This document shows positions 1 through 64,000 of a stretch of DNA of 64,000 nucleotides, piece by piece (position 1 is the first letter of the stretch; each line of letters opens with the position of its first letter). A program made the position numbers and the translations under genes. Source of the stretch: Octopus sinensis (Eukaryota); NCBI RefSeq assembly GCF_006345805.1, contig NC_043010.1, forward strand, positions 50,840,001-50,904,000, given 5' to 3'. Under the pieces are notes generated by a model that made no database searches, had not been told where the DNA came from, and worked only from the letters and a program-made list of their open reading frames with translations.

Positions 1-1467
1 AATAAGAGAACTAGGAATCCTTATAATATTGATAACAAAGAGTCCACTTCTAACTGGGAGAGTAGGACCCTCAAAATCGTAGATTTATGGCATCGAGCTC
101 ACTTAACATCCCTTTAACGTCCTCAATTGGTCAGAAACAATATATTTTTCAATAATTGATAATAATTACAAAAAAATTCCTATGTTGATTGTTGAATCAA
201 TTCGATAAAAAGACACAGCTCTGAAACTATGATCAACGTTGTAAATTCAGTCAGATTTTATCTAGGGTTTATTAAAATTTTTAAAGTTAATATTTCGTAC
301 AAATATCGCCAATGTCTGTATGCAGTTTATTATATTCGTCACGTTCTTTTGTGTTAACTATTTATGACAAGAAAAGAATGATTCCACTCATCGTCTATCG
401 CTTCAAAGAATCGTTGGCAGATTTTCACTAATTGATGTACACGTAGTTGTGCAATATGCGCTCGTGGCCTCGAATATGTTTCTATTTGGTATGCATTAGA
501 GTTATTTATGTGAAATAGCAGGCGTTTAAAATTGTCGACTTTTAAGTTGGTATAAAAAAAATAATAAAAGACGTTTGCGATTAAAAGCATTTCTCGATAC
601 ATTTACAAAGAAACCAGTAAATAAGAGTTAAATTTAGATTTCAAAATGGAAGCTGGAAACCAAGAAAGATTTTCATCCCACCTCTCTTTACCAAAATCAG
701 ATCTTGCCACACAAATTATATGCAGATTTATAAGCCATTTATGAAGAAAAACATCAACAATTTAAAATCAATCCAAAAACAATAACATTAACAAAAAAAA
801 AAAAGAAGGGCCTTCAGATGGCCACACCACATACCGAGATATGAGCACATTCTTAACAGAATGGAGGCTGAAGATTCCTGTCCTTCGATGTTAAGAAACT
901 AGACTTTATCATTATGAACAACCTCATGCAGGTGCACTGTTTATCGATCGTGTGAATTACTGGAAACACGAAGTGGTGTATAACAACAGATTTGGGTATT
1001 TTAAAGGACACATTAAACTGAAAAGCATTTATGGTTTAAACGTATGAATAAAATGATACCTATTGATAATACAGAATCTTCGCGACTAAGCACCCACTAA
1101 AAGGCATGTAACTAAAAACATCTCCTTCTATAGGCTATAAGCCCCGTCTTGGGTCTTCGACTAACGATTCCTCTCACAGGGTCGTAGCAGCTGGCAAATT
1201 AAAGTGAGTAGCTGACAGAACGGGTGCACTACTAAAGACTAGCATGATCCTATACGGCATCTTCTATCGGAACAGAATTATAATAATAGATGAAGAAAGA
1301 TGTTAAAAAGGAATAAAATTAAGATTTTCGTTACGTTCTCTTCGGCGTAGAGTGACTTCCCTTGTCCGCGATAGGCTTAACTAAACGATAATCTAGTGCC
1401 CCCTCTATACAAAATTTTATTCTTGGTCGGAACCTTGAATATTGTATTCACATTTTATGAAATATAT

Positions 1468-1623
1468 ATATATCTTTGCTACCCACAAGGGGCTAAACAC
1501 AGAGGGGACAAACAAGGACAGACAAACGAATTAAGTCGATTACATTGACACCAGTGCATAACTGGTACTTAATTTATCGACCCCGAAAGGATGAAAGGCA
1601 AAGTCGACCTCGGCGGAATTTGA
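1468..1623 (-). mobile_element. 5'-truncated SINE family A copy with 17-bp TSD
   Basis: Reverse complement of the family A 3' half; CATTTTATGAAATATAT on both sides (1451-1467, 1624-1640). Confidence 0.9.
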
Positions 1624-1771
1624 CATTTTATGAAATATATTCGAGTCTTTTTTTTTTTTTTATCAAAGAAAGATATATGTTTTTATTTAATACGTCGCGT
1701 AAAATAAAATATAAATCCGAAAGAAGAACGTTGTAGATTGCTTGGAGCATTGGGATACAGAAGTAAAATAA

Positions 1772-1940
1772 ATAATCTTTTCTACTCTAGGCACAAGGCC
1801 CGAAATTTTGGGGAGGTGGGGGGCAGTCGATCAGATCGACGCCAGTACGCAACTGGTACTTAATTTATCGACCACCGAAAGAATGAAAGGCAAAGTCGAC
1901 CTCGGCAGAATTTAAACTCAGAACGTAAAGATTGACGAAG
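1772..1940 (-). mobile_element. SINE family A' (A body with alternative tail ending GCCTTGTGCCTAGAGTAGAAAAG)
   Basis: Shares the TTCATCCTTTCGGGGTCGATAAATTAAGTACCAG core; similar copies at about 6838-7054, 15410-15620, 29925-30115, 55140-55575. Confidence 0.85.
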
Positions 1941-1962
1941 AGATAAAATAAATAATGGAGAG

Positions 1963-3875
1963 GGTTAATATAGGGCGTAACAAATATCAGAAAATCAAAA
2001 AAAAATGTGTGTAATAGGTGTAAAACAACTTCCTATGAACGAATATGAAAAAAAAATTCGCGCACGCGAAAGGGGGGTGGGGAGAGGCCTCGGAAAATTC
2101 ACATCGGAAGTTCCGAAAGCGTCTGAGGGCTGACCCGGGCACCAAAGCAAAAAAAAAAAAATGTGTAATATGTTAAAACAACTTGCTCTAAACGAATATG
2201 AAAAAAAAAATGCGCTCTCGAGAAAGAGGGGTGGGGGAGAGGCCTCGGAATATTTATATCGGGAATTTCCGAAAGCGTCTGAACTGGGCACAAAAACAAA
2301 AACAAAAACAGCGTAATAGGTGTAAAACTTGCTTCTAACCTTAATCATGAAAAAAAATGCGCGCTCGCGAAAGGGGGGTGGGGGAGAGGCTTCGGAAACA
2401 CATCTTCAGTCCACGGCCTTTAACTAAGAAAAATAGTGTTAGGGTAAAACTACTTGTTCTACGGTAGTAGTTCAACCACACTCACTCACACATGAATCAT
2501 AAACTCCGTATTTCGCAAAAAAAAAAATAAAGAGAAGAAATTCTGGAAAAAGTGAAGAAATGTTGGATCTCCGCCATGTGAATCAAAATACGTGTCAGAA
2601 ACATCTTGAAATACTACAGAAATTATGTTACGAAAATGATAATGTATACATACCTCTTTGAGTGGTCCATCGATAATGATGATAAAGAAATGAGTTGGAT
2701 TTGAACTCAGATATTGACTAAAACAACTACATACTACAAGACTCAAAATATTCAGCCAAGTCACCACCCTTTAACTAGCAATAATAATAACATCAATAAC
2801 ATAACAGCCAAAGATTTATTTGTTCTGAAAATAACAATCATAGTAAATAAATATGTTCTTTAATATTCACATTCATGTGCACAGTTAAACACACTTACAT
2901 ACAAACAGTCACGCATGCATAATACAGAACGGAACACATAAATGAAGGATGCATTACTTAGTATATATTACCTCTAGAGAATTTTGATTAATAAGTCAAA
3001 TATGCAAATTATAAAGATAATTAATTGCTTTACTAAACAGTGTTGTAAAGGTAAAAAAAAATAATTTGGGGAAAAAAATACACGCCAAAACTAATTAATA
3101 AAGGATAATTAGGGAAGGATTGACACAAAATAATAATTTTTTCTGTCTCTTTTTTTCTGATAAATGCATCTTAATAAGTGAGAAGAATTGCATATATCTG
3201 AACTATTTCAAAGAAAAGCATAAATTTAATGTTAAAATAGCTTTAACCAAGGAATGAGATCCAACATTTCTTCACTTTTTCCAGAATTTCTTCTCTTTAT
3301 TATTTTTTTTGCGAAATACGGAGTTTATGATTCATGTGTGAGTGTGTGTTCTTGATACTCGTTTAGAACAAGTAGTTTACACCAATTACACTATTTTTTC
3401 TTAGTTTAAAGGCCGTGGACTGAAGATGTGAAATTTCCGAAGCCTCTCCCCCACCCCCCTTTCGCGAGCGCGCATTTTTTTCATGATAGTCGTTTAGAGC
3501 AAGTTGTTTTACACCTATTACGCTGTTTTTGTTTTTGTTTTTGTGCTCGGTTCAGACGCTTTCGGAAATTCCCGATATAAATATTCCGAGGCCTCTCCCC
3601 CACCCCCTCTTTCTCGAGAGCGCATTTTTTTTTTCATATTCGTTTAGAGCAAGTTGTTTTACACATATTACACTATTTTTTTTTTGTTTTGGTGCCCGGG
3701 TCAGCCCTCAGACGCTTTCGGAACTTCCCGATGTGAATTTTCCAAGGCCTCTCCCCCACCCCCCTTTCGCGTGCGCGAATTTTTTTTTTCATATTCGTTC
3801 ATAGGAAGTTGTTTTACACCTATTACACACATTTTTTTTTTGATTTTCTGATATTTGTTACGCCCTATATTAACC
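1963..3875. mobile_element. Non-autonomous foldback DNA transposon, ~610-bp TIRs, 8-bp TSD (Merlin-like termini)
   Basis: Arms 1963-2571 and 3256-3875 are reverse complements; ends GGTTAATA..TATTAACC; ATGGAGAG at 1955-1962 and 3876-3883; no transposase ORF. Confidence 0.9.
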
Positions 3876-3899
3876 ATGGAGAGCCTCTAACAATGCGAA

Positions 3900-4097
3900 A
3901 GGTAAAGTTGAGTAACCTTAATGTATTTCAGGCACAAAGGCCCATCATCAGACGTAAACGGCTTAGAAATGTGAGTCTATGTAGATGTCGGTTTGATGAG
4001 AAATGGCAGGATCTACATACACCCACATTCCGAAACAGTTCACTTCTGACGGTGAACCTTTGTGCCTGAAATATATAAAGGTTTCTCAACTGTCCCT
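3900..4097. repeat. ~200-nt imperfect palindrome (probable MITE)
   Basis: Left arm ~3905-3986 pairs with right arm 4011-~4093; 24-nt loop. Confidence 0.8.
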
Positions 4098-4430
4098 TTT
4101 GATTTAACATAAATCCGTTTCAATTCAGTTAATATTTAACAAAACAATTGTTAATAAATGAAAATCACATTTTTTTTTATAGTCCCATTCAATGAAAAAA
4201 AAATTCCAATGAATCCAGGACCTTTTCCCAAACCAAAATAAGGGATTTGCAGCATATTAGGAGGTCGGGGTACTTGATTCCATGCAAAAAATCCGAGTTT
4301 TTTTTTTTTTTTTTAGTAAAAATTGTACAGGTTTACTCTGAAAAATTACTGTTTTATGTTCTATATTGTAATTTACTACAATAGTCCCTTGCAAAGGTGT
4401 AGACAACCAATGGAGAAAGTACCATTCTTT

Positions 4431-4648
4431 TATTCTTTTACTTGTTTCAGTCATTTGACTATGGCCATGTTGGAGCATCGCCTTTAGTCGAACAAATCGA
4501 CCCCCTGGACATATTCTTTGTAAGTCTAGTACTTATTCCGTCAGTCACTTTTGCTGAACTGTGAAGTTACAGGGACATAAACACACCAGCATAGGTTGTC
4601 AATCGATGTTGAGGGGACAAACACAGACACAAAAACATATATACACAC

Positions 4649-4679
<31 letters not shown>

Positions 4680-4840
4680 CGGGCTTCTTGCAATTCCGTG
4701 TACCAAATCCACTCACAAGGCTTTGGTTGGCCCAAGGCTATAGTAGAAGACACTTGCCCAAGGTACCAATAAGTGGGACTGAACCCAGAACCATGTGGTT
4801 AGTAAGCAAGCTACTTACCACACAGCCACTCCTGTGCCTA
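4431..4840 (-). mobile_element. SINE family B (tRNA-like head GGAGTGGCTGTGTGGTAAG, CCTTGGGCAAGT CORE-like motif, internal TA/TG microsatellite)
   Basis: Reverse complement of the element repeated many times in the window. Confidence 0.9.
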
Positions 4841-5158
4841 TATTTGTAAATCTGACATAACAGAGTGGTGTCATAAACTTCATGACTTTACAGTATAGTC
4901 TATAAGCTACCAATACTTGAGACAACTTAAGTGTCCCCTCTGCTTCATATCAGACTCTTTTCAAATTTACTACTCTACATGATGAAATATCTTCACTTAG
5001 GCTTACAGCTGACATCTCTTTTATTTCTTTTATATTAGCATGTATTGTTGCTGCTAATTCTTAAATACATTAAGACATTGATCAGTTAATATGCTGAAAT
5101 CACACACCAATTCTGATAGTCCTATGAAGTTATTTTAGTTAACATTTTAAAATATATT

Positions 5159-5568
5159 AGGAGTGGCTGTGTGGTAAGTAGCTTGCTTACCAACCACATG
5201 GTTCCAGGTTCAGTCCCACTGCATGGCACCTTGGGTAATTGTCTTCTACTATAGCCTCAGACTGACCAAAGCCTTGTCAGTGGATTTGGTAGACAGAAAC
5301 TGAAAGAAGCCCATCGTATATATGTAGATATATATATATATATGTATGTATGTGTATATATTTGTGTGTGTGTGTTTGTCCTCCCAACATCGCTTGACAA
5401 CCGATGCTGATGTGTTTACGTCCCCCGTAACTTAGCGGTTTGGCAAAAAAGACCGATAGAATAAGTACTAGGCTTACAAAGAATAAGTCCTGGGATCAGT
5501 TTGCTCGACTAAAGGCAGTGCTCCAGCATGGCCACAGTCACATGACTGAGAAAATTAAAAGAGTAAAA
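5159..5568 (+). mobile_element. SINE family B, full length
   Basis: Head, core, microsatellite and tail GTCAAATGACTGAAAC..AAAAGAGT; partial copy at ~6100-6450. Confidence 0.9.
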
Positions 5569-6469
5569 ATATTTGAAATTGTATAACAAAAACAAAAATA
5601 AATACGAGTGATGAAACACATTCACATAAAGCGGAATAAAATTAACACATGGTGGAAACACTTTGGTGGAGGATGGCAGCAGAGAGGAATTTTAAGATGG
5701 ATAATTCAAAATCTGTAAACAATTTCAAGCATTTGGGAATCTGTCAGAAATGTAGTTGAAGTAAGAACAAAAATATAGGAAGGTAGACCAAAGTTGTTTC
5801 TTTTTTCTTGTGTCTATAGTTGTGTGGGAGTTATTGGTGGGACTGCAGTAGGAATGCTCCTGCCTTAGCTTATTCAAGCAGCTGAGCCAGAGAGAGAGAG
5901 AGAGGAAAAATTGTCCCAGTGTTGGTTGGTACTTTATAGATGAAATTAAAAAGGAATTAAGCTAAGCAAATTAATATTGTAATTGCTACTAAAAGGGCAG
6001 TCAATTGGCAGAATTGTTAGATCATCAATCAAAATACCTTCTGGTATTTGTTCCATCTCTTAGCTCTTTAAATTCTATGTTCATATCTCCTCAAAGCCAA
6101 TTTTGAGCAAGTGTCTTCTACTATAGCCTCGGGCTGACCAAAGCCTTGTGAGTGGATTTAGTAGATGGAAACTGAAAGAAGCCCGTTGTATATATGCATA
6201 TATATATATATATATATAAATGTATGTGTGTGTATATGTTTGTGTGTCTGTGTTTGTCCCCCTAACATCACTTGACAACCGATGCTGGTGTGTTTACATC
6301 CCCGTAACTTAGCAGTTCAGCAAAAGAGATGATAGAAGAAGAACTAGGCTTACAAAGAATAAGTTCTAGGATCGATTCGCTTGACTAAAGGCGGTGCTGC
6401 AGCATGGTCACAGTCAAATGACTGAAACAAGTAAAAGTAAAAGAATAAAAGAGAGAGAGAGAGATAAGA

Positions 6470-6835
6470 TTTTGGTTGTGTGCTAAGAACTTTGCTTCCC
6501 AACCACATGCTTCTGTGTTCAGTCCTATTGCGTGGTACCTTGGGCAAGTGCCTTCTATTATAACCCTAGGCTGACCAAAGCCTTGTGAGCGGATTTAATA
6601 GAAGAATACTGTAAGAAGCCCATCATGTGTGTGTGTATGAGTGTGTTTGTGTCTCCTTGTCTTTATATTGCATGATAGTCGTAAATGAGTCTCACGGTCA
6701 TAAAGGCAGTGCTATTCATTCCCAATATTCTACCAGATCATGTTTGGCCATGGGAAAGTATTAGCTTGCTTGGAAACAGGTAAGCGCTGGTGACAAGAAG
6801 GGCATCGGGCCATAGAAAATCTTCTTCAAATAAAC
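6470..6835 (+). mobile_element. SINE family C (B-like head with RTE-derived 3' tail)
   Basis: B head followed by ..TTGGAAACAGGT..GGTGACAAGAAGGGCATC..; related copies ~10560-10730, 35280-35650, 52150-52640, 63735-63945. Confidence 0.75.
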
Positions 6836-7334
6836 TTTGTCTTTTCTACTCTAGGCACAAGGCCTGAAATTTGGGGGGAGGGGGCTAGTCGATTAGATCG
6901 ACCCCAGTACGCAACTGGTACTTAATTTATCGACCTCGAAAGGATGAAAGGCAAAGTCAACCTCGGCAGAGTTTGAACTCAGAACGTAAAGACAGACGAA
7001 ATACCACTAAGCATTTTGCCCAGCGTGCTAACGTTTCTGCCAGCTCGCTGCCTTAAATAAACTTTTTCTTACCCATGGAAGCATAGAACTGTGGATGATA
7101 AATGATGATGACAATGACAACAAAGAAGAAGGAGGAGGAGGTGGTGGTGGTGGTGGTGGCGGCAGCAATGATTTTGATGGCGACAATGATAACAATGATG
7201 ATGATGCACTTTTAAATTGGTTTTCAGTGGTCTATCAGTTTAAAGACATTTGCTGTAGACGTTCCAAGAAATACAGTACTGCCTCGTATTGTGACTTGAA
7301 GTTTTAAAATTCAGATCTTCTCGTTTTGGGTCTC

Positions 7335-7720
7335 TTTACTCTTTACTCTTTTACTTGTTTCAGTCATTTGACTGCGGCCATGCTGGAGCACCGCCTTTAG
7401 TCGAGCAATTCGACCCCAGGACTTATTCTTTGTAAGCCCAGTACTTATTCTATTGGTCTCTTTTGCCGAACCGCTAGGTGACCAGGACGTAAATACACCA
7501 GCATCGGTTGTCAAGCAATGCTAGGGGGACAAACACAGACACACAAACATACATATATACGATGGGCTTCTTTCAGTTTCCGTCTACCAAATCCACTCAC
7601 AAGGCATTGGTCGGCCCGAGGATATAGCAGAAGACACTTGCCCAAGATGCCATGCAGTGGGACTGAACCCGAAACCATGTGGTTGGTAAGCAAGCTACTT
7701 ACCACACAGCCACTCCTGCG
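7335..7720 (-). mobile_element. SINE family B
   Basis: Reverse complement match to family B consensus seen elsewhere in the window. Confidence 0.9.
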
Positions 7721-7922
7721 TCTTTTACAATTGATGTTTTAATTTTTAGTACCATGAATTTGAGAAAAATCTTCACAAATTTCTTTTGGTACTTTTATTT
7801 TCAAGGAATATTGCTTTATTAATTTCTTAGTTGCACACTGTTTGTGGAATATGTAATATATGATACAATATACTATTTACATTATTTACATTGGATGGAA
7901 ATGTGTCCTCATCTTGTTTGTT

Positions 7923-7969
7923 GTTACCACATTTCAGGTGATTTACTCTCCAGCCTTCATCAGGTGTCC
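7923..7969 (-). ncRNA. Degenerate hammerhead-like motif in Penelope-type remnant
   Basis: Minus strand ACAC-CTGATGA-AGGCTGGAGAGTAAATCACCT-GAAA-TGTGGTA; core boxes present, stem III and cleavage site eroded. Confidence 0.4.
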
Positions 7970-8344
7970 CGATAGAAATTTGAACCCAACCCTGGGTTCT
8001 GATTCCTAAGGTATTTTTTTGCTGATGCTATTATTATTATTATTATGAGTGAGAGAGCAGTGCATGCCATCAAAGTGACACTGGGGTAAAATATACAAAG
8101 CCCAGTATACCTATCATGACTACCCGTCTAAGGGTACACTAGGCACATGCATCACAACCATATGTGCACGATATGGTGATCTCATATCAAGATAAACATT
8201 TCTGCTTACCTTTGGGTACCCCCTCATGTTGGATCTACAAATTCAATATCCCTACATATCTCACATCTATTTTGTTTTCCTCCACCTCACTCTCTGTTTT
8301 GTATTTTATCTAAATTAATTATTTCTTAACCATCCTCTCACACC

Positions 8345-8392
8345 GTCTCTGATGAAGGGATATGATAAATATCCTGGAAACAGCTGTAAGAC
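8345..8392 (+). ncRNA. Minimal type I hammerhead ribozyme motif (Penelope-like element type)
   Basis: GTCT-CTGATGA-A-GGGATAT(GATAA)ATATCCT-G-GAAA-CAGCT-GTA-AGAC: stem I GTCT/AGAC, 7-bp stem II, palindromic ACAGCTGT stem III, GUA triplet at 8386-8388. Confidence 0.75.
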
Positions 8393-8469
8393 CTTCTATT
8401 CATAAATGTTCTAAAATCTACATGACCTTAGTTTTTAATCTCAGTACGCAAAAAATTAACACCATTTGA

Positions 8470-8686
8470 GCATGGCCGTTGCCAGTACCGCCTGACTGGC
8501 CCTCGTGCCAGCGACATGTAAAAGCACCAACTACACTCTCAGAGTGGTTGGTATGGGGAAGGGCATCCAGCTGTAAAAACTCTGCCAGATCAGATTGGAG
8601 CCTGGTGCAGCCATCTGGCACACCAGCCCTCAGTCAAAGCGTCCAACCTATGTCAGCATGGAAAGCAGACGTTAAACGATGATGAT
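8470..8686 (+). mobile_element. RTE LINE 3' UTR fragment with (GAT)n tail
   Basis: GGGCATCCAGCTGTAAAAAC..GCATGGAAAG..GACGTTAAACGATGATGAT; similar fragments ~18590-18810, 49795-49980 (-), 51265-51530, 53250-53430. Confidence 0.85.
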
Positions 8687-8699
8687 ACACACACATACA

Positions 8700-8730
<31 letters not shown>

Positions 8731-10491
8731 CATCATCATCATCATCATCATCATCATTTAGCGTCCGTTTTCCATGCTAGCATGGGTTGGACGGTTCTAC
8801 TGGGGTCTGTGAGCCAGAAGGCTTCATCAGGCCCAGTCAAATCTGGCAGTGTTTCTACGGCTGGATGCCCTTCCTAACGCCAACCACTCCATGAGTGTAG
8901 TGGGTGCTTTTTACGTGCCACCCGCACTGGTGCCAGACAGAGCTGGCAAACGGCCACGAACGGATGGTGCTTTTTATGTGCCACCGGCACGAGGGCCAGG
9001 CGAGGCTGGCAACGGACACGAAACGGGGCGGTGCTGGCAACGGTCGCGAAACGGAAAGTTCTCTTACATGCCACCGGCACTGGTAACACATCTGCAATTT
9101 CCATTGATCGATTTCCATTGATCGATTTCGATTCTGATCCTCACTTGCCTCAATGGGTCTTCACAAGCAGAGTTTCGACATGCCACCGGCACTGGTAGCA
9201 CATCCGCAATTTCCATTGATCGATTTCGATTCTGATCCTCACTTGCCTCAACACGTCTTCACAAGTAGAGTTTTGTGTCCCAAGAAGGGAAGGTATGCAT
9301 ACATAGGCTGGCTCCATCCCATGTAGAAGGCCACGGGTTGTGGACTCACTTGTCCTGCCGGGTCTTCTCGCGCACAGCACACTTCCAGAGGTCTCGGTCT
9401 CTAGTCATTTCCTCAGTGAGACCTAAAGTTCGAAGGTCGTGCTTCACCACCTCGTCCCAGGTTTTCCTGGGTCTGCCTCTTCCACAGGTTCCCTCAACCG
9501 CTAGGGTGTGGCACTTTTTCACACAACTATCTTCATCCATTCTCGCCACATGACCATACCAGCACAAACGTCTCTCTTGCACACCACAACTGATGCTTCT
9601 TAGGTCCAGCTTTTCTCTCAAGGTACTTACACTCTGCCGAGTGTGAGTACCGGCATTACACATCCATCGGAGCATACTGGCTTCATTTCTAGCGAGCTTA
9701 CGCATATCCTCAGCAGTCACGGCCCATGTTTCACTGCCATGTAGCATGGCTGTTCATACACACGCATCATACAGTCTGCCTTTCACTCTGTGCGAGAGGC
9801 CTTTTGTCACCAGCAGAGGTAAGAGCTCTCTGAACTTTGCCCAAGCTATTCTTACTCTAGCAGTTACACTTTCAGCACACCGCCCCCGCTGCCGACTTGG
9901 TCACCTAGGTAACGGAAACTATCAACTATTTCTAGTTTTTCTCCCTGGAAAGTGACGGAAGTTGGTCTCAGAGCATTTTCAGTGTTTATTGTTCCTGAGC
10001 ATCTGCCACATACAAAAACCATCTTCCTAGTTAGCCTTCCTTTGACATTGCTGCATCTCTTATGTGTCCATAGCTTACACTTGGTGCATCTTATAGAGTT
10101 TCTACCTACACCTTTTCTACAGATCGAGCAGGGCCATCTACCTGAAGGTGTTTGTGATTTGTCTACCTTCCTACTGATTACGACTTTGGTTTTAGCTAGA
10201 TTGACTCTGAGGCCTTCGATTCTAATCCTTGTTTCCACACCTGAAACTTCTCCTCCAGTTCTGATAGCGACTCAGCAATTAGAGCAAGGTCATCAGCATA
10301 GAGGAGCTCCCAAGGGCATCCTGTCTTGAATTCCTCCGTTATTGCCTGGAGGACTAAGATAAATAGGAGGGGGCTGAGTACTGAGCCTTGGTGGACCCCT
10401 ACCTCTACCCGGAATTCTTCACTGTACTCATTTCCAACCCTCACCCTACTAGCGGCGTCCCTATACATGGCCCGCACAGCTCTCACTAACC

Positions 10492-10493
<2 letters not shown>
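8731..10493 (-). mobile_element. 5'-truncated RTE-clade LINE: frameshifted RT C-terminal half with PHD-like Cys finger, 3' UTR and (GAT)n tail
   Basis: ORFs 10196-10486 (GVHQGSVLSPLLF, LLYADDL), 9864-10238 (CSICRK..CTKC..HKRC..CGRC, FRYLG), 9346-9747 (GSETW, LCWYGHVARM, GRGRPRKTW). Confidence 0.93.
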
Positions 10494-10535
<42 letters not shown>

Positions 10536-11242
10536 GCAAGTGAGAGTAAATGTATGTTTGTGTCTCATTCTTCAAAAACATGTTAGGCCACTGAAAAATA
10601 TTACCTTCCTTGGAAATAAGGAAGGGTTGGTGACAAAAAATGGCATGTGGCTGTACAAAATTTGTCTCAGTAAACTCTGTTTGGCCCATGCAAGCATGGA
10701 AAAGTGGACATTAAAAACAATGATGACAATATTTAATTGTTTGGTATTATTATTATTTCATGAGAATAGTATTTATATCAGCATAGATTGCCAGTTACCA
10801 AAGTTATACATGTGAGGTGAAAGACATTGTAACTTAAATAAATAGAAGAAAATAAAGAATCACAATACCATGATGCAATTGTTTTTGAACAAATTTCTTT
10901 AATGATATTTTTTTTAGTTTAATAAATTAACTTTAAATTAAAAGTAATTTTCTCAAAATTCTTCATCTCCTCTTTGATTAAATTCTGAAAAAGTTATCTG
11001 GAATCATCAGAATGCCAATTACCTTTCTGTAATGTGTATTTGTTCGATAATTACACAAGAAATGATACTTAATACATTCTACAATAACAAGAGACAGACA
11101 GACAGAGTGGGAGAGAGTGTGTGCGCGCACGAGACTTACAATCAAACTTTTACTGAATTATTTCTTACATATTTCACAATGATATGGAATGTATTTGTTT
11201 ATGGGCGACAAGTTTAGAATTCAGAGAAGTTTTCCAAACATT

Positions 11243-12058
11243 TCACAGTGATGTAGCTTCATGTTCTCCAGCGTGACTGCGTTTATGATTTATAAGAGAA
11301 GAATTACTGGAGAAAAATTTCCTGCATATTTCACACTGATATGGCCTTTTTCCAGTGTGTAGATTTTTATGTGATTTTAAAGTAGTATTTTTACAGAAAG
11401 ATTTCCCGCATATTTCACACTGATATGGGGTTACTCCCGTGTGCATTGCTTTATGTCCGTTTAAAGTACTCTTGTAACTAAAAGAGACCCCGCATATTTC
11501 ACACTGAAACGGTTTCTCTCCCGTGTGAATTCGTTTATGTACTTTTAAAGTACTCTTATCACTAAAAGAGTTACCACATGTTTCACAACGATATGGCTTT
11601 TCCCCCGTGTGTATTCGTTCGTGTCCTTTTAAAGTACTGTTTTGACTGAAAGCGGTTCCGCATATTTCACAATGGAAAGGTTTTTCTCCCGTATGGACTC
11701 TTATGTGTGATTTTAAACTACTATTCTCAATGAATGCTTTCCCACACGTCTCGCAGTGAAAGGGTTTTTCTCCCGTGTGTGTCCTCACGTGAATTTTTAC
11801 ATGGCTACTACGGGCAAAATTTTTCCCACATATTTCGCACTGAAATGGTTTTTCCCCCGTATGTATCCTCACATGTCTTTCCAAATGGCTATTACGGAGA
11901 AAAGATGTCCCGCATATTTCACAATGATATGGCTTTACGCCAGAGTGTATTCGTTTGTGCCTATTTAAATACCCAACAACGAAAAATGATTTCCCACAAA
12001 TATCACAATGATAGGACCTTTCTTCGGCGTGCCTTCTTCTGTGCGTTTCTAGAGCCAT
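11243..12058 (-). CDS. C2H2 zinc-finger protein, 9 tandem fingers, no effector domain in the exon (ZNF locus 1)
   Basis: 271-aa ORF with nine CxxC-x12-HxxxH motifs and TGEKP-type linkers; true start and splicing unknown. Confidence 0.9.
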   Translation of the reverse strand: MALETHRRRHAEERSYHCDICGKSFFVVGYLNRHKRIHSGVKPYHCEICGTSFLRNSHLERHVRIHTGEKPFQCEICGKNFARSSHVKIHVRTHTGEKPFHCETCGKAFIENSSLKSHIRVHTGEKPFHCEICGTAFSQNSTLKGHERIHTGEKPYRCETCGNSFSDKSTLKVHKRIHTGEKPFQCEICGVSFSYKSTLNGHKAMHTGVTPYQCEICGKSFCKNTTLKSHKNLHTGKRPYQCEICRKFFSSNSSLINHKRSHAGEHEATSL

Positions 12059-13229
12059 GTCATTTACAAATGATTTCCAACTTTTTTTTCACAAAATCGT
12101 CTTTCTACAATGAGTTTTCTCTTGTGCATTTTTAAAAATCAAACCTTGACAAATACTTCACAATGACTGGATTTACCACTGCAACATCTACACGTGTGTG
12201 GACAACAAAACTTTAAGTGAAAATAATTTTCTATAAATTCCACACCTCCTCTTTGATTCGATTCTGGAAACTTATCTGGTATTACCAGAACACCAATATC
12301 TTTCTGTAGCACACTTCCTAATGAGAAAAGGGAGAATGAACGTTATCAATATCTGTAACCGTGGACCTCATGTGTATTTGTTTGATAATTACACGAGAAA
12401 TGATACTTGACATATTCCACAATAACAATACTTATTTATTTACTCTCCACGAATGTCACAGAGAAAGGTGTTACTTCACACTGTATTGTTACGTTTCTTT
12501 CAAAATGGGTACACTAAAAGCTATTCTAACGAGTACCTTTTAGTGAGTATTTTTTAATGAATATTGTAGATAAGAACATTCCAAGAGACAAACAGTTATC
12601 TCAGGATTATCATCATGATAGACGTCTTAATACATATTGGTTATCCACAGTTGTTTCAGTATGATAATTTGCGAGTATTCATAATAGGGTTCAGTTTCAA
12701 TTGCTTGGGATATTACAAAACGTAAGACAAACGAACCACTTTTTTTACATTGTATAAAGGAATTCAATGTACAACCACACAAATTTGGAGCTTACACTTA
12801 ATAATTATATATAGATATATAAAATTAAATATGATTCGCAATTAGTGATAATTAAATCAATTACGAACTAAATTAGATTTATATTTCTCCAAGGACGTAA
12901 ACAGAATATGAAACAGAATTTGAAAATAACTATCGAGACTTTCTTTTTTAATGTGTTAAGATCCGATCAAACATATCGATAATTGCTGTATAAAATTGGT
13001 TATTGAACAGTTACAGCTGATATAGATAAGGGAGATCACTGTATTGTGTATGTTCTGTAAAGTATTCTGTGTATTGAAATAACGGCATTGGTACACTTGT
13101 GTCGAATGTTGTTGTTATTATTATTATATAAATATAAACATAACATACTTAAATAGATCTGCTATGGAAATATGTTACAGAATATGGTATTTACCGAATA
13201 AGATTATGGGTGTTGATTATTCTCTCGTT

Positions 13230-13270
13230 CCCGTCGAACTGGATCACGTGATTCACTCACATTGGTAAAT
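13230..13270 (-). promoter_or_regulatory. Candidate promoter of ZNF locus 1 (E-box TCACGTGA plus CCAAT)
   Basis: GATCACGTGATTCACTCACATTGGT about 1.2 kb upstream of the ORF; motif-level evidence only. Confidence 0.3.
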
Positions 13271-13396
13271 GTTTACCAAAAAAATTTCAGAAACATCGTG
13301 TGTTCAGATATTGTGTACGTAAACAAAATACTATGCGTAAATACTAGGTAATATGATAAATCTCGGGTTATATCTGTATATTTGTATGATGCACGT

Positions 13397-13915
13397 GGAG
13401 ACGCGTGGCTTCGTGGTTAGGGTGTTGGGTTCATGATTGTAAGATTGTAGTTTCAGACCGGGCGATGCTTTATGTTCTTGAGCAAAACAATTCATTCCAT
13501 GTTGGTTCAGTTCACTCAAATGGCATATATATTTCCAAAGGGAAATATATATATGTCACGGAAACTGAGAAACTGGTCCAATGTGTCTTATATGACTCGA
13601 GGGGGAGTCATATGATAGGCTTGGACTCGTGGTTAGGGTGTTGCATTCACGATCAAGCAATCATGATTTCAATTCCTAGTCCGGGTGGTGCATTAAGGTT
13701 CTTGAGCAAAACCCTTCATCTTACGTTGCTTTGCGACCACGTCGATACCTGACGCGTTGCACACTGTGCACCTGTTCAGACAACGTCGATTTGATGGAGA
13801 GAGTGAGCTAATGTTCGGCACGAACATTTGATCACTATAAACAAATCATTTGTGCAATTCGTTCGGCAAAAGCTGAACGCTCATACGTTGTCTTCGACAG
13901 GAGAGTCTATCATGA
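13397..13915 (+). mobile_element. Two adjacent SINE family D copies (tRNA-like head GTGGTTAGGGTGTTG, TTCTTGAGCAAAAC core)
   Basis: Heads at ~13397 and ~13618; related copies ~54484-54705 and ~62871-63150. Confidence 0.75.
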
Positions 13916-13919
13916 TATA

Positions 13920-14429
13920 CCGTAAATCATCGAGTATAGTCCGCCCTTGAGTATAATACGCAAGGGATTTTTAAGGGACTGTACCTCTAAAAAACCTAAA
14001 CCTTGTGTATAATACGCACCCCTTCTCTAACTCGAGTCAAGGAGGTCTATATAACGTCCTTTGCTTGTAAAACTGTATACGGTAACGTCCTTTATTATTA
14101 TTGTACATATAACATAATGCAAACGTGTAGCTTTTTTGTGCATTTTGTTTGCAGAAAATAAAGAAATAACAGTAATAACGTTTAATAAATGTTGCTTACT
14201 GCAAGTTATGGATGATTCTTTTATGACTTCATTGCTTTCAGGCTTAGCTTAAGGTATTTAGCGCCCGACATAACAAAATGCGTCTGAATAAACATTGCCG
14301 GACAGCAAATAGAGTCTTGAACATTGCTTAGAATATAATTTTCATTTTTAACCTCATATATAGTGCGCACTAGGGATTTTGACCTTTAAATTTGGGGGAA
14401 AAATGCGGATTATACTCAAGGATTTACGG
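13920..14429. mobile_element. Tc1/mariner (Tc2/pogo-like) MITE
   Basis: TIRs CCGTAAATCATCGAGTATAGTCCGC / GCGGATTATACTCAAGGATTTACGG with TA on both sides. Confidence 0.88.
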
Positions 14430-14739
14430 TATACTAAACCACATACATGCTTCTAAAATTAGAACGAGATGCAAAGGTGGCATGCATATTTTCCTAGGTG
14501 CAGGCATGGCTGTGTGACAGCTTTTGAGTATATTTGAGAGACAAAAACTGTTTGTCTTAGCGGTTCACTAAAAAAAAATCCAATAAAATAAGTACAAGGC
14601 TTTAAAAAAACAAATACTGGAGTCATTTTGCTCGACTTAATCCTTCAAGCCTGCAAGTCCAATGACTTATAAAAGATAATATATATAATTCAATATTTGA
14701 TATGCATATAGTGAACGTCCCAAATTAAGGCACCCTTAA

Positions 14740-15140
14740 GACGGCGAGCTGGCAGAAACGTTAGCACGCCGGGCGAAATGCGTAGCCGTATTTCGTCTGC
14801 CGTTACGTTCTGCGTTCAAATTCCACCGAGGTTGACTTTGCCTTTCATCCTTTCGGGGTCGATAAATTAAGTGCCAGTTACGCACTGGGGTCGATGTAAT
14901 CGACTTAATCTGTTTGTCTGTCCTTGTTTGTCCCTTCTGTGTTTAGCCCCTTGTGGGTAGTAAAGAAATAGGTATTTCGTCTGTCTTTACGTTCTGAGTT
15001 CAAATTCCGCCAAGGTCGATTTTGCCTTTCATCCTTTCAGGATCGATGAATTAAGTACCAGTTGCATACTGGGGATTAATCTAATCGACTGGCCCCCTCC
15101 CCCAAAATTTCGGGCTTTGTGCCTATAGTAGAAAAGAAAT
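14740..15140 (+). mobile_element. Composite SINE A + A' dimer
   Basis: Full A monomer runs into a 5'-truncated A' monomer at AGAAATAGGTATTTCGTCTGTCTTTAC. Confidence 0.85.
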
Positions 15141-15720
15141 TAAATAAAGGCACCTTTGGGATTTGTGATGTTGTAATTGGGAAAATTATGTTGCAAGGCC
15201 CAAGTTCCTCAAAATGTTTTCTGTGTTCCTCATTAGAGGAATAAACCAGTGTATCAAAAAATACCTACTGTTTATTCAAAAATGGTTCACAGTACAACAG
15301 TATAAATGAATCAGTATAAATAAACAATAAAACCAGTAATAGTTTCAAATGACAAGCTTGGTCGAAACTTAAAATTCCATTCCCACAATTATTATTATTA
15401 TGGATTGGCAGAATGAAGCGAGCTGACAGAATCATTAACATGCCAGACAAAATATTTAGCTTCATTTTGTCTTTAAGTTCTGCATTTAAGATTCTGCTGA
15501 GGTTGACTTTATTTTTCATCTTATCAGGGTCTGTAAAATAAGTACCAGTTGAGCAGTGGGGTCAATGTAATTGACTATCCCTCTCCCACAAAATGTCAGG
15601 CCTTGTGCTTATGACAAAAAGGATTGTTATATCATTAGAAAGTTGGACAAAATGTCTTGCAGTGTTCGGTTATGGCCCCTTACATTCTGAGTTCAAATCC
15701 CACCAAGATCAAGGTTACTT

Positions 15721-16592
15721 CAGAGAAAGAAAGAAAAGAGAGGGAGAGAAAGAAAGAAAGAAAAGAGAGGGAAAGAGAAAGAAAGAAAGAAAAGAGAGGG
15801 AGAGAAATAAAAATAAAAATAGAGGGAGTGAAAGAAAGAAAAGAGAGGGAAAGAGAAAGAAAGAAAGAAAAGAGAGGGAGAAAAATAAAAATAGAGGGAG
15901 TGAAAGAAAGAAAAAGAGAGGGAGAGAAAGAAAGAAAAGAGAGGGAGAGAAAGAAAGAAAAGTGAGGGAGAGAAAGAAAGAAAAGAGAGGGGAAGAGAGG
16001 AAGAAAGAAAGAAAAGAGAGTGAGTGAAAGAAAGAAAAAGAGAGGGAGAGAAAGAAAGAAAAAGAGAGGGAGAGAAAGAAAGAAAAGAGAGGGAGAGAAA
16101 GAAAGAAAAAGAGAGGGAGTGAAAGAAAGAAAAAGAGAGGGGGAGAGAGGAAGAAAGAAAGAAAAGAGAGGGAGAGAAAGAAAGAAAAAGAGAGGGAGAG
16201 AGAGGAAGAAAGAAAGAAAAAGAGGGAGTGAAAAAGAGAGGGAGAGAAAGAAAGAAAGAAAAAGAGAGGGAGAGAGAGAAAGAAAAAGAGAGGGAGAGAA
16301 AGAAAGAAAAAGAGAGGGAGAGAGAGGAAGAAAGAAAGAAAAAGAGGGAGTGAAAAAAAGAAAAAGAGAGGGAGAGAAAGAAAGAAAAGAGAGGGAGAGA
16401 GAGGAAGAAAGAAAGAAAAAGAGGAAGTGAAAAAAAAAAGAGAGGGAGAGAGAGAAAGAAAGAAAGAAAAAGAGAGGGAGAGAAAGAAAGAAAAAGAGAG
16501 GGAGAGAAAGAAAGAAAAAGAGAGGGAGAGAGAGAAAGAAAGAAAGAAAAAGAGAGGGAGAGAGAAAGAAAGAAAAAGAGAGGGAAAGAAAT
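15721..16592 (+). repeat. ~870-nt polypurine simple-repeat array (GAAA, GAGAGGGA units)
   Basis: Nearly pure A/G strand. Confidence 0.95.
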
Positions 16593-17115
16593 AGGCCTTG
16601 TGCTTATATTAGGAAAACAAATTATTTATCTAAGGTTTCTCTGGCAATTTCAAACCAGAGGATTTCCACACAATGACAATTTGGGATCAGAATCAACAAA
16701 AATATTTGTAAACTAGGGACTTCAAATGCTTTTTTGGAAATACAAACATTACAATGCTTCATGTATAAAATTTTGCATGTGTTGTTAGAAAGGAGCGTAT
16801 ATTTATTTCAGAAGTTAATTATGAGTGGGTTGCTGAAAAGTTTCTGCCTTTGTGTAAAAGAAAATACAAAACGATCAGTTAATTATGATTTTATCCAAAA
16901 TATTTCCCACTCAAATTCACACATTTATTGCAGCAATCCTTCAGTTTTTCTAAGCTCCAATCAGGCCTTTCATGATACCCTTAAAGCCAGGAACATTTCT
17001 GCACCCCCTCATATATCAAAATACTGTAGTCTTTTATTTGTTTCAGTCATTAGAGGCACTGCCTTCAAGGATTTAGTTGAACAAGCCAACACTAGTACTT
17101 CTTTTCTTAAGTCTC

Positions 17116-17319
17116 TCTTTTACTTGTTTCAGTTATTTGACTGTGGCCATGCTGGAGCACCACATTCAGTCGAGCAAATCGACCCCAGGACTTATTCTTT
17201 GTAAGCCTAGTACTTTTTCTATCAGTCTCTTTTGCTGAACCACTAAGTTACGGGAACGTAAACACACCAGCATCAGTTGTCAAGCGATGTTGGTGGGGAC
17301 AAACACAGACACACAAACG

Positions 17320-17363
<44 letters not shown>

Positions 17364-17529
17364 CGACGGGCTTCTTTTTAGTTTCCGTCTACCAAATCCA
17401 CTCACAAGGCTTTGGTCGACCTGAGGCTAAAGTAGAAGACAATTGCCCAAGGTGCCACACAGTGGGACTGAACCCAGAACCATGTGGTTCATAACCAAGC
17501 TACTTACCACACAGCCACTCCTACGCCTA
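17116..17529 (-). mobile_element. SINE family B
   Basis: Full-length reverse complement copy. Confidence 0.9.
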
Positions 17530-18097
17530 GTAATTATGGGACCATAAACAAAACAACATTTTTGATTCAGTTATTGTGGGCCTCAGTTCATTTTTCCACT
17601 GCTCTCCACATCAACTTAGATGTCCTAAAAATAGAAGGCCTGGTTCTAGTTGACATTTCACAGCCTCTGACTTATTACTCATCTTTCAGATGCAAATATA
17701 AAGAAGACAAGAGACCTACAGGTGACACACAGATTCAATTGGGCAATTAGCAAATCACTTTCCTTTTGTCCATTTAAGCTTGGGAAACCTTCTTTGATGA
17801 GTATGACAGCTCATCAATGAAGGTTTTACCACCAACTATCACTCACACACAATCGATTACAATTACTGTTATGTCCAACTACCTTCCTGTCATGACACTT
17901 ACTTATCCTGCACATGTATTCAAATTCTAAAGACAAACAAGCATTTTTACATTCATACATATTTGCACATAAAACAAGTACCAGATCAGTACTGGGGTTG
18001 ATGTAAATGGCTTGTGCCCCTCCCCACCAAAATTGCCAGCCTCGTAGCAAAATTTGAAACCAGTATTAACCCTTGTTGACCATATAAATAAGTATTT

Positions 18098-18501
18098 GGA
18101 TCTTTTCGGTTTGAACGGCAGTTTTTTAACATAATTTCTAGGTAACTAACCACTTTTAAACTTCGTATACTGGTAGAATGTGTTTATAAAACATTCTTTT
18201 CTCTTGGCTTTATTGAGAAAATTCTATAGTTTGTAAGATATTTGTTGTTTTTTTTCTTCAATTTCTGCAATTTCAACCAATCAATGACGTCTATTGAGGT
18301 GAAAACATTCTGTGCCGTATGAATATGTCCCTCGTTTAAGAAACAGATTGGGTTTATTTACATTTGTGAAGAAAAAAAGATCCCCCCCAACCCTAACCCT
18401 AAAACAAATTGAAATGCAATAGATCGATACTAGGGTCATAATTATGGGTGACAATTTCATGACACTGCAAGAAAAAACTCCTGTTCAAACCGAAAAGATC
18501 C
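18098..18501. mobile_element. MITE with GGATCTTTTCGGTTTGAAC TIRs and 8-bp TSD (Merlin-like)
   Basis: TSD AAGTATTT at 18090-18097 and 18502-18509; second copy at 43950-44363. Confidence 0.92.
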
Positions 18502-18854
18502 AAGTATTTTTACATATAAAAACATTTTGTTATATATATATATATATATATATACAATAATATACATATACACTTGTTAAGCCAAGTAAAATCATAGTTG
18601 TGGCAGGTGCCAGTGATACATAAAAGCACACATGCTGTTAAGATATAAAAGGCACCCACTACACTCTTGGAGTGGTTGGCATTAAGAAGGGCATCCAGCA
18701 GTGGAAGCCAACCCAAAGTCAGACTGAAACCTGGTGCAGTTCTCCAGCTTACCAATTCCAGTCAAACCGTCTAACCAATACCGCCATGGAAAGCGGAAGC
18801 TAAATGATGATAGATAGATATACGTCCGGAAGATTATAATAATGGTTTCAAATT

Positions 18855-19383
18855 TTGCCACAGGGGTAACCGTTTTGGGGAAGTGGATGTGTCAATTACA
18901 TTGACCGCAGTCTTCAACTGGTGCTTAATTTATCGATGAAAGGCAAAGTCCACCTCGGCGGAATTTGAACGCAAACGAAATATCTATGTCTTTATTACCC
19001 ACAAGGGGCTAAACATAGAGGAGACAAACAAGGACAGACAAACAGATTAAGTCGATTATATCGACTCCAGTGCGTAACTGGTACTTATTTAATCGACCCC
19101 GAAAGGATGAAAGGCTAAGTTGACCTCGGCGGAATTTAAACGCAGACGAAATATCTGTTTCTTTGTTACCCACAAGGGGCTAAACATAGAGGGGACAAAC
19201 AAGGACAGACAAACGGATTAAGTCGATTACATCGACCCCAGTGCGCATCTGGTACTTAATTTATCGACCCTGAAAGGATGAAAGGCAAAGTCGACCTCGG
19301 CGGAATTTGAACGCAGAACGTAAGACGAAATACTGCTAAGCATTTCGCCCGGCGTGCTAACGATTCTGCCAGCTCGACGCCTT
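18855..19383 (-). mobile_element. Head-to-tail array of SINE A/A/A' monomers
   Basis: Three successive A-core segments on the minus strand. Confidence 0.85.
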
Positions 19384-19477
19384 TACAATAATAATGTTGA
19401 TATGTACGCACGTTTGTATTGTTTTTTTTTGTTTTTTATCAAATACATATAAACGAATACGCAAAAACTATAACAGA

Positions 19478-19550
19478 CCACGTGATATGAACGGAGACGG
19501 AAGTGAGAAATATATACATTATGCACCAATCACTTCCTCGTTCTGTAAAA
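19478..19550 (+). promoter_or_regulatory. Candidate promoter of ZNF locus 2 (CACGTG, ETS CGGAAGTG, CCAAT)
   Basis: GACCACGTGAT..GAGACGGAAGTGAG..GCACCAATCACTTCC, ~1.3 kb upstream of the ORF; motif-level evidence only. Confidence 0.35.
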
Positions 19551-20811
19551 AAACATAACAATGTAGGCAGCTAAAGAAATGAATGAAATGGATTCGCCAC
19601 CAGCAAAATAAATCTTCGCGTAACTGAACGAAGGATTCGTAGTATTTCCACTGGGAGTAGCTAATTTACTCAAACATTGCTGCAATAAGCCAAACAAAGC
19701 ATTTTGCAACAATCCGTAAATATACATTATCTATACACACACACAACATAAGAGATCGTTCCTTGCACAGTGCTCGTGTTTGTATCTATCAACACGTTCG
19801 TTTGACAATTTTGGACATAGCAGCTAAATTCCTTCAAATCTAAGTCGCATAGGCACTTATACAATTTTGTTGACTTCTTACTCTTGTATAGTGTAAATAA
19901 CAACACTGTGATGTCAAAACACAGAAAACTACACAACATCAGTTGTGTTTGATCATGTTTTATTGGATTTTAACACATTAAAAAAAAAAAGTCTTGTGAG
20001 ACTTTTATATTTATTTTCAATTTCTGTTTTCTTTTATGTTTACTTAGCATAACAGACATAAAAAATATATATATCCAATTCAGTTTAGTTCGAAATTGAT
20101 TGTTCTTTCTCTCTTTCGTGCTCTCGGTTCAAACCCCACCGAAGTCAACTTTGTCTTTTATCTTTTCGGGGTCGATAAAAAATATATATATCTATCCAAG
20201 ACGAATTGTAGAACTGTTTGATCGCATGTCTTGCGGTATTTGCTCTTTGCGTTCGGAGTTCAAGTCCCGTCGGGTTGTAGACTTAATCCGGCGCCCGATT
20301 TAACATCAACCAAAAATTCGGCCCGATTCATTTTAAGGATCGAGGATTCATACCCTCCCACTTGTCTCGGAGACTAAACGACCGTAGGGACTGCCCTGCC
20401 TTTTTTATTAAAAGATTAAAAAAAAAAAATAAATGCTTATCAATATTTGTAGATCATGTCATTTCATTTTATATCGTTATACATCAGAACCAATTTTGCA
20501 TCTTTCTATCTTTACAACAATCACTTTCATTATATCGCGTAAAAGTGACTCATTCATTTTAGACTTTATGATATCCCAGACAAAGAAAAAAAACCGCATT
20601 ATATATGTCTGTGAGTGTGTAAAATATTGATCTGGACTGTACAGCGCAAATACTTAAGGTGCCAATCACAGTGGGATTTCTGAGTCAACTGTTTGTCGCA
20701 TTGAACGGTTATATATATAAATAATGTAATCCACAAGCGTGTAAATATCAGAGGGAAAAACTATCGCATTAAAATTCGTTTGAAATCTTGTCAAACTTGG
20801 GAATTTAAAAA

Positions 20812-21423
20812 ATGCTCAAGGCGATACATGCTGGAGAAAGTCGTTTCCATTGCGAAATGTGTGGGAAAACATTCGTTAACAACAGTGTTTTAAAAAGACA
20901 CAAAATAAGACACAACAAAGAAAAATCTTATCACTGTGATATTTGTGGGAAATCTTTTGTCACTAATTCGAATTTAGGTAGTCACAAAAAGATACATATT
21001 ACAGAAAAACCGTTTCCTTGCGAAATCTGTGGCAAATCGTTCGTTCGTAATACGCATTTAAAAAGTCACATACGGACACATACGGGAGAAAAACCTTTTC
21101 ACTGCGAGACCTGTGGGAAATCGTTCACTCAGCAGCTTAGTTTGAAATCCCACATACGAACGCACACGGGAGAAAAACCGTATAATTGTGATATATGTGA
21201 GAAATCTTTCACCGTGAAATCTGCTCTTGTAGTTCACAAGCGATCACATACTGGGGAAAAGCCTTTTCGCTGTAAGATATGTGGGAAGTCTTTCAGCAAC
21301 AACAGATTAAAAACACACGAAAAAGTACACACTGGGGAAAAACTATATCACTGTGAAATCTGTGGGAAATCTTTCAGTGAAAATGGTAGTTTAAAATCCC
21401 ACAAAAGAGTACACACTGGATAG
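20812..21423 (+). CDS. C2H2 zinc-finger protein, 7 fingers (ZNF locus 2)
   Basis: 203-aa ORF, seven C2H2 motifs (one a residue short); ends HTG-TAG. Confidence 0.88.
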   Translation: MLKAIHAGESRFHCEMCGKTFVNNSVLKRHKIRHNKEKSYHCDICGKSFVTNSNLGSHKKIHITEKPFPCEICGKSFVRNTHLKSHIRTHTGEKPFHCETCGKSFTQQLSLKSHIRTHTGEKPYNCDICEKSFTVKSALVVHKRSHTGEKPFRCKICGKSFSNNRLKTHEKVHTGEKLYHCEICGKSFSENGSLKSHKRVHTG

Positions 21424-21442
21424 AATGTCTATCACTGTAAAA

Positions 21443-21806
21443 TCTCTATATATAAACGGCAAAATGTCTGCGTGTGTGTCCTTTATACAAATCCACAATT
21501 TTTCAGTTAGAGGGCTCGCACTTTCTATGGTCATTCAAAACCGTCCAAGGGTGGTCGTGCACATCTTTACATTTCCCCAGTCACCCCACAAAGCCATTAA
21601 AAAAAATCAATAGAAGTGACTTTTTTGTGAATTTCCTATCCAAAACCCTATCAAAATGCCCAAAACTTGATACGCCAATTGAATGCCAGCTAGCTGTATG
21701 TGATTGGTCGGAGGTTTGGACAGTACTCGCGTGTATGTGCACACGCACACAGCTGTATATGCATGCACTAGCATTATGACCCAGCGTTGCCGGGTCATAG
21801 TGCTAG
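21443..21806 (+). mobile_element. Non-autonomous Helitron inserted in a terminal decayed finger
   Basis: A|TCTCTATATATAAA start, CCCAGCGTTGCCGGG hairpin, CTAG|T end, no TSD. Confidence 0.82.
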
Positions 21807-21975
21807 TATGCAGTAAATCTTTTTTTAGGAATTGCTCAAATTCTATCTGATTCGTGAGTATACTCTCAGAAATATGTCAAACTGTTCACTTTAGTTGTCC
21901 ATTTGTATCCATGGATAAAAAGCATATTGGTGTGAAGTAGATGGAAATTTTGACTCTATAAGTCAAGTTCATAAA

Positions 21976-22609
21976 CCTTTTAGCATTCAGATTTCTTTGC
22001 CAAATGTATTGCTTATTTATTCACATTGTTTTGAATTAATCATGCATTATTTTGTAGATTCAGATTTCAACAATGTGTTTGTATATTTTTAGAATTACAT
22101 AGTAGGGTAGGTATGAGAGGTTGGGTCTAGTCAGTTTTCGCTTTCCTGTGTGACCCTTCTGTCTGGCAGTCGCCATGATAGATCGGTAGCCACCACACAC
22201 ATTTTCTTTCTCTCCTTGTTTCTTTCTGTGTTCCTTTCTGTGGAAGAGCGTAGGCTCGAAACGTCAAGGACTTTTTCAATTCTTGAGTGTTATACTAATA
22301 CATCTGTTTGTTTTCTACACCACCTGTCTTCGTCTTTTGGTTTTTTTTTTCATGAATTCTCCCCCTATAATCTTTGGGCCAGATTAAGTACTAAAGGGTT
22401 AAACCAGCCATATCAGGCCCAAATATTCTACTTGATTTATGTTCAAACTGACCAGATTTAGCCTTTCGCACCCACCCTACACAATGTCATTCTAAAAATA
22501 AACAATCACATTATCAAAATCTTGAAGTTATGAAATAGTGCATGGTTGATTCAAAACAATGTGAATCAATAAGCATTGCATTTGACAGAAAAAATTGAAT
22601 GGTAAAGGG
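21976..22609. mobile_element. Two adjacent piggyBac-like MITEs (CCxTTTAGCATTC..GCTAAAGGG-TTAA type)
   Basis: GGG-TTAA ends at 22396-22402 and 22607-22613; related copies ~36430-36655 and ~56985-57165. Confidence 0.6.
22232..22270 (+). ncRNA. Minimal hammerhead-like motif with variant core, in a Penelope-type fragment (~22135-22370)
   Basis: TCCTTT-CTGTGGA-A-GAGC(GTAG)GCTC-GAAA-CGTC-AAGGA; A6 of CUGANGA is U. Confidence 0.55.
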
Positions 22610-23153
22610 TTAAAAATAATACAGCGTATTATAAAAAATTAGGATTTTAGAAGCAATTCTGAAATCATTTTCTCTGAGTTGTGTTTTGTATTGTCAAACA
22701 AATACAAATTACTGAAATATATTGTTTCTTTTTATATAATTGTGGATAATTTTATCAACAATGTCTTGATGTGATCCACGAAGAATATGCAGAATTTATG
22801 GATAAACATTCTGACATTATGTATGTCATACTTTTCACACTTATGACTGGTTTCAGATAATCTATGTTATTGTAAATGCTGCTGCTCTTATAAAATAATA
22901 TACATTTGTATATTTTAAATGGCTTTGTGCAACTTTACCATAGAGTAAATTGTTCTAGTTTGGTAAACAAAATGCAGTTAATAAGTTGGTAAAATATATT
23001 TTCTGAAAATAGAAAGAATTAAAATAAATTTGTGTAAAAGCTTCTCGTTTGTAATCTCAAGATGTTTTACTTCAGTTTAAATTATGAAGCATGATCAGGA
23101 ATTAAAGACTTAAAGCTACCGTAATTTTTAGTGGTATTTTTTGGATTGTTCAA

Positions 23154-23550
23154 TCTCTCTATATATAAAGCTGAAGTTGTCTGTGTATGGCAGGTTTGGT
23201 AGCCTTCAACTAACACTATCTCCTCTGAGATCCTGTGGCGCAAGTTGACCAAAATTGAGAGTATGATAGAAGAAGGCTTGTTCTTCCTTCTGTAGAAAAA
23301 AAATTCAAATCTGACCATGTTAACACCAAAAATTATTTACATCAAAAAGGTGCTTTTTTTCTATGAAAATCCCTATTTTTTACGATTTTTTGACTGCTGT
23401 GTCATCATTTTTTGGTGTATTTCAACCAGAAAAGTGTTCACTTAAAGAGAATAACAAGTTACATAATGCAAAATGTTTGCTTTTCAAAAATTCCAATTCT
23501 AAAGGGTCGAAAAGAAAACAAGCCCGAGCAACGCTGGGCTATACTGCTAG
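23154..23550 (+). mobile_element. Non-autonomous Helitron
   Basis: A|TCTCTCTATATATAAAG..CCCGAGCAACGCTGGG hairpin..CTAG|T. Confidence 0.82.
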
Positions 23551-24613
23551 TGTAATATAATTCTAGATTGAAAGACTATGAAAACCAGTTTATAAATATA
23601 ATGTATTTAATAAAATATACTCTACTACAAAATATCTCACTGAGCATAAATTATTCGGACTGAAATTTTTAGCACCTTCTAAGTCTTGAAACATGAGGCA
23701 GTAAAAATACATATTTAGAATGAGTATTTTAACTCATTGCTTCAGTTGTTGAAGTTTTCATTCAGTGGTGGTTCTGCTGCTTGTCGGTTAACATTGTTAT
23801 TCTGTGTTGGGTCTTGGACACCAGTGTAGCACCTGGCTAGCCAATGTTGATTCTTAAAGACTTGACATGTGACTATACCAGATGAAGGGTCAACTGTAGA
23901 TTGTATCACAGACGATAGTCCAGTCTGTTTCTTGTCTTGTTTGTTGGACACACAGAAAGTTTCCATCTACTACCTAGTGATTTGTGTAGCTATGTGGTAT
24001 CAAGCTGATGGATTTCTTTTAATGACAGAAATTTATGCACCAGTTATGTCTTGCTCTTACAACAGAATTGCTTTCTTAGAGGAATTATAAAAACAATGCT
24101 CAAATTTCAAATTTGGTTTGTGAGGACTTGGTGACATTACTAAGCTCCTACTTTATACACCTTTCTACATTGATAGGAATTGCCTGAAGGAGGGTTTCCC
24201 CAGACTGACATTGTTAGAGTTATTGTCTGTTGAGGGTTTCACTAAAGTCTTCTCTTAACAAATTAACTTTTACCGTTGACAGAAAAAAATATTTGTGTAG
24301 AAATAGTAGAAAATTATTCTCTCTAACTTGCACATTGGGTGAAAATGTTTATTACTTTATATGAATTTTAGGTCTCATGTTTCAACAAACTAGAAAATAA
24401 CAATTCAAGATACAACACACATTGTATATTCATATTCGTTTAATATCATAATTTTATTAGCTTTTTACATTGTAGTATGGTTTGTACAAATTTGCTGTGT
24501 GGTAGATTGCTTAACATCTGAATCCAGTTTTACATCATATGCAGATCCCAGGACATTGAGATTTGATCTCACAACTTGTGGTTGTGGCTACACAAATTAT
24601 ATATTATAAAATA

Positions 24614-24869
24614 CTAGCAGTATCGCCCGGGTTTGTAAAGGAAATAACTATATAAGCATTTTTAGAGAGTTACTTCCCTTATATAAACCGAGCAAAAAAT
24701 GCATTAAAAAAACGAAAAAATGATGCGCTAATACCCAGAAGGGCTCGATATGAATCACGACTATAAGATACCCGGTTTTGGTTAAACTGCACCGCAAAAT
24801 GTGGGAGTAGTTAGGAATCTAAATCGGAGGAGACAGACTCTCACACAACCTCAGTTTTATATATAAAGA
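24614..24869 (-). mobile_element. Non-autonomous Helitron
   Basis: Minus strand TCTTTATATATAAAACTG..CCGGGCGATACTGCTAG; same 3' end at 63979-64000. Confidence 0.8.
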
Positions 24870-25047
24870 TATACTGACCGCAAATAATGTAGCAGGTCAC
24901 AATAGAACACAAGTGTGTATGTGTGTGCATGTGTACATATGTATTCCACATGTATATTATGTGATTGTATATGTTCACTCAAAAAACTCAAATGGATAAT
25001 CCCTGAAGTATTTTACAAATTTTCACCATTTCTGTAGTCAATTGTAT

Positions 25048-25520
25048 CTAGAGAATACAGAATCCAAGCATTTCTAGGTTTCTCTGCAAATCTGTTGTTA
25101 CATAACCCAATGCACCTATTATAATAGGAACAAATGAAAATATATAACCTGGATGTAAGAGCTGTAGATCTCTCATCAGTTCTTCATAGATGTTCTCCTT
25201 TTTCCCAAGTTTGCACAAGACATTCACATCTGCTTGGCTGCTGATATTTACAACATTGTGCAACTTTTGCTTCCTGTCCCATACAAATATATCTGGCATA
25301 TTTGTTTATTCTGTCACTCTATGTTGCTGTTTTTACTGGAATGTTCCACCAGTATTCTATAATTTTAAAAGTGGGAATACTTACTGGTTCTGGTGTGCCT
25401 TTGGCATAGCCAGCAAGACAATCCTTCCTGCATATAGTATTGTAAACTCTCTTAACAATGTCATCTCATGGGAAAGTAAGATCTTACAGACATTTTTGAA
25501 CAGCTTTTGGTGATATGAGT
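25048..25520 (-). mobile_element. Fragment of an RLE-type non-LTR retrotransposon (restriction-like endonuclease domain)
   Basis: PDIFVWD..K..Y..L...L......F.FVPIIIGALG pattern typical of R2/R4/NeSL-type C-termini; frameshifted upstream. Confidence 0.75.
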
Positions 25521-25533
25521 AAAGTCTTTTACA

Positions 25534-25930
25534 TAGGCGTAGGAGTGGCTGTATGGTAAGTAGCTTGCTTACCAACCACATGGTTCCGGGTTCAGTCCCA
25601 CTGCATGGCACCTTGGGCAAGTGTCTTCTACTATAGCCTCAGGCCCACCAAAGCCATGGGAGTAGATTTGGTAGACAGAAACTGAAAGAAGCCCGTTGTA
25701 TATATGTATATATATATGTGTGTATGTTTGTGTGTCTGTGTTTGTCCCCCCAACATCGCTTGATAACCAATGCTGGTGTGTTGACGTCTCCGTAAATTAG
25801 CGGTTTGGCAAAAGAGACCAACAGAATAAGTACTAGGCTTACAAAGAATAAGTCCTGGGGTCGATTTGCTCGACTAAAGGTGGTGCTCCAACATGGCCAC
25901 AGTCCAATGATTGAAACAAGTAAAAGAGTA
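25534..25930 (+). mobile_element. SINE family B
   Basis: Full-length copy; further copies ~26484-26805 (-), 35705-36090 (+), 49494-49742 (+). Confidence 0.9.
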
Positions 25931-26438
25931 CACTATCTGTGTATTTATGTGTGTGAAAGATAGCACTCGAGTATACAGGGGTACTAGAGAGAAGTTAGAT
26001 AACATTATATATAATGATACCAGTGGTACCTGCCCTACATAGGCTGGAATAAGATACAAAGAACTTGTGACAAAGCAAACAGGGTGAACATGTGGTATAA
26101 AACCAACAAATATCAAGGAGTAATGTTTGTAGAGGCCACAGCCATGAAGAATTAGCCTGTAAATTTAGGAAATCTCTGAAGGAGACCAAACTCAACATTA
26201 AGATTGTTGAAAAGCCAGGGAATTTGATATATGTAATAATGACAACCAGTCACTGATCTTGCAACAAGCCAATTAGCTGTTAACAAATCTCTAAAAGGCA
26301 TGAAAGCAGTAACTATACTCAGCAGTAATGTTTATCGCCACTTCAACAAGGCTGTTCCATAGAAACTGACGTTACATTACAGCCATTTTAATCCCAGGAG
26401 AACACCTCCTGCAGTTGGTTATTCAGTGCAATCTGTAC

Positions 26439-26485
<47 letters not shown>

Positions 26486-28322
26486 TCTTTTACTTGTTTC
26501 AGTCATTTGACTGCGGCCATGCTGGAACACCGGCTTTATAGTCGAGCAAATCGACCCCAGTACTTATTCTATCGGTCTCTTTTGCCGAACCGCTAAGTTA
26601 CGGGGGATGTAAACACACCAGCATCGGTTATCAAGTGATGTCGGGGGGACAAACACACACACATATACATATACGACGGGCTTCATCCAGTTTCCGTCTG
26701 CCAAATCCACTCACAAGGCTTTGGTCGGCCCGAGGCTATAGTAGAAGACACTTGCCCAAGGTGCCACGCAGTGAGACTAAACCCGGAACCATATGGCTGG
26801 TAAGCAATATATATATTGCAAGCAGGGGAGCAAACTCCTACATCTGCCAACGACAGAACCACCAGACCGTTCAGTTTCAAGCTACCCCAGTGGTAGATAC
26901 CTGTCCGCTAGAGATAGCAGGAGCTTGCAATATATAGAAAATAAGTGACAGCCAGTCGCGTATCTTGCAGCAAGCAAATGAGCTAGTTAGAACAGCACAG
27001 TCAAGCAGTATATTACCGGGTATGGTATATAACCGGTCAGAATATTACTGTTGGTTTCACATATAATGATGATTTTTTTTAGACATAGTAGCCCTAACCA
27101 GTTGTATACTGCTCTATATATATAAAGATATAACTGTTTTAATATTCATACTGAGTGCGCTTTTGTCTCACATTTATGTACGCGCACGCATACACACCAG
27201 AATTCAAATCTAAACATCATTTCATCTTAGTCATCTTGTCATGTCCATCCAGGCACAGAACATAAATCACAACACAGTGACCTCCCTTGTCAACATCCGT
27301 TGTTATTGTTCCGTCATCTATTTTACATGACGACAATTCACATGTTTGGTCGGATTCTTGTAAGTCTTGCAAGGTTTCTAATAGATATACGTTTAATTCA
27401 ATTCTGTCCTCCACCAGTAACTAAATTACTTCAGCACGAGACCGCAAATTATGTAGCAGGACACTGTATATTAATTCGAATCAGTATTTTTACTAAAATT
27501 TATTTTATCGATCTTTCCTGAGTTCCCGCCCTAGAAGTAAAAGGGTCAACGTTGATTGACCTCGGCAGGATTTCAACTCTGAACGTAAAAGGCAGTAAAA
27601 TACCACAAGGTATCTTGTCCAACGCTTACTAAATAATTGTTAGTGTCTTTAATTCACATTATTCCATTTATATATCTTTAAAATATACACTGACAGAGAT
27701 TGCTAATTGAAGATCTACATCGCGAATAATGCTTTTCTTTATTTGCCGTACATTGTTCACTGTTACTAATTTTGGTAGTGATGAGCAAAACTATGAAAAG
27801 TTAGCTGTAAAGAATGAAGTAACTATTATATCTGCCGAACTTGAATTAAGCAAAAGGGTAAATACATGAATGTTGTGTTGATGTTTGTGGTAAATATTTC
27901 AGATTATGTCGTACGAATCTGAAACAGCTCCAGTTTTCGTTAGTAACGTTTGTTTAAATAATACCCGAACTGTACTCAGTAGAGAAGAACCTTATAAGTA
28001 TGAAATCAACTGGAAATCATTTACTCGTGTCAGTTATATAAAAAGGTTATAAAACAATACACTGGAGAAACAGTCCTTCATGGGAAAATACGCGAGAAGT
28101 CGTTCACTAATGAAATTAATCTGTTTGTCGTGAAATATTATGTTTGTGGAAAAGTCTTTTGTTAAAATTTGGGATTTTAAAAATGCACAAAATGTTACAT
28201 TCCGAAGACAGACGATCTCTCTGTGAAACGCATGTGAAAAGTAATTAGGTGATAACGAGAGGTTAAAATTCCATCTATGGACAACTTTCAGGTTTAACAG
28301 TACCTTAAGAAAACATTAAAAA

Positions 28323-29276
28323 ATGCACCCTGGGGAAAAACCGTGCCATTGTGAAATTTGTGGGAAATCTTTCAGTGACAAGAGTACTTTAATAACACAT
28401 AAACGAATACACATGGGAAAAAAACCATTTCGTTGTGATATATGCTTGAAATTTTACTCCAGGAATTCCTCTCTTGTGTTCCATAAACGCAGTCATAGTG
28501 AAGATAAACCATACACTTGTGATGTATGTGGAAAGTCTTTCATTATGAATTCCAGTTTTCTAAATCACAAAAAAATACACGGAGAAAAGTTATTTCGTTG
28601 TGAAATATGCGGGGAATCTTTTGTCCGGAGTAGTTATGTAGAAATCCATATGAAAACTCACACGGGAGATAAGCCGTATCATTGTGAAGCATGTGGGATG
28701 TCATTCCGTGATAGCAGTACTTTAAAAACGCATATAAAAAGACATACTGGGGAAAAACCTTATTGCTGTGAGACGTGCGGAAAATCGTTTGTCAAGAATT
28801 GCGTCTTGAATGAACACAGGAAAAGACACAAGAAAGAAAGATCGTATCACTGTGACCTATGTGAGAAGTCTTTTGTCACAGTTTCGGATTTGAATTTGCA
28901 CAGACGGACACATACGGGAGAAAAACCGTTTCCTTGTAAAATTTGCGGGAAGGCTTTCGTCTGTAGCAGCCATTTAAAAAGGCACACGAGGACCCATACC
29001 GGGGAATACTTGTTTCACTGCGGAACGTGTGGAAAAGCTTTCAGTGAAAATTCCAGTTTAAAAATTCACGAACGAATTCATACAGGTGAAAAACCATTTA
29101 AGTGTCAGGTGTGCGGAAAAGCCTTCAGTCATAGCACTTCTTTAAAACGACACGAACGACTACACGCTGGAGATAGACTGTATCAATGTGAGATATGTGG
29201 AACAGCTTTCAATAAAAACAGCACATTGAAAAGACATGAAAAATTGCATACTACAGGAGAAAAGGCATATAATTGA
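28323..29276 (+). CDS. C2H2 zinc-finger protein, 11 fingers (ZNF locus 3)
   Basis: 317-aa ORF with eleven C2H2 motifs; TGA stop sits where the next finger's first Cys (TGT) is expected. Confidence 0.9.
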   Translation: MHPGEKPCHCEICGKSFSDKSTLITHKRIHMGKKPFRCDICLKFYSRNSSLVFHKRSHSEDKPYTCDVCGKSFIMNSSFLNHKKIHGEKLFRCEICGESFVRSSYVEIHMKTHTGDKPYHCEACGMSFRDSSTLKTHIKRHTGEKPYCCETCGKSFVKNCVLNEHRKRHKKERSYHCDLCEKSFVTVSDLNLHRRTHTGEKPFPCKICGKAFVCSSHLKRHTRTHTGEYLFHCGTCGKAFSENSSLKIHERIHTGEKPFKCQVCGKAFSHSTSLKRHERLHAGDRLYQCEICGTAFNKNSTLKRHEKLHTTGEKAYN

Positions 29277-29740
29277 GAAATATGTAGGAGAACCTTTTAC
29301 TTCAAGATTTCTTATATTCCTTAAGCACAGTCACTCTGGAGAAAGATAAAGAATTTCTGTCCCTATGATGTGTATGGAAAATATTTTACAACAGTTCTGG
29401 TCTTGTTATTCACAAAAGATTACTCACACTTGAGAAAAATCCTGTCTCTGAGAGACCTTAAGGAAGGCCTTTTTCTCAAATTAGTAATCTACCCTTTGTG
29501 CGAGTACATACTGAAGAAAAAGCCATGCACACCAGTGTAGCTAGAGTGTGTGCCACCCAGGGTGGCATTTCAATTTGTTGCCCACGGACCCCAACAAAAA
29601 GTACATATTACCTACAGCTGACCCATAAGCGGTGCTGCCCCTGCCTCTAGCTATGCTAGTAGCCATGTGAAATATGTAGGGAATTGTCCAGTGGTTACAC
29701 TTTCAATTCTTATAAGCCACAGAAAAAATACCCGCTACAC
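29277..29740 (+). pseudogene. Decayed zinc-finger repeats downstream of ZNF locus 3
   Basis: GAAATATGTAGG, CACTCTGGAGAA, GATGTGTATGGAAAA, CATACTGAAGAAAAAGCCATG remnants with stops and indels. Confidence 0.7.
29528..29660. mobile_element. ~130-bp MITE splitting a decayed finger
   Basis: AGCCATG duplicated at 29521-29527 and 29661-29667; imperfect TIR ACCAGTGTAGCTAGAG / CTCTAGCTATGCTAGT. Confidence 0.7.
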
Positions 29741-30140
29741 ATAAATTTTGTTATTCCTACATCAGAAACCATTCTGTAGGAATTCCCTTCTAGTTATTGT
29801 ACAGTGAAAGACAATTTGTTAAACTCAAAACATAATATATAAAAAAAAAATATTAGCAAGATTATTTTTTAATAACTGCTTTATGATGTGGTTGTTTTAT
29901 TATTATTATTATTATGTGGTGAGCTGGCAGAATTGGTAGCATGTCTGACAAAATGCTTAGCAACATTTCTGCTGACTCATTTACATTCTGAACGAAAATT
30001 CCATAGAGCTCAGCTTTGCCTTTCATCCTCTCAGGTCAATAAAATAAGTACCAGTTAAGTACTTCGATCATTGTAATCAACTTAACTCCCTTCCTCAAAA
30101 TTTCAGGTGTCATGCCTTGTTATTATTATTATTATTATTT

Positions 30141-32709
30141 CTTTCCGAGAGGACAGACGTGTGTGAAGCTGCTCCGTAAGTTTTCTGCAAATTTTGTTGG
30201 AAATCCTGTGAAAAGTTTTTATATTTTTCGATATTTGTGTGACCAAGCCAACTAACTTCTAGCGGAGCTAGTTGGCTCGGCAAAATTTTACCCCATTGGG
30301 GGTAAAATTACGTTTTGAAATTTATTTTGCATACATTTTCATTTACAATTTTAAATATGGCTTCGAAGAGAACTAGCTGTTCTCTTCTTCAAGTTTCACC
30401 CCACTACACGAAAAAATTTCGTTAACGGCTCCGAACTGCCCATTTCGTGCCTTAAAAGGCAAAGAAAATATTTCGAAGGAACATGCAAGCGCGTGCAACG
30501 TTCCAAATGAAAATGAAAACAAAGGCGTCATTTGTGACATCTTCAAAGATTTCTCTCCTCTCCCCTCTGCAAGCGTCCCAGTAGGGGAAAAAGACGGAAA
30601 AAAGAACATTACAAAGGAAAACAACAAAGATGGCGTCACCTTTGACGTCAATCAGAATTTTCTTTCTCTTCATTCCATGAGTGCAACAGTAGGGGAAAAA
30701 GAAGAAAAGAAAATAACAAACATCATCACCGACAACACAACAAGCCACCATAGCAATTTTGCTTCTATCACGAAACAAAACACAGAACAAATTGAAATTA
30801 CATTTGATGAAATAAAATCTGCAAAGGGGTTGTTGAGAAAAGAGGGGAACAGTGTCTTCCTCAATACACCTCAACAACTCATAAACGAAACAAAAAAAAA
30901 GACTGTGATTTATAAAGTTTTCGATAAGGAAAACAAAAAAATAACCAATGCAACACCCCAACAATTGGAAATGGCTCTTAAACCCATATGGGCCAAAAAG
31001 AGCTATGTCACAAGAGGGAAGCGTTACGGGACGGAGGTTCGCTTCGCAACGGAATACGAAGCCAGGGCGCATGCCATTTCGCCCTTGCAAAATGAAAGTT
31101 TCTTTCTGGTCCCATCATACCTTGGGCGGAAAGTACAAAAAATAAAAATTGACATAATACCCCCCGAACTCAGTATATCATGGCTGTCCTCTATGACATA
31201 GAGGACACTGCCACTATTCTAGATGTTCGAAGGGTAAGAGAAAAGAACTGGTCAGGTATGGGTATTCAACTGCTGGTGCAAATCCAGCAGGAAAACATTA
31301 ATGCCATACCTGACTCAGTCATTTTACCAGATGGAACCAGGCTGCACGTTACTGTAGAGGGGCGAAAGCCAAAATGTTACCTCTGCAGTAGCGAAAACCA
31401 CCTGAAGAAGAACTGCCCCATTCACAAAAAAAGAATGGAGGCAGCAGCAACAACAACAGCACAACACACCAAAGGCTACCACACCACCAACACCATCACC
31501 ACCACCAAGACGAACGACACCACCTCCAACAACAACCACCAAACCAACACCAACCCCAGCACCAAGAAAAACGACAACAAAAAAACAAGGAGAAACACCA
31601 ACAGTGTCATCATCACCAATAGACACAGCAACAACACCGCTACCAGCAGAACCAACAAAAATCTTTTGCCCTGCTGATGAAGGGCAGTCATCCAGCACTC
31701 ATCCCCTTTCCGGATCAGGACAGCTCGGATTGTGCGAGCACTGATACCGAGAAAGGAGAATGGCACACAGTGCCTCTAAAAAAGAAAAGGAGGAAAAAAC
31801 AAAAGGACACACGGGAAGCACGAACAAATAGTGCTTCCCAACAACAACACTTTCAACACCACTACTACCACTGCCACACACACCAACACCAACAGACACG
31901 ATTACAGCAATAAACACAAAAAATGAAAAACTCGTTGCATACCTAAAAGACAAAACAAGTACAAACATAACAGATTTCGTTATACCAACACACCACCAGC
32001 ACACATTCTCACAATAAAAATCAATGCAACAACATACAGTGACATAAAACAAATATTCCCTAACGATGTTGGATCGCTAGGGAAAAGTTTCTCAAAGAAA
32101 CTTTATAAAAATATCGTGGAAGCACCCGTGCAAAAGCACAAGGGAGCCACCCCCACCACCAACAACAGTAAGTAGAGCCTTTTTCTCCTTTTACTTTTTC
32201 CCACCTTTGAAACATGGCAAAACTTAGAATCGGTTGCTTGAATGTGAGAGCCCTAAAGGGCTAAAGTCAGACACTTTCCTCTTTGGTCAAGTCCTCATCA
32301 ACTTTTTCAAGTTTCACTTGAAAAGGAAGATGAGGTTAGAGAGGAGAGTGCTGTCCGATAGCAAGTTTTCTGAAAGGTGGGTGCATTGTGCGAGAATGGC
32401 CAGTATAAATGGACCAAGTCTCAGGTTTCGCCTGTGATTGAAAAAGGTTTTATAAAAGGAGAAAGGGGCTCTCTACCCCCCTTTTGACCAGGCTCCCGTT
32501 GGCTTTTATGGGGTTTTTTCCACCAGGAACCTTTCGAAGCGCCTCCCCCTATTGGGAGTTTTTTTTTCATTGTTATAATCTTTCGTTGTTAAACAGTTTT
32601 TACTCGGATTTTTTCAAAAACGGGCAAAACCCTTTGTAACCTTTCGTCCTGTTTTGTCCCTTTATGTTTACTAATCATGTGTGTCAGCCCTTGTGGCCAA
32701 TAAAAAGAA
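30141..32709 (+). mobile_element. Internally deleted Tx1/L1-like LINE: ORF1 with CCHC knuckle, only the extreme end of ORF2, 3' UTR
   Basis: ORF1 pieces 30677-31201 and 31180-31677 (GRKPKCYLCSSENHLKKNCP = CX2CX4HX4C); ~32230-32437 resembles a Tx1/L1 ORF2 C-terminus; no EN or RT motifs seen; (TTA)n on both flanks. Clade call is from recalled motifs. Confidence 0.7.
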
Positions 32710-32737
32710 TTAATTATTATTATTAGGCAGCAATAAA

Positions 32738-33135
32738 GGTGGCGAGCTGGCAGAATTGTTAGTGCGTCGGGCGAAATGCTTAACGGTATTTCATCTGCCG
32801 CTACGTTCTGAGTTCAAATTCCTCCCAGGTCGACTTTGCCTTTCATCCTTTCGGGGTTGATTAAATAAGTACCAGTTATGCACTGGGGTCGATATAATCG
32901 ACTTAATCCGTTTGTCTGTCCTTGTTTGTCCTCTCTGTGTTTAGCCCCTTGTGGGTAATAAAGAAATAGGTATTTCGTCTGTCTTTACTTTCTGAGTTCA
33001 AATTCCACTGAGGTCAACTTTGCTTTTTGTCCTTTCAGGGTTGATAAATTAAGTACCAGTGAAGCACTGGGGTTGATGTAATCGACTAGTCCCCTCCCCC
33101 CAAATTTCAGGCTTTGTATCTTTAATAGAAAGGAT
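32738..33135 (+). mobile_element. Composite SINE A + A' dimer
   Basis: Same internal junction as 14740-15140. Confidence 0.85.
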
Positions 33136-33770
33136 TATTATTTGGCAGCAATGTAGCAGAATCATTAGTATGTTTCACAAAATGCTTAGCAGCATTTCTT
33201 TGACTCATTACATTGAATTCAGATTCTACTGAGTTCATCTTTTTACCCTTTTGGGGGTCAATACAATAAGGACTGGATTGATGTAATCACCTAACCCCAT
33301 CCTCCAAAATTTTAGGCCTTGTACCTTTAATTAAAAATAGTTATTTTTATAACTATAATTGTCAACCCATGCTAGCATGGAAAATGGACGTTAAACGATG
33401 ATGATGATGATACAAACTTAGGCACAAATAATCTACACACTGTAAATTTAATCCTCATAAACAAGGAAATATATCTTGTATTTTTAATGGCTAATAAACT
33501 TTATCACCATGTAATTGCTTTACTTTGGTGAAACAAAATGCAATCAATGAAATGATAAGTACTTTTGTCAAAAAGAAAAGTACGCAAAGAAATTTGTGAC
33601 AATTATTCAAAAGAAAATTTTAATCTGAAATTAAAATCTTAAAGTTACAGCATTTGGAGATTTATATTCTTTTTTTGATTTCTAAATATTTCTAAAATGA
33701 TAAATCTCAAAAACTATATTAGTTTTAAGTATTTACTATAGAGATAGGCGCAGGTATAGTTGTGTGGTAA

Positions 33771-33990
33771 GGCGGCGAGCTGGCAGAAACATTAGCGCAC
33801 CGGACAAAATGCTTAGTGGTATTTCGTCTGGCGTTGTTCTGAGTTCAAATTCCGCCAAAGTCAACTTTGCCTTTCATCTTTTCAGGGTCGATAAATTAAG
33901 TACCAGTTGCGTACTGGGGTCGACTTAATCCCTTTGTCTGTCCTTGTTTGTCCCCTCTATGTTTAGCCTCTTGTGGACAATAAAGAAATA
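33771..33990 (+). mobile_element. SINE family A nested in a family B-like SINE
   Basis: B-like head GGTATAGTTGTGTGGTAA is interrupted by the A copy and resumes at GAAGCTTGCTTCCCAAC. Confidence 0.8.
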
Positions 33991-34145
33991 AGAAGCTTGC
34001 TTCCCAACAATATGGTTCTGGGTTCGACCCCACTGCACATTGGGCAAGTGTCTTCTTTAGCTTTGGGCTAAGCAAAGCCTTGTGAGTGGATTGGTAGGTG
34101 GAAACTGAAAGAAGCCTGTTGTGTATGTATATATATATATATATA

Positions 34146-34400
34146 TCTATTATATAAAATCCACTCTGTCTGTCTGTGTGTCTTCTAGGATCTCGTGCAT
34201 CCTCCATCCTATTGCACTCAAATTTGATATTTAGATACCGATGGGATCAGAGCGTGTATAAGTCTTAAAAAAATTAGAAAAATCGATTCCAGGTGAGAAT
34301 GCAATCGATAAAGCCATGGGAACGTGCATTTGTATGTGCAAGTACATCAGCTGTTGCAATCGATACTACGTGTTGTGTGAATAAAATCGTTTTTCTTTGG
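34146..34400 (+). mobile_element. Helitron/DINE-like non-autonomous element 5' part
   Basis: A|TCTATTATATAAAA followed by a CTGTCTGTCTG microsatellite; 3' end not identified. Confidence 0.5.
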
Positions 34401-34572
34401 AATAGAAAAAAGTCTATTGTTATTTCTTCTTTTGCTGGTGTCTCAAATTTAGGTTAAATCAGTGTTTCTCAAAGGGGAGGCCTATGGGACAGTCAGACAA
34501 TTTGTTTTGAGAAAATTTGGTTTAAATGTTTGACAACTCAGCACCGTCCATTGGACAGGTGGGCATTTTGCT

Positions 34573-34611
<39 letters not shown>

Positions 34612-37600
34612 CATGAAAGGCAGGTGTTAAACACTGATGTTGATATATGTGTGCATATCTTTGTCTACCACAACTGGTGTCAATGTGTCCCCATAATTTA
34701 GTTGTGCAGCAAAAGAGACTGACAATAAGTACCAGGTTTAAAAAACAAAATATGAGTTCTGGGCTCGATTCATCCCACTAAAATTCTTTGAGGTTGTGCC
34801 TCAACATGGACACAGTCTAATAACTGGAACAAGTAAAAGATGAATATGATGTATGAGAAAATATCTCTCCTTATATGAATTATATAAACTGATATTTAGT
34901 GTCTTAAAGCAGCCGAGATGGGGGTTCCTCTGAAGGATCTCTGGAGTAACACTACTCAACAGAATGTGCAGCTTGGATATCAGGGAATGTCTCTAAGTTG
35001 TGCCACATAATGAAGCCACAGCTGTGATACTACTGTAGTTAGAGTGCTGTAGGAAAGGACTGCAAGACAGAGTTTTCAAGCCAAACCAAATAGCAGGAGA
35101 ACTAGGATTTGGCCAAGAACAGAATGGTTGGAGAATATCCATAATTTCAGTTGGTCACATTTGGGAATCCACTAATTATGGGGGGGGGAAAGGGGTGGGG
35201 TACAAGAAATAGTATGAAATGAGATTTCAGGTGTCATACATTTCAATAGAATGCAAATAAAGCAATTTGAGACAACAGGTATGGCTATGTGGTTAAGAAG
35301 TTCACTTTCCAACTATGTGGTTTCAGGATCAGTCCTACTTTGAGAAAGTGTCTTCAGCTATAGCTCAGGGCTGACCACAGTCTTGTGAGTGAATTTGGCT
35401 GACAGAAACTAAAGAAAACTATTATGTGCCTGTGTTCATGTCTCTTTATCTTGACATCATATGATAACTGTGAGTGTCCCTGTCATGCAAGCAGTTTCAT
35501 TTATTTCCAGTATTCTGCTGGCCAATGATGAAATATTGCCTTGGAAGAAGGTTAGTGTTGGTGACAGGAAGGGCATCAGATCATAGAAAATCTGCCTCGG
35601 TAAACTTCTGTTCCATGCAAACATTGAAAACATGTTTTAAACAATGATGACACACACTGCGCAATGGCACTTCATCAAATTCATCAACACATCATAATTT
35701 CAACAGGAGTGGGTGTGTGGTAAGTAGCTTGCTTACCAACCACATGGTCCTGGGTTCAGTCCCACTGCGTGGTCCCTTGGGCAAGTGTCTTCTACTATAG
35801 CCTCGGGCCTACCAAAGCCTTGTAAGTGGATTTGGTAGACGGAAACTGGAAGAAGCCCGTCGTATATGTATGTATGTGTCTGTGTGTGCCTATGTTTGTG
35901 TGTCTGTTTGTCCCAACATTGCTTGACAACCGATACTGGTGTGTTTATGTCCCTGTAACTTGGCGGTTCAGCAAAAGAGACCGCTAGAATAAGCACTACA
36001 AAGAATAAGCACTGGGGTTGATTTGCTCGACTATAAAGGCGGTGCTCCAGCATGGCCTCAGTCAAATGACTGAAACAAATAAAAGAGTAATTGTTTTTAT
36101 ATCCTAGTTTAGTTTGAAGAAATTTACCAAGTGACAGATTGCTAGTAATCTCAATCCAGTGTTACATCATTTGCAGGGCTCAACATAAGATTTGTATTTG
36201 TGTTATATTCTAGTATGAACAAAATTGTATTCCTATCACTTATCAATCAAAGCCTTTCATGTCTTCATTTCCTACAGGTAAATGATACACATTCAACGGG
36301 CCACACTATATGCAGTGAAATTTCTACATCTGCATTCAATGTCCTTGTCATCAGTTCTTATGTTTGGTCAAGTTCATGTCATATAATTCTTCCACTGAAA
36401 GAAAAATTCCTTGTTACAAAGAAACAGCAGTTTTTTAGCATTCAGATTATTTTGTCAAATGTAATGATTATTTATTCACATTGATTTGAATTAATCATGC
36501 ATTATCTTGTAGCTCCAAGATTTTGAAGTTGTGATTGTTTATTTTTAGAATGACATTGTAGGATAGGTGCAAGAAGTGAGATCTGGCAACTCTGATTATA
36601 AAACGGGTAGAATATTTGGGCCTAATATGGCTGGTTTAAATGCTTAAGAGTTAATCTCTTATCTCTTCCTTATTTATTATATATTTCACATTAAACACAT
36701 CTGATTTTAAGATCAATTAAATGACAGAAATCTGTTACATTTACTTTTCTCAGCTGTTCATTTCATGACAGGCAATTCTGGTAAATGCACTCATATTTCT
36801 AGAATATCTGAAGTTTCACCAGAAATCTTACTATATTTATTGTGTAACTGGCGTTGGTATTAATAAACCATTCTTTATTCTGTCATCACTTGGAATGGAA
36901 ACTTCCTTGTCAGAACACATCATCACAGCGTACATTGATAGTGTTCTCCCTGGCACATTCTGCACCACAACCTTTGATTATATCCACCATACTCTTTCTC
37001 CTTTGCAAGATAGGAGCAGTTTGGAATTATGCAAAGGTGTGGAATCATGCTTCTAATGTGATAACATTTGCTATGAATGAATAACTCTACATTCTATTTA
37101 CTAACAGTGAAAACACTTCTCATGAGGTTCTGTGCTTTGCAGTATGGTGGTCGCTAAGAAAAAATAAAGAATGTCTGCTTACCACAAGAGCTGAAGCTAT
37201 GTTCAAGATAATGAAAATATCAGGTTGGCAACAAATACAGCAAATAATTTAATGCATGAATAGTTAAAAAAGTTGAGTGGCTGTGTGGTAAGTAGCTTGC
37301 TTACCAACCACATGGTTCTGGGTTTACACTATATTTGTGACTGTCATAAATTGGGTTTTTTTTTTCTTTATGTCCTTTTACTAATCCCATTGCAGCATGA
37401 AATGAGAGTATTTTAACATGCTTACTGACAATCATTTCTGCTGTCCATGATGGCTGGTGATAATGAGATTGACTTCAAGAGAGAAACCAGAGGGAGTATT
37501 ACATTACAAACTGAGAAGCAAGGAAGTGTTCCCACCAGTGAACTGCACAGATGTGTTTTCCAACACTCCTCTCTGATTTTATTGATAATGTTGAATACAC

Positions 37601-38767
37601 TAAACCTTCTATTGCAACCTGTGTAAGTTAACATTTAGCAACAAACAGTTATTCACTTATGGCCACACCCAGAGGAAAGATCCCAACATTGACTGAATGA
37701 CAGCCATGACATGGGCCCCTAAGAGAAAGAGGAAGTGTGGAAGATTCTAGAACAGTAGAAGAACTGTTGAAAATGAGGCAGGCTGGTGGATGGGGGAACA
37801 TGGAACTAGATACTGATCACAGCTATTGACAGGATAACATGGCGAGAGAGAGAGAGTGGAAGCCTTATTGCATATAGCACCAACTGGAAAGAAGAACTAT
37901 TCATTTAAAGTTAACCTATCTCTACCAGTGTACCATATTTCCATAAAATATTTGCATTATCAAATTACTGCTGCATTGTCGAAAAAAAAGTTATGATTTG
38001 CATCTAAAGTTTCTGAAGGGTGGGTTAGTGACCTCTGAGACTGATGAGTTTGATATCATTACTGTTCTATTTAACTGTTACAAGTCAACCTACAAGAAGG
38101 CCATGAACAGTGAGGTGAGTTGGTGGGCAGGAAGTAAGCAGTTTTAAGCATATGGCTGACTGAAAAACTGGCATCATTTGAGATATTGAAGACAAAGCAG
38201 TAATTTAGAAAACAGATGGAAAAATCTCTTAGCTGTTACCACAAATGAAGCTGTGATGGTGAAAGGTTAATCATGAGTTCAGTGCTGTATAGAAAAGGAA
38301 ATTTTGATGAACTTGCTACTCAATGTAACCAGTAAAAAAATGCTACTTGCTTCATAACAGTTCAATGAGAAACATAGTTGTTTGTTTGGAAGAGGATGGC
38401 CACATCTTGTAGAAAATGAAGGCAAGTTTGGATATATAACACTAAATTCAGTTATATTTTCCATGAACCAACAGAAGAAAATCTCAGCCGGTCTAAATGG
38501 CACAATATTTCAATAGTAGCTAAACAGCACATAATTTGTGAGTACATGTTTGAAATAGAACAGTAACTCAGGTAAAGAGTATAACAGGTTTTAATTTACA
38601 AGTTTACATAAATTATTACAAAAATGTACATATACATCTTTCTCTTTAACAAAGTTAATTAATTTGTACTGTTCAAAATGTCGTAAGGGAATGAAAGAAA
38701 GACATGAGTAAATTTTGTTCAGGTCAACCAAAAAGTTTTGTATTAAAACTACCCAAACAAAAGAAGT

Positions 38768-40357
38768 TCAATGTTGTACAAAGTGAATGTTCTTGTGTTC
38801 ACATTTCATCTGAGTGCCACATACGTCACAATGATATGATTTTCCTCCAGCGTGTATTTTTTCATGTGCATTTAACCGGTTATTACTGAACGATTTGCCA
38901 CATATGTGACAGTTATGTGATTTTTCTCCTGTGTGTACCCGTTTGTGAGATTCAAGAGAGCATTTCACAGTGAGAAAATTTCCACAGTGATATGGCTTTT
39001 CCCCAGTATGTGTTCGTATGTGCGACTGCAACCTGCTATTTTCAGTGAAAGTGTTTCCACATATTTTGCGACTGCAACCTGCTATTTTCCACATATTTTG
39101 CAACTGCAACCTGCTATTTTCAGTGAAAGTGTTTCCACATATTTTGCGACTGCAACCTGCTATTTTCCACATATTTTGCAACTGCAACCTGCTATTTTCA
39201 GTGAAAGTGTTTCCACATATTTTGCGACTGCAACCTGCTATTTTCCACATATTTTGTGACTGCAACCTGCTATTTTCAGTGAAAGTGTTTCCACATATTT
39301 TGCGACTACAACCTGCTATTTTCCACATATTTTGCAACTGCAACCTGCTATTTTCAGTGAAAGTGTTTCCACATATTTTGCGACTGCAACCTGCTATTTT
39401 CCACATATTTTGTGACTGCAACCTGCTATTTTCAGTGAAAATGTTTCCACATATTTTGCGACTGCAACCTGCTATTTTCCACATATTTTGTGACTGCAAC
39501 CTGCTATTTTCAGTGAAAGTGTTTCCACATATTTTGCGACTGCAACCTGCTATTTTCAGTGAAAGTGTTTCCACATATTTTCTACCCAGTGTGTACTCTT
39601 TTGTGTGTTTTTAAACTACCACTTTTACTAAAATATTTGCCACATACGTCACAATGATATGATTTTCCTCCAGCGTGTATTTTTTCATGTGCTTTTAACC
39701 GGTTATTACTGAACGATTTGCCACATATGTGACAGTTATGTGATTTTTCTCCTGTGTGTACCCGTTTGTGAGATTCAAGAGAGCATTTCACAGTGAGAAA
39801 ATTTCCACAGTGATATGGCTTTTCCCCAGTATGTGTTCGTATGTGCGACTGCAACCTGCTATTTTCAGTGAAAGTGTTTCCACATATTTTGCGACTGCAA
39901 CCTGCTATTTTCCACATATTTTGCAACTGCAACCTGCTATTTTCAGTGAAAGTGTTTCCACATATTTTGCGACTGCAACCTGCTATTTTCCACATATTTT
40001 GTGACTGCAACCTGCTATTTTCAGTGAAAGTGTTTCCACATATTTTGCGACTACAACCTGCTATTTTCCACATATTTTGCAACTGCAACCTGCTATTTTC
40101 AGTGAAAGTGTTTCCACATATTTTGCGACTGCAACCTGCTATTTTCCACATATTTTGTGACTGCAACCTGCTATTTTCAGTGAAAGTGTTTCCACATATT
40201 TTGCGACTGCAACCTGCTATTTTCCACATATTTTGTGACTGCAACCTGCTATTTTCAGTGAAGTGTTTCCACATATTTTGCGACTGCAACCTGCTATTTT
40301 CCACATATTTTGCGACTGCAACCTGCTATTTTCAGTGAAAGTGTTTCCACATATTTT
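38768..40357 (-). pseudogene. Two tandem partial copies of the 3' fingers of ZNF locus 4, each preceded by a 78-bp minisatellite
   Basis: Period ~823 bp (CCCCAGTATG at 39001 and 39824); the copies carry a 9-nt deletion removing a Cys of parental finger 7. Confidence 0.85.
39018..39581 (-). repeat. 78-bp higher-order minisatellite (46+32 bp subunits) derived from half a zinc finger
   Basis: Translates as KICGNTFTENSRLQSQNMWKIAGCSR, six full in-frame copies; second array at 39841-40357. Confidence 0.92.
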
Positions 40358-41137
40358 CTACCCAGTGTGTACTCTTTTGTGTGTTTTTAAACTACCACTT
40401 TTACTAAAATATTTGCCACATACGTCACAATGATATGATTTTCCTCCAGTATGTACTTTTTCATGTGCTTTTAACCGGTTATTACTGAACGATTTGCCAC
40501 ATATATGACAGCGATATGGTTTTTCTCCTGTATGTACCCGTTTGTGAGATTCAAGAGAGCATTTTACAGTGAAAGAATTTCCACATATATCACAGTGATA
40601 TGGTTTTTCTCCCGTATGTGTTCGTATATGCGACTGCAACCTGCTATTTTCAGTGAAAGCGCTTCCACATATTTCACAACTAAATGGTTTTTCCCCAGTA
40701 TGCGTTCGTATATGTCTTTTCACATTACTATTTCGCAGAAAAGATTTTCCACATATTTCACAGTAAAATGGTCTTTCCCCACTGTGAATTTTTTCATGCC
40801 TACTCAAGTCCCCGTTAGTAATAAAAGATTTCCCACAAATATCACACCGATAGGGTTTCTCTGCGGTGTGTGTTCTAATGTGAATTTTCAAAAGACTTTT
40901 ACGAGCAAAAGATTTTCCACATATTTCACAGGGAAATGGCTTTTCTCCAGTATGCACTCTTTTATGGCCGCATAAATCCGAATTAGTGATAAAGGATTTC
41001 CCACAAATATCACAGCGATAGGATTTTTCTTTGGTGTGTCTTCTTTGGTGTTCTTTTAAATTACTATTACGGACGAACGATTTACCACATGATTCACAGT
41101 GAAAGCGCCTTTCTCCAGCATGGATTCCCTTGTGCAT
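40358..41137 (-). CDS. C2H2 zinc-finger protein, 9 fingers (ZNF locus 4)
   Basis: 259-aa ORF; C-terminal fingers closely match locus 2; ends HTG-TAG. Confidence 0.88.
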   Translation of the reverse strand: MHKGIHAGERRFHCESCGKSFVRNSNLKEHQRRHTKEKSYRCDICGKSFITNSDLCGHKRVHTGEKPFPCEICGKSFARKSLLKIHIRTHTAEKPYRCDICGKSFITNGDLSRHEKIHSGERPFYCEICGKSFLRNSNVKRHIRTHTGEKPFSCEICGSAFTENSRLQSHIRTHTGEKPYHCDICGNSFTVKCSLESHKRVHTGEKPYRCHICGKSFSNNRLKAHEKVHTGGKSYHCDVCGKYFSKSGSLKTHKRVHTG

Positions 41138-41485
41138 TTTAAAATCCCAAATATTGACAAAAAAATTTTAAACAATTTTCGATAATAGAGTTTTTCTTTG
41201 AGACATTTAGACATTTGTCTCTTCGATTACTTTTCTCAACATATGACTCCCCATATATTTTAGTTGTTCTTCCACACTGTATTGTCTTTTATTTTTTTTT
41301 ATAAATGACTATCATAATTAAAAAGCTTCCTGTTAATTTCGTAGGGTTCCACCCTAGAGAATTCATAAATAAATATTGCTGACGAGGTTTTACTGTATAT
41401 AGACGCTTAATGTAGCAAGTGATTGTCTTGGAATTATCATCGCAAGAGACATCTTACATATTTATTCTGTAGTTGTTTCGATACG

Positions 41486-41700
41486 GTTGGCAGAAACGTT
41501 AGCACGCCGGGCGAAATGCTTAGCAGTATTTCGTCTGCCGTTACGTTCTGAGTTCAAATTCCGCCGAGGTCGACTTTGCCTTTCATCCTTTCAGGGTCGA
41601 TTAAATAAGTACCAGTTACGCACTGGAGTCGATATAATCGACTTAATCCGTTTGTCTGTCCTCTCTGTGTTTAGCCCCTTGTGGGTAGTAAAGAAATAGG
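41486..41700 (+). mobile_element. SINE family A
   Basis: Near full-length copy. Confidence 0.9.
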
Positions 41701-42396
41701 TTATATTTACGAATATATAATGAAAATTGGCCTCTAAACCTAACAATAATACAGAAAGCAGATGTGATTTGCAGTTTTTAAAATGTGTTTAGTTAATTAT
41801 TCAAATAAAATCGACTTTGCTTTTCATGCTTCCAGAGTCAATAAAATGGGATATGATCGAGTGTTACCTGTTACCTTAATTTGACAGTTTAAACATATAA
41901 AAGAAATCAATAATTATTTAGTAAATTTCAAATCGAGTTGAATGGGAGTTATATTTCTTCATGGCTGTTATGTTACGTAAACAGAATATGGAAATGATAA
42001 TAAAAACCTGTGAAGACTTTTTAAAATGAGTTTAAGAGTCCGACCAAACATGCGATTGATGGATATGCCAAAATTATTGAACTGTCACAGCTGATGTTGA
42101 CAAGGGAGGTCACTGTGTTAAGTAAATTAAGAAACGAATTGTGGGAGTAGTATATCCTCTCACTTCCGCCGAAAGTGTGTGATTCTTGTTATTGCCTATC
42201 TAGGAGATCTGTTAAGAAAAATATTCCTGTCATTACTATTTCCCATTTGTTTTTAAAATGAAGGTGCGATCGCTAAAACAAATCAAAGACCTGTAGTGCT
42301 GTAGTTTTAATTCATAAAGTTCATCCATTGCCTCCCGTTGAGTACAATCGACTATGGCCGGTGTAGATAACCATGAAACTATAGTGTTATATGAAG

Positions 42397-42803
42397 CTAA
42401 CAGCTAAGCCCGGTTTCACCCGGTCTGTTTGGATGATGTGGAGGTGATCGTTTTCGGTTAGGTATAATCTATAACAGCGTTTGTCAACCTTATCATTTCG
42501 GGTCCCCTGTTTCAATTGGAGCCTCCAACTATATGAAAATGTCCTGACCCCACCCCGTCAGAAAACAGCTTCTAAGCAACTGATTGTTTTAATGGCAGAA
42601 AGAGGGAAATTCCATTAGAAAAAGTTTTAATTGATTTTCTCGGTAAGTATTGGGGTTCGGAAAAAAATACAAACTGCATTCCAATCTATGCACCCGTCTG
42701 CACATGTGTGCCATTTTTCACGCGAATCCACCCAGCCGTTTGGCTGTGAACCTCAAGACAAGAAAGAATACAACGATCGCCCAATTCCAATTTATATTAT
42801 AGA
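42397..42803 (-). mobile_element. Non-autonomous Helitron-like element
   Basis: Minus strand TCTATAATATAAA start and CCGGGTGAAACCGGG hairpin before GCTGTTAG end. Confidence 0.65.
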
Positions 42804-43949
42804 TTAAAACGAAAATAAAACAATTAAAAGCTGAAAAAATTTTGTGTATGTTATTGTTGCATAATAAAACTCACAGAAGTCATTAGCTGTAGTAGAATCT
42901 ACTTGCTGAAAGAGCGGATGACTGCTTTAAAAATACAACTCCAGTTATACAATTTAGATAGTTTTTGGTGGCAGTGCGACAATCAGAAAACCGAATTTTT
43001 TGGTTTGTCGGACAGGATCTGATTTTATTAAAAATTTCTACACGCGTGTAGTTTTGTATAGCAATTACAAGAATCACAATTTTTCTTTTGTTTTTGAGTA
43101 ATTAAAAAAAAATGCTACGAGACTCTAAGGTTTGATTAGGTGGGGTGGGGTTACGCATCACTTCCCCTAAGCATGACCAGTACTCAACTATAGCCCTCAC
43201 AATCGTTCTAATTCTGGGCCTCACATTCGCAAAATATCTCCCCAGTCAAAAAACACATCTCAAGACATTTCAAGACCGAAAATATTTCAACTCTTAAAAG
43301 TTGCTAACGCTTTAACTAACATCTGATTCTTTGTGTTTTATCTCGATGCAGGGAGATTAATGAGAAACACTTGATCTCCGGAGACTTTTGCTGGTCATGG
43401 AAGGGTCAATCCATTGTTTCAAGTTTTACCTACTTACTAGCCATATCTTATATAACTGAAGGTATCTCTCTCTTACACTGTTCGGTCCAACCGCTGAGAG
43501 CACATATTTCTCTTCATGTCGGAAGATTTCTCTTCACTGGAAGCATCGGCTAAATGGAGAGAGTCAACGTAATCCTTACTCTTTTTTCCCTCTCGGTCAG
43601 CAGAACGTACTTAGCTGCCACACATACACACTACGAGCGAGGGACCAATACATTATCATCATTATCAATTATTACTATATCTTACTAACCACTGCTGGCA
43701 AATAAATCTGTGAACAATATTCGTTTCCCTTCGATGTTATTACGCTGTCTCATCCTATCTTCAACTATCGACATATAGCGACCCGACGCAGAACAAAAAT
43801 CGCTGTTTCTACCTCAATCAACTTTTCATCTGTACAATACGATTGGTACCTCCGACGTTAGAACATTACATTCATAAATTACATATGGTGACTCTGTACA
43901 TTATATTTGGTAACACCGATGTACATACCTATTGGTCTGTTACAAATTG

Positions 43950-44363
43950 GGATCTTTTCGGTTTGAACGGCAGTTTTTTAATATAATTTCCACGTAACTA
44001 AACACTTTTAAACTTCGTATACTGATAGAATGTGTTTATAAAACATATTTTTCTCTTGGCTTTATTGAGAAAATTCTATATTTTGTAAGATATTGGGGTT
44101 TTTTTTTCAATTTCTGCAATTTCAACCAATCAATGACGTCTAACGAGGTGAAAACATTCTGTGCCGTATGAATATGTCCCTCGTTTAAGAAATAGATTGG
44201 GTTTATTTACATTTGTGAAGAAAAAAAGATACCCTTTCCCCACTCCTAACCCTAACCCTAAAACAGATTGAAATGCAAAAGATCGATACTAGGGTCATAA
44301 TTATGGATGACAATTTCATATGACACCGCTAGAAAAAAACTGCCGTTCAAACCGAAAAGATCC
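43950..44363. mobile_element. MITE with GGATCTTTTCGGTTTGAACGGCAG TIRs and 8-bp TSD
   Basis: TSD ACAAATTG at 43942-43949 and 44364-44371; near-identical to 18098-18501. Confidence 0.92.
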
Positions 44364-44619
44364 ACAAATTGTAACTCACATCGGTTCATTACATTTTGTG
44401 ACGCCCACCCCACCTCATACATCGGTCCACTACAAGTTCATAACTTTTGATGAAACCTGAAAGAATGCATTGGTTTTGGGATCTGACACTTAAAAAGTAT
44501 AATGTAAGAAAGGAAATTATAGCTAAGGTATATAAGAATTACGTTTATAAAATATACTAAAAATAATCAATTTAATTAATTTTAGTTACTATTATGTGTA
44601 AATAATACTTGTAAACTAA

Positions 44620-45570
44620 ATAACATGTGTCGGCTGCTAAGACTATGCCTTTCTTACGTAACTTCCGCCCATCCTCCTACCCCAAAACCACCCTTTTTAA
44701 AAACTTTTTTTTTCGACACAAACCCCACTCATTTTTGGCTACGGGGAATGCGAATCTGCAAAAAAATTGACAAAAATCGAAATTTCAACCCCCCCCCCCA
44801 TTTCCTTCATTTTTAAAAACTTTTTTCCGATTTTTTTTCTCTCCAAAATATGCGGAAAAATACGGAGATTATGATTCTGAAAAAAAATTTCCTAAAGTCT
44901 TTGTAAACTTTCTTTTAAGAATTTTCTCTTTTCTAAATATGCGGAAAAATACGGACATAGGATTCAAAACATTTCTGTACTGACTTTAGGGTTTTAGGGT
45001 TAGGGTTTTAGGGTTAGTGTTGTGGAAAAAAGTCAAAATTGAAGAATTTGGGAGTGGGGGCGGGGACATTTTTACAGAGCCGATTTTTGGCAATTTTCCG
45101 GGACCTCCGTATCCGAAAACGGGGGTTTTTGGACCCCCAAAATTTTAAAATAAACAAATTTAGGAGAAAATGGGGGCGGAAGTCTTTCCGTTTTTTTTTT
45201 CAAAAGTTTTTTCGAATTTCTATGCTTTCGATATAGAAGAATACGATTTTGTCCAAAAATCACGTTTTCGAAATTTTAATTTCTCCCACCACTACCCTAA
45301 TTTATTAATTTTTAAAAAGTTTTTTCGAATTTTATTTTAATCCACGTAGATAAATACAGAGATTATGAATCTTGAAATTATTTTTTTTAATTTTAATTTT
45401 TCTTCAAGAAACACCCAATGCCCCCCCCCCTCCATTGCTTCCCCGCTTTCAAAAAAACTAAAAACTCCGAATGTTTCACTTCCGTCTCGTCTAATGTTTC
45501 ACGCATGCGTAGAATTCTACTAAAATAGCAGACGTAAAAAAATAGTAGACTACCACCAGGAAACCCGGCA
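44620..45570. repeat. Unclassified repeat with internal direct and inverted segments and TTAGGG-like runs
   Basis: AAATATGCGGAAAAATACGGA repeated; ACTTCCGCCCAT versus ATGGGGGCGGAAGT inverted; TTAGGG/TTTTAGGG at 44986-45017. Confidence 0.5.
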
Positions 45571-46119
45571 TGCTAGAAACAACAGCTAAACGACATTATT
45601 TCGGGGAAAACTTCCCAGTTTTCTAAAAAGCTAAAAGTGAAACATTCGGAGGTGGAGGTTGGAGAAGGGGATTTGAGTGTTTCTTTTTCCACTTCAGTGT
45701 TGGATATAGGTGTTTTCCCATTTTTAAAAATATATTTGTTATGCTTTTAAATGCACAACGTAAAGCCGGAAAAATCGACTGAAATTTATGTATATTTTAT
45801 TATTCATTTTGCATTAATTTTTTAAAACGAATCGACGTAAAATCTGAAAAAATGTGACTTATACATGATTATTACACATGAATACGGTTCTAAGTTCATA
45901 TGTCGTTGGTTAGGGTTGGTCGATAAACTTAATACAATAATTGACTTAGAGGCAAATAATATTTTAATCTCCATCCCAATCGAAGATTGATTTTCGTACC
46001 AGATAAAACAAAAAAAGAGAGATGTTTTAATTTAGCTAAATAAAAATGTGAAACCAAGAGAAAGGCTGGAGAGAGAGAGTAAGAGAGAGAGAGAGAGTAA
46101 GAGTAAGAGAGAGAGAGAG

Positions 46120-46161
46120 AGGGGGTTAGAAATAACTACAGCGGATGCGAACCGGTTGTTG
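46120..46161 (+). other. Candidate non-coding first exon of TRAPPC12
   Basis: CpG-containing segment ending in a strong G|GTAAGT donor at 46162; no expression data. Confidence 0.3.
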
Positions 46162-46614
46162 GTAAGTGTGTAATGTCGATTTGGAAGCTGTGTCGTCGTC
46201 AGTGATTCGTCTGCAAACTTCTCGTGGAATATTTACATTACAAAAGGTGAGATTATGTAAAAAGTTACCCCTGAAAAAAATATATATATTTTCTTTATAT
46301 TTATTTTTGAAGTTAGTGAATGCAATTTTAAAATAATGATTTTTAACAAAAGAACTCGAAACAAGCAGAAAATATAAACCTTTTAATTTTCGCCGGATTT
46401 TTTATTCCAAGTAAAAATATAATGAAAATTGGATGTGTGCTTAAACATGGGTAACAAGCTAAACTAGTATATGGTTTTCGCAAAGAAAATGCATATATTC
46501 TTAAGTAAAGACAAAAATACAGTGTCCTTAGAATGGTGCAGAAATATGTGAATTAGTGATTAGGGTGTGTTTGCGGCCCACTTATTCTTATCAAACTCCC
46601 CTATACGATCCAAC

Positions 46615-46945
<331 letters not shown>

Positions 46946-46949
46946 CACA

Positions 46950-47083
46950 CTTGCTTGAAGATTCTGTGCACCCACAGATGAAACTCAGAACAGCATGAGA
47001 CTAACTCGACCCAAAATAAAAATATATTATTAATCTCCACTGTGGTAATGTATACTCTTTTTGCCGATAGCTAACACTAAACG

Positions 47084-47143
<60 letters not shown>

Positions 47144-47836
47144 ATATATATATAATAAACTTAGTATCATGTAGATATGGTTTGTTGTTAGAAGGCTGCG
47201 ATAGTTTACAACCGTCTGCAAGATTGTGGCTGAAATGTCAGAATTCGCATATTTTGTTAAGGTCAGTTGACAACCGGAATAGACTGGATTATAGATTGAT
47301 AGAAGTGAAAATAAATTGATGTAAAGATAAGCAGACATCAATAATTAGAACAGTGATTCTCATGGAGTGGGAGATATGATGGAGAGGATTGAAAAGGGCG
47401 CAGCCAAATCACCATGTTTAATAATTTAATAGTTTAACCTCGTCCAACACCATGACGAAGAAAGAATTATTATATTGACGTAAATTCTAATTTGTCGTCA
47501 CCTTAACCCATTAATTAATAGGGGAAGATGGTAAAAAATTTCACTAACGTTTAGGGGTGGAGCCTGACAGTTGTTGGTCTGACAACCACTGCATTAGAGA
47601 ATGCTTTTGCTGTTGATATCCGGTTTTCCGTGAAGATTCACCTAGAAAGACATCTCGGCAATCAGCTTGCAAATTAGCCTTTGAAAGTCACTGGTCATCG
47701 ATATTGAACTCTTATCAATCAGTCGTGTCTTAACCCTAATATTGTTTACTTTTGCTCTCGATATTATGCAGAACTGTCGCAGAAAATAATAAATCATGTA
47801 CAACCAAAACACACACACACACGTATGTGTATGTGT

Positions 47837-47873
<37 letters not shown>

Positions 47874-48400
47874 CGGAGGTAAAGAATACTGAACAAAAAC
47901 CCTAACCACCGGGTGTGTGTATTCTTTACTGTCACCAATATATATATATATATATATATATACTTGCTTGAAGATTCTGTGCACCCACAGATGAAACTCA
48001 GAACAGCAAGAGATTAACTCGATCCAAAATAAAAATATATTATTAATCTCCACTGTGGTATTGAATACTCTTTTTACCGATAGCTAACACTAAATGTATA
48101 TACATACATGCATACATACATACATATATATATATATAATATATAATATATATTATATATATATATTATATATATATATAATATATATATATAAACTTAG
48201 TATTATATATAGTATAATGAAATTATTGTATACAGTGTTCAGGTTTGTTGTTAGAAGCCTGTGATAGTTTACAACCGTCTGCAGATTGTGGCTGAAATGT
48301 CAGAATTCGCATATTTTGTTAAGGTCACTTGACAACCAGAATAGACTGGATTATAGATTGACAGAAGTGAAAATAAATTGATGTAAAGATAAGCAGACAT
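46950..48400 (+). repeat. Local tandem duplication of a ~400-bp unique segment, period ~1013 bp
   Basis: 46950-47338 matches 47963-48400. Confidence 0.9.
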
Positions 48401-48421
48401 ATATGTATCAATTCTATATAT

Positions 48422-48465
<44 letters not shown>

Positions 48466-48575
48466 GTATATGTATATATATGTATATGTATATATATATA
48501 TATGTATATGTATATGTATATTGCCGCTGGTGGCAATAAATTATACAAAAATTTTCCTTGCCACCCTATATTGAT

Positions 48576-48610
<35 letters not shown>

Positions 48611-48641
48611 GTATGTATATATATATGTATGTATATATATG

Positions 48642-48674
<33 letters not shown>

Positions 48675-48697
48675 GATATATATATATTATAATATAG

Positions 48698-48730
<33 letters not shown>

Positions 48731-49023
48731 TGTATATATATTATATATATATGTATATATATATGTATGTATATATATAATATGTATATATATATGTATG
48801 TATTATATATATATTATATATATATATATATTATATATGTTTATGTATATATATATATATGTATATATATATGTGTATGTAATATATATATTGTATATAT
48901 ATATATGTATATATATATATATGTATATATAGTTATAATTATATATATATTATTATATATATATATGTATATATATATATATTATATATATATATATGTA
49001 TATGGATATATATATATATATTA

Positions 49024-49081
<58 letters not shown>

Positions 49082-50211
49082 GATATATATATGGACCAAA
49101 ATGTATGCACGCCACTATATATATATACAAAATGGGACAAGAACGCAAAACATCCGTATGCTCTTGGTTTGGTTTTTCCTTGGGGCTGGCCAGATTGGAG
49201 CAGTCTCAAGGGTGATCGGTCGAAGTTGCAAGGATAGTCTGGGGCTTGACTGAGGAGGTAAAGCTTCGAATGGTCCGTCCTGTTTTCTTTGTGTCACCTA
49301 TCTTGTGTAAAGGCCAACAGGAAGCGTTGATGCTTCCTAGAGCTAAATAGCGGTGGTGTAATTCCCTCTATGGGACTGTCCTGTTAAGTTGACAGTATAT
49401 AACTGCTCTATCGTTCCACCACCGCTCATATCTCTCTGAAATATTTAGAAATTTAATATTTCTAATATATATATATTATAAGTATATAATGGGTGGATTT
49501 GGTAGACGGAAACTGAAAGAAGCCTGTCATATATATGTATATATATATATATATGTTTGTGTGTCTGTGTTTGTCCCCCTAGCATTGCTTAACAACTGAT
49601 GCTGGTGTGTTTACGTCCCCATAACTTAGCGGTTCGGCAAAAGAGATGGATAAAGTAAGTACTGGGCTTACAAAGAATAAGTCTCGGGGTGCTCCAATAT
49701 GGCCGCAGTCAAATGACTGAAACAAGTAAAAGAGTAAAGAGTATATATATATTATAAGTATATATAATATATGTTTTTATATATATAATATATCATCATC
49801 ATCATCATCATCATCGTTTAGCGTCCGTTTTCCATGCTAGCATGGGTTGGACGGGTCAACTGGGGTCTGTGAAGCTGGAAGGCTTCGTCAGGCCCAGTCA
49901 GATCTGGCAGTGTTTCTACGGCTGGATGCCTTTCCTAACGCCAACCACTCCGCGAGTGTAGTGGGTGTTTTTTACGTGCCAATATATATATAATATATGT
50001 TTATATATATATGAATCGGTTTCTGACTGAAGAATGAAGGCTTTGAATGACCTGTCTGTTTTTCATGTTCGTCCCTTCGTGTATTTCACGTTATTTATAT
50101 TTATATATGTAAAGTTTTATTCTATATATATATATGCATATGTATATATAATATATATATATGCATATATATATATATGCATATATATATATATGCATAT
50201 ATATATATATA

Positions 50212-50265
<54 letters not shown>

Positions 50266-52293
50266 TATATATATATATATATATATATGCACATATATAT
50301 ATATATATGCATATATATATATATATATGCATATAGATATATATATATGCATATATATGCATATATATATATATATGCATATAGATATATATATATGCAT
50401 ATATATATATATGCATATATATATATATAATATGCATATAGATATATATATATATGCATATAGATATATATATATATGCATATATATATAGTGTATATAT
50501 ATATATATATAATATATATATATTATATGTTAGTGAAGACAAATAAATGCTACTTTATCACACTCAAACCACATTGCCTGTGACTTTGCCTTGTTCTATG
50601 ATACAAACTTTCTGTTTTAAAATCATAATGAAAACCTTCCATCAAAATTTCATGTTATTTTCCAAATACAAACTTAATAATATCGGGTATTTTTTTTAAA
50701 TTCTTCATTATTTTCAGCTTTAATTGGAATAAAGACAGTGTATTTCAGCAAAAATATGGTAAGAAAAGGATTAAGACGAGACACCGTAGATCTTAATTGC
50801 ACACACATATCTACAAAACTTGATACACACTGAGCACAAGGGAACTTCCACACAGTTACTTGACCTGCTAGAAATAGTAACCAAATCACACAATCATAGA
50901 AAGTGGAGGATATATTAAATAATCCTTTGCCGCTCATCTCCTTGCATAAAGTTATCCCATCTCCAGTTCAGTCTTACAAACTTCTCCATGGCCTCACTAG
51001 TGCTTGTGCCACGAAAAAAGAAAAAAATGCTCCCAGAGTATTTTGCAAAGTGAGTGACACTAGGAAGAGTATTCAGCTGCAGAAACCATGCCAAAGCAGA
51101 CACTGAAGCATGATACAGTTTTTGGTGCTCATGGCATCTTGTGAAGCTGTCTAACCATTGCCAGCATGGAACATGGATGTCAAATGATGATGGTTATAGT
51201 GATGCCTCTAAAAACATGATCTAATCATAGCTGGAATATTTTTAGACATGGGGCTAATTAACTTGCCTGGCCTCTGTGCCGGTAGCACGTAAAAAGCACC
51301 ATCCAATCGTGGCTGTTTGCCAGCCTCGTCTGGCACCTGTGCCGGTGGCACGAAAAAAGCACCCACTACACTCATGGAGTGGCTGGCGTTAGGAAGGGCA
51401 TCCAGCCGTAGAAACATTGCCAGATCAGACTGGGCCTGGTGTAGCCTTCTGGCTTCCCAGACCCCAGTTGAACCATCCAACCCATGCAAGCATGGAAAGC
51501 GGATGCTAAACGATGATGATGATGATGATGAATTAGATACACATATCCTATGGATTAGTCTTGGTTCTTAAAAGATGAAACAGGTTCCTGCTAGGGGGTA
51601 GCGGAGGCCAAAAACAACAGCATGTAGCTAATGGGTTCTATCGATTTAACAAGAAAAGGAATTTAAGATAATCTTATTTTTATATGATTTTCTTGATTTC
51701 TTAGTTTAGTGAGTGCAGACAGGAATTAAAGTGGGTGCTTGGAGCTAAGCTCAATTCTCTAGATGTTGTCAACAAAAATTGACAGTTATTTGAAACTGGG
51801 GATCCCAACTGGGCTGATATCACAGTTTGAATTAACTAACACAAGTGTCATAAAATTGGCTTCTAACCTGAGCCAAAAAGTAAAACTTAATGGTAAGATT
51901 TTAAAGCATAAACACAAATAGCATCCATCCATCTACTCTACCCACTGTTCGAGGGAGGGTTGTGGAGATAGATTCCTCAGGCACCTCCTCCATCAGGTCT
52001 TGTTAGAAGCAACCACTGTTAGACCTAACATGAAATATATGACCTCATGCCAAGCTTAATTATTAGTTTAAGAACTAAGTGCCTATGATGTTTGTGTTAT
52101 GGCACATCGTAACACAGAGAATTACTCCAAAGCTTATATGCAGAGGCACAGGTGTGACTGTGTGGTAAGAAGTTTACTTCCCAATCACATGGTTTTGGGT
52201 TCAATCCTACTGTGTTGCACCTTGGGTTATTATCTTGTACTATAGTTCCAGGCTGACCAAAGCCATCTAAGTGGAATTGGTAGATGGAAACTG

Positions 52294-52393
<100 letters not shown>

Positions 52394-55300
52394 TGCATAT
52401 ACATATACAAGTGTGTGTATGTTGTGTCTCCTTGTTCTGCCATCATGTGATAGCTGTAAAATAATTGTCACTGTTATACAAGCAGTGTCAATCATTACCA
52501 ACATTCTTTGAGAACACGTGTGGCTAGGGGGAAACATAACCTTCCTTGGAAACAGGTGAGAGTTGGTGACAGGAAGGGAACCTACAAAGAAAGTTTGCCT
52601 AAAAAAAAACTCCATCTGACCGATGGAAAAATGAATGTTAAAATAATGTTGATTCTCTCTCTCTCTGCAACCATCCGTATCACCTTTCCCTAATCAGAAA
52701 ACAACCCTGTAACAAATAGCTTTGCATACAACTTCCTGTAACAGATGTCTTAGTACACTATACTTGTAAGTAGTCTCTCCCTATCTTGAATGTGTTATAG
52801 TTAGTACATATAGGCAGATCCCTTTTAGTCTTGTGCTGTGTATATGTTGTATTCTCATTTTATATAGCTGATTTCAGTGTATATATAGTATTGTGTTGAG
52901 GAGACTGTTTGTGTATGTTGAGGAGACTGTTTGTGTGGCTGTTTGGTAAGACGTTTGCTTAATGTACACAGGCATGGCTGTGTGGTTAAGGAGCTTGCAT
53001 TGCAACCATGTGGTGTTTCAGGTTCAGTCCCCCCGTGCAGCGCCTTGGCCAAGTGTCTTTTTCTATAGTTCTGGCTGACCAATGCCTTGCAAGTGAATTT
53101 GGTGTAGAAGCCATCAGATACACACACACACATAATGGATTTGTTCCTCATTGTCTTCTAAATGTGAGTAGCCATGTAGCTCCTATACAACAAGAACTTG
53201 CTCTGAGCAACCCCACTTCTTCAGGTTTTGTAGATTTGTGAGCTGTGTGGTGACCTCACTAGTGCCAGCAGCACAGGAAAAACACCCAATAAACGCTATT
53301 AGGAAGGATATCCAGCCATAGTATCCATGATAAAGTGGACACTGGAGCACAATGCAGTCCTTAGTCCCATTGGATCCTCTCAAACTGCCCATGTTCCATG
53401 CTGGCTTGGAACATGGATGTTAAATGATAATAATAGATATGTGTATGTATGTGTCTGACTCTGTGTTTGTTCCACTCACCATGTGACAACTGGTATTGCT
53501 TTTTTTTTATTTATGTTTCTCTAACTTAGCAGTTTGGCAAAAGATGCTGATAAAATAAGTACAAGACTTTAAAAAATAATTACAGGAGTACAAGGGTCGA
53601 TTTGTTCAACTAAACACTTCAAGGTGGTGCTCCAGCATGGCTGTAGTCGAATGACTGAAACAAATTAAAAATAAAAGATTAATAATATCCATCTTTTGCA
53701 TGTGTGTGTGTGTGTGTGTGCATGTGTGTGTGTGTGTGTGTGTAACTGGACCATGTAATTCCTAGTTGTATAAATATAGAAAAAAAAAACTCTAAGGTTA
53801 CTCCACTCTCTATTATAATATTGGTTCTAATGGTTGTAATGTTTTGTACAATTATCATCATCATGATTATCAGTCTAACACCTGTTACTTTACTTTTCAG
53901 CATACTCCACCACATACTCACACATATTAAATCAAGTGTGATTCTTATATAAATAACATTAACTAGTATACAAACACATGCTGACATGAATATATATGTA
54001 TGCATATACAAATCCTCTGTGTGTGTGTATGTGTGTGTGTTTGTGTGCACATATACACATATATATATAACCATTGAAATACAATATTACCATCATTATT
54101 ATTGGTTTTAATACCTGTTGGCATTTGTTACATTCCAGTGCTGTCATTTCTTCTCTCATACAGCCTGCCATCCGCAGGTTAGACACAGCTAGTCTTTGTT
54201 AAGTTTTCCATTAATGTAGCTACCTTCCATCAACGTTTTGTTTCTCTCTCTGCGTGCACCATCTATTCAAGTTTCATGTCCATGCTTGTCAGAATGCCAT
54301 TGACACATGAATGTTTAGCACAGCTGTGTTCAGTCTTTCTTGTAGGTTAACAAGACCACTCATCTAAGGAACTGTACACTTGTTCTAACCACTGTAGAAA
54401 TAAGATGGCCAAGTGGATAGGATATTGGCCTACCAACCTATTGATCTTGAGTTCTATCCTACTGTTGAATTCTATTGTAAACTTGAGCATGGCTTAGTGG
54501 TTAGGATATTGGACTCATGATCATAAGATTGTGGTTTCGATTCCTGGACTGGGTGATGCGTTGTGTTCTTGAGCAAAACACTTCATTTCATGTTGCTCCG
54601 GTTCACACAGCTGGTAAAAATGAATAATCCAGTGATGGATTTATGTCCCATCCAAGGAGGAATATATATGCCAGAGAAACCTGGAAACTGGCCCTATGCT
54701 CCTCAAAAGAATAATGTAGAATAACCAACACTTAATCCTTTGTGCTTCAGTTCCCCTAGTTGTTGCAAACAAATACTAAATTATCTGGTATAGATTGGTG
54801 TTCTATCCAAGAGAAAACATATTATCCATTTAATGCCATGAAATTGGATTTAAGGACCAGCCCTTAAGATACATCTACATTTTACATTACTGCAATCACT
54901 GGTGATCCTCTGCATTCAAAGTGTATGTTGTATTGCGATACAGTAACATGTTTGCAAAGCAAGCTTCTTAATCGCATAGTCATGCCTGCACCTAATCCTG
55001 AACAAAAATAATGGCTATGACTGGAATGCCTTGATTACAGGTCTTCTTGATCAAGGCTGACCTGAAATTAAACAACAACTTCTACTGAACCTAACTTGTA
55101 TTTACATTGTATTTGATGTGTCATTATAGATGGATATAAGGCAGTGAGCTGGCAGAATTGTTTGCATGCCAAGCAAAATGCTTAGCAGCATTTCATTTGT
55201 CTTAACACTCTGAGTTCAAATTCTGCTGGGGCTGACTTTGCCTTTCGTACTTTTAGGGTTGATAAAATACGTACCAGTTGAGTGCTAGGCTTGGTGTAAT

Positions 55301-55722
55301 TGGCTTATTCCTACCTTTGAACTTACTGGCCTTATTCCAAAATTTGAAACCATTACAGATGGATAAAAGATGGCAAGCTGTCAAAATCATTAGTTAATCA
55401 GACATGATGTTTAGCGACATTTTTATCCAATCTTTGATTCTGAGTTCAAAATCCGTTGAAGTTAACTTTGCTTTTTATCCTTTTGGGGTCAATAAAATAA
55501 GTACCATTTGAGCTCTGGGGTTGCTATAATCAACTCGCCCCCTTACCCAAATTTAAGGTTTTGTGCCTATTGTAGAAACAATCATTATACATAGATAAAC
55601 TCCCTTACTTTGTGTGTGTGTGTGTGTTGGTGGGTAGCAGTTACACTGTGTATTTGAGTTTATTTATAAAATGTGTTTCTCTCTTTGTTTCCTTTTCTTA
55701 TAGAGGCTACATAAGCTTTACC

Positions 55723-56211
55723 ATGGACCAGTCTGTGTGTCTGGATGATGACGACGATGATATCATCTCCGATATCGTAAATACTGCTCATCTCAACATT
55801 GACCAGGATCCTTTGAGCTCTACATTAGTCCACTCACCTACCACCGATACACTGGACTCTGTGATGCTGGAGCCTTCTCCTTCCGAAGATGGCAGTGAGG
55901 AGCAGGATGGAGAGGAGCTGGCAAAAAGCAATTCAGTAAGTCCAATCCCTGACGATTCTTCATTGCAAGATCTTGAAAGTGATGCCATAGAAGCAGCAAC
56001 AGAAACTGTAGCAGCAGCAGCAGCAGCAACAACAGCAGCAGCAGATGATGATGATGAAGTAGAGGTGACACCTGCTGTTGATGATGAAGAAGTGATCCCC
56101 CCAGTGGAGCAACAAGACCAACAGGATATAATGATAACGATAACTTCACCCACCACATTGGATACAGCAGCAGCATCAAGTGAAAATGAAGAGAAGTCAC
56201 CAGGAGCAGAG
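55723..56211 (+). CDS. TRAPPC12: TRAPPC12 coding exon 1 (acidic low-complexity N-terminus)
   Basis: Acceptor TTCTTATAG at 55703, ATG 55723 (MDQSVCLDDDD..), phase-0 donor GAG|GTAGCT; joins in frame to the conserved exons. Confidence 0.8.
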
Positions 56212-57268
56212 GTAGCTAGCATTTATTTCAGTCTTTTTTTGTTTTTTAATCAGGTGCAGGCATGGCCGTGTGGTAAAAATTTGCTTCCCAAACCACATGG
56301 TTCCGAGTTCAGTACCACTGTGTCATACCTTGGACAAGTGTTTTCTACTTTAGCCTGGGCAAATTAAAGTTTTGTGAGTGGATTTGGTTGATGGAAACTG
56401 AAAGAAGCTTATTTTTTTTTTAGAGCCACTGCAACTGAAATGAAGAAGGAAGAATTGTACTTTAGGCTGAAATTCTTGCAACAGAGTGTACTTTACCAGA
56501 GGCATGTCAGTAACAGGTGGTGGTAATTAAATTGGGCAATGAAATAAGTCTGTTCACCAAAAACAAAAAAAAGAAATGATCTCCCTGACAGATTTCTGTT
56601 TAGTTTCTGTTTACCAAATTTCACTTACAAGGTTTTGGTCAACCTAAAGCTTTTGTAGAAGACACTTACTCAAGGTGTCACACAGTGGTATTGAACCCCA
56701 AACCACACTGAAACTTAGATTGGAAAATACAGTATGAACATTGTGAATGAGAAAGGCAGGCACAAAGGTTAATCTTTCTTGTAAATGCAAAGAGATAGAA
56801 GTGATTGTTGTAATTATAGAAAAGGCCAAAGAATAGTTATAATTTGATGGATTGAGTAGATGAACTAAAGGTTTAATGAAAGGAATTTGTGAAGTAAAAA
56901 GATGGATTGTAAATGTAATTAAGTTAAGAGTAAATGACCTTATGGCTGTAATGGTGCCTTGTGCCTTCTGTCTAATGTAATGCTTATTTGTCCACATTAT
57001 TTTGAATTACTCCTGCATTATGTTTTTGTGTTGAAATTTTGATGATATGCTTGTATATTTTTATATGACATCGTAGGATTGGTGTGAGAGTCTGAAGATA
57101 GTGAGTCTGTACATAAATCAGATACAATATTTAGGCCAGATATAGCTAGTTTAAATACTAAAAGTTTAATCTAGTGTGCCAATTGAAAACAGAAAACGTT
57201 TAAAAGTCTCTGACTGTCTTCTCTTGTGTTTTCTCTCATTTTTATCCATCCTTCTCTCTTCCCTTCAG

Positions 57269-57592
57269 AGTCCTACAGAGTTTCATATTCCAGACAATGA
57301 AGACAATGCAGATCTTCCTGAGCAAGCAGCCAGTGAAGGGACAGCCGAAATGGATGAGAGCTGCTTGAACCAGCCATCAATCAGCAGCTACTTTGCGACA
57401 CCACCAGTGACCAGCAACGACTCGGCTGAGAACTTTTTTGATAACCTAACAATTGATACAAAGCCACCACCGACTTCACCAATACCACCAGCCCTGGATT
57501 CACTCACACTGGAACAGGCAGAGAACTGCAATGAGGTAGTTCATTCACAGAGCACAGACATTTTACCGACATCCCCTAGAAATTTTGCACAG
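57269..57592 (+). CDS. TRAPPC12: TRAPPC12 coding exon 2
   Basis: CCCTTCAG|AGT (SPTEFHIP..RNFAQ), phase-0 donor CAG|GTTGGT. Confidence 0.8.
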
Positions 57593-57761
57593 GTTGGTAG
57601 ATACTCCAGTAGACATATCTGCATGACAAAATATATGGAACTGTTGGGCTTTTTTTTTATGCACATTTATTTGTTACTTGTCAAGTCTCTTGCCTTACAA
57701 CTCTTAAAAGTGATCAATGCCAAGATCAGTAGAGCTCTAGATAAAGCTCTACCTGTCTAAC

Positions 57762-58095
57762 ACCCGTGGACATGTTTACAAAGTCAGAAAACAGCACAGC
57801 TCCCATGACTTTCAGAAACATCTTTTTCACGCTAAGAATTGCTGAAGCATGGAACAAACTGCCGGCATCAGTTGTTAGTTGTCGGAGCACTGCATCCTTC
57901 AAAACTTCCATGCTTCCTGAGATTCACCAACACTACACCTGATTTTCTCCCCTCCATACACACGCAAGCATGTATCTGACTCATACACTGTTCACTTCCC
58001 AGCCATTTGTATATTACTGCATATGCTTTATATGCACTTTTGACAAGTTGTGGTGCACCTGAGCACTGTATACAATAATTTCATTATTATATTAT
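57762..58095 (+). mobile_element. CR1-clade LINE 3' fragment
   Basis: NTRGHVYKVRKQ..F.LRIAEAWNKLPASVV..F pattern with an indel, then a 3' UTR ending in (ATT)n. Confidence 0.85.
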
Positions 58096-58638
58096 ATATA
58101 TTAAATACCTTGTGTTATTTAGTTACATCCTTTTACATTCTAAGTTTGAATTCTGAAGAGGTCAACATTTCAACATTACCTTTCAAATTTACTCCCCTCT
58201 GGAGGGGTCAGTAAAATAACGTACCAGTACACTACAGATACTACAGCATGTGTATTAGCTCTGATTGTTGCTTACATTTGTACCTAAATACCATTGTTTT
58301 TCTTATTTCTTCTAGTTTATTCCTTATCCTCACCAATAGGCCTGTAATAACCGTCATCGTCCAAACATTTAAACATTTTTTTATGCTATTCATTTCATAA
58401 CCTTTGTCAACAATCTCTTTTTCATAATTTATGTATGTATGTGCTTGTGTGTGTATATGTGTGTTGTGCAGGCATGGTTGTGTGATTAAGAAGCTTGCTT
58501 CTCAACAATGTGAGCTTGGTGTTAGTCTAAATGCATGGCGCTTTGGTAAGTGTCTTCTACTATAGTCCTTGGAGTGGATTTTGATAGAAACTACCACTAC
58601 CACCACTACTACTACTACTACTACTGTTTCTCTAATAG

Positions 58639-59334
58639 GTACACCAAGAACCTGAAAGCGTCACATTTGAAGGAACCGAATCTGTTCTTGAAGAAAACTG
58701 CAATGCACAAGAAAAGGAAGATTTTCTTTTAGATGATGAAGAATTTGAATCATTCACTGCAGAAGAAAGCCAGATTGGATTTGAACTTGGTTTGACTAGC
58801 TCTCCGAAACAAGTACTACCAGAAAATTATTCACACAGCACCGATCACACTCCCCATGAAAGAGAACGACATGTTTCTTCGTCTTCTAGTAAAACACCAC
58901 TATCATCAGAGGTTGTCAGGGAGAACAGTATGAACCAGTTCTTCTCTGAAGTATCACCCTCACTGGCTGAAGAGCCAGACGTGCCACTATCACCCGCAAT
59001 TAACACATCACCCGCAGTACCAAAACTAGTTGCTACTGAAAATGTCATTGTTCAGGCTGCAGTCTCCAGTCATGGTACGCCTGTCCATCAAAACCAACAC
59101 ATCTCATCCGCTGGAGTTTCATCAGTACCTTTCCAACAGTTCATCGAAGATGTCAACACGGACGACCTCTTTACGATGGGTCTTGACATGAGCGATTCTG
59201 ACCGACGGCATGATGCTTGGGTCCCTGTAGAATCAACACAGAAGATACTCAATGAGATTGCTTCAGCACAAGAAAAACCTGAATACACTTCAGAAATGCT
59301 CTCTACTCCAGGCATCACAGTTGAAGAAGCACAA
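58639..59334 (+). CDS. TRAPPC12: TRAPPC12 coding exon 3
   Basis: TCTAATAG|GTA open frame through DRRHDAWVP (recalled human DRRNDAWLP) to EEAQ|GTAAGG. Confidence 0.88.
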
Positions 59335-59599
59335 GTAAGGCTCTTGTACATCACTTTAATTGTTGATTTCTTTTTCTTTTTTCTTTTGTTTTAACATTCT
59401 CTTGTGCTTTTAAAGTATGTTGTAGCTAACTGGCTGCAGAATGTAAAGGATTTTAATGGGAAAGAACATTTAAGCAAGCTTTGAATATAACAAAGATATG
59501 TCAGATTCCCATCTTCTCACACTATACAAAATTACATTAATGGGGTATATTATATACACTGCACAATGTAAACATAACTATATGCAGTGCTCACTATAT

Positions 59600-59828
59600 G
59601 GCGGCGAGCTGGCAGAAACATTAGCACGACAGGCGAAATGCGTAACCGTATTTCGTCTGCCGTTACATTCTGGGTTCAAATTCCGCCGAGGTCAACTTTG
59701 CCTTTCATCCTTTCGAGGTCGATAAATTAAGTACCAGTTATGCACTGGGGTCGATGTAATTGACTTAGTCCCTTTGTCTATCCTTGTTTATCCCCTCTGT
59801 GTTTAGCCCCTTGTGGGTAGTAAAGAAA
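59600..59828 (+). mobile_element. SINE family A with flanking duplication ATATGCAGTGCTCAC
   Basis: Full-length copy; another at 60172-60402 flanked by ATATGCACACATA. Confidence 0.9.
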
Positions 59829-59901
59829 TATATATGCAGTGCTCACATACATACATACATGCACACATTGCACACAAAATAACATTACTAGGTATAGCAT
59901 G

Positions 59902-59933
<32 letters not shown>

Positions 59934-60820
59934 TGCACACACACATGCATGTACAGATACATACATATGCGCAAACACTCTCTACACACAAAATACATTA
60001 CTAGGTGCTGCACACACGGATACACACATATATAAAGACTGACAAACACACACACTGCAAGGTACAGCACTTGCACACAGATACACATACATACACACAC
60101 ACTTTACACAATAACTTTACTATGTTCAGCAGACACATAACTTCACACATATAGCTATATGCACACATATAAGGCGGCGAGCTGGCAGAAACATTAGCGC
60201 GCCGGGCGAAATGCTTAGCGGTATTTCGTCTGTCATTACATTCTGAGTACAAATTCCGCCGAGGTCGACTTTGCCTTTCATCCTTTTGGAGTCGATAAAT
60301 AAAGTACCAGTTTCGCACTAGGGTTGATGTAATTGACTCAATCCCTTTGTCTGTCCTTGTTTGTCCTCTGTATGTTTAGCCCCTTGTGGGTGGTAAAGAA
60401 ATATATATGCACACATACACATATTATTAGACACAGTACGTACACACACACATTATTAGGTACAGTATACGTGCACATTACTAGGCATATATTACTGTTA
60501 CTAGAGATATACACACATACAACAAAATGTAACATTATAAGTTACAGCACTCAAACACAGATACACACACACAACAATAAAAAAATAACTTTAATAGGTA
60601 CAGTATACAACCGTAAATATATTTAAACACATTCACACCACACCCCACTCCAAAAACCTTCATGGTCTTAAATGACTTGGGATCCAGTTTGGTCATGCAA
60701 GATAGAGACTCATTAAAGGATATTGATTAAAAAATAATTTATATTTTGATAGAGTTGATGATGATGATGATGATAATGATTAATGAACAATATTGCTTTC
60801 TTTTTATTTTTCTTGTGCAG

Positions 60821-60937
60821 CCTGATCCCATTCAAGAGATGTTACGGAAATTCATGGGAGACGATGAAGCTGATCTCAGGCAAACAATGTCGGCTGATGC
60901 TGTCTCACAGGATACTGATGGCTTGTGTAAACTTGTG
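60821..60937 (+). CDS. TRAPPC12: TRAPPC12 coding exon 4
   Basis: TGTGCAG|CCT PDPIQEMLRKFMGDDEADLRQTMSADAVSQDTDGLCKLV|GTATGT; matches recalled human [38 protein letters not shown]. Confidence 0.92.
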
Positions 60938-60959
60938 GTATGTATTGTACTATGTGTCA

Positions 60960-61600
60960 TCATCGTCATCATCATTTAACATCTGTTTTCCATGCTGGCA
61001 TGAGTTGGATGGTTTGATAGGTGTTGACCAGTAGAAGGACTGTTCAGGCTCCCTGTCTATTTTGGCATGTTTTCTACAGCTCAATGCCCTTCCTAGTGCC
61101 AACTGTTTTGCAGAGTGTACTGGCGGCAAGCTAGCAGAAACATTAGCACACTGGACGAAATGCTTAGTGGTATTTTGTCTGCCGTTACGTTCTGAGTTCA
61201 AATTCCGCCAAGGTCGACTTTGCCTTTCATCCTTTTGGGTCAATAAATTAAGTACCAGTTATGCACTGGGGTCGATGTAATCGACTTAATGTCCGTGTTT
61301 GTTCCCTCTATGTTTAGCCCCTTATGGGCAATAAAGAAATAAGAGTGTACTGGTGCTTTCACACAACACCGGCACAGGTGCTTTTTACACGGCACCAGCA
61401 CCTACAAACCTGCAAGATTAGGGATGCTCATCTGGAGAGGGTTGCAGGGGGTGAGCCTGTATGCAAGGACAACCATGCTTTTACTTAGTTTGACATGTCT
61501 TTTCAAGCACAGCAAATTGCCAGGCGTCTTGGTCCCCTGTCATCCCCTCTGCGAGTCCCAATGTCTGTAGATTCTTTCTCACCCCTTTGTCCCACATCTT
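60960..61600 (-). mobile_element. RTE LINE 3' fragment interrupted by SINE A (61122-61341)
   Basis: ORF2 end remnant (WDKGV..LGL..MT.D..W..AV.EKT) plus 3' UTR; SINE flanked by AGAGTGTACT. Confidence 0.8.
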
Positions 61601-62062
61601 ACATATCTGTATATATATAAATGAAAAGAAAACGGAAATTTGCAATTGACATATTTTAATTTATTAACATAATATAATGTAAATATTATAATCTTACAAT
61701 TGTTTCGATTCAGACCCAATAATAAATTTATAAAAATTCATGTTTTTGGGTAAGAATCTCATCAGGGAATATTTAACAAAAATTACATATGAGGATTTTT
61801 AGATCCTAAAACTGAATTAAATATGTTTGTAAGCATGAGCATCAATAATTTTTTAAAATGTATAATAAAAATATTATAATAAAAACAAAAAATTGAAATA
61901 AATAAAAAATAAATAAATAAATCTAATATAATGCTCATAATTAATGTTTATGTACTTTTAAAAATATTAATTTAAATATATTTTTGCACATTAAGTTTAA
62001 AAAAAAAACAGAAATAATATGCTAAGAAAAATCCAATATTTTGTTTCTTTTCTTTTGTACAG

Positions 62063-62176
62063 AAGAACGAATGCTTCCGCGCTGCTGTCGAAATGACTGG
62101 GAGGCTGTTGATTGCTGCCAAACAAGGTCCTGATAATATTGGGCAGATCACACTGCACACACCTCACATTTTACAG
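62063..62176 (+). CDS. TRAPPC12: TRAPPC12 coding exon 5; the gene continues beyond the window
   Basis: TTTTGTACAG|AAG KNECFRAAVEMTGRLLIAAKQGPDNIGQITLHTPHILQ|GTAGGT; matches recalled human [30 protein letters not shown]. Confidence 0.92.
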
Positions 62177-62427
62177 GTAGGTAATTTGGGGTCTTGTGCT
62201 AAAGACATTTGAAGAGATTCCATGCAGTTCACATCAGTCATAAGAAAATTTTGGGCAGGTCTAACAGCAAACACTTCACGCTTAAACAGGTGGGGCATTG
62301 AAGGTCTGGTGATGCTGGTGACGCTGGTGTTGGTGGTATTATCAGTTATAGGAGAAATAGCCCTAAAAACAGGTTTGATGATATAAGCAGGAAAACAGAA
62401 TTTGAAACATGAGTTTCTTGTATATAT

Positions 62428-62832
62428 AGCGCAGGAGTGGCTGTGTGGTAAGTAGCTTGCTTACTAACCACATGGTTCCAGGTTCATTCCCACTGAGTGG
62501 CACCTTTGGCAAGTGTCTTCTACTATAGCCTCAGGCCGACCAAAGACTTGTGAGTGGATTTGGTAGCTGGAAACTGAAAGAAGCCCGTCGTATGTATGTA
62601 TATATATATATGTGTGTGTGTATATATTTGTGTGTTTGTGTTTGTCCCCCCAACATCGCTTGACAACCGATGCTGGTGTTTTTACGTCCCCGTAACTTAG
62701 CGGTTCGGCAAAAGAGACCGATAGAATAAGTACTAGGCTTACAAAGAATAAGTCCTGGGGTCGATTTGCTCGACTAAAGGCTGTGCTCCAGCATGGCCAC
62801 AGTCAAATGACCGAAACCAGTAAAAGAGTAAA
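62428..62832 (+). mobile_element. SINE family B
   Basis: Full-length intronic copy. Confidence 0.9.
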
Positions 62833-63340
62833 GAAGTATATATTTTTTGTATCTTTTTACTTGTTTGTGAAGGCGCATGACTCAGTGGTTAGAGTGCTGG
62901 GCTCACAATCATGAGGTAGTGAGTTTCACATTATTCCAGTTCACTCAACTGTAGAAATGAGTTGCAACATCACTGGTGTTAAGCTGTACCAGCCCTTGGA
63001 TAACATCAGTGGTATGGAGAGAGGAAACTGCTATGCATGGGCAACTGGTGGTCTTCCGTAAACAACTTTGCTCGGACTTGTGCCCCAGAGGGTAACTTTC
63101 TAGGTGCAATCCCATGGTCATTCATGACTGAAGGGGGTCTTTACCTTTTACCATTATTTGCCTAACTCGTTAGACTGCAGTTATGCTGTGGCACTGTCCT
63201 GAAGGGTTTAGTCAAATGAATCACCCCAAGAACTTAATTTTTTTTAAAGCCCTGGTTCTTATTCTATTGGTCTCGTTTTGCCAAACTGTTAAGTTATATG
63301 GATATAAGCAAACCAACACTGGTTGATGAGTGGTGGCAGG

Positions 63341-63373
<33 letters not shown>

Positions 63374-63459
63374 ACACATTTCCAGGTCAACCAAAGCTTT
63401 GTGAATGGATTTGGTTTGACAAAATCTGTGGAAATGCATTCTCTCTCTCTCTGTATATG

Positions 63460-63495
<36 letters not shown>

Positions 63496-64000
63496 TATGT
63501 GTGTGTGTATGTGTGTGCACATGCATGCAGACAAGTATGTGTGTGTGTGTGTGTGATGATGATGATGTGTGTGTGTGTAAATTTATGTATATAATTTAGA
63601 GAAAAACCTCTATTAAACAATACAATAATGAAAGATGTTATTCATACCATATAGAAAATAGTAGTAAAAAGACTACACTGTACAAAAAAACAATAAATAA
63701 ATAGTATATTCATAAATATATTATAAATAATATATTTGTGTCTCCTTGTCTTGCTTATTGCATAATGGTTGTAAATGGATGTCATTCATTTCCAATATCT
63801 TTCAAAATCATGTTTGGCCATGGATAAAAAAGTAAAGGTTGGTAATAGAAAAGGCATCCAGCTGTAGAAAATCTGCCTCACTAAACTCCATCTAACCCAT
63901 GCAAGCATGGAAAAGTGGATGTTAAAACAATGATGATGATGGTTTCTGCTTTTCTATGTCTTTCATAATTATTCCAAACTAGCAGTATCGCCCGGCGTTG

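What the first reader, a model, noticed from the sequence alone, without database searches (positions are those of the whole stretch)
38768..40357. Half a zinc finger turned into a coding minisatellite, then duplicated with its neighbours
Seen: after the locus 4 TAG come two ~0.8-kb units. Each is a 78-bp repeat array (46+32-bp subunits, both pieces of parental finger 6, EICGSAFTENSRLQSH) that runs in frame into copies of fingers 7-9. The 26-aa unit keeps two Cys but no His pair. A CTACAA variant occurs in both arrays, so the array predates the duplication, while NAH versus KAH shows later divergence. Inference: slippage at AAAATA microhomologies caught reshaping a finger array, possibly producing a new Cys-rich repeat protein.
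Basis: partly seen in the sequence, partly recalled or inferred. Interest (0 to 1): 0.7.

Follow-up and report, generated by a model that had tools for sequence, protein, structure and literature searches.

The report
Non-coding minisatellite born from zinc-finger fragment
Just after the stop codon of a nine-finger zinc-finger gene lies a decaying partial copy of the gene's own tail, in which a 46-base piece of finger 6 has grown into a 78-base tandem repeat and the whole block was then duplicated; the structure is real and its history can be read, but nothing indicates that it makes a protein.

Summary
On the minus strand a nine-finger C2H2 ORF (41137-40361) ends at TAG 40360-40358. Two tandem units follow, of 776 and 767 bp.

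Each unit holds:
- an array of alternating 46-bp (L) and 32-bp (S) subunits. L is a piece of finger 6; S is L minus 14 bp.
- the finger 6 tail and copies of fingers 7-9.

Both arrays share one variant order, so the array predates the unit duplication.

The "coding / new protein" reading is not supported:
- The TAG is also present in a 21%-diverged paralog, so the array arose downstream of an existing stop.
- Three of six frames of the 78-mer are open, two of them antisense. 76% of shuffled units have at least one open frame.
- Array 2 carries a frameshift.
- Both finger 7 copies lost the CxxC knuckle.
- The copy lineage has 8 nonsynonymous and 4 synonymous changes. The parent has 0 and 3.
- No protein in two libraries of 5.8 billion and 1.84 billion sequences carries the 26-aa unit.
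- AlphaFold gives equally confident beta-solenoids for the sense and antisense ORFs.

Finger 9 plus TAG is identical between parent and unit 2, and the distal finger 9 is truncated. This fits unequal homologous exchange between finger 9 copies.

Verdict: an ordinary, neutrally decaying tandem-repeat by-product. Assembly and transcription could not be tested.

The parts
40358..41137 (-). Parental C2H2 zinc-finger ORF (259 aa, nine fingers) with its TAG stop at 40358-40360. It starts at an ATG conserved with the paralog at 20812.
   Evidence: Pfam finds 9 zf-C2H2 stretches, E 2e-54. Since the duplication the parent lineage shows only synonymous changes (3 syn, 0 nonsyn).
40629..40674 (-). Source segment inside parental finger 6 ((E)ICGSAFTENSRLQS(H)) that corresponds to the 46-bp L subunit.
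   Evidence: Exact location. L differs from it by two G>A changes.
39844..40356 (-). Array 2 (nearest the gene): 7 L (46 bp) + 6 S (32 bp), 513 bp. One L carries a 1-bp deletion (within 40256-40270) that shifts the frame.
   Evidence: TRF period 78, 6.6 copies, score 979. Subunit parsing. Frameshift seen.
39582..39843 (-). Unit 2 tail: finger 6 tail, F7' (9-bp deletion, no CxxC), F8', full F9' and a second TAG (39582-39584).
   Evidence: Alignment and codon analysis. It shows 16 differences from the parent in codons 5-65 and none in the last 93 nt.
39021..39580 (-). Array 1 (distal): 8 L + 6 S, 560 bp. The variant order is the same as in array 2, apart from one missing S and one extra L+S.
   Evidence: TRF period 78, 6.9 copies, score 1018. 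Subunit parsing.
38815..39020 (-). Unit 1 tail: finger 6 tail, F7'' (same 9-bp deletion), F8'' (NAH instead of KAH) and F9'' truncated after CDVCG at 38815.
   Evidence: One substitution relative to unit 2 (38870 T versus 39693 A).
38768..38814 (-). Unique flank read through by ORF 38768-39574 (TQMKCEHKNIHFVQH, then TGA). It has no similarity to finger 9 or to anything else in the window.
38590..38595 (-). First poly(A)-signal-like hexamer (ATTAAA) downstream of the parental stop. No AATAAA or ATTAAA lies between 40358 and this point, so a parental transcript would carry both arrays in its 3' UTR. This is inference.
20812..21423 (+). Paralog used as outgroup. Its last three fingers correspond to F7-F9 and it ends with the same HTG-TAG, followed by a decayed finger start (NVYHCKIS).
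   Evidence: 61 of 288 nt differ from the parent.

Best explanation
This is a non-coding, neutrally decaying partial duplicate of the 3' end of a C2H2 zinc-finger gene. It sits immediately after the gene's stop codon and contains a young minisatellite.

Inferred order of events:
1. A copy of the segment from mid finger 6 to early finger 9 was placed right after the pre-existing TAG (junction GGGTAGA|AAATATGTGG). Its distal end was joined to unrelated flank at 38815. A template switch, or a duplication followed by a deletion, would do this.
2. In the copy, the 46-bp finger 6 fragment was duplicated head to tail. One copy lost 14 bp between GAAA repeats, giving the 32-bp subunit. The 46+32 = 78-bp pair then expanded to 6-7 copies by replication slippage or unequal sister-chromatid exchange. 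C>T/G>A variants accumulated, two of them at the unit's only CpG.
3. An unequal homologous exchange between the parental finger 9 and the truncated finger 9 copy duplicated the whole block (periods of 776 and 823 bp). This created a middle unit with a full finger 9 and a second TAG.
4. The two arrays then gained or lost whole subunits, and a few point changes arose.

The long ORFs are a side effect of a stop-free unit whose length is a multiple of three. If the gene is transcribed, the arrays most likely lie in its 3' UTR or just beyond it, with no function of their own.

Shown: the anatomy, the order of steps 2-4, the pseudogene-like substitution pattern, and the absence of protein relatives. 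Inferred: the molecular mechanisms, the 3' UTR location and the lack of function.
For: - Anatomy and subunit parsing.
- The stop predates the array: the paralog 20812-21423 (21% diverged) ends HTG-TAG at the same position.
- Relaxed constraint on the copy: with the paralog as outgroup, the copy lineage has 4 synonymous and 8 nonsynonymous changes. These hit the TGEKP linker (P>S), HTG>HAG and the structural Phe. A 9-bp deletion also removes the Cys knuckle of finger 7. The parent lineage has 3 synonymous and 0 nonsynonymous changes.
- Frameshift in array 2.
- Open frames are not informative. 3 of 6 frames of the consensus 78-mer are open, two of them antisense. 76% of 20,000 shuffles have at least one open frame, and 7% have three or more.
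- No protein with this unit: 0 hits in the word-indexed search of 5.8 billion proteins. In the exhaustive HMMER scan of 1.84 billion representatives the hits inspected were generic poly-ZNFs, unrelated repeat proteins and tandem-repeat junk ORFs.
- Pfam finds no significant stretch inside the arrays.
- AlphaFold gives a beta-solenoid for the sense ORF (block-mean pLDDT about 58-90 over the array, mostly 82-90; pTM 0.66). It gives the same kind of model for the antisense ORF (block means 71-84; pTM 0.65). Foldseek finds no match with E <= 0.001.
- No RNA structure signal (z = -0.5) and no Rfam hit.
- Unequal exchange: all 16 parent-versus-unit differences lie in the 195 nt upstream of finger 9 and none in the last 93 nt (Poisson P = 5e-4). 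The last unit-type marker is codon 65. The distal finger 9 is truncated exactly as this model requires.
Against: - No expression data could be consulted, so transcription or translation of the arrays is not excluded.
- ORF 38768-39574 is intact over 268 codons and has in-frame ATGs, one per repeat plus one at 38809.
- The sample of substitutions is small. Fisher P = 0.08 for the copy-versus-parent syn/nonsyn contrast.
- Under the unequal-exchange model the 36 nt of truncated finger 9 in unit 1 should carry about 3 differences from the parent, but it carries none (P = 0.05). Gene conversion or a different history is therefore possible.
- The first event (junction after the TAG plus the truncated distal end) cannot be reconstructed uniquely.
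- The organism was not identified and no second assembly or read set was available, so the tandem duplication itself is unverified.
Confidence: 0.75

Rival explanations
1. Assembly artefact. The second 0.8-kb unit, or the repeat counts, may be an assembler loop through the shared finger 9 / TAG / array-start sequence, or two alleles of one variable minisatellite placed in tandem.
For: - The units are nearly identical outside the arrays, with 1 difference in about 200 bp.
- Parental finger 9 + TAG + array start is identical to that of unit 2. This is the kind of repeat that produces graph loops.
- The frameshift is a 1-bp loss in a TTT run, which is a typical long-read error.
- The differences between the arrays (subunit indels) look like allelic VNTR differences.
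Against: - The window has no N runs.
- The two units differ by specific substitutions and by two subunit indels, so they are not a simple repeated traversal.
- The full versus truncated finger 9 arrangement is exactly what a real unequal exchange predicts.
- The array itself has internally ordered variants, which are hard to produce by mis-assembly.
Confidence: 0.12
2. The arrays are translated. One route is initiation at the in-frame NMWK ATGs; another is stop-codon readthrough of the parental TAG, which is in frame with the first 1.7 units of array 2. The product would be a new Cys-containing 26-residue repeat protein, possibly a beta-solenoid, fused to two or three degenerate fingers.
For: - ORF 38768-39574 is open for 268 codons and has in-frame ATGs, one per repeat plus one at 38809.
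- The last subunit plus the finger 6 tail fits C-X4-C-X12-H-X3-H (reading).
- AlphaFold models the array as a regular beta-solenoid, with block-mean pLDDT mostly 82-90.
- The unit shares the motif I.GNTFT.NS and a similar repeat spacing (my reading of the alignment) with a repeat protein in the database (P0124, E 2.8e-17).
Against: - The antisense ORF is equally open and is modelled with about the same confidence.
- The P0124 match is a short motif scored over many repeats, not homology.
- Unit 2 is frameshifted.
- Finger 7 copies are disabled and the copy lineage shows a roughly neutral 8:4 nonsyn:syn ratio.
- The ATG context CAAAATATGT lacks G at +4.
- No similar protein was found in either library, of 5.8 billion and 1.84 billion proteins.
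- The region lies downstream of an old stop codon.
Confidence: 0.04
3. The arrays are a functional non-coding element, for example a 3'-UTR repeat that modulates stability or localisation of the zinc-finger mRNA, or a source of small RNAs matching finger 6.
For: - No poly(A) hexamer occurs between the parental TAG and 38595, so a parental transcript would include both arrays.
- The L subunit is 96% identical to the coding finger 6.
Against: - No thermodynamic structure signal (z = -0.5) and no Rfam family.
- The repeats are direct, so they cannot pair with finger 6 in the same RNA.
- The variant pattern is CpG decay and unit turnover, as expected for neutral DNA.
- The in-window paralog has nothing comparable after its stop.
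Confidence: 0.07

Closest known systems
PRDM9-type zinc-finger coding minisatellite (e.g. PMC3890296, 'Diversity of Prdm9 Zinc Finger Array in Wild Mice ... this Coding Minisatellite')
   Same: It is a tandem array derived from C2H2 finger DNA. It evolves by unit gain and loss, and interspersed variant repeats record its history.
   Different: In PRDM9 the unit is a whole finger in register (84 bp, from my own knowledge; not checked here). That array lies inside the CDS, and every unit is a working finger. Here the unit is 78 bp, made of a 46-bp finger fragment plus its 32-bp deletion derivative, read in two frames. It lacks the His pair and lies downstream of the stop codon.
Mouse KZFP 'related genetic units', which include a group formerly annotated as Satellite repeats; the paper uses MMSAT4 elements to define clusters (PMC5363842)
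   Same: Zinc-finger-derived sequence that looks like satellite or tandem-repeat DNA inside a ZNF cluster. Those clusters also show duplications, deletions and pseudogenes.
   Different: Those units are whole genes or pseudogenes spread through clusters. They are not a sub-finger minisatellite at a single 3' flank.
[quoted passage not shown]
   Same: A unique sequence of tens of bp becomes a head-to-tail duplicate and then expands. Short direct repeats (GAAA, TGTG) flank the two internal deletions seen here.
   Different: The L-unit junction itself shows at most about 1 nt of homology in the parental sequence, so neither model is demonstrated for the founding duplication. The array also has a compound (46+32) unit.
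Unprocessed partial gene duplicates (pseudogene fragments) created by tandem duplication and expanded by non-allelic homologous recombination
   Same: It lacks the 5' part of the gene and carries disabling deletions. It shows a near-neutral nonsyn:syn ratio. The second duplication has its junction inside a tract identical between the repeats.
   Different: There is no difference in kind. The unusual feature is the minisatellite that arose inside the fragment.

Membership tests
Classical C2H2 zinc finger (Pfam PF00096) - for the 26-aa repeat unit | C-X2-4-C-X12-H-X3-5-H zinc ligand set | tested here: not met
   The internal units read C-SRKI-C-X12-Q..., with no His pair. Only the last subunit joined to the finger 6 tail fits the pattern (C-X4-C-X12-H-X3-H).
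Classical C2H2 zinc finger (Pfam PF00096) - for the 26-aa repeat unit | Significant match to the Pfam zf-C2H2 profiles | tested here: not met
   in the 268-aa ORF the reported best zf stretches lie at residues 167-241 (last subunit plus finger copies), and none inside the array. The array gives only summed sub-threshold hits to unrelated families, with 0 stretches passing.
Minisatellite / VNTR | Head-to-tail repeats with a unit of about 10-100 bp, an array of 0.5 kb or more, and interspersed variant repeats | tested here: met
   TRF finds period 78, 6.6-6.9 copies and 97% matches. Ordered variants TCG/TCA/TTG and TGTAG.
Minisatellite / VNTR | Copy-number variation among individuals | not testable with these tools
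   Only one assembly is available. The two paralogous arrays do differ by whole subunits, which shows turnover.
Coding minisatellite of a ZNF gene (PRDM9-like) | The array lies inside the CDS, upstream of the stop codon | tested here: not met
   The array starts 2 nt after the TAG at 40358-40360. The same TAG is in the paralog.
Coding minisatellite of a ZNF gene (PRDM9-like) | The reading frame is maintained across all units, with purifying or positive selection on the encoded residues | tested here: not met
   Frameshift in array 2. There are too few variants for dN/dS within the arrays. The attached finger copies evolve about neutrally.
Partial-gene duplicate / pseudogene fragment | Lacks the 5' part of the gene, has disabling lesions and shows relaxed constraint relative to the parent | tested here: met
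   It starts in mid finger 6. Its lesions are a 9-bp loss of the CxxC knuckle, a truncated finger 9 and a frameshift. The copy has 8 nonsyn: 4 syn changes against 0: 3 for the parent.
Tandem duplication by non-allelic homologous recombination | The junction falls within a tract identical between two direct repeats, and sequence beyond the junction is of donor type | tested here: met
   Unit-type markers stop at codon 65, and the following 93 nt plus the array start are identical to the parent (P = 5e-4 under uniform divergence).
Parallel beta-helix / beta-solenoid repeat proteins | Homology to a known solenoid repeat family, or a confident and specific structural match | tested here: not met
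   The best sequence hit, P0124, shares only I.GNTFT.NS scored over repeats. Foldseek finds no match with E <= 0.001. The antisense control ORF gives an equally confident solenoid.

The most novel reading that the evidence does not exclude
The distal ORF (38768-39574) may be transcribed and translated from one of its in-frame ATGs. The product would be a de novo 26-residue-repeat protein, possibly beta-solenoid-like, made half from a zinc-finger reading frame and half from the same DNA read out of frame, and fused to two degenerate fingers. That would be a very young protein-coding gene born from a frameshifting minisatellite.
Probability: 0.03. Interest if true: 0.65.

Novelty: new member of a known kind. 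Interest (0 to 1): 0.2.

Why it matters
The locus is a clean, datable example of how tandem-repeat-rich zinc-finger genes shed and amplify fragments of themselves:
- a sub-finger piece became a compound minisatellite;
- a homologous exchange between finger copies then doubled the block;
- both arrays kept turning over afterwards.

This is useful as a worked case for annotators. Long ORFs through a repeat whose period is a multiple of three, and confident AlphaFold solenoids for perfect repeats, are not evidence of a gene. The locus may also serve as a polymorphic marker. It does not change the understanding of zinc-finger proteins unless translation is shown.

Tried and rejected
- **Array peptide against 5.8 billion proteins:** no hit.
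- **Exact look-up of ten window ORFs in the 15-billion-protein collection:** none present.
- **Organism identification:** the parental ZNF search was swamped by generic poly-ZNF proteins of many animals at 33-54% identity. A neighbouring non-ZNF gene gave only three unnamed hits at 46% identity, and the contig of one of them carried no informative name. The organism stays unidentified. My impression that this is a mollusc or cephalopod ZNF cluster is memory only and was not tested.
- **S-subunit junction as an exact DNA pattern in metagenome and prokaryote genome collections:** no match, as expected for a eukaryotic locus.
- **Exhaustive HMMER scan of the array ORF:** 85 weak hits. The twelve whose matched segments I inspected, including the best ones, were poly-ZNFs or unrelated repeat proteins; the full sequences of three (P0168, and P0149 and P0185) read as tandem-repeat junk ORFs. 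I rejected the beta-helix resemblance as homology.
- **AlphaFold on the sense ORF:** it looked encouraging until the antisense control gave the same result. Foldseek was not significant.
- **RNA structure of three repeat units:** not different from shuffles. Rfam found nothing in the window.
- **Search for the missing end of the distal finger 9, or for paralog-like flank, downstream of 38815:** nothing was found. The founding rearrangement therefore cannot be resolved.
- **Global alignment of the two units:** it proposed a 46-bp gap plus 9 array mismatches. I prefer the variant-aware alignment (indels of 32, 78 and 1 bp, plus 1 mismatch), because it keeps the unique TGTAG subunits aligned.

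Full report
**Setting**

The window is AT-rich eukaryotic DNA, about 36% G+C. It holds four ORFs made of classical C2H2 fingers:
- 11243-12058 on the minus strand
- 20812-21423 on the plus strand
- 28323-29276 on the plus strand
- 40358-41137 on the minus strand

There are also many copies of a SINE-like element of about 215 bp, retroelement fragments and long TA microsatellites. I could not identify the organism. The finding concerns the minus strand downstream of the fourth ORF.

The parental ORF (41137->40361) encodes nine fingers. Finger 6 is CEICGSAFTENSRLQSHIRTH. The ORF ends ...HKRVHTG-TAG at 40360-40358.

Two nucleotides after the TAG, array 2 begins (40356->39844). It runs without a break into the finger 6 tail (SHIRTH), copies of fingers 7, 8 and 9, and a second TAG (39584-39582).

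Array 1 follows (39580->39021), then the finger 6 tail and copies of fingers 7 and 8. The copy of finger 9 stops being homologous after CDVCG at 38815. After that comes unique sequence.

TRF scores the arrays 979 and 1018, with period 78 and 97% matches.

Splitting at AAATATGTGGAA gives two subunit types:
- L (46 bp) corresponds to parental 40674-40629 with two G>A changes.
- S (32 bp) is L without GAAACACTTTCACT, a 14-bp deletion between two GAAA repeats.

Neither 46 nor 32 is a multiple of three, but 78 is. One frame therefore reads L in the finger frame (ICGNTFTENSRLQS) and S one base out of frame (QNMWKIAGCSRK).

**History**

Array 2 reads, from the gene outward: Lcg S L*ca S Lca S Ltg S' Lca S Ltg S Lcg. 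Array 1 reads: Lcg Lca S Lca S Ltg S' Lca S Ltg S Ltg S Lcg. The suffix gives the state of the unit's only CpG, S' is the TGTAG variant and L* carries the 1-bp deletion.

The shared order, with the single S' between Ltg and Lca, shows that one array was copied. Afterwards the copies diverged by one S, one L+S, a 1-bp deletion and a C/T change.

Outside the arrays the two units differ at one base in about 200. Both share the 9-bp deletion in finger 7 (between TGTG repeats) and 16 substitutions relative to the parent (8%).

All 16 of these lie upstream of finger 9. The 93 nt of finger 9 plus TAG, and the start of the next array, are identical between the parent and unit 2. The Poisson probability under uniform divergence is 5e-4.

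Taken with the truncated distal finger 9, the simplest account has two steps. An older state had the parent, then one array unit ending in a truncated finger 9. An unequal homologous exchange between the parental finger 9 and that truncated copy then generated the middle unit with a full finger 9 and its own TAG.

The founding event cannot be resolved further. It produced the junction GGGTAGA|AAATATGTGG and the distal breakpoint at 38815. No remnant of the missing finger 9 end lies downstream. The parental sequences share at most about 1 nt at the L-L junction, so 'AAAATA microhomology' is not shown for it.

**Is it coding? Every test I could run says there is no evidence for that.**

1. The paralog at 20812-21423 has its last three fingers matching fingers 7-9 and is 21% diverged. 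It ends at the same HTG-TAG, followed by a decayed finger start. The stop is therefore older than the partial duplicate (8% diverged), and the array has always been downstream of it.
2. The consensus 78-mer is open in three of six frames, two of them antisense. The plus strand carries ATG-initiated ORFs of 198 and 165 aa through the same arrays. Among 20,000 composition-matched shuffles, 76% have at least one open frame.
3. Array 2 is frameshifted.
4. With the paralog as outgroup, the copy lineage has 8 nonsynonymous and 4 synonymous changes. These include TGEKP>TGEKS, HTG>HAG and the structural Phe of finger 7, and the copy has also lost the finger 7 Cys knuckle. The parent lineage has 0 nonsynonymous and 3 synonymous changes. 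The contrast has Fisher P = 0.08. This is suggestive on small numbers.
5. The within-array substitution variants are all C>T or G>A, and two sit at the only CpG. This fits neutral decay.
6. No protein with this unit was found:
   - The word-indexed search of 5.8 billion proteins found none.
   - The exhaustive scan of 1.84 billion representatives gave 85 weak hits. The ones I inspected, including the best, were ordinary poly-ZNFs, tandem-repeat junk ORFs or unrelated repeat proteins.
   - The best hit, P0124, shares the motif I.GNTFT.NS and, by my reading of the alignment, a similar repeat spacing. That resemblance rests on a few residues scored over many repeats.
7. Pfam finds fingers only in the tail.
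8. AlphaFold models the sense ORF's array as a beta-solenoid, with block-mean pLDDT mostly 82-90 and pTM 0.66. The antisense ORF gives the same kind of model, with block means 71-84 and pTM 0.65. Foldseek finds nothing with E <= 0.001. The model therefore reflects perfect periodicity, not a real fold family.
9. The RNA shows no structure signal, and there is no Rfam match.

**Likely status**

No AATAAA or ATTAAA occurs between the parental TAG and 38595. If the gene is transcribed, both arrays probably ride in a 3' UTR of about 1.8 kb. This is inference.

I put about 0.75 on a functionless, neutrally evolving by-product. The rivals are:
- an assembly artefact affecting the unit duplication, about 0.12
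- some non-coding role, about 0.07
- translation, about 0.04

**Comparison with known things**

- PRDM9-type coding minisatellites share the finger origin and the turnover (PMC3890296; my own knowledge for the 84-bp whole-finger unit). They differ in every defining respect that I tested.
- Mouse KZFP-related units, once annotated as satellites, show that finger DNA can look like satellite DNA (PMC5363842).
- The minisatellite-birth models summarised in PMC3389668 describe the general process. Only the two internal deletions here show the expected flanking direct repeats.

The locus is best filed as a new instance of known kinds: a partial tandem gene duplicate, a minisatellite and a duplication by unequal homologous exchange.

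**Not tested**

- Read support for the assembly
- Copy-number polymorphism
- Transcription and translation
- The orthologous locus in other species

Noticed in passing
window 41488-41701 and at least 15 other sites (e.g. 14750-14973, 32748-32971, 19149-19371, 59610-59830, 60183-60403): A SINE-like element of about 215 bp occurs in many copies, both full-length and partial, at 74-90% identity (the full-length copies at 84-90%). One pair forms a 171-bp-period tandem at 18935-19317. A separate 50-bp conserved block at 37275-37324 has at least 12 further copies.
   Followed up: partly
window 21421-21460: After the TAG of the paralog 20812-21423 the frame still reads NVYHCKIS, a decayed linker and finger start. 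The shared TAG therefore probably arose from a GAA/GAG linker codon of a once longer finger array.
   Followed up: partly
window 39021-39574 (minus strand) versus P0124: Two G>A changes turned parental GSAFTENS into GNTFTENS. With the 26-aa period this mimics the I.GNTFT.NS repeat of an unrelated 3659-aa repeat protein (34% identity, E 2.8e-17). This is a chance convergence inflated by repeat-on-repeat scoring.
   Followed up: yes
window 9346-10238 (minus strand): Two adjacent ORFs look like a retroelement fragment. One has a PHD-finger hit (Pfam E 4e-6). The other resembles, from memory, the C-terminal region of LINE reverse-transcriptase ORFs. G+C rises locally to 47%.
   Followed up: partly
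window 30677-31677 (plus strand): Two consecutive ORFs, the second with a weak CCHC zinc-knuckle hit (E 1e-3). This may be a gag-like retroelement remnant, next to a CACCAA microsatellite at 31482-31565.
   Followed up: no
window 15722-16591: A purine-rich 24-bp / AGAA repeat of about 0.85 kb gives long Lys/Arg/Glu-rich pseudo-ORFs.
   Followed up: no
window 1997-2398 and 3425-3847: Two tandem arrays with a period of about 150 bp have consensus units that look reverse-complementary to each other (my reading of the TRF consensus; not tested). Together they would form a large inverted pair.
   Followed up: no
window 46556-50542 and 52300-52385: Several hundred bp to 0.7 kb of TA / TATA-type microsatellite, where G+C drops to 27-30%. 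These produce the Tyr/Ile-rich pseudo-ORFs in the ORF list.
   Followed up: no
window 55612-59394 (plus strand): Three large ORFs are probably exons of a non-ZNF gene. Their only relatives are three unnamed proteins at 46% identity, from Logan and ENA assemblies.
   Followed up: partly
window 41137 and 20812: Both paralogous ZNF ORFs start at a conserved ATG that sits inside what looks like the tail of an older finger (M[HL]K[GA]IHAGE[RS]RFHC). This suggests finger-only ORFs or an upstream exon that was not found.
   Followed up: no
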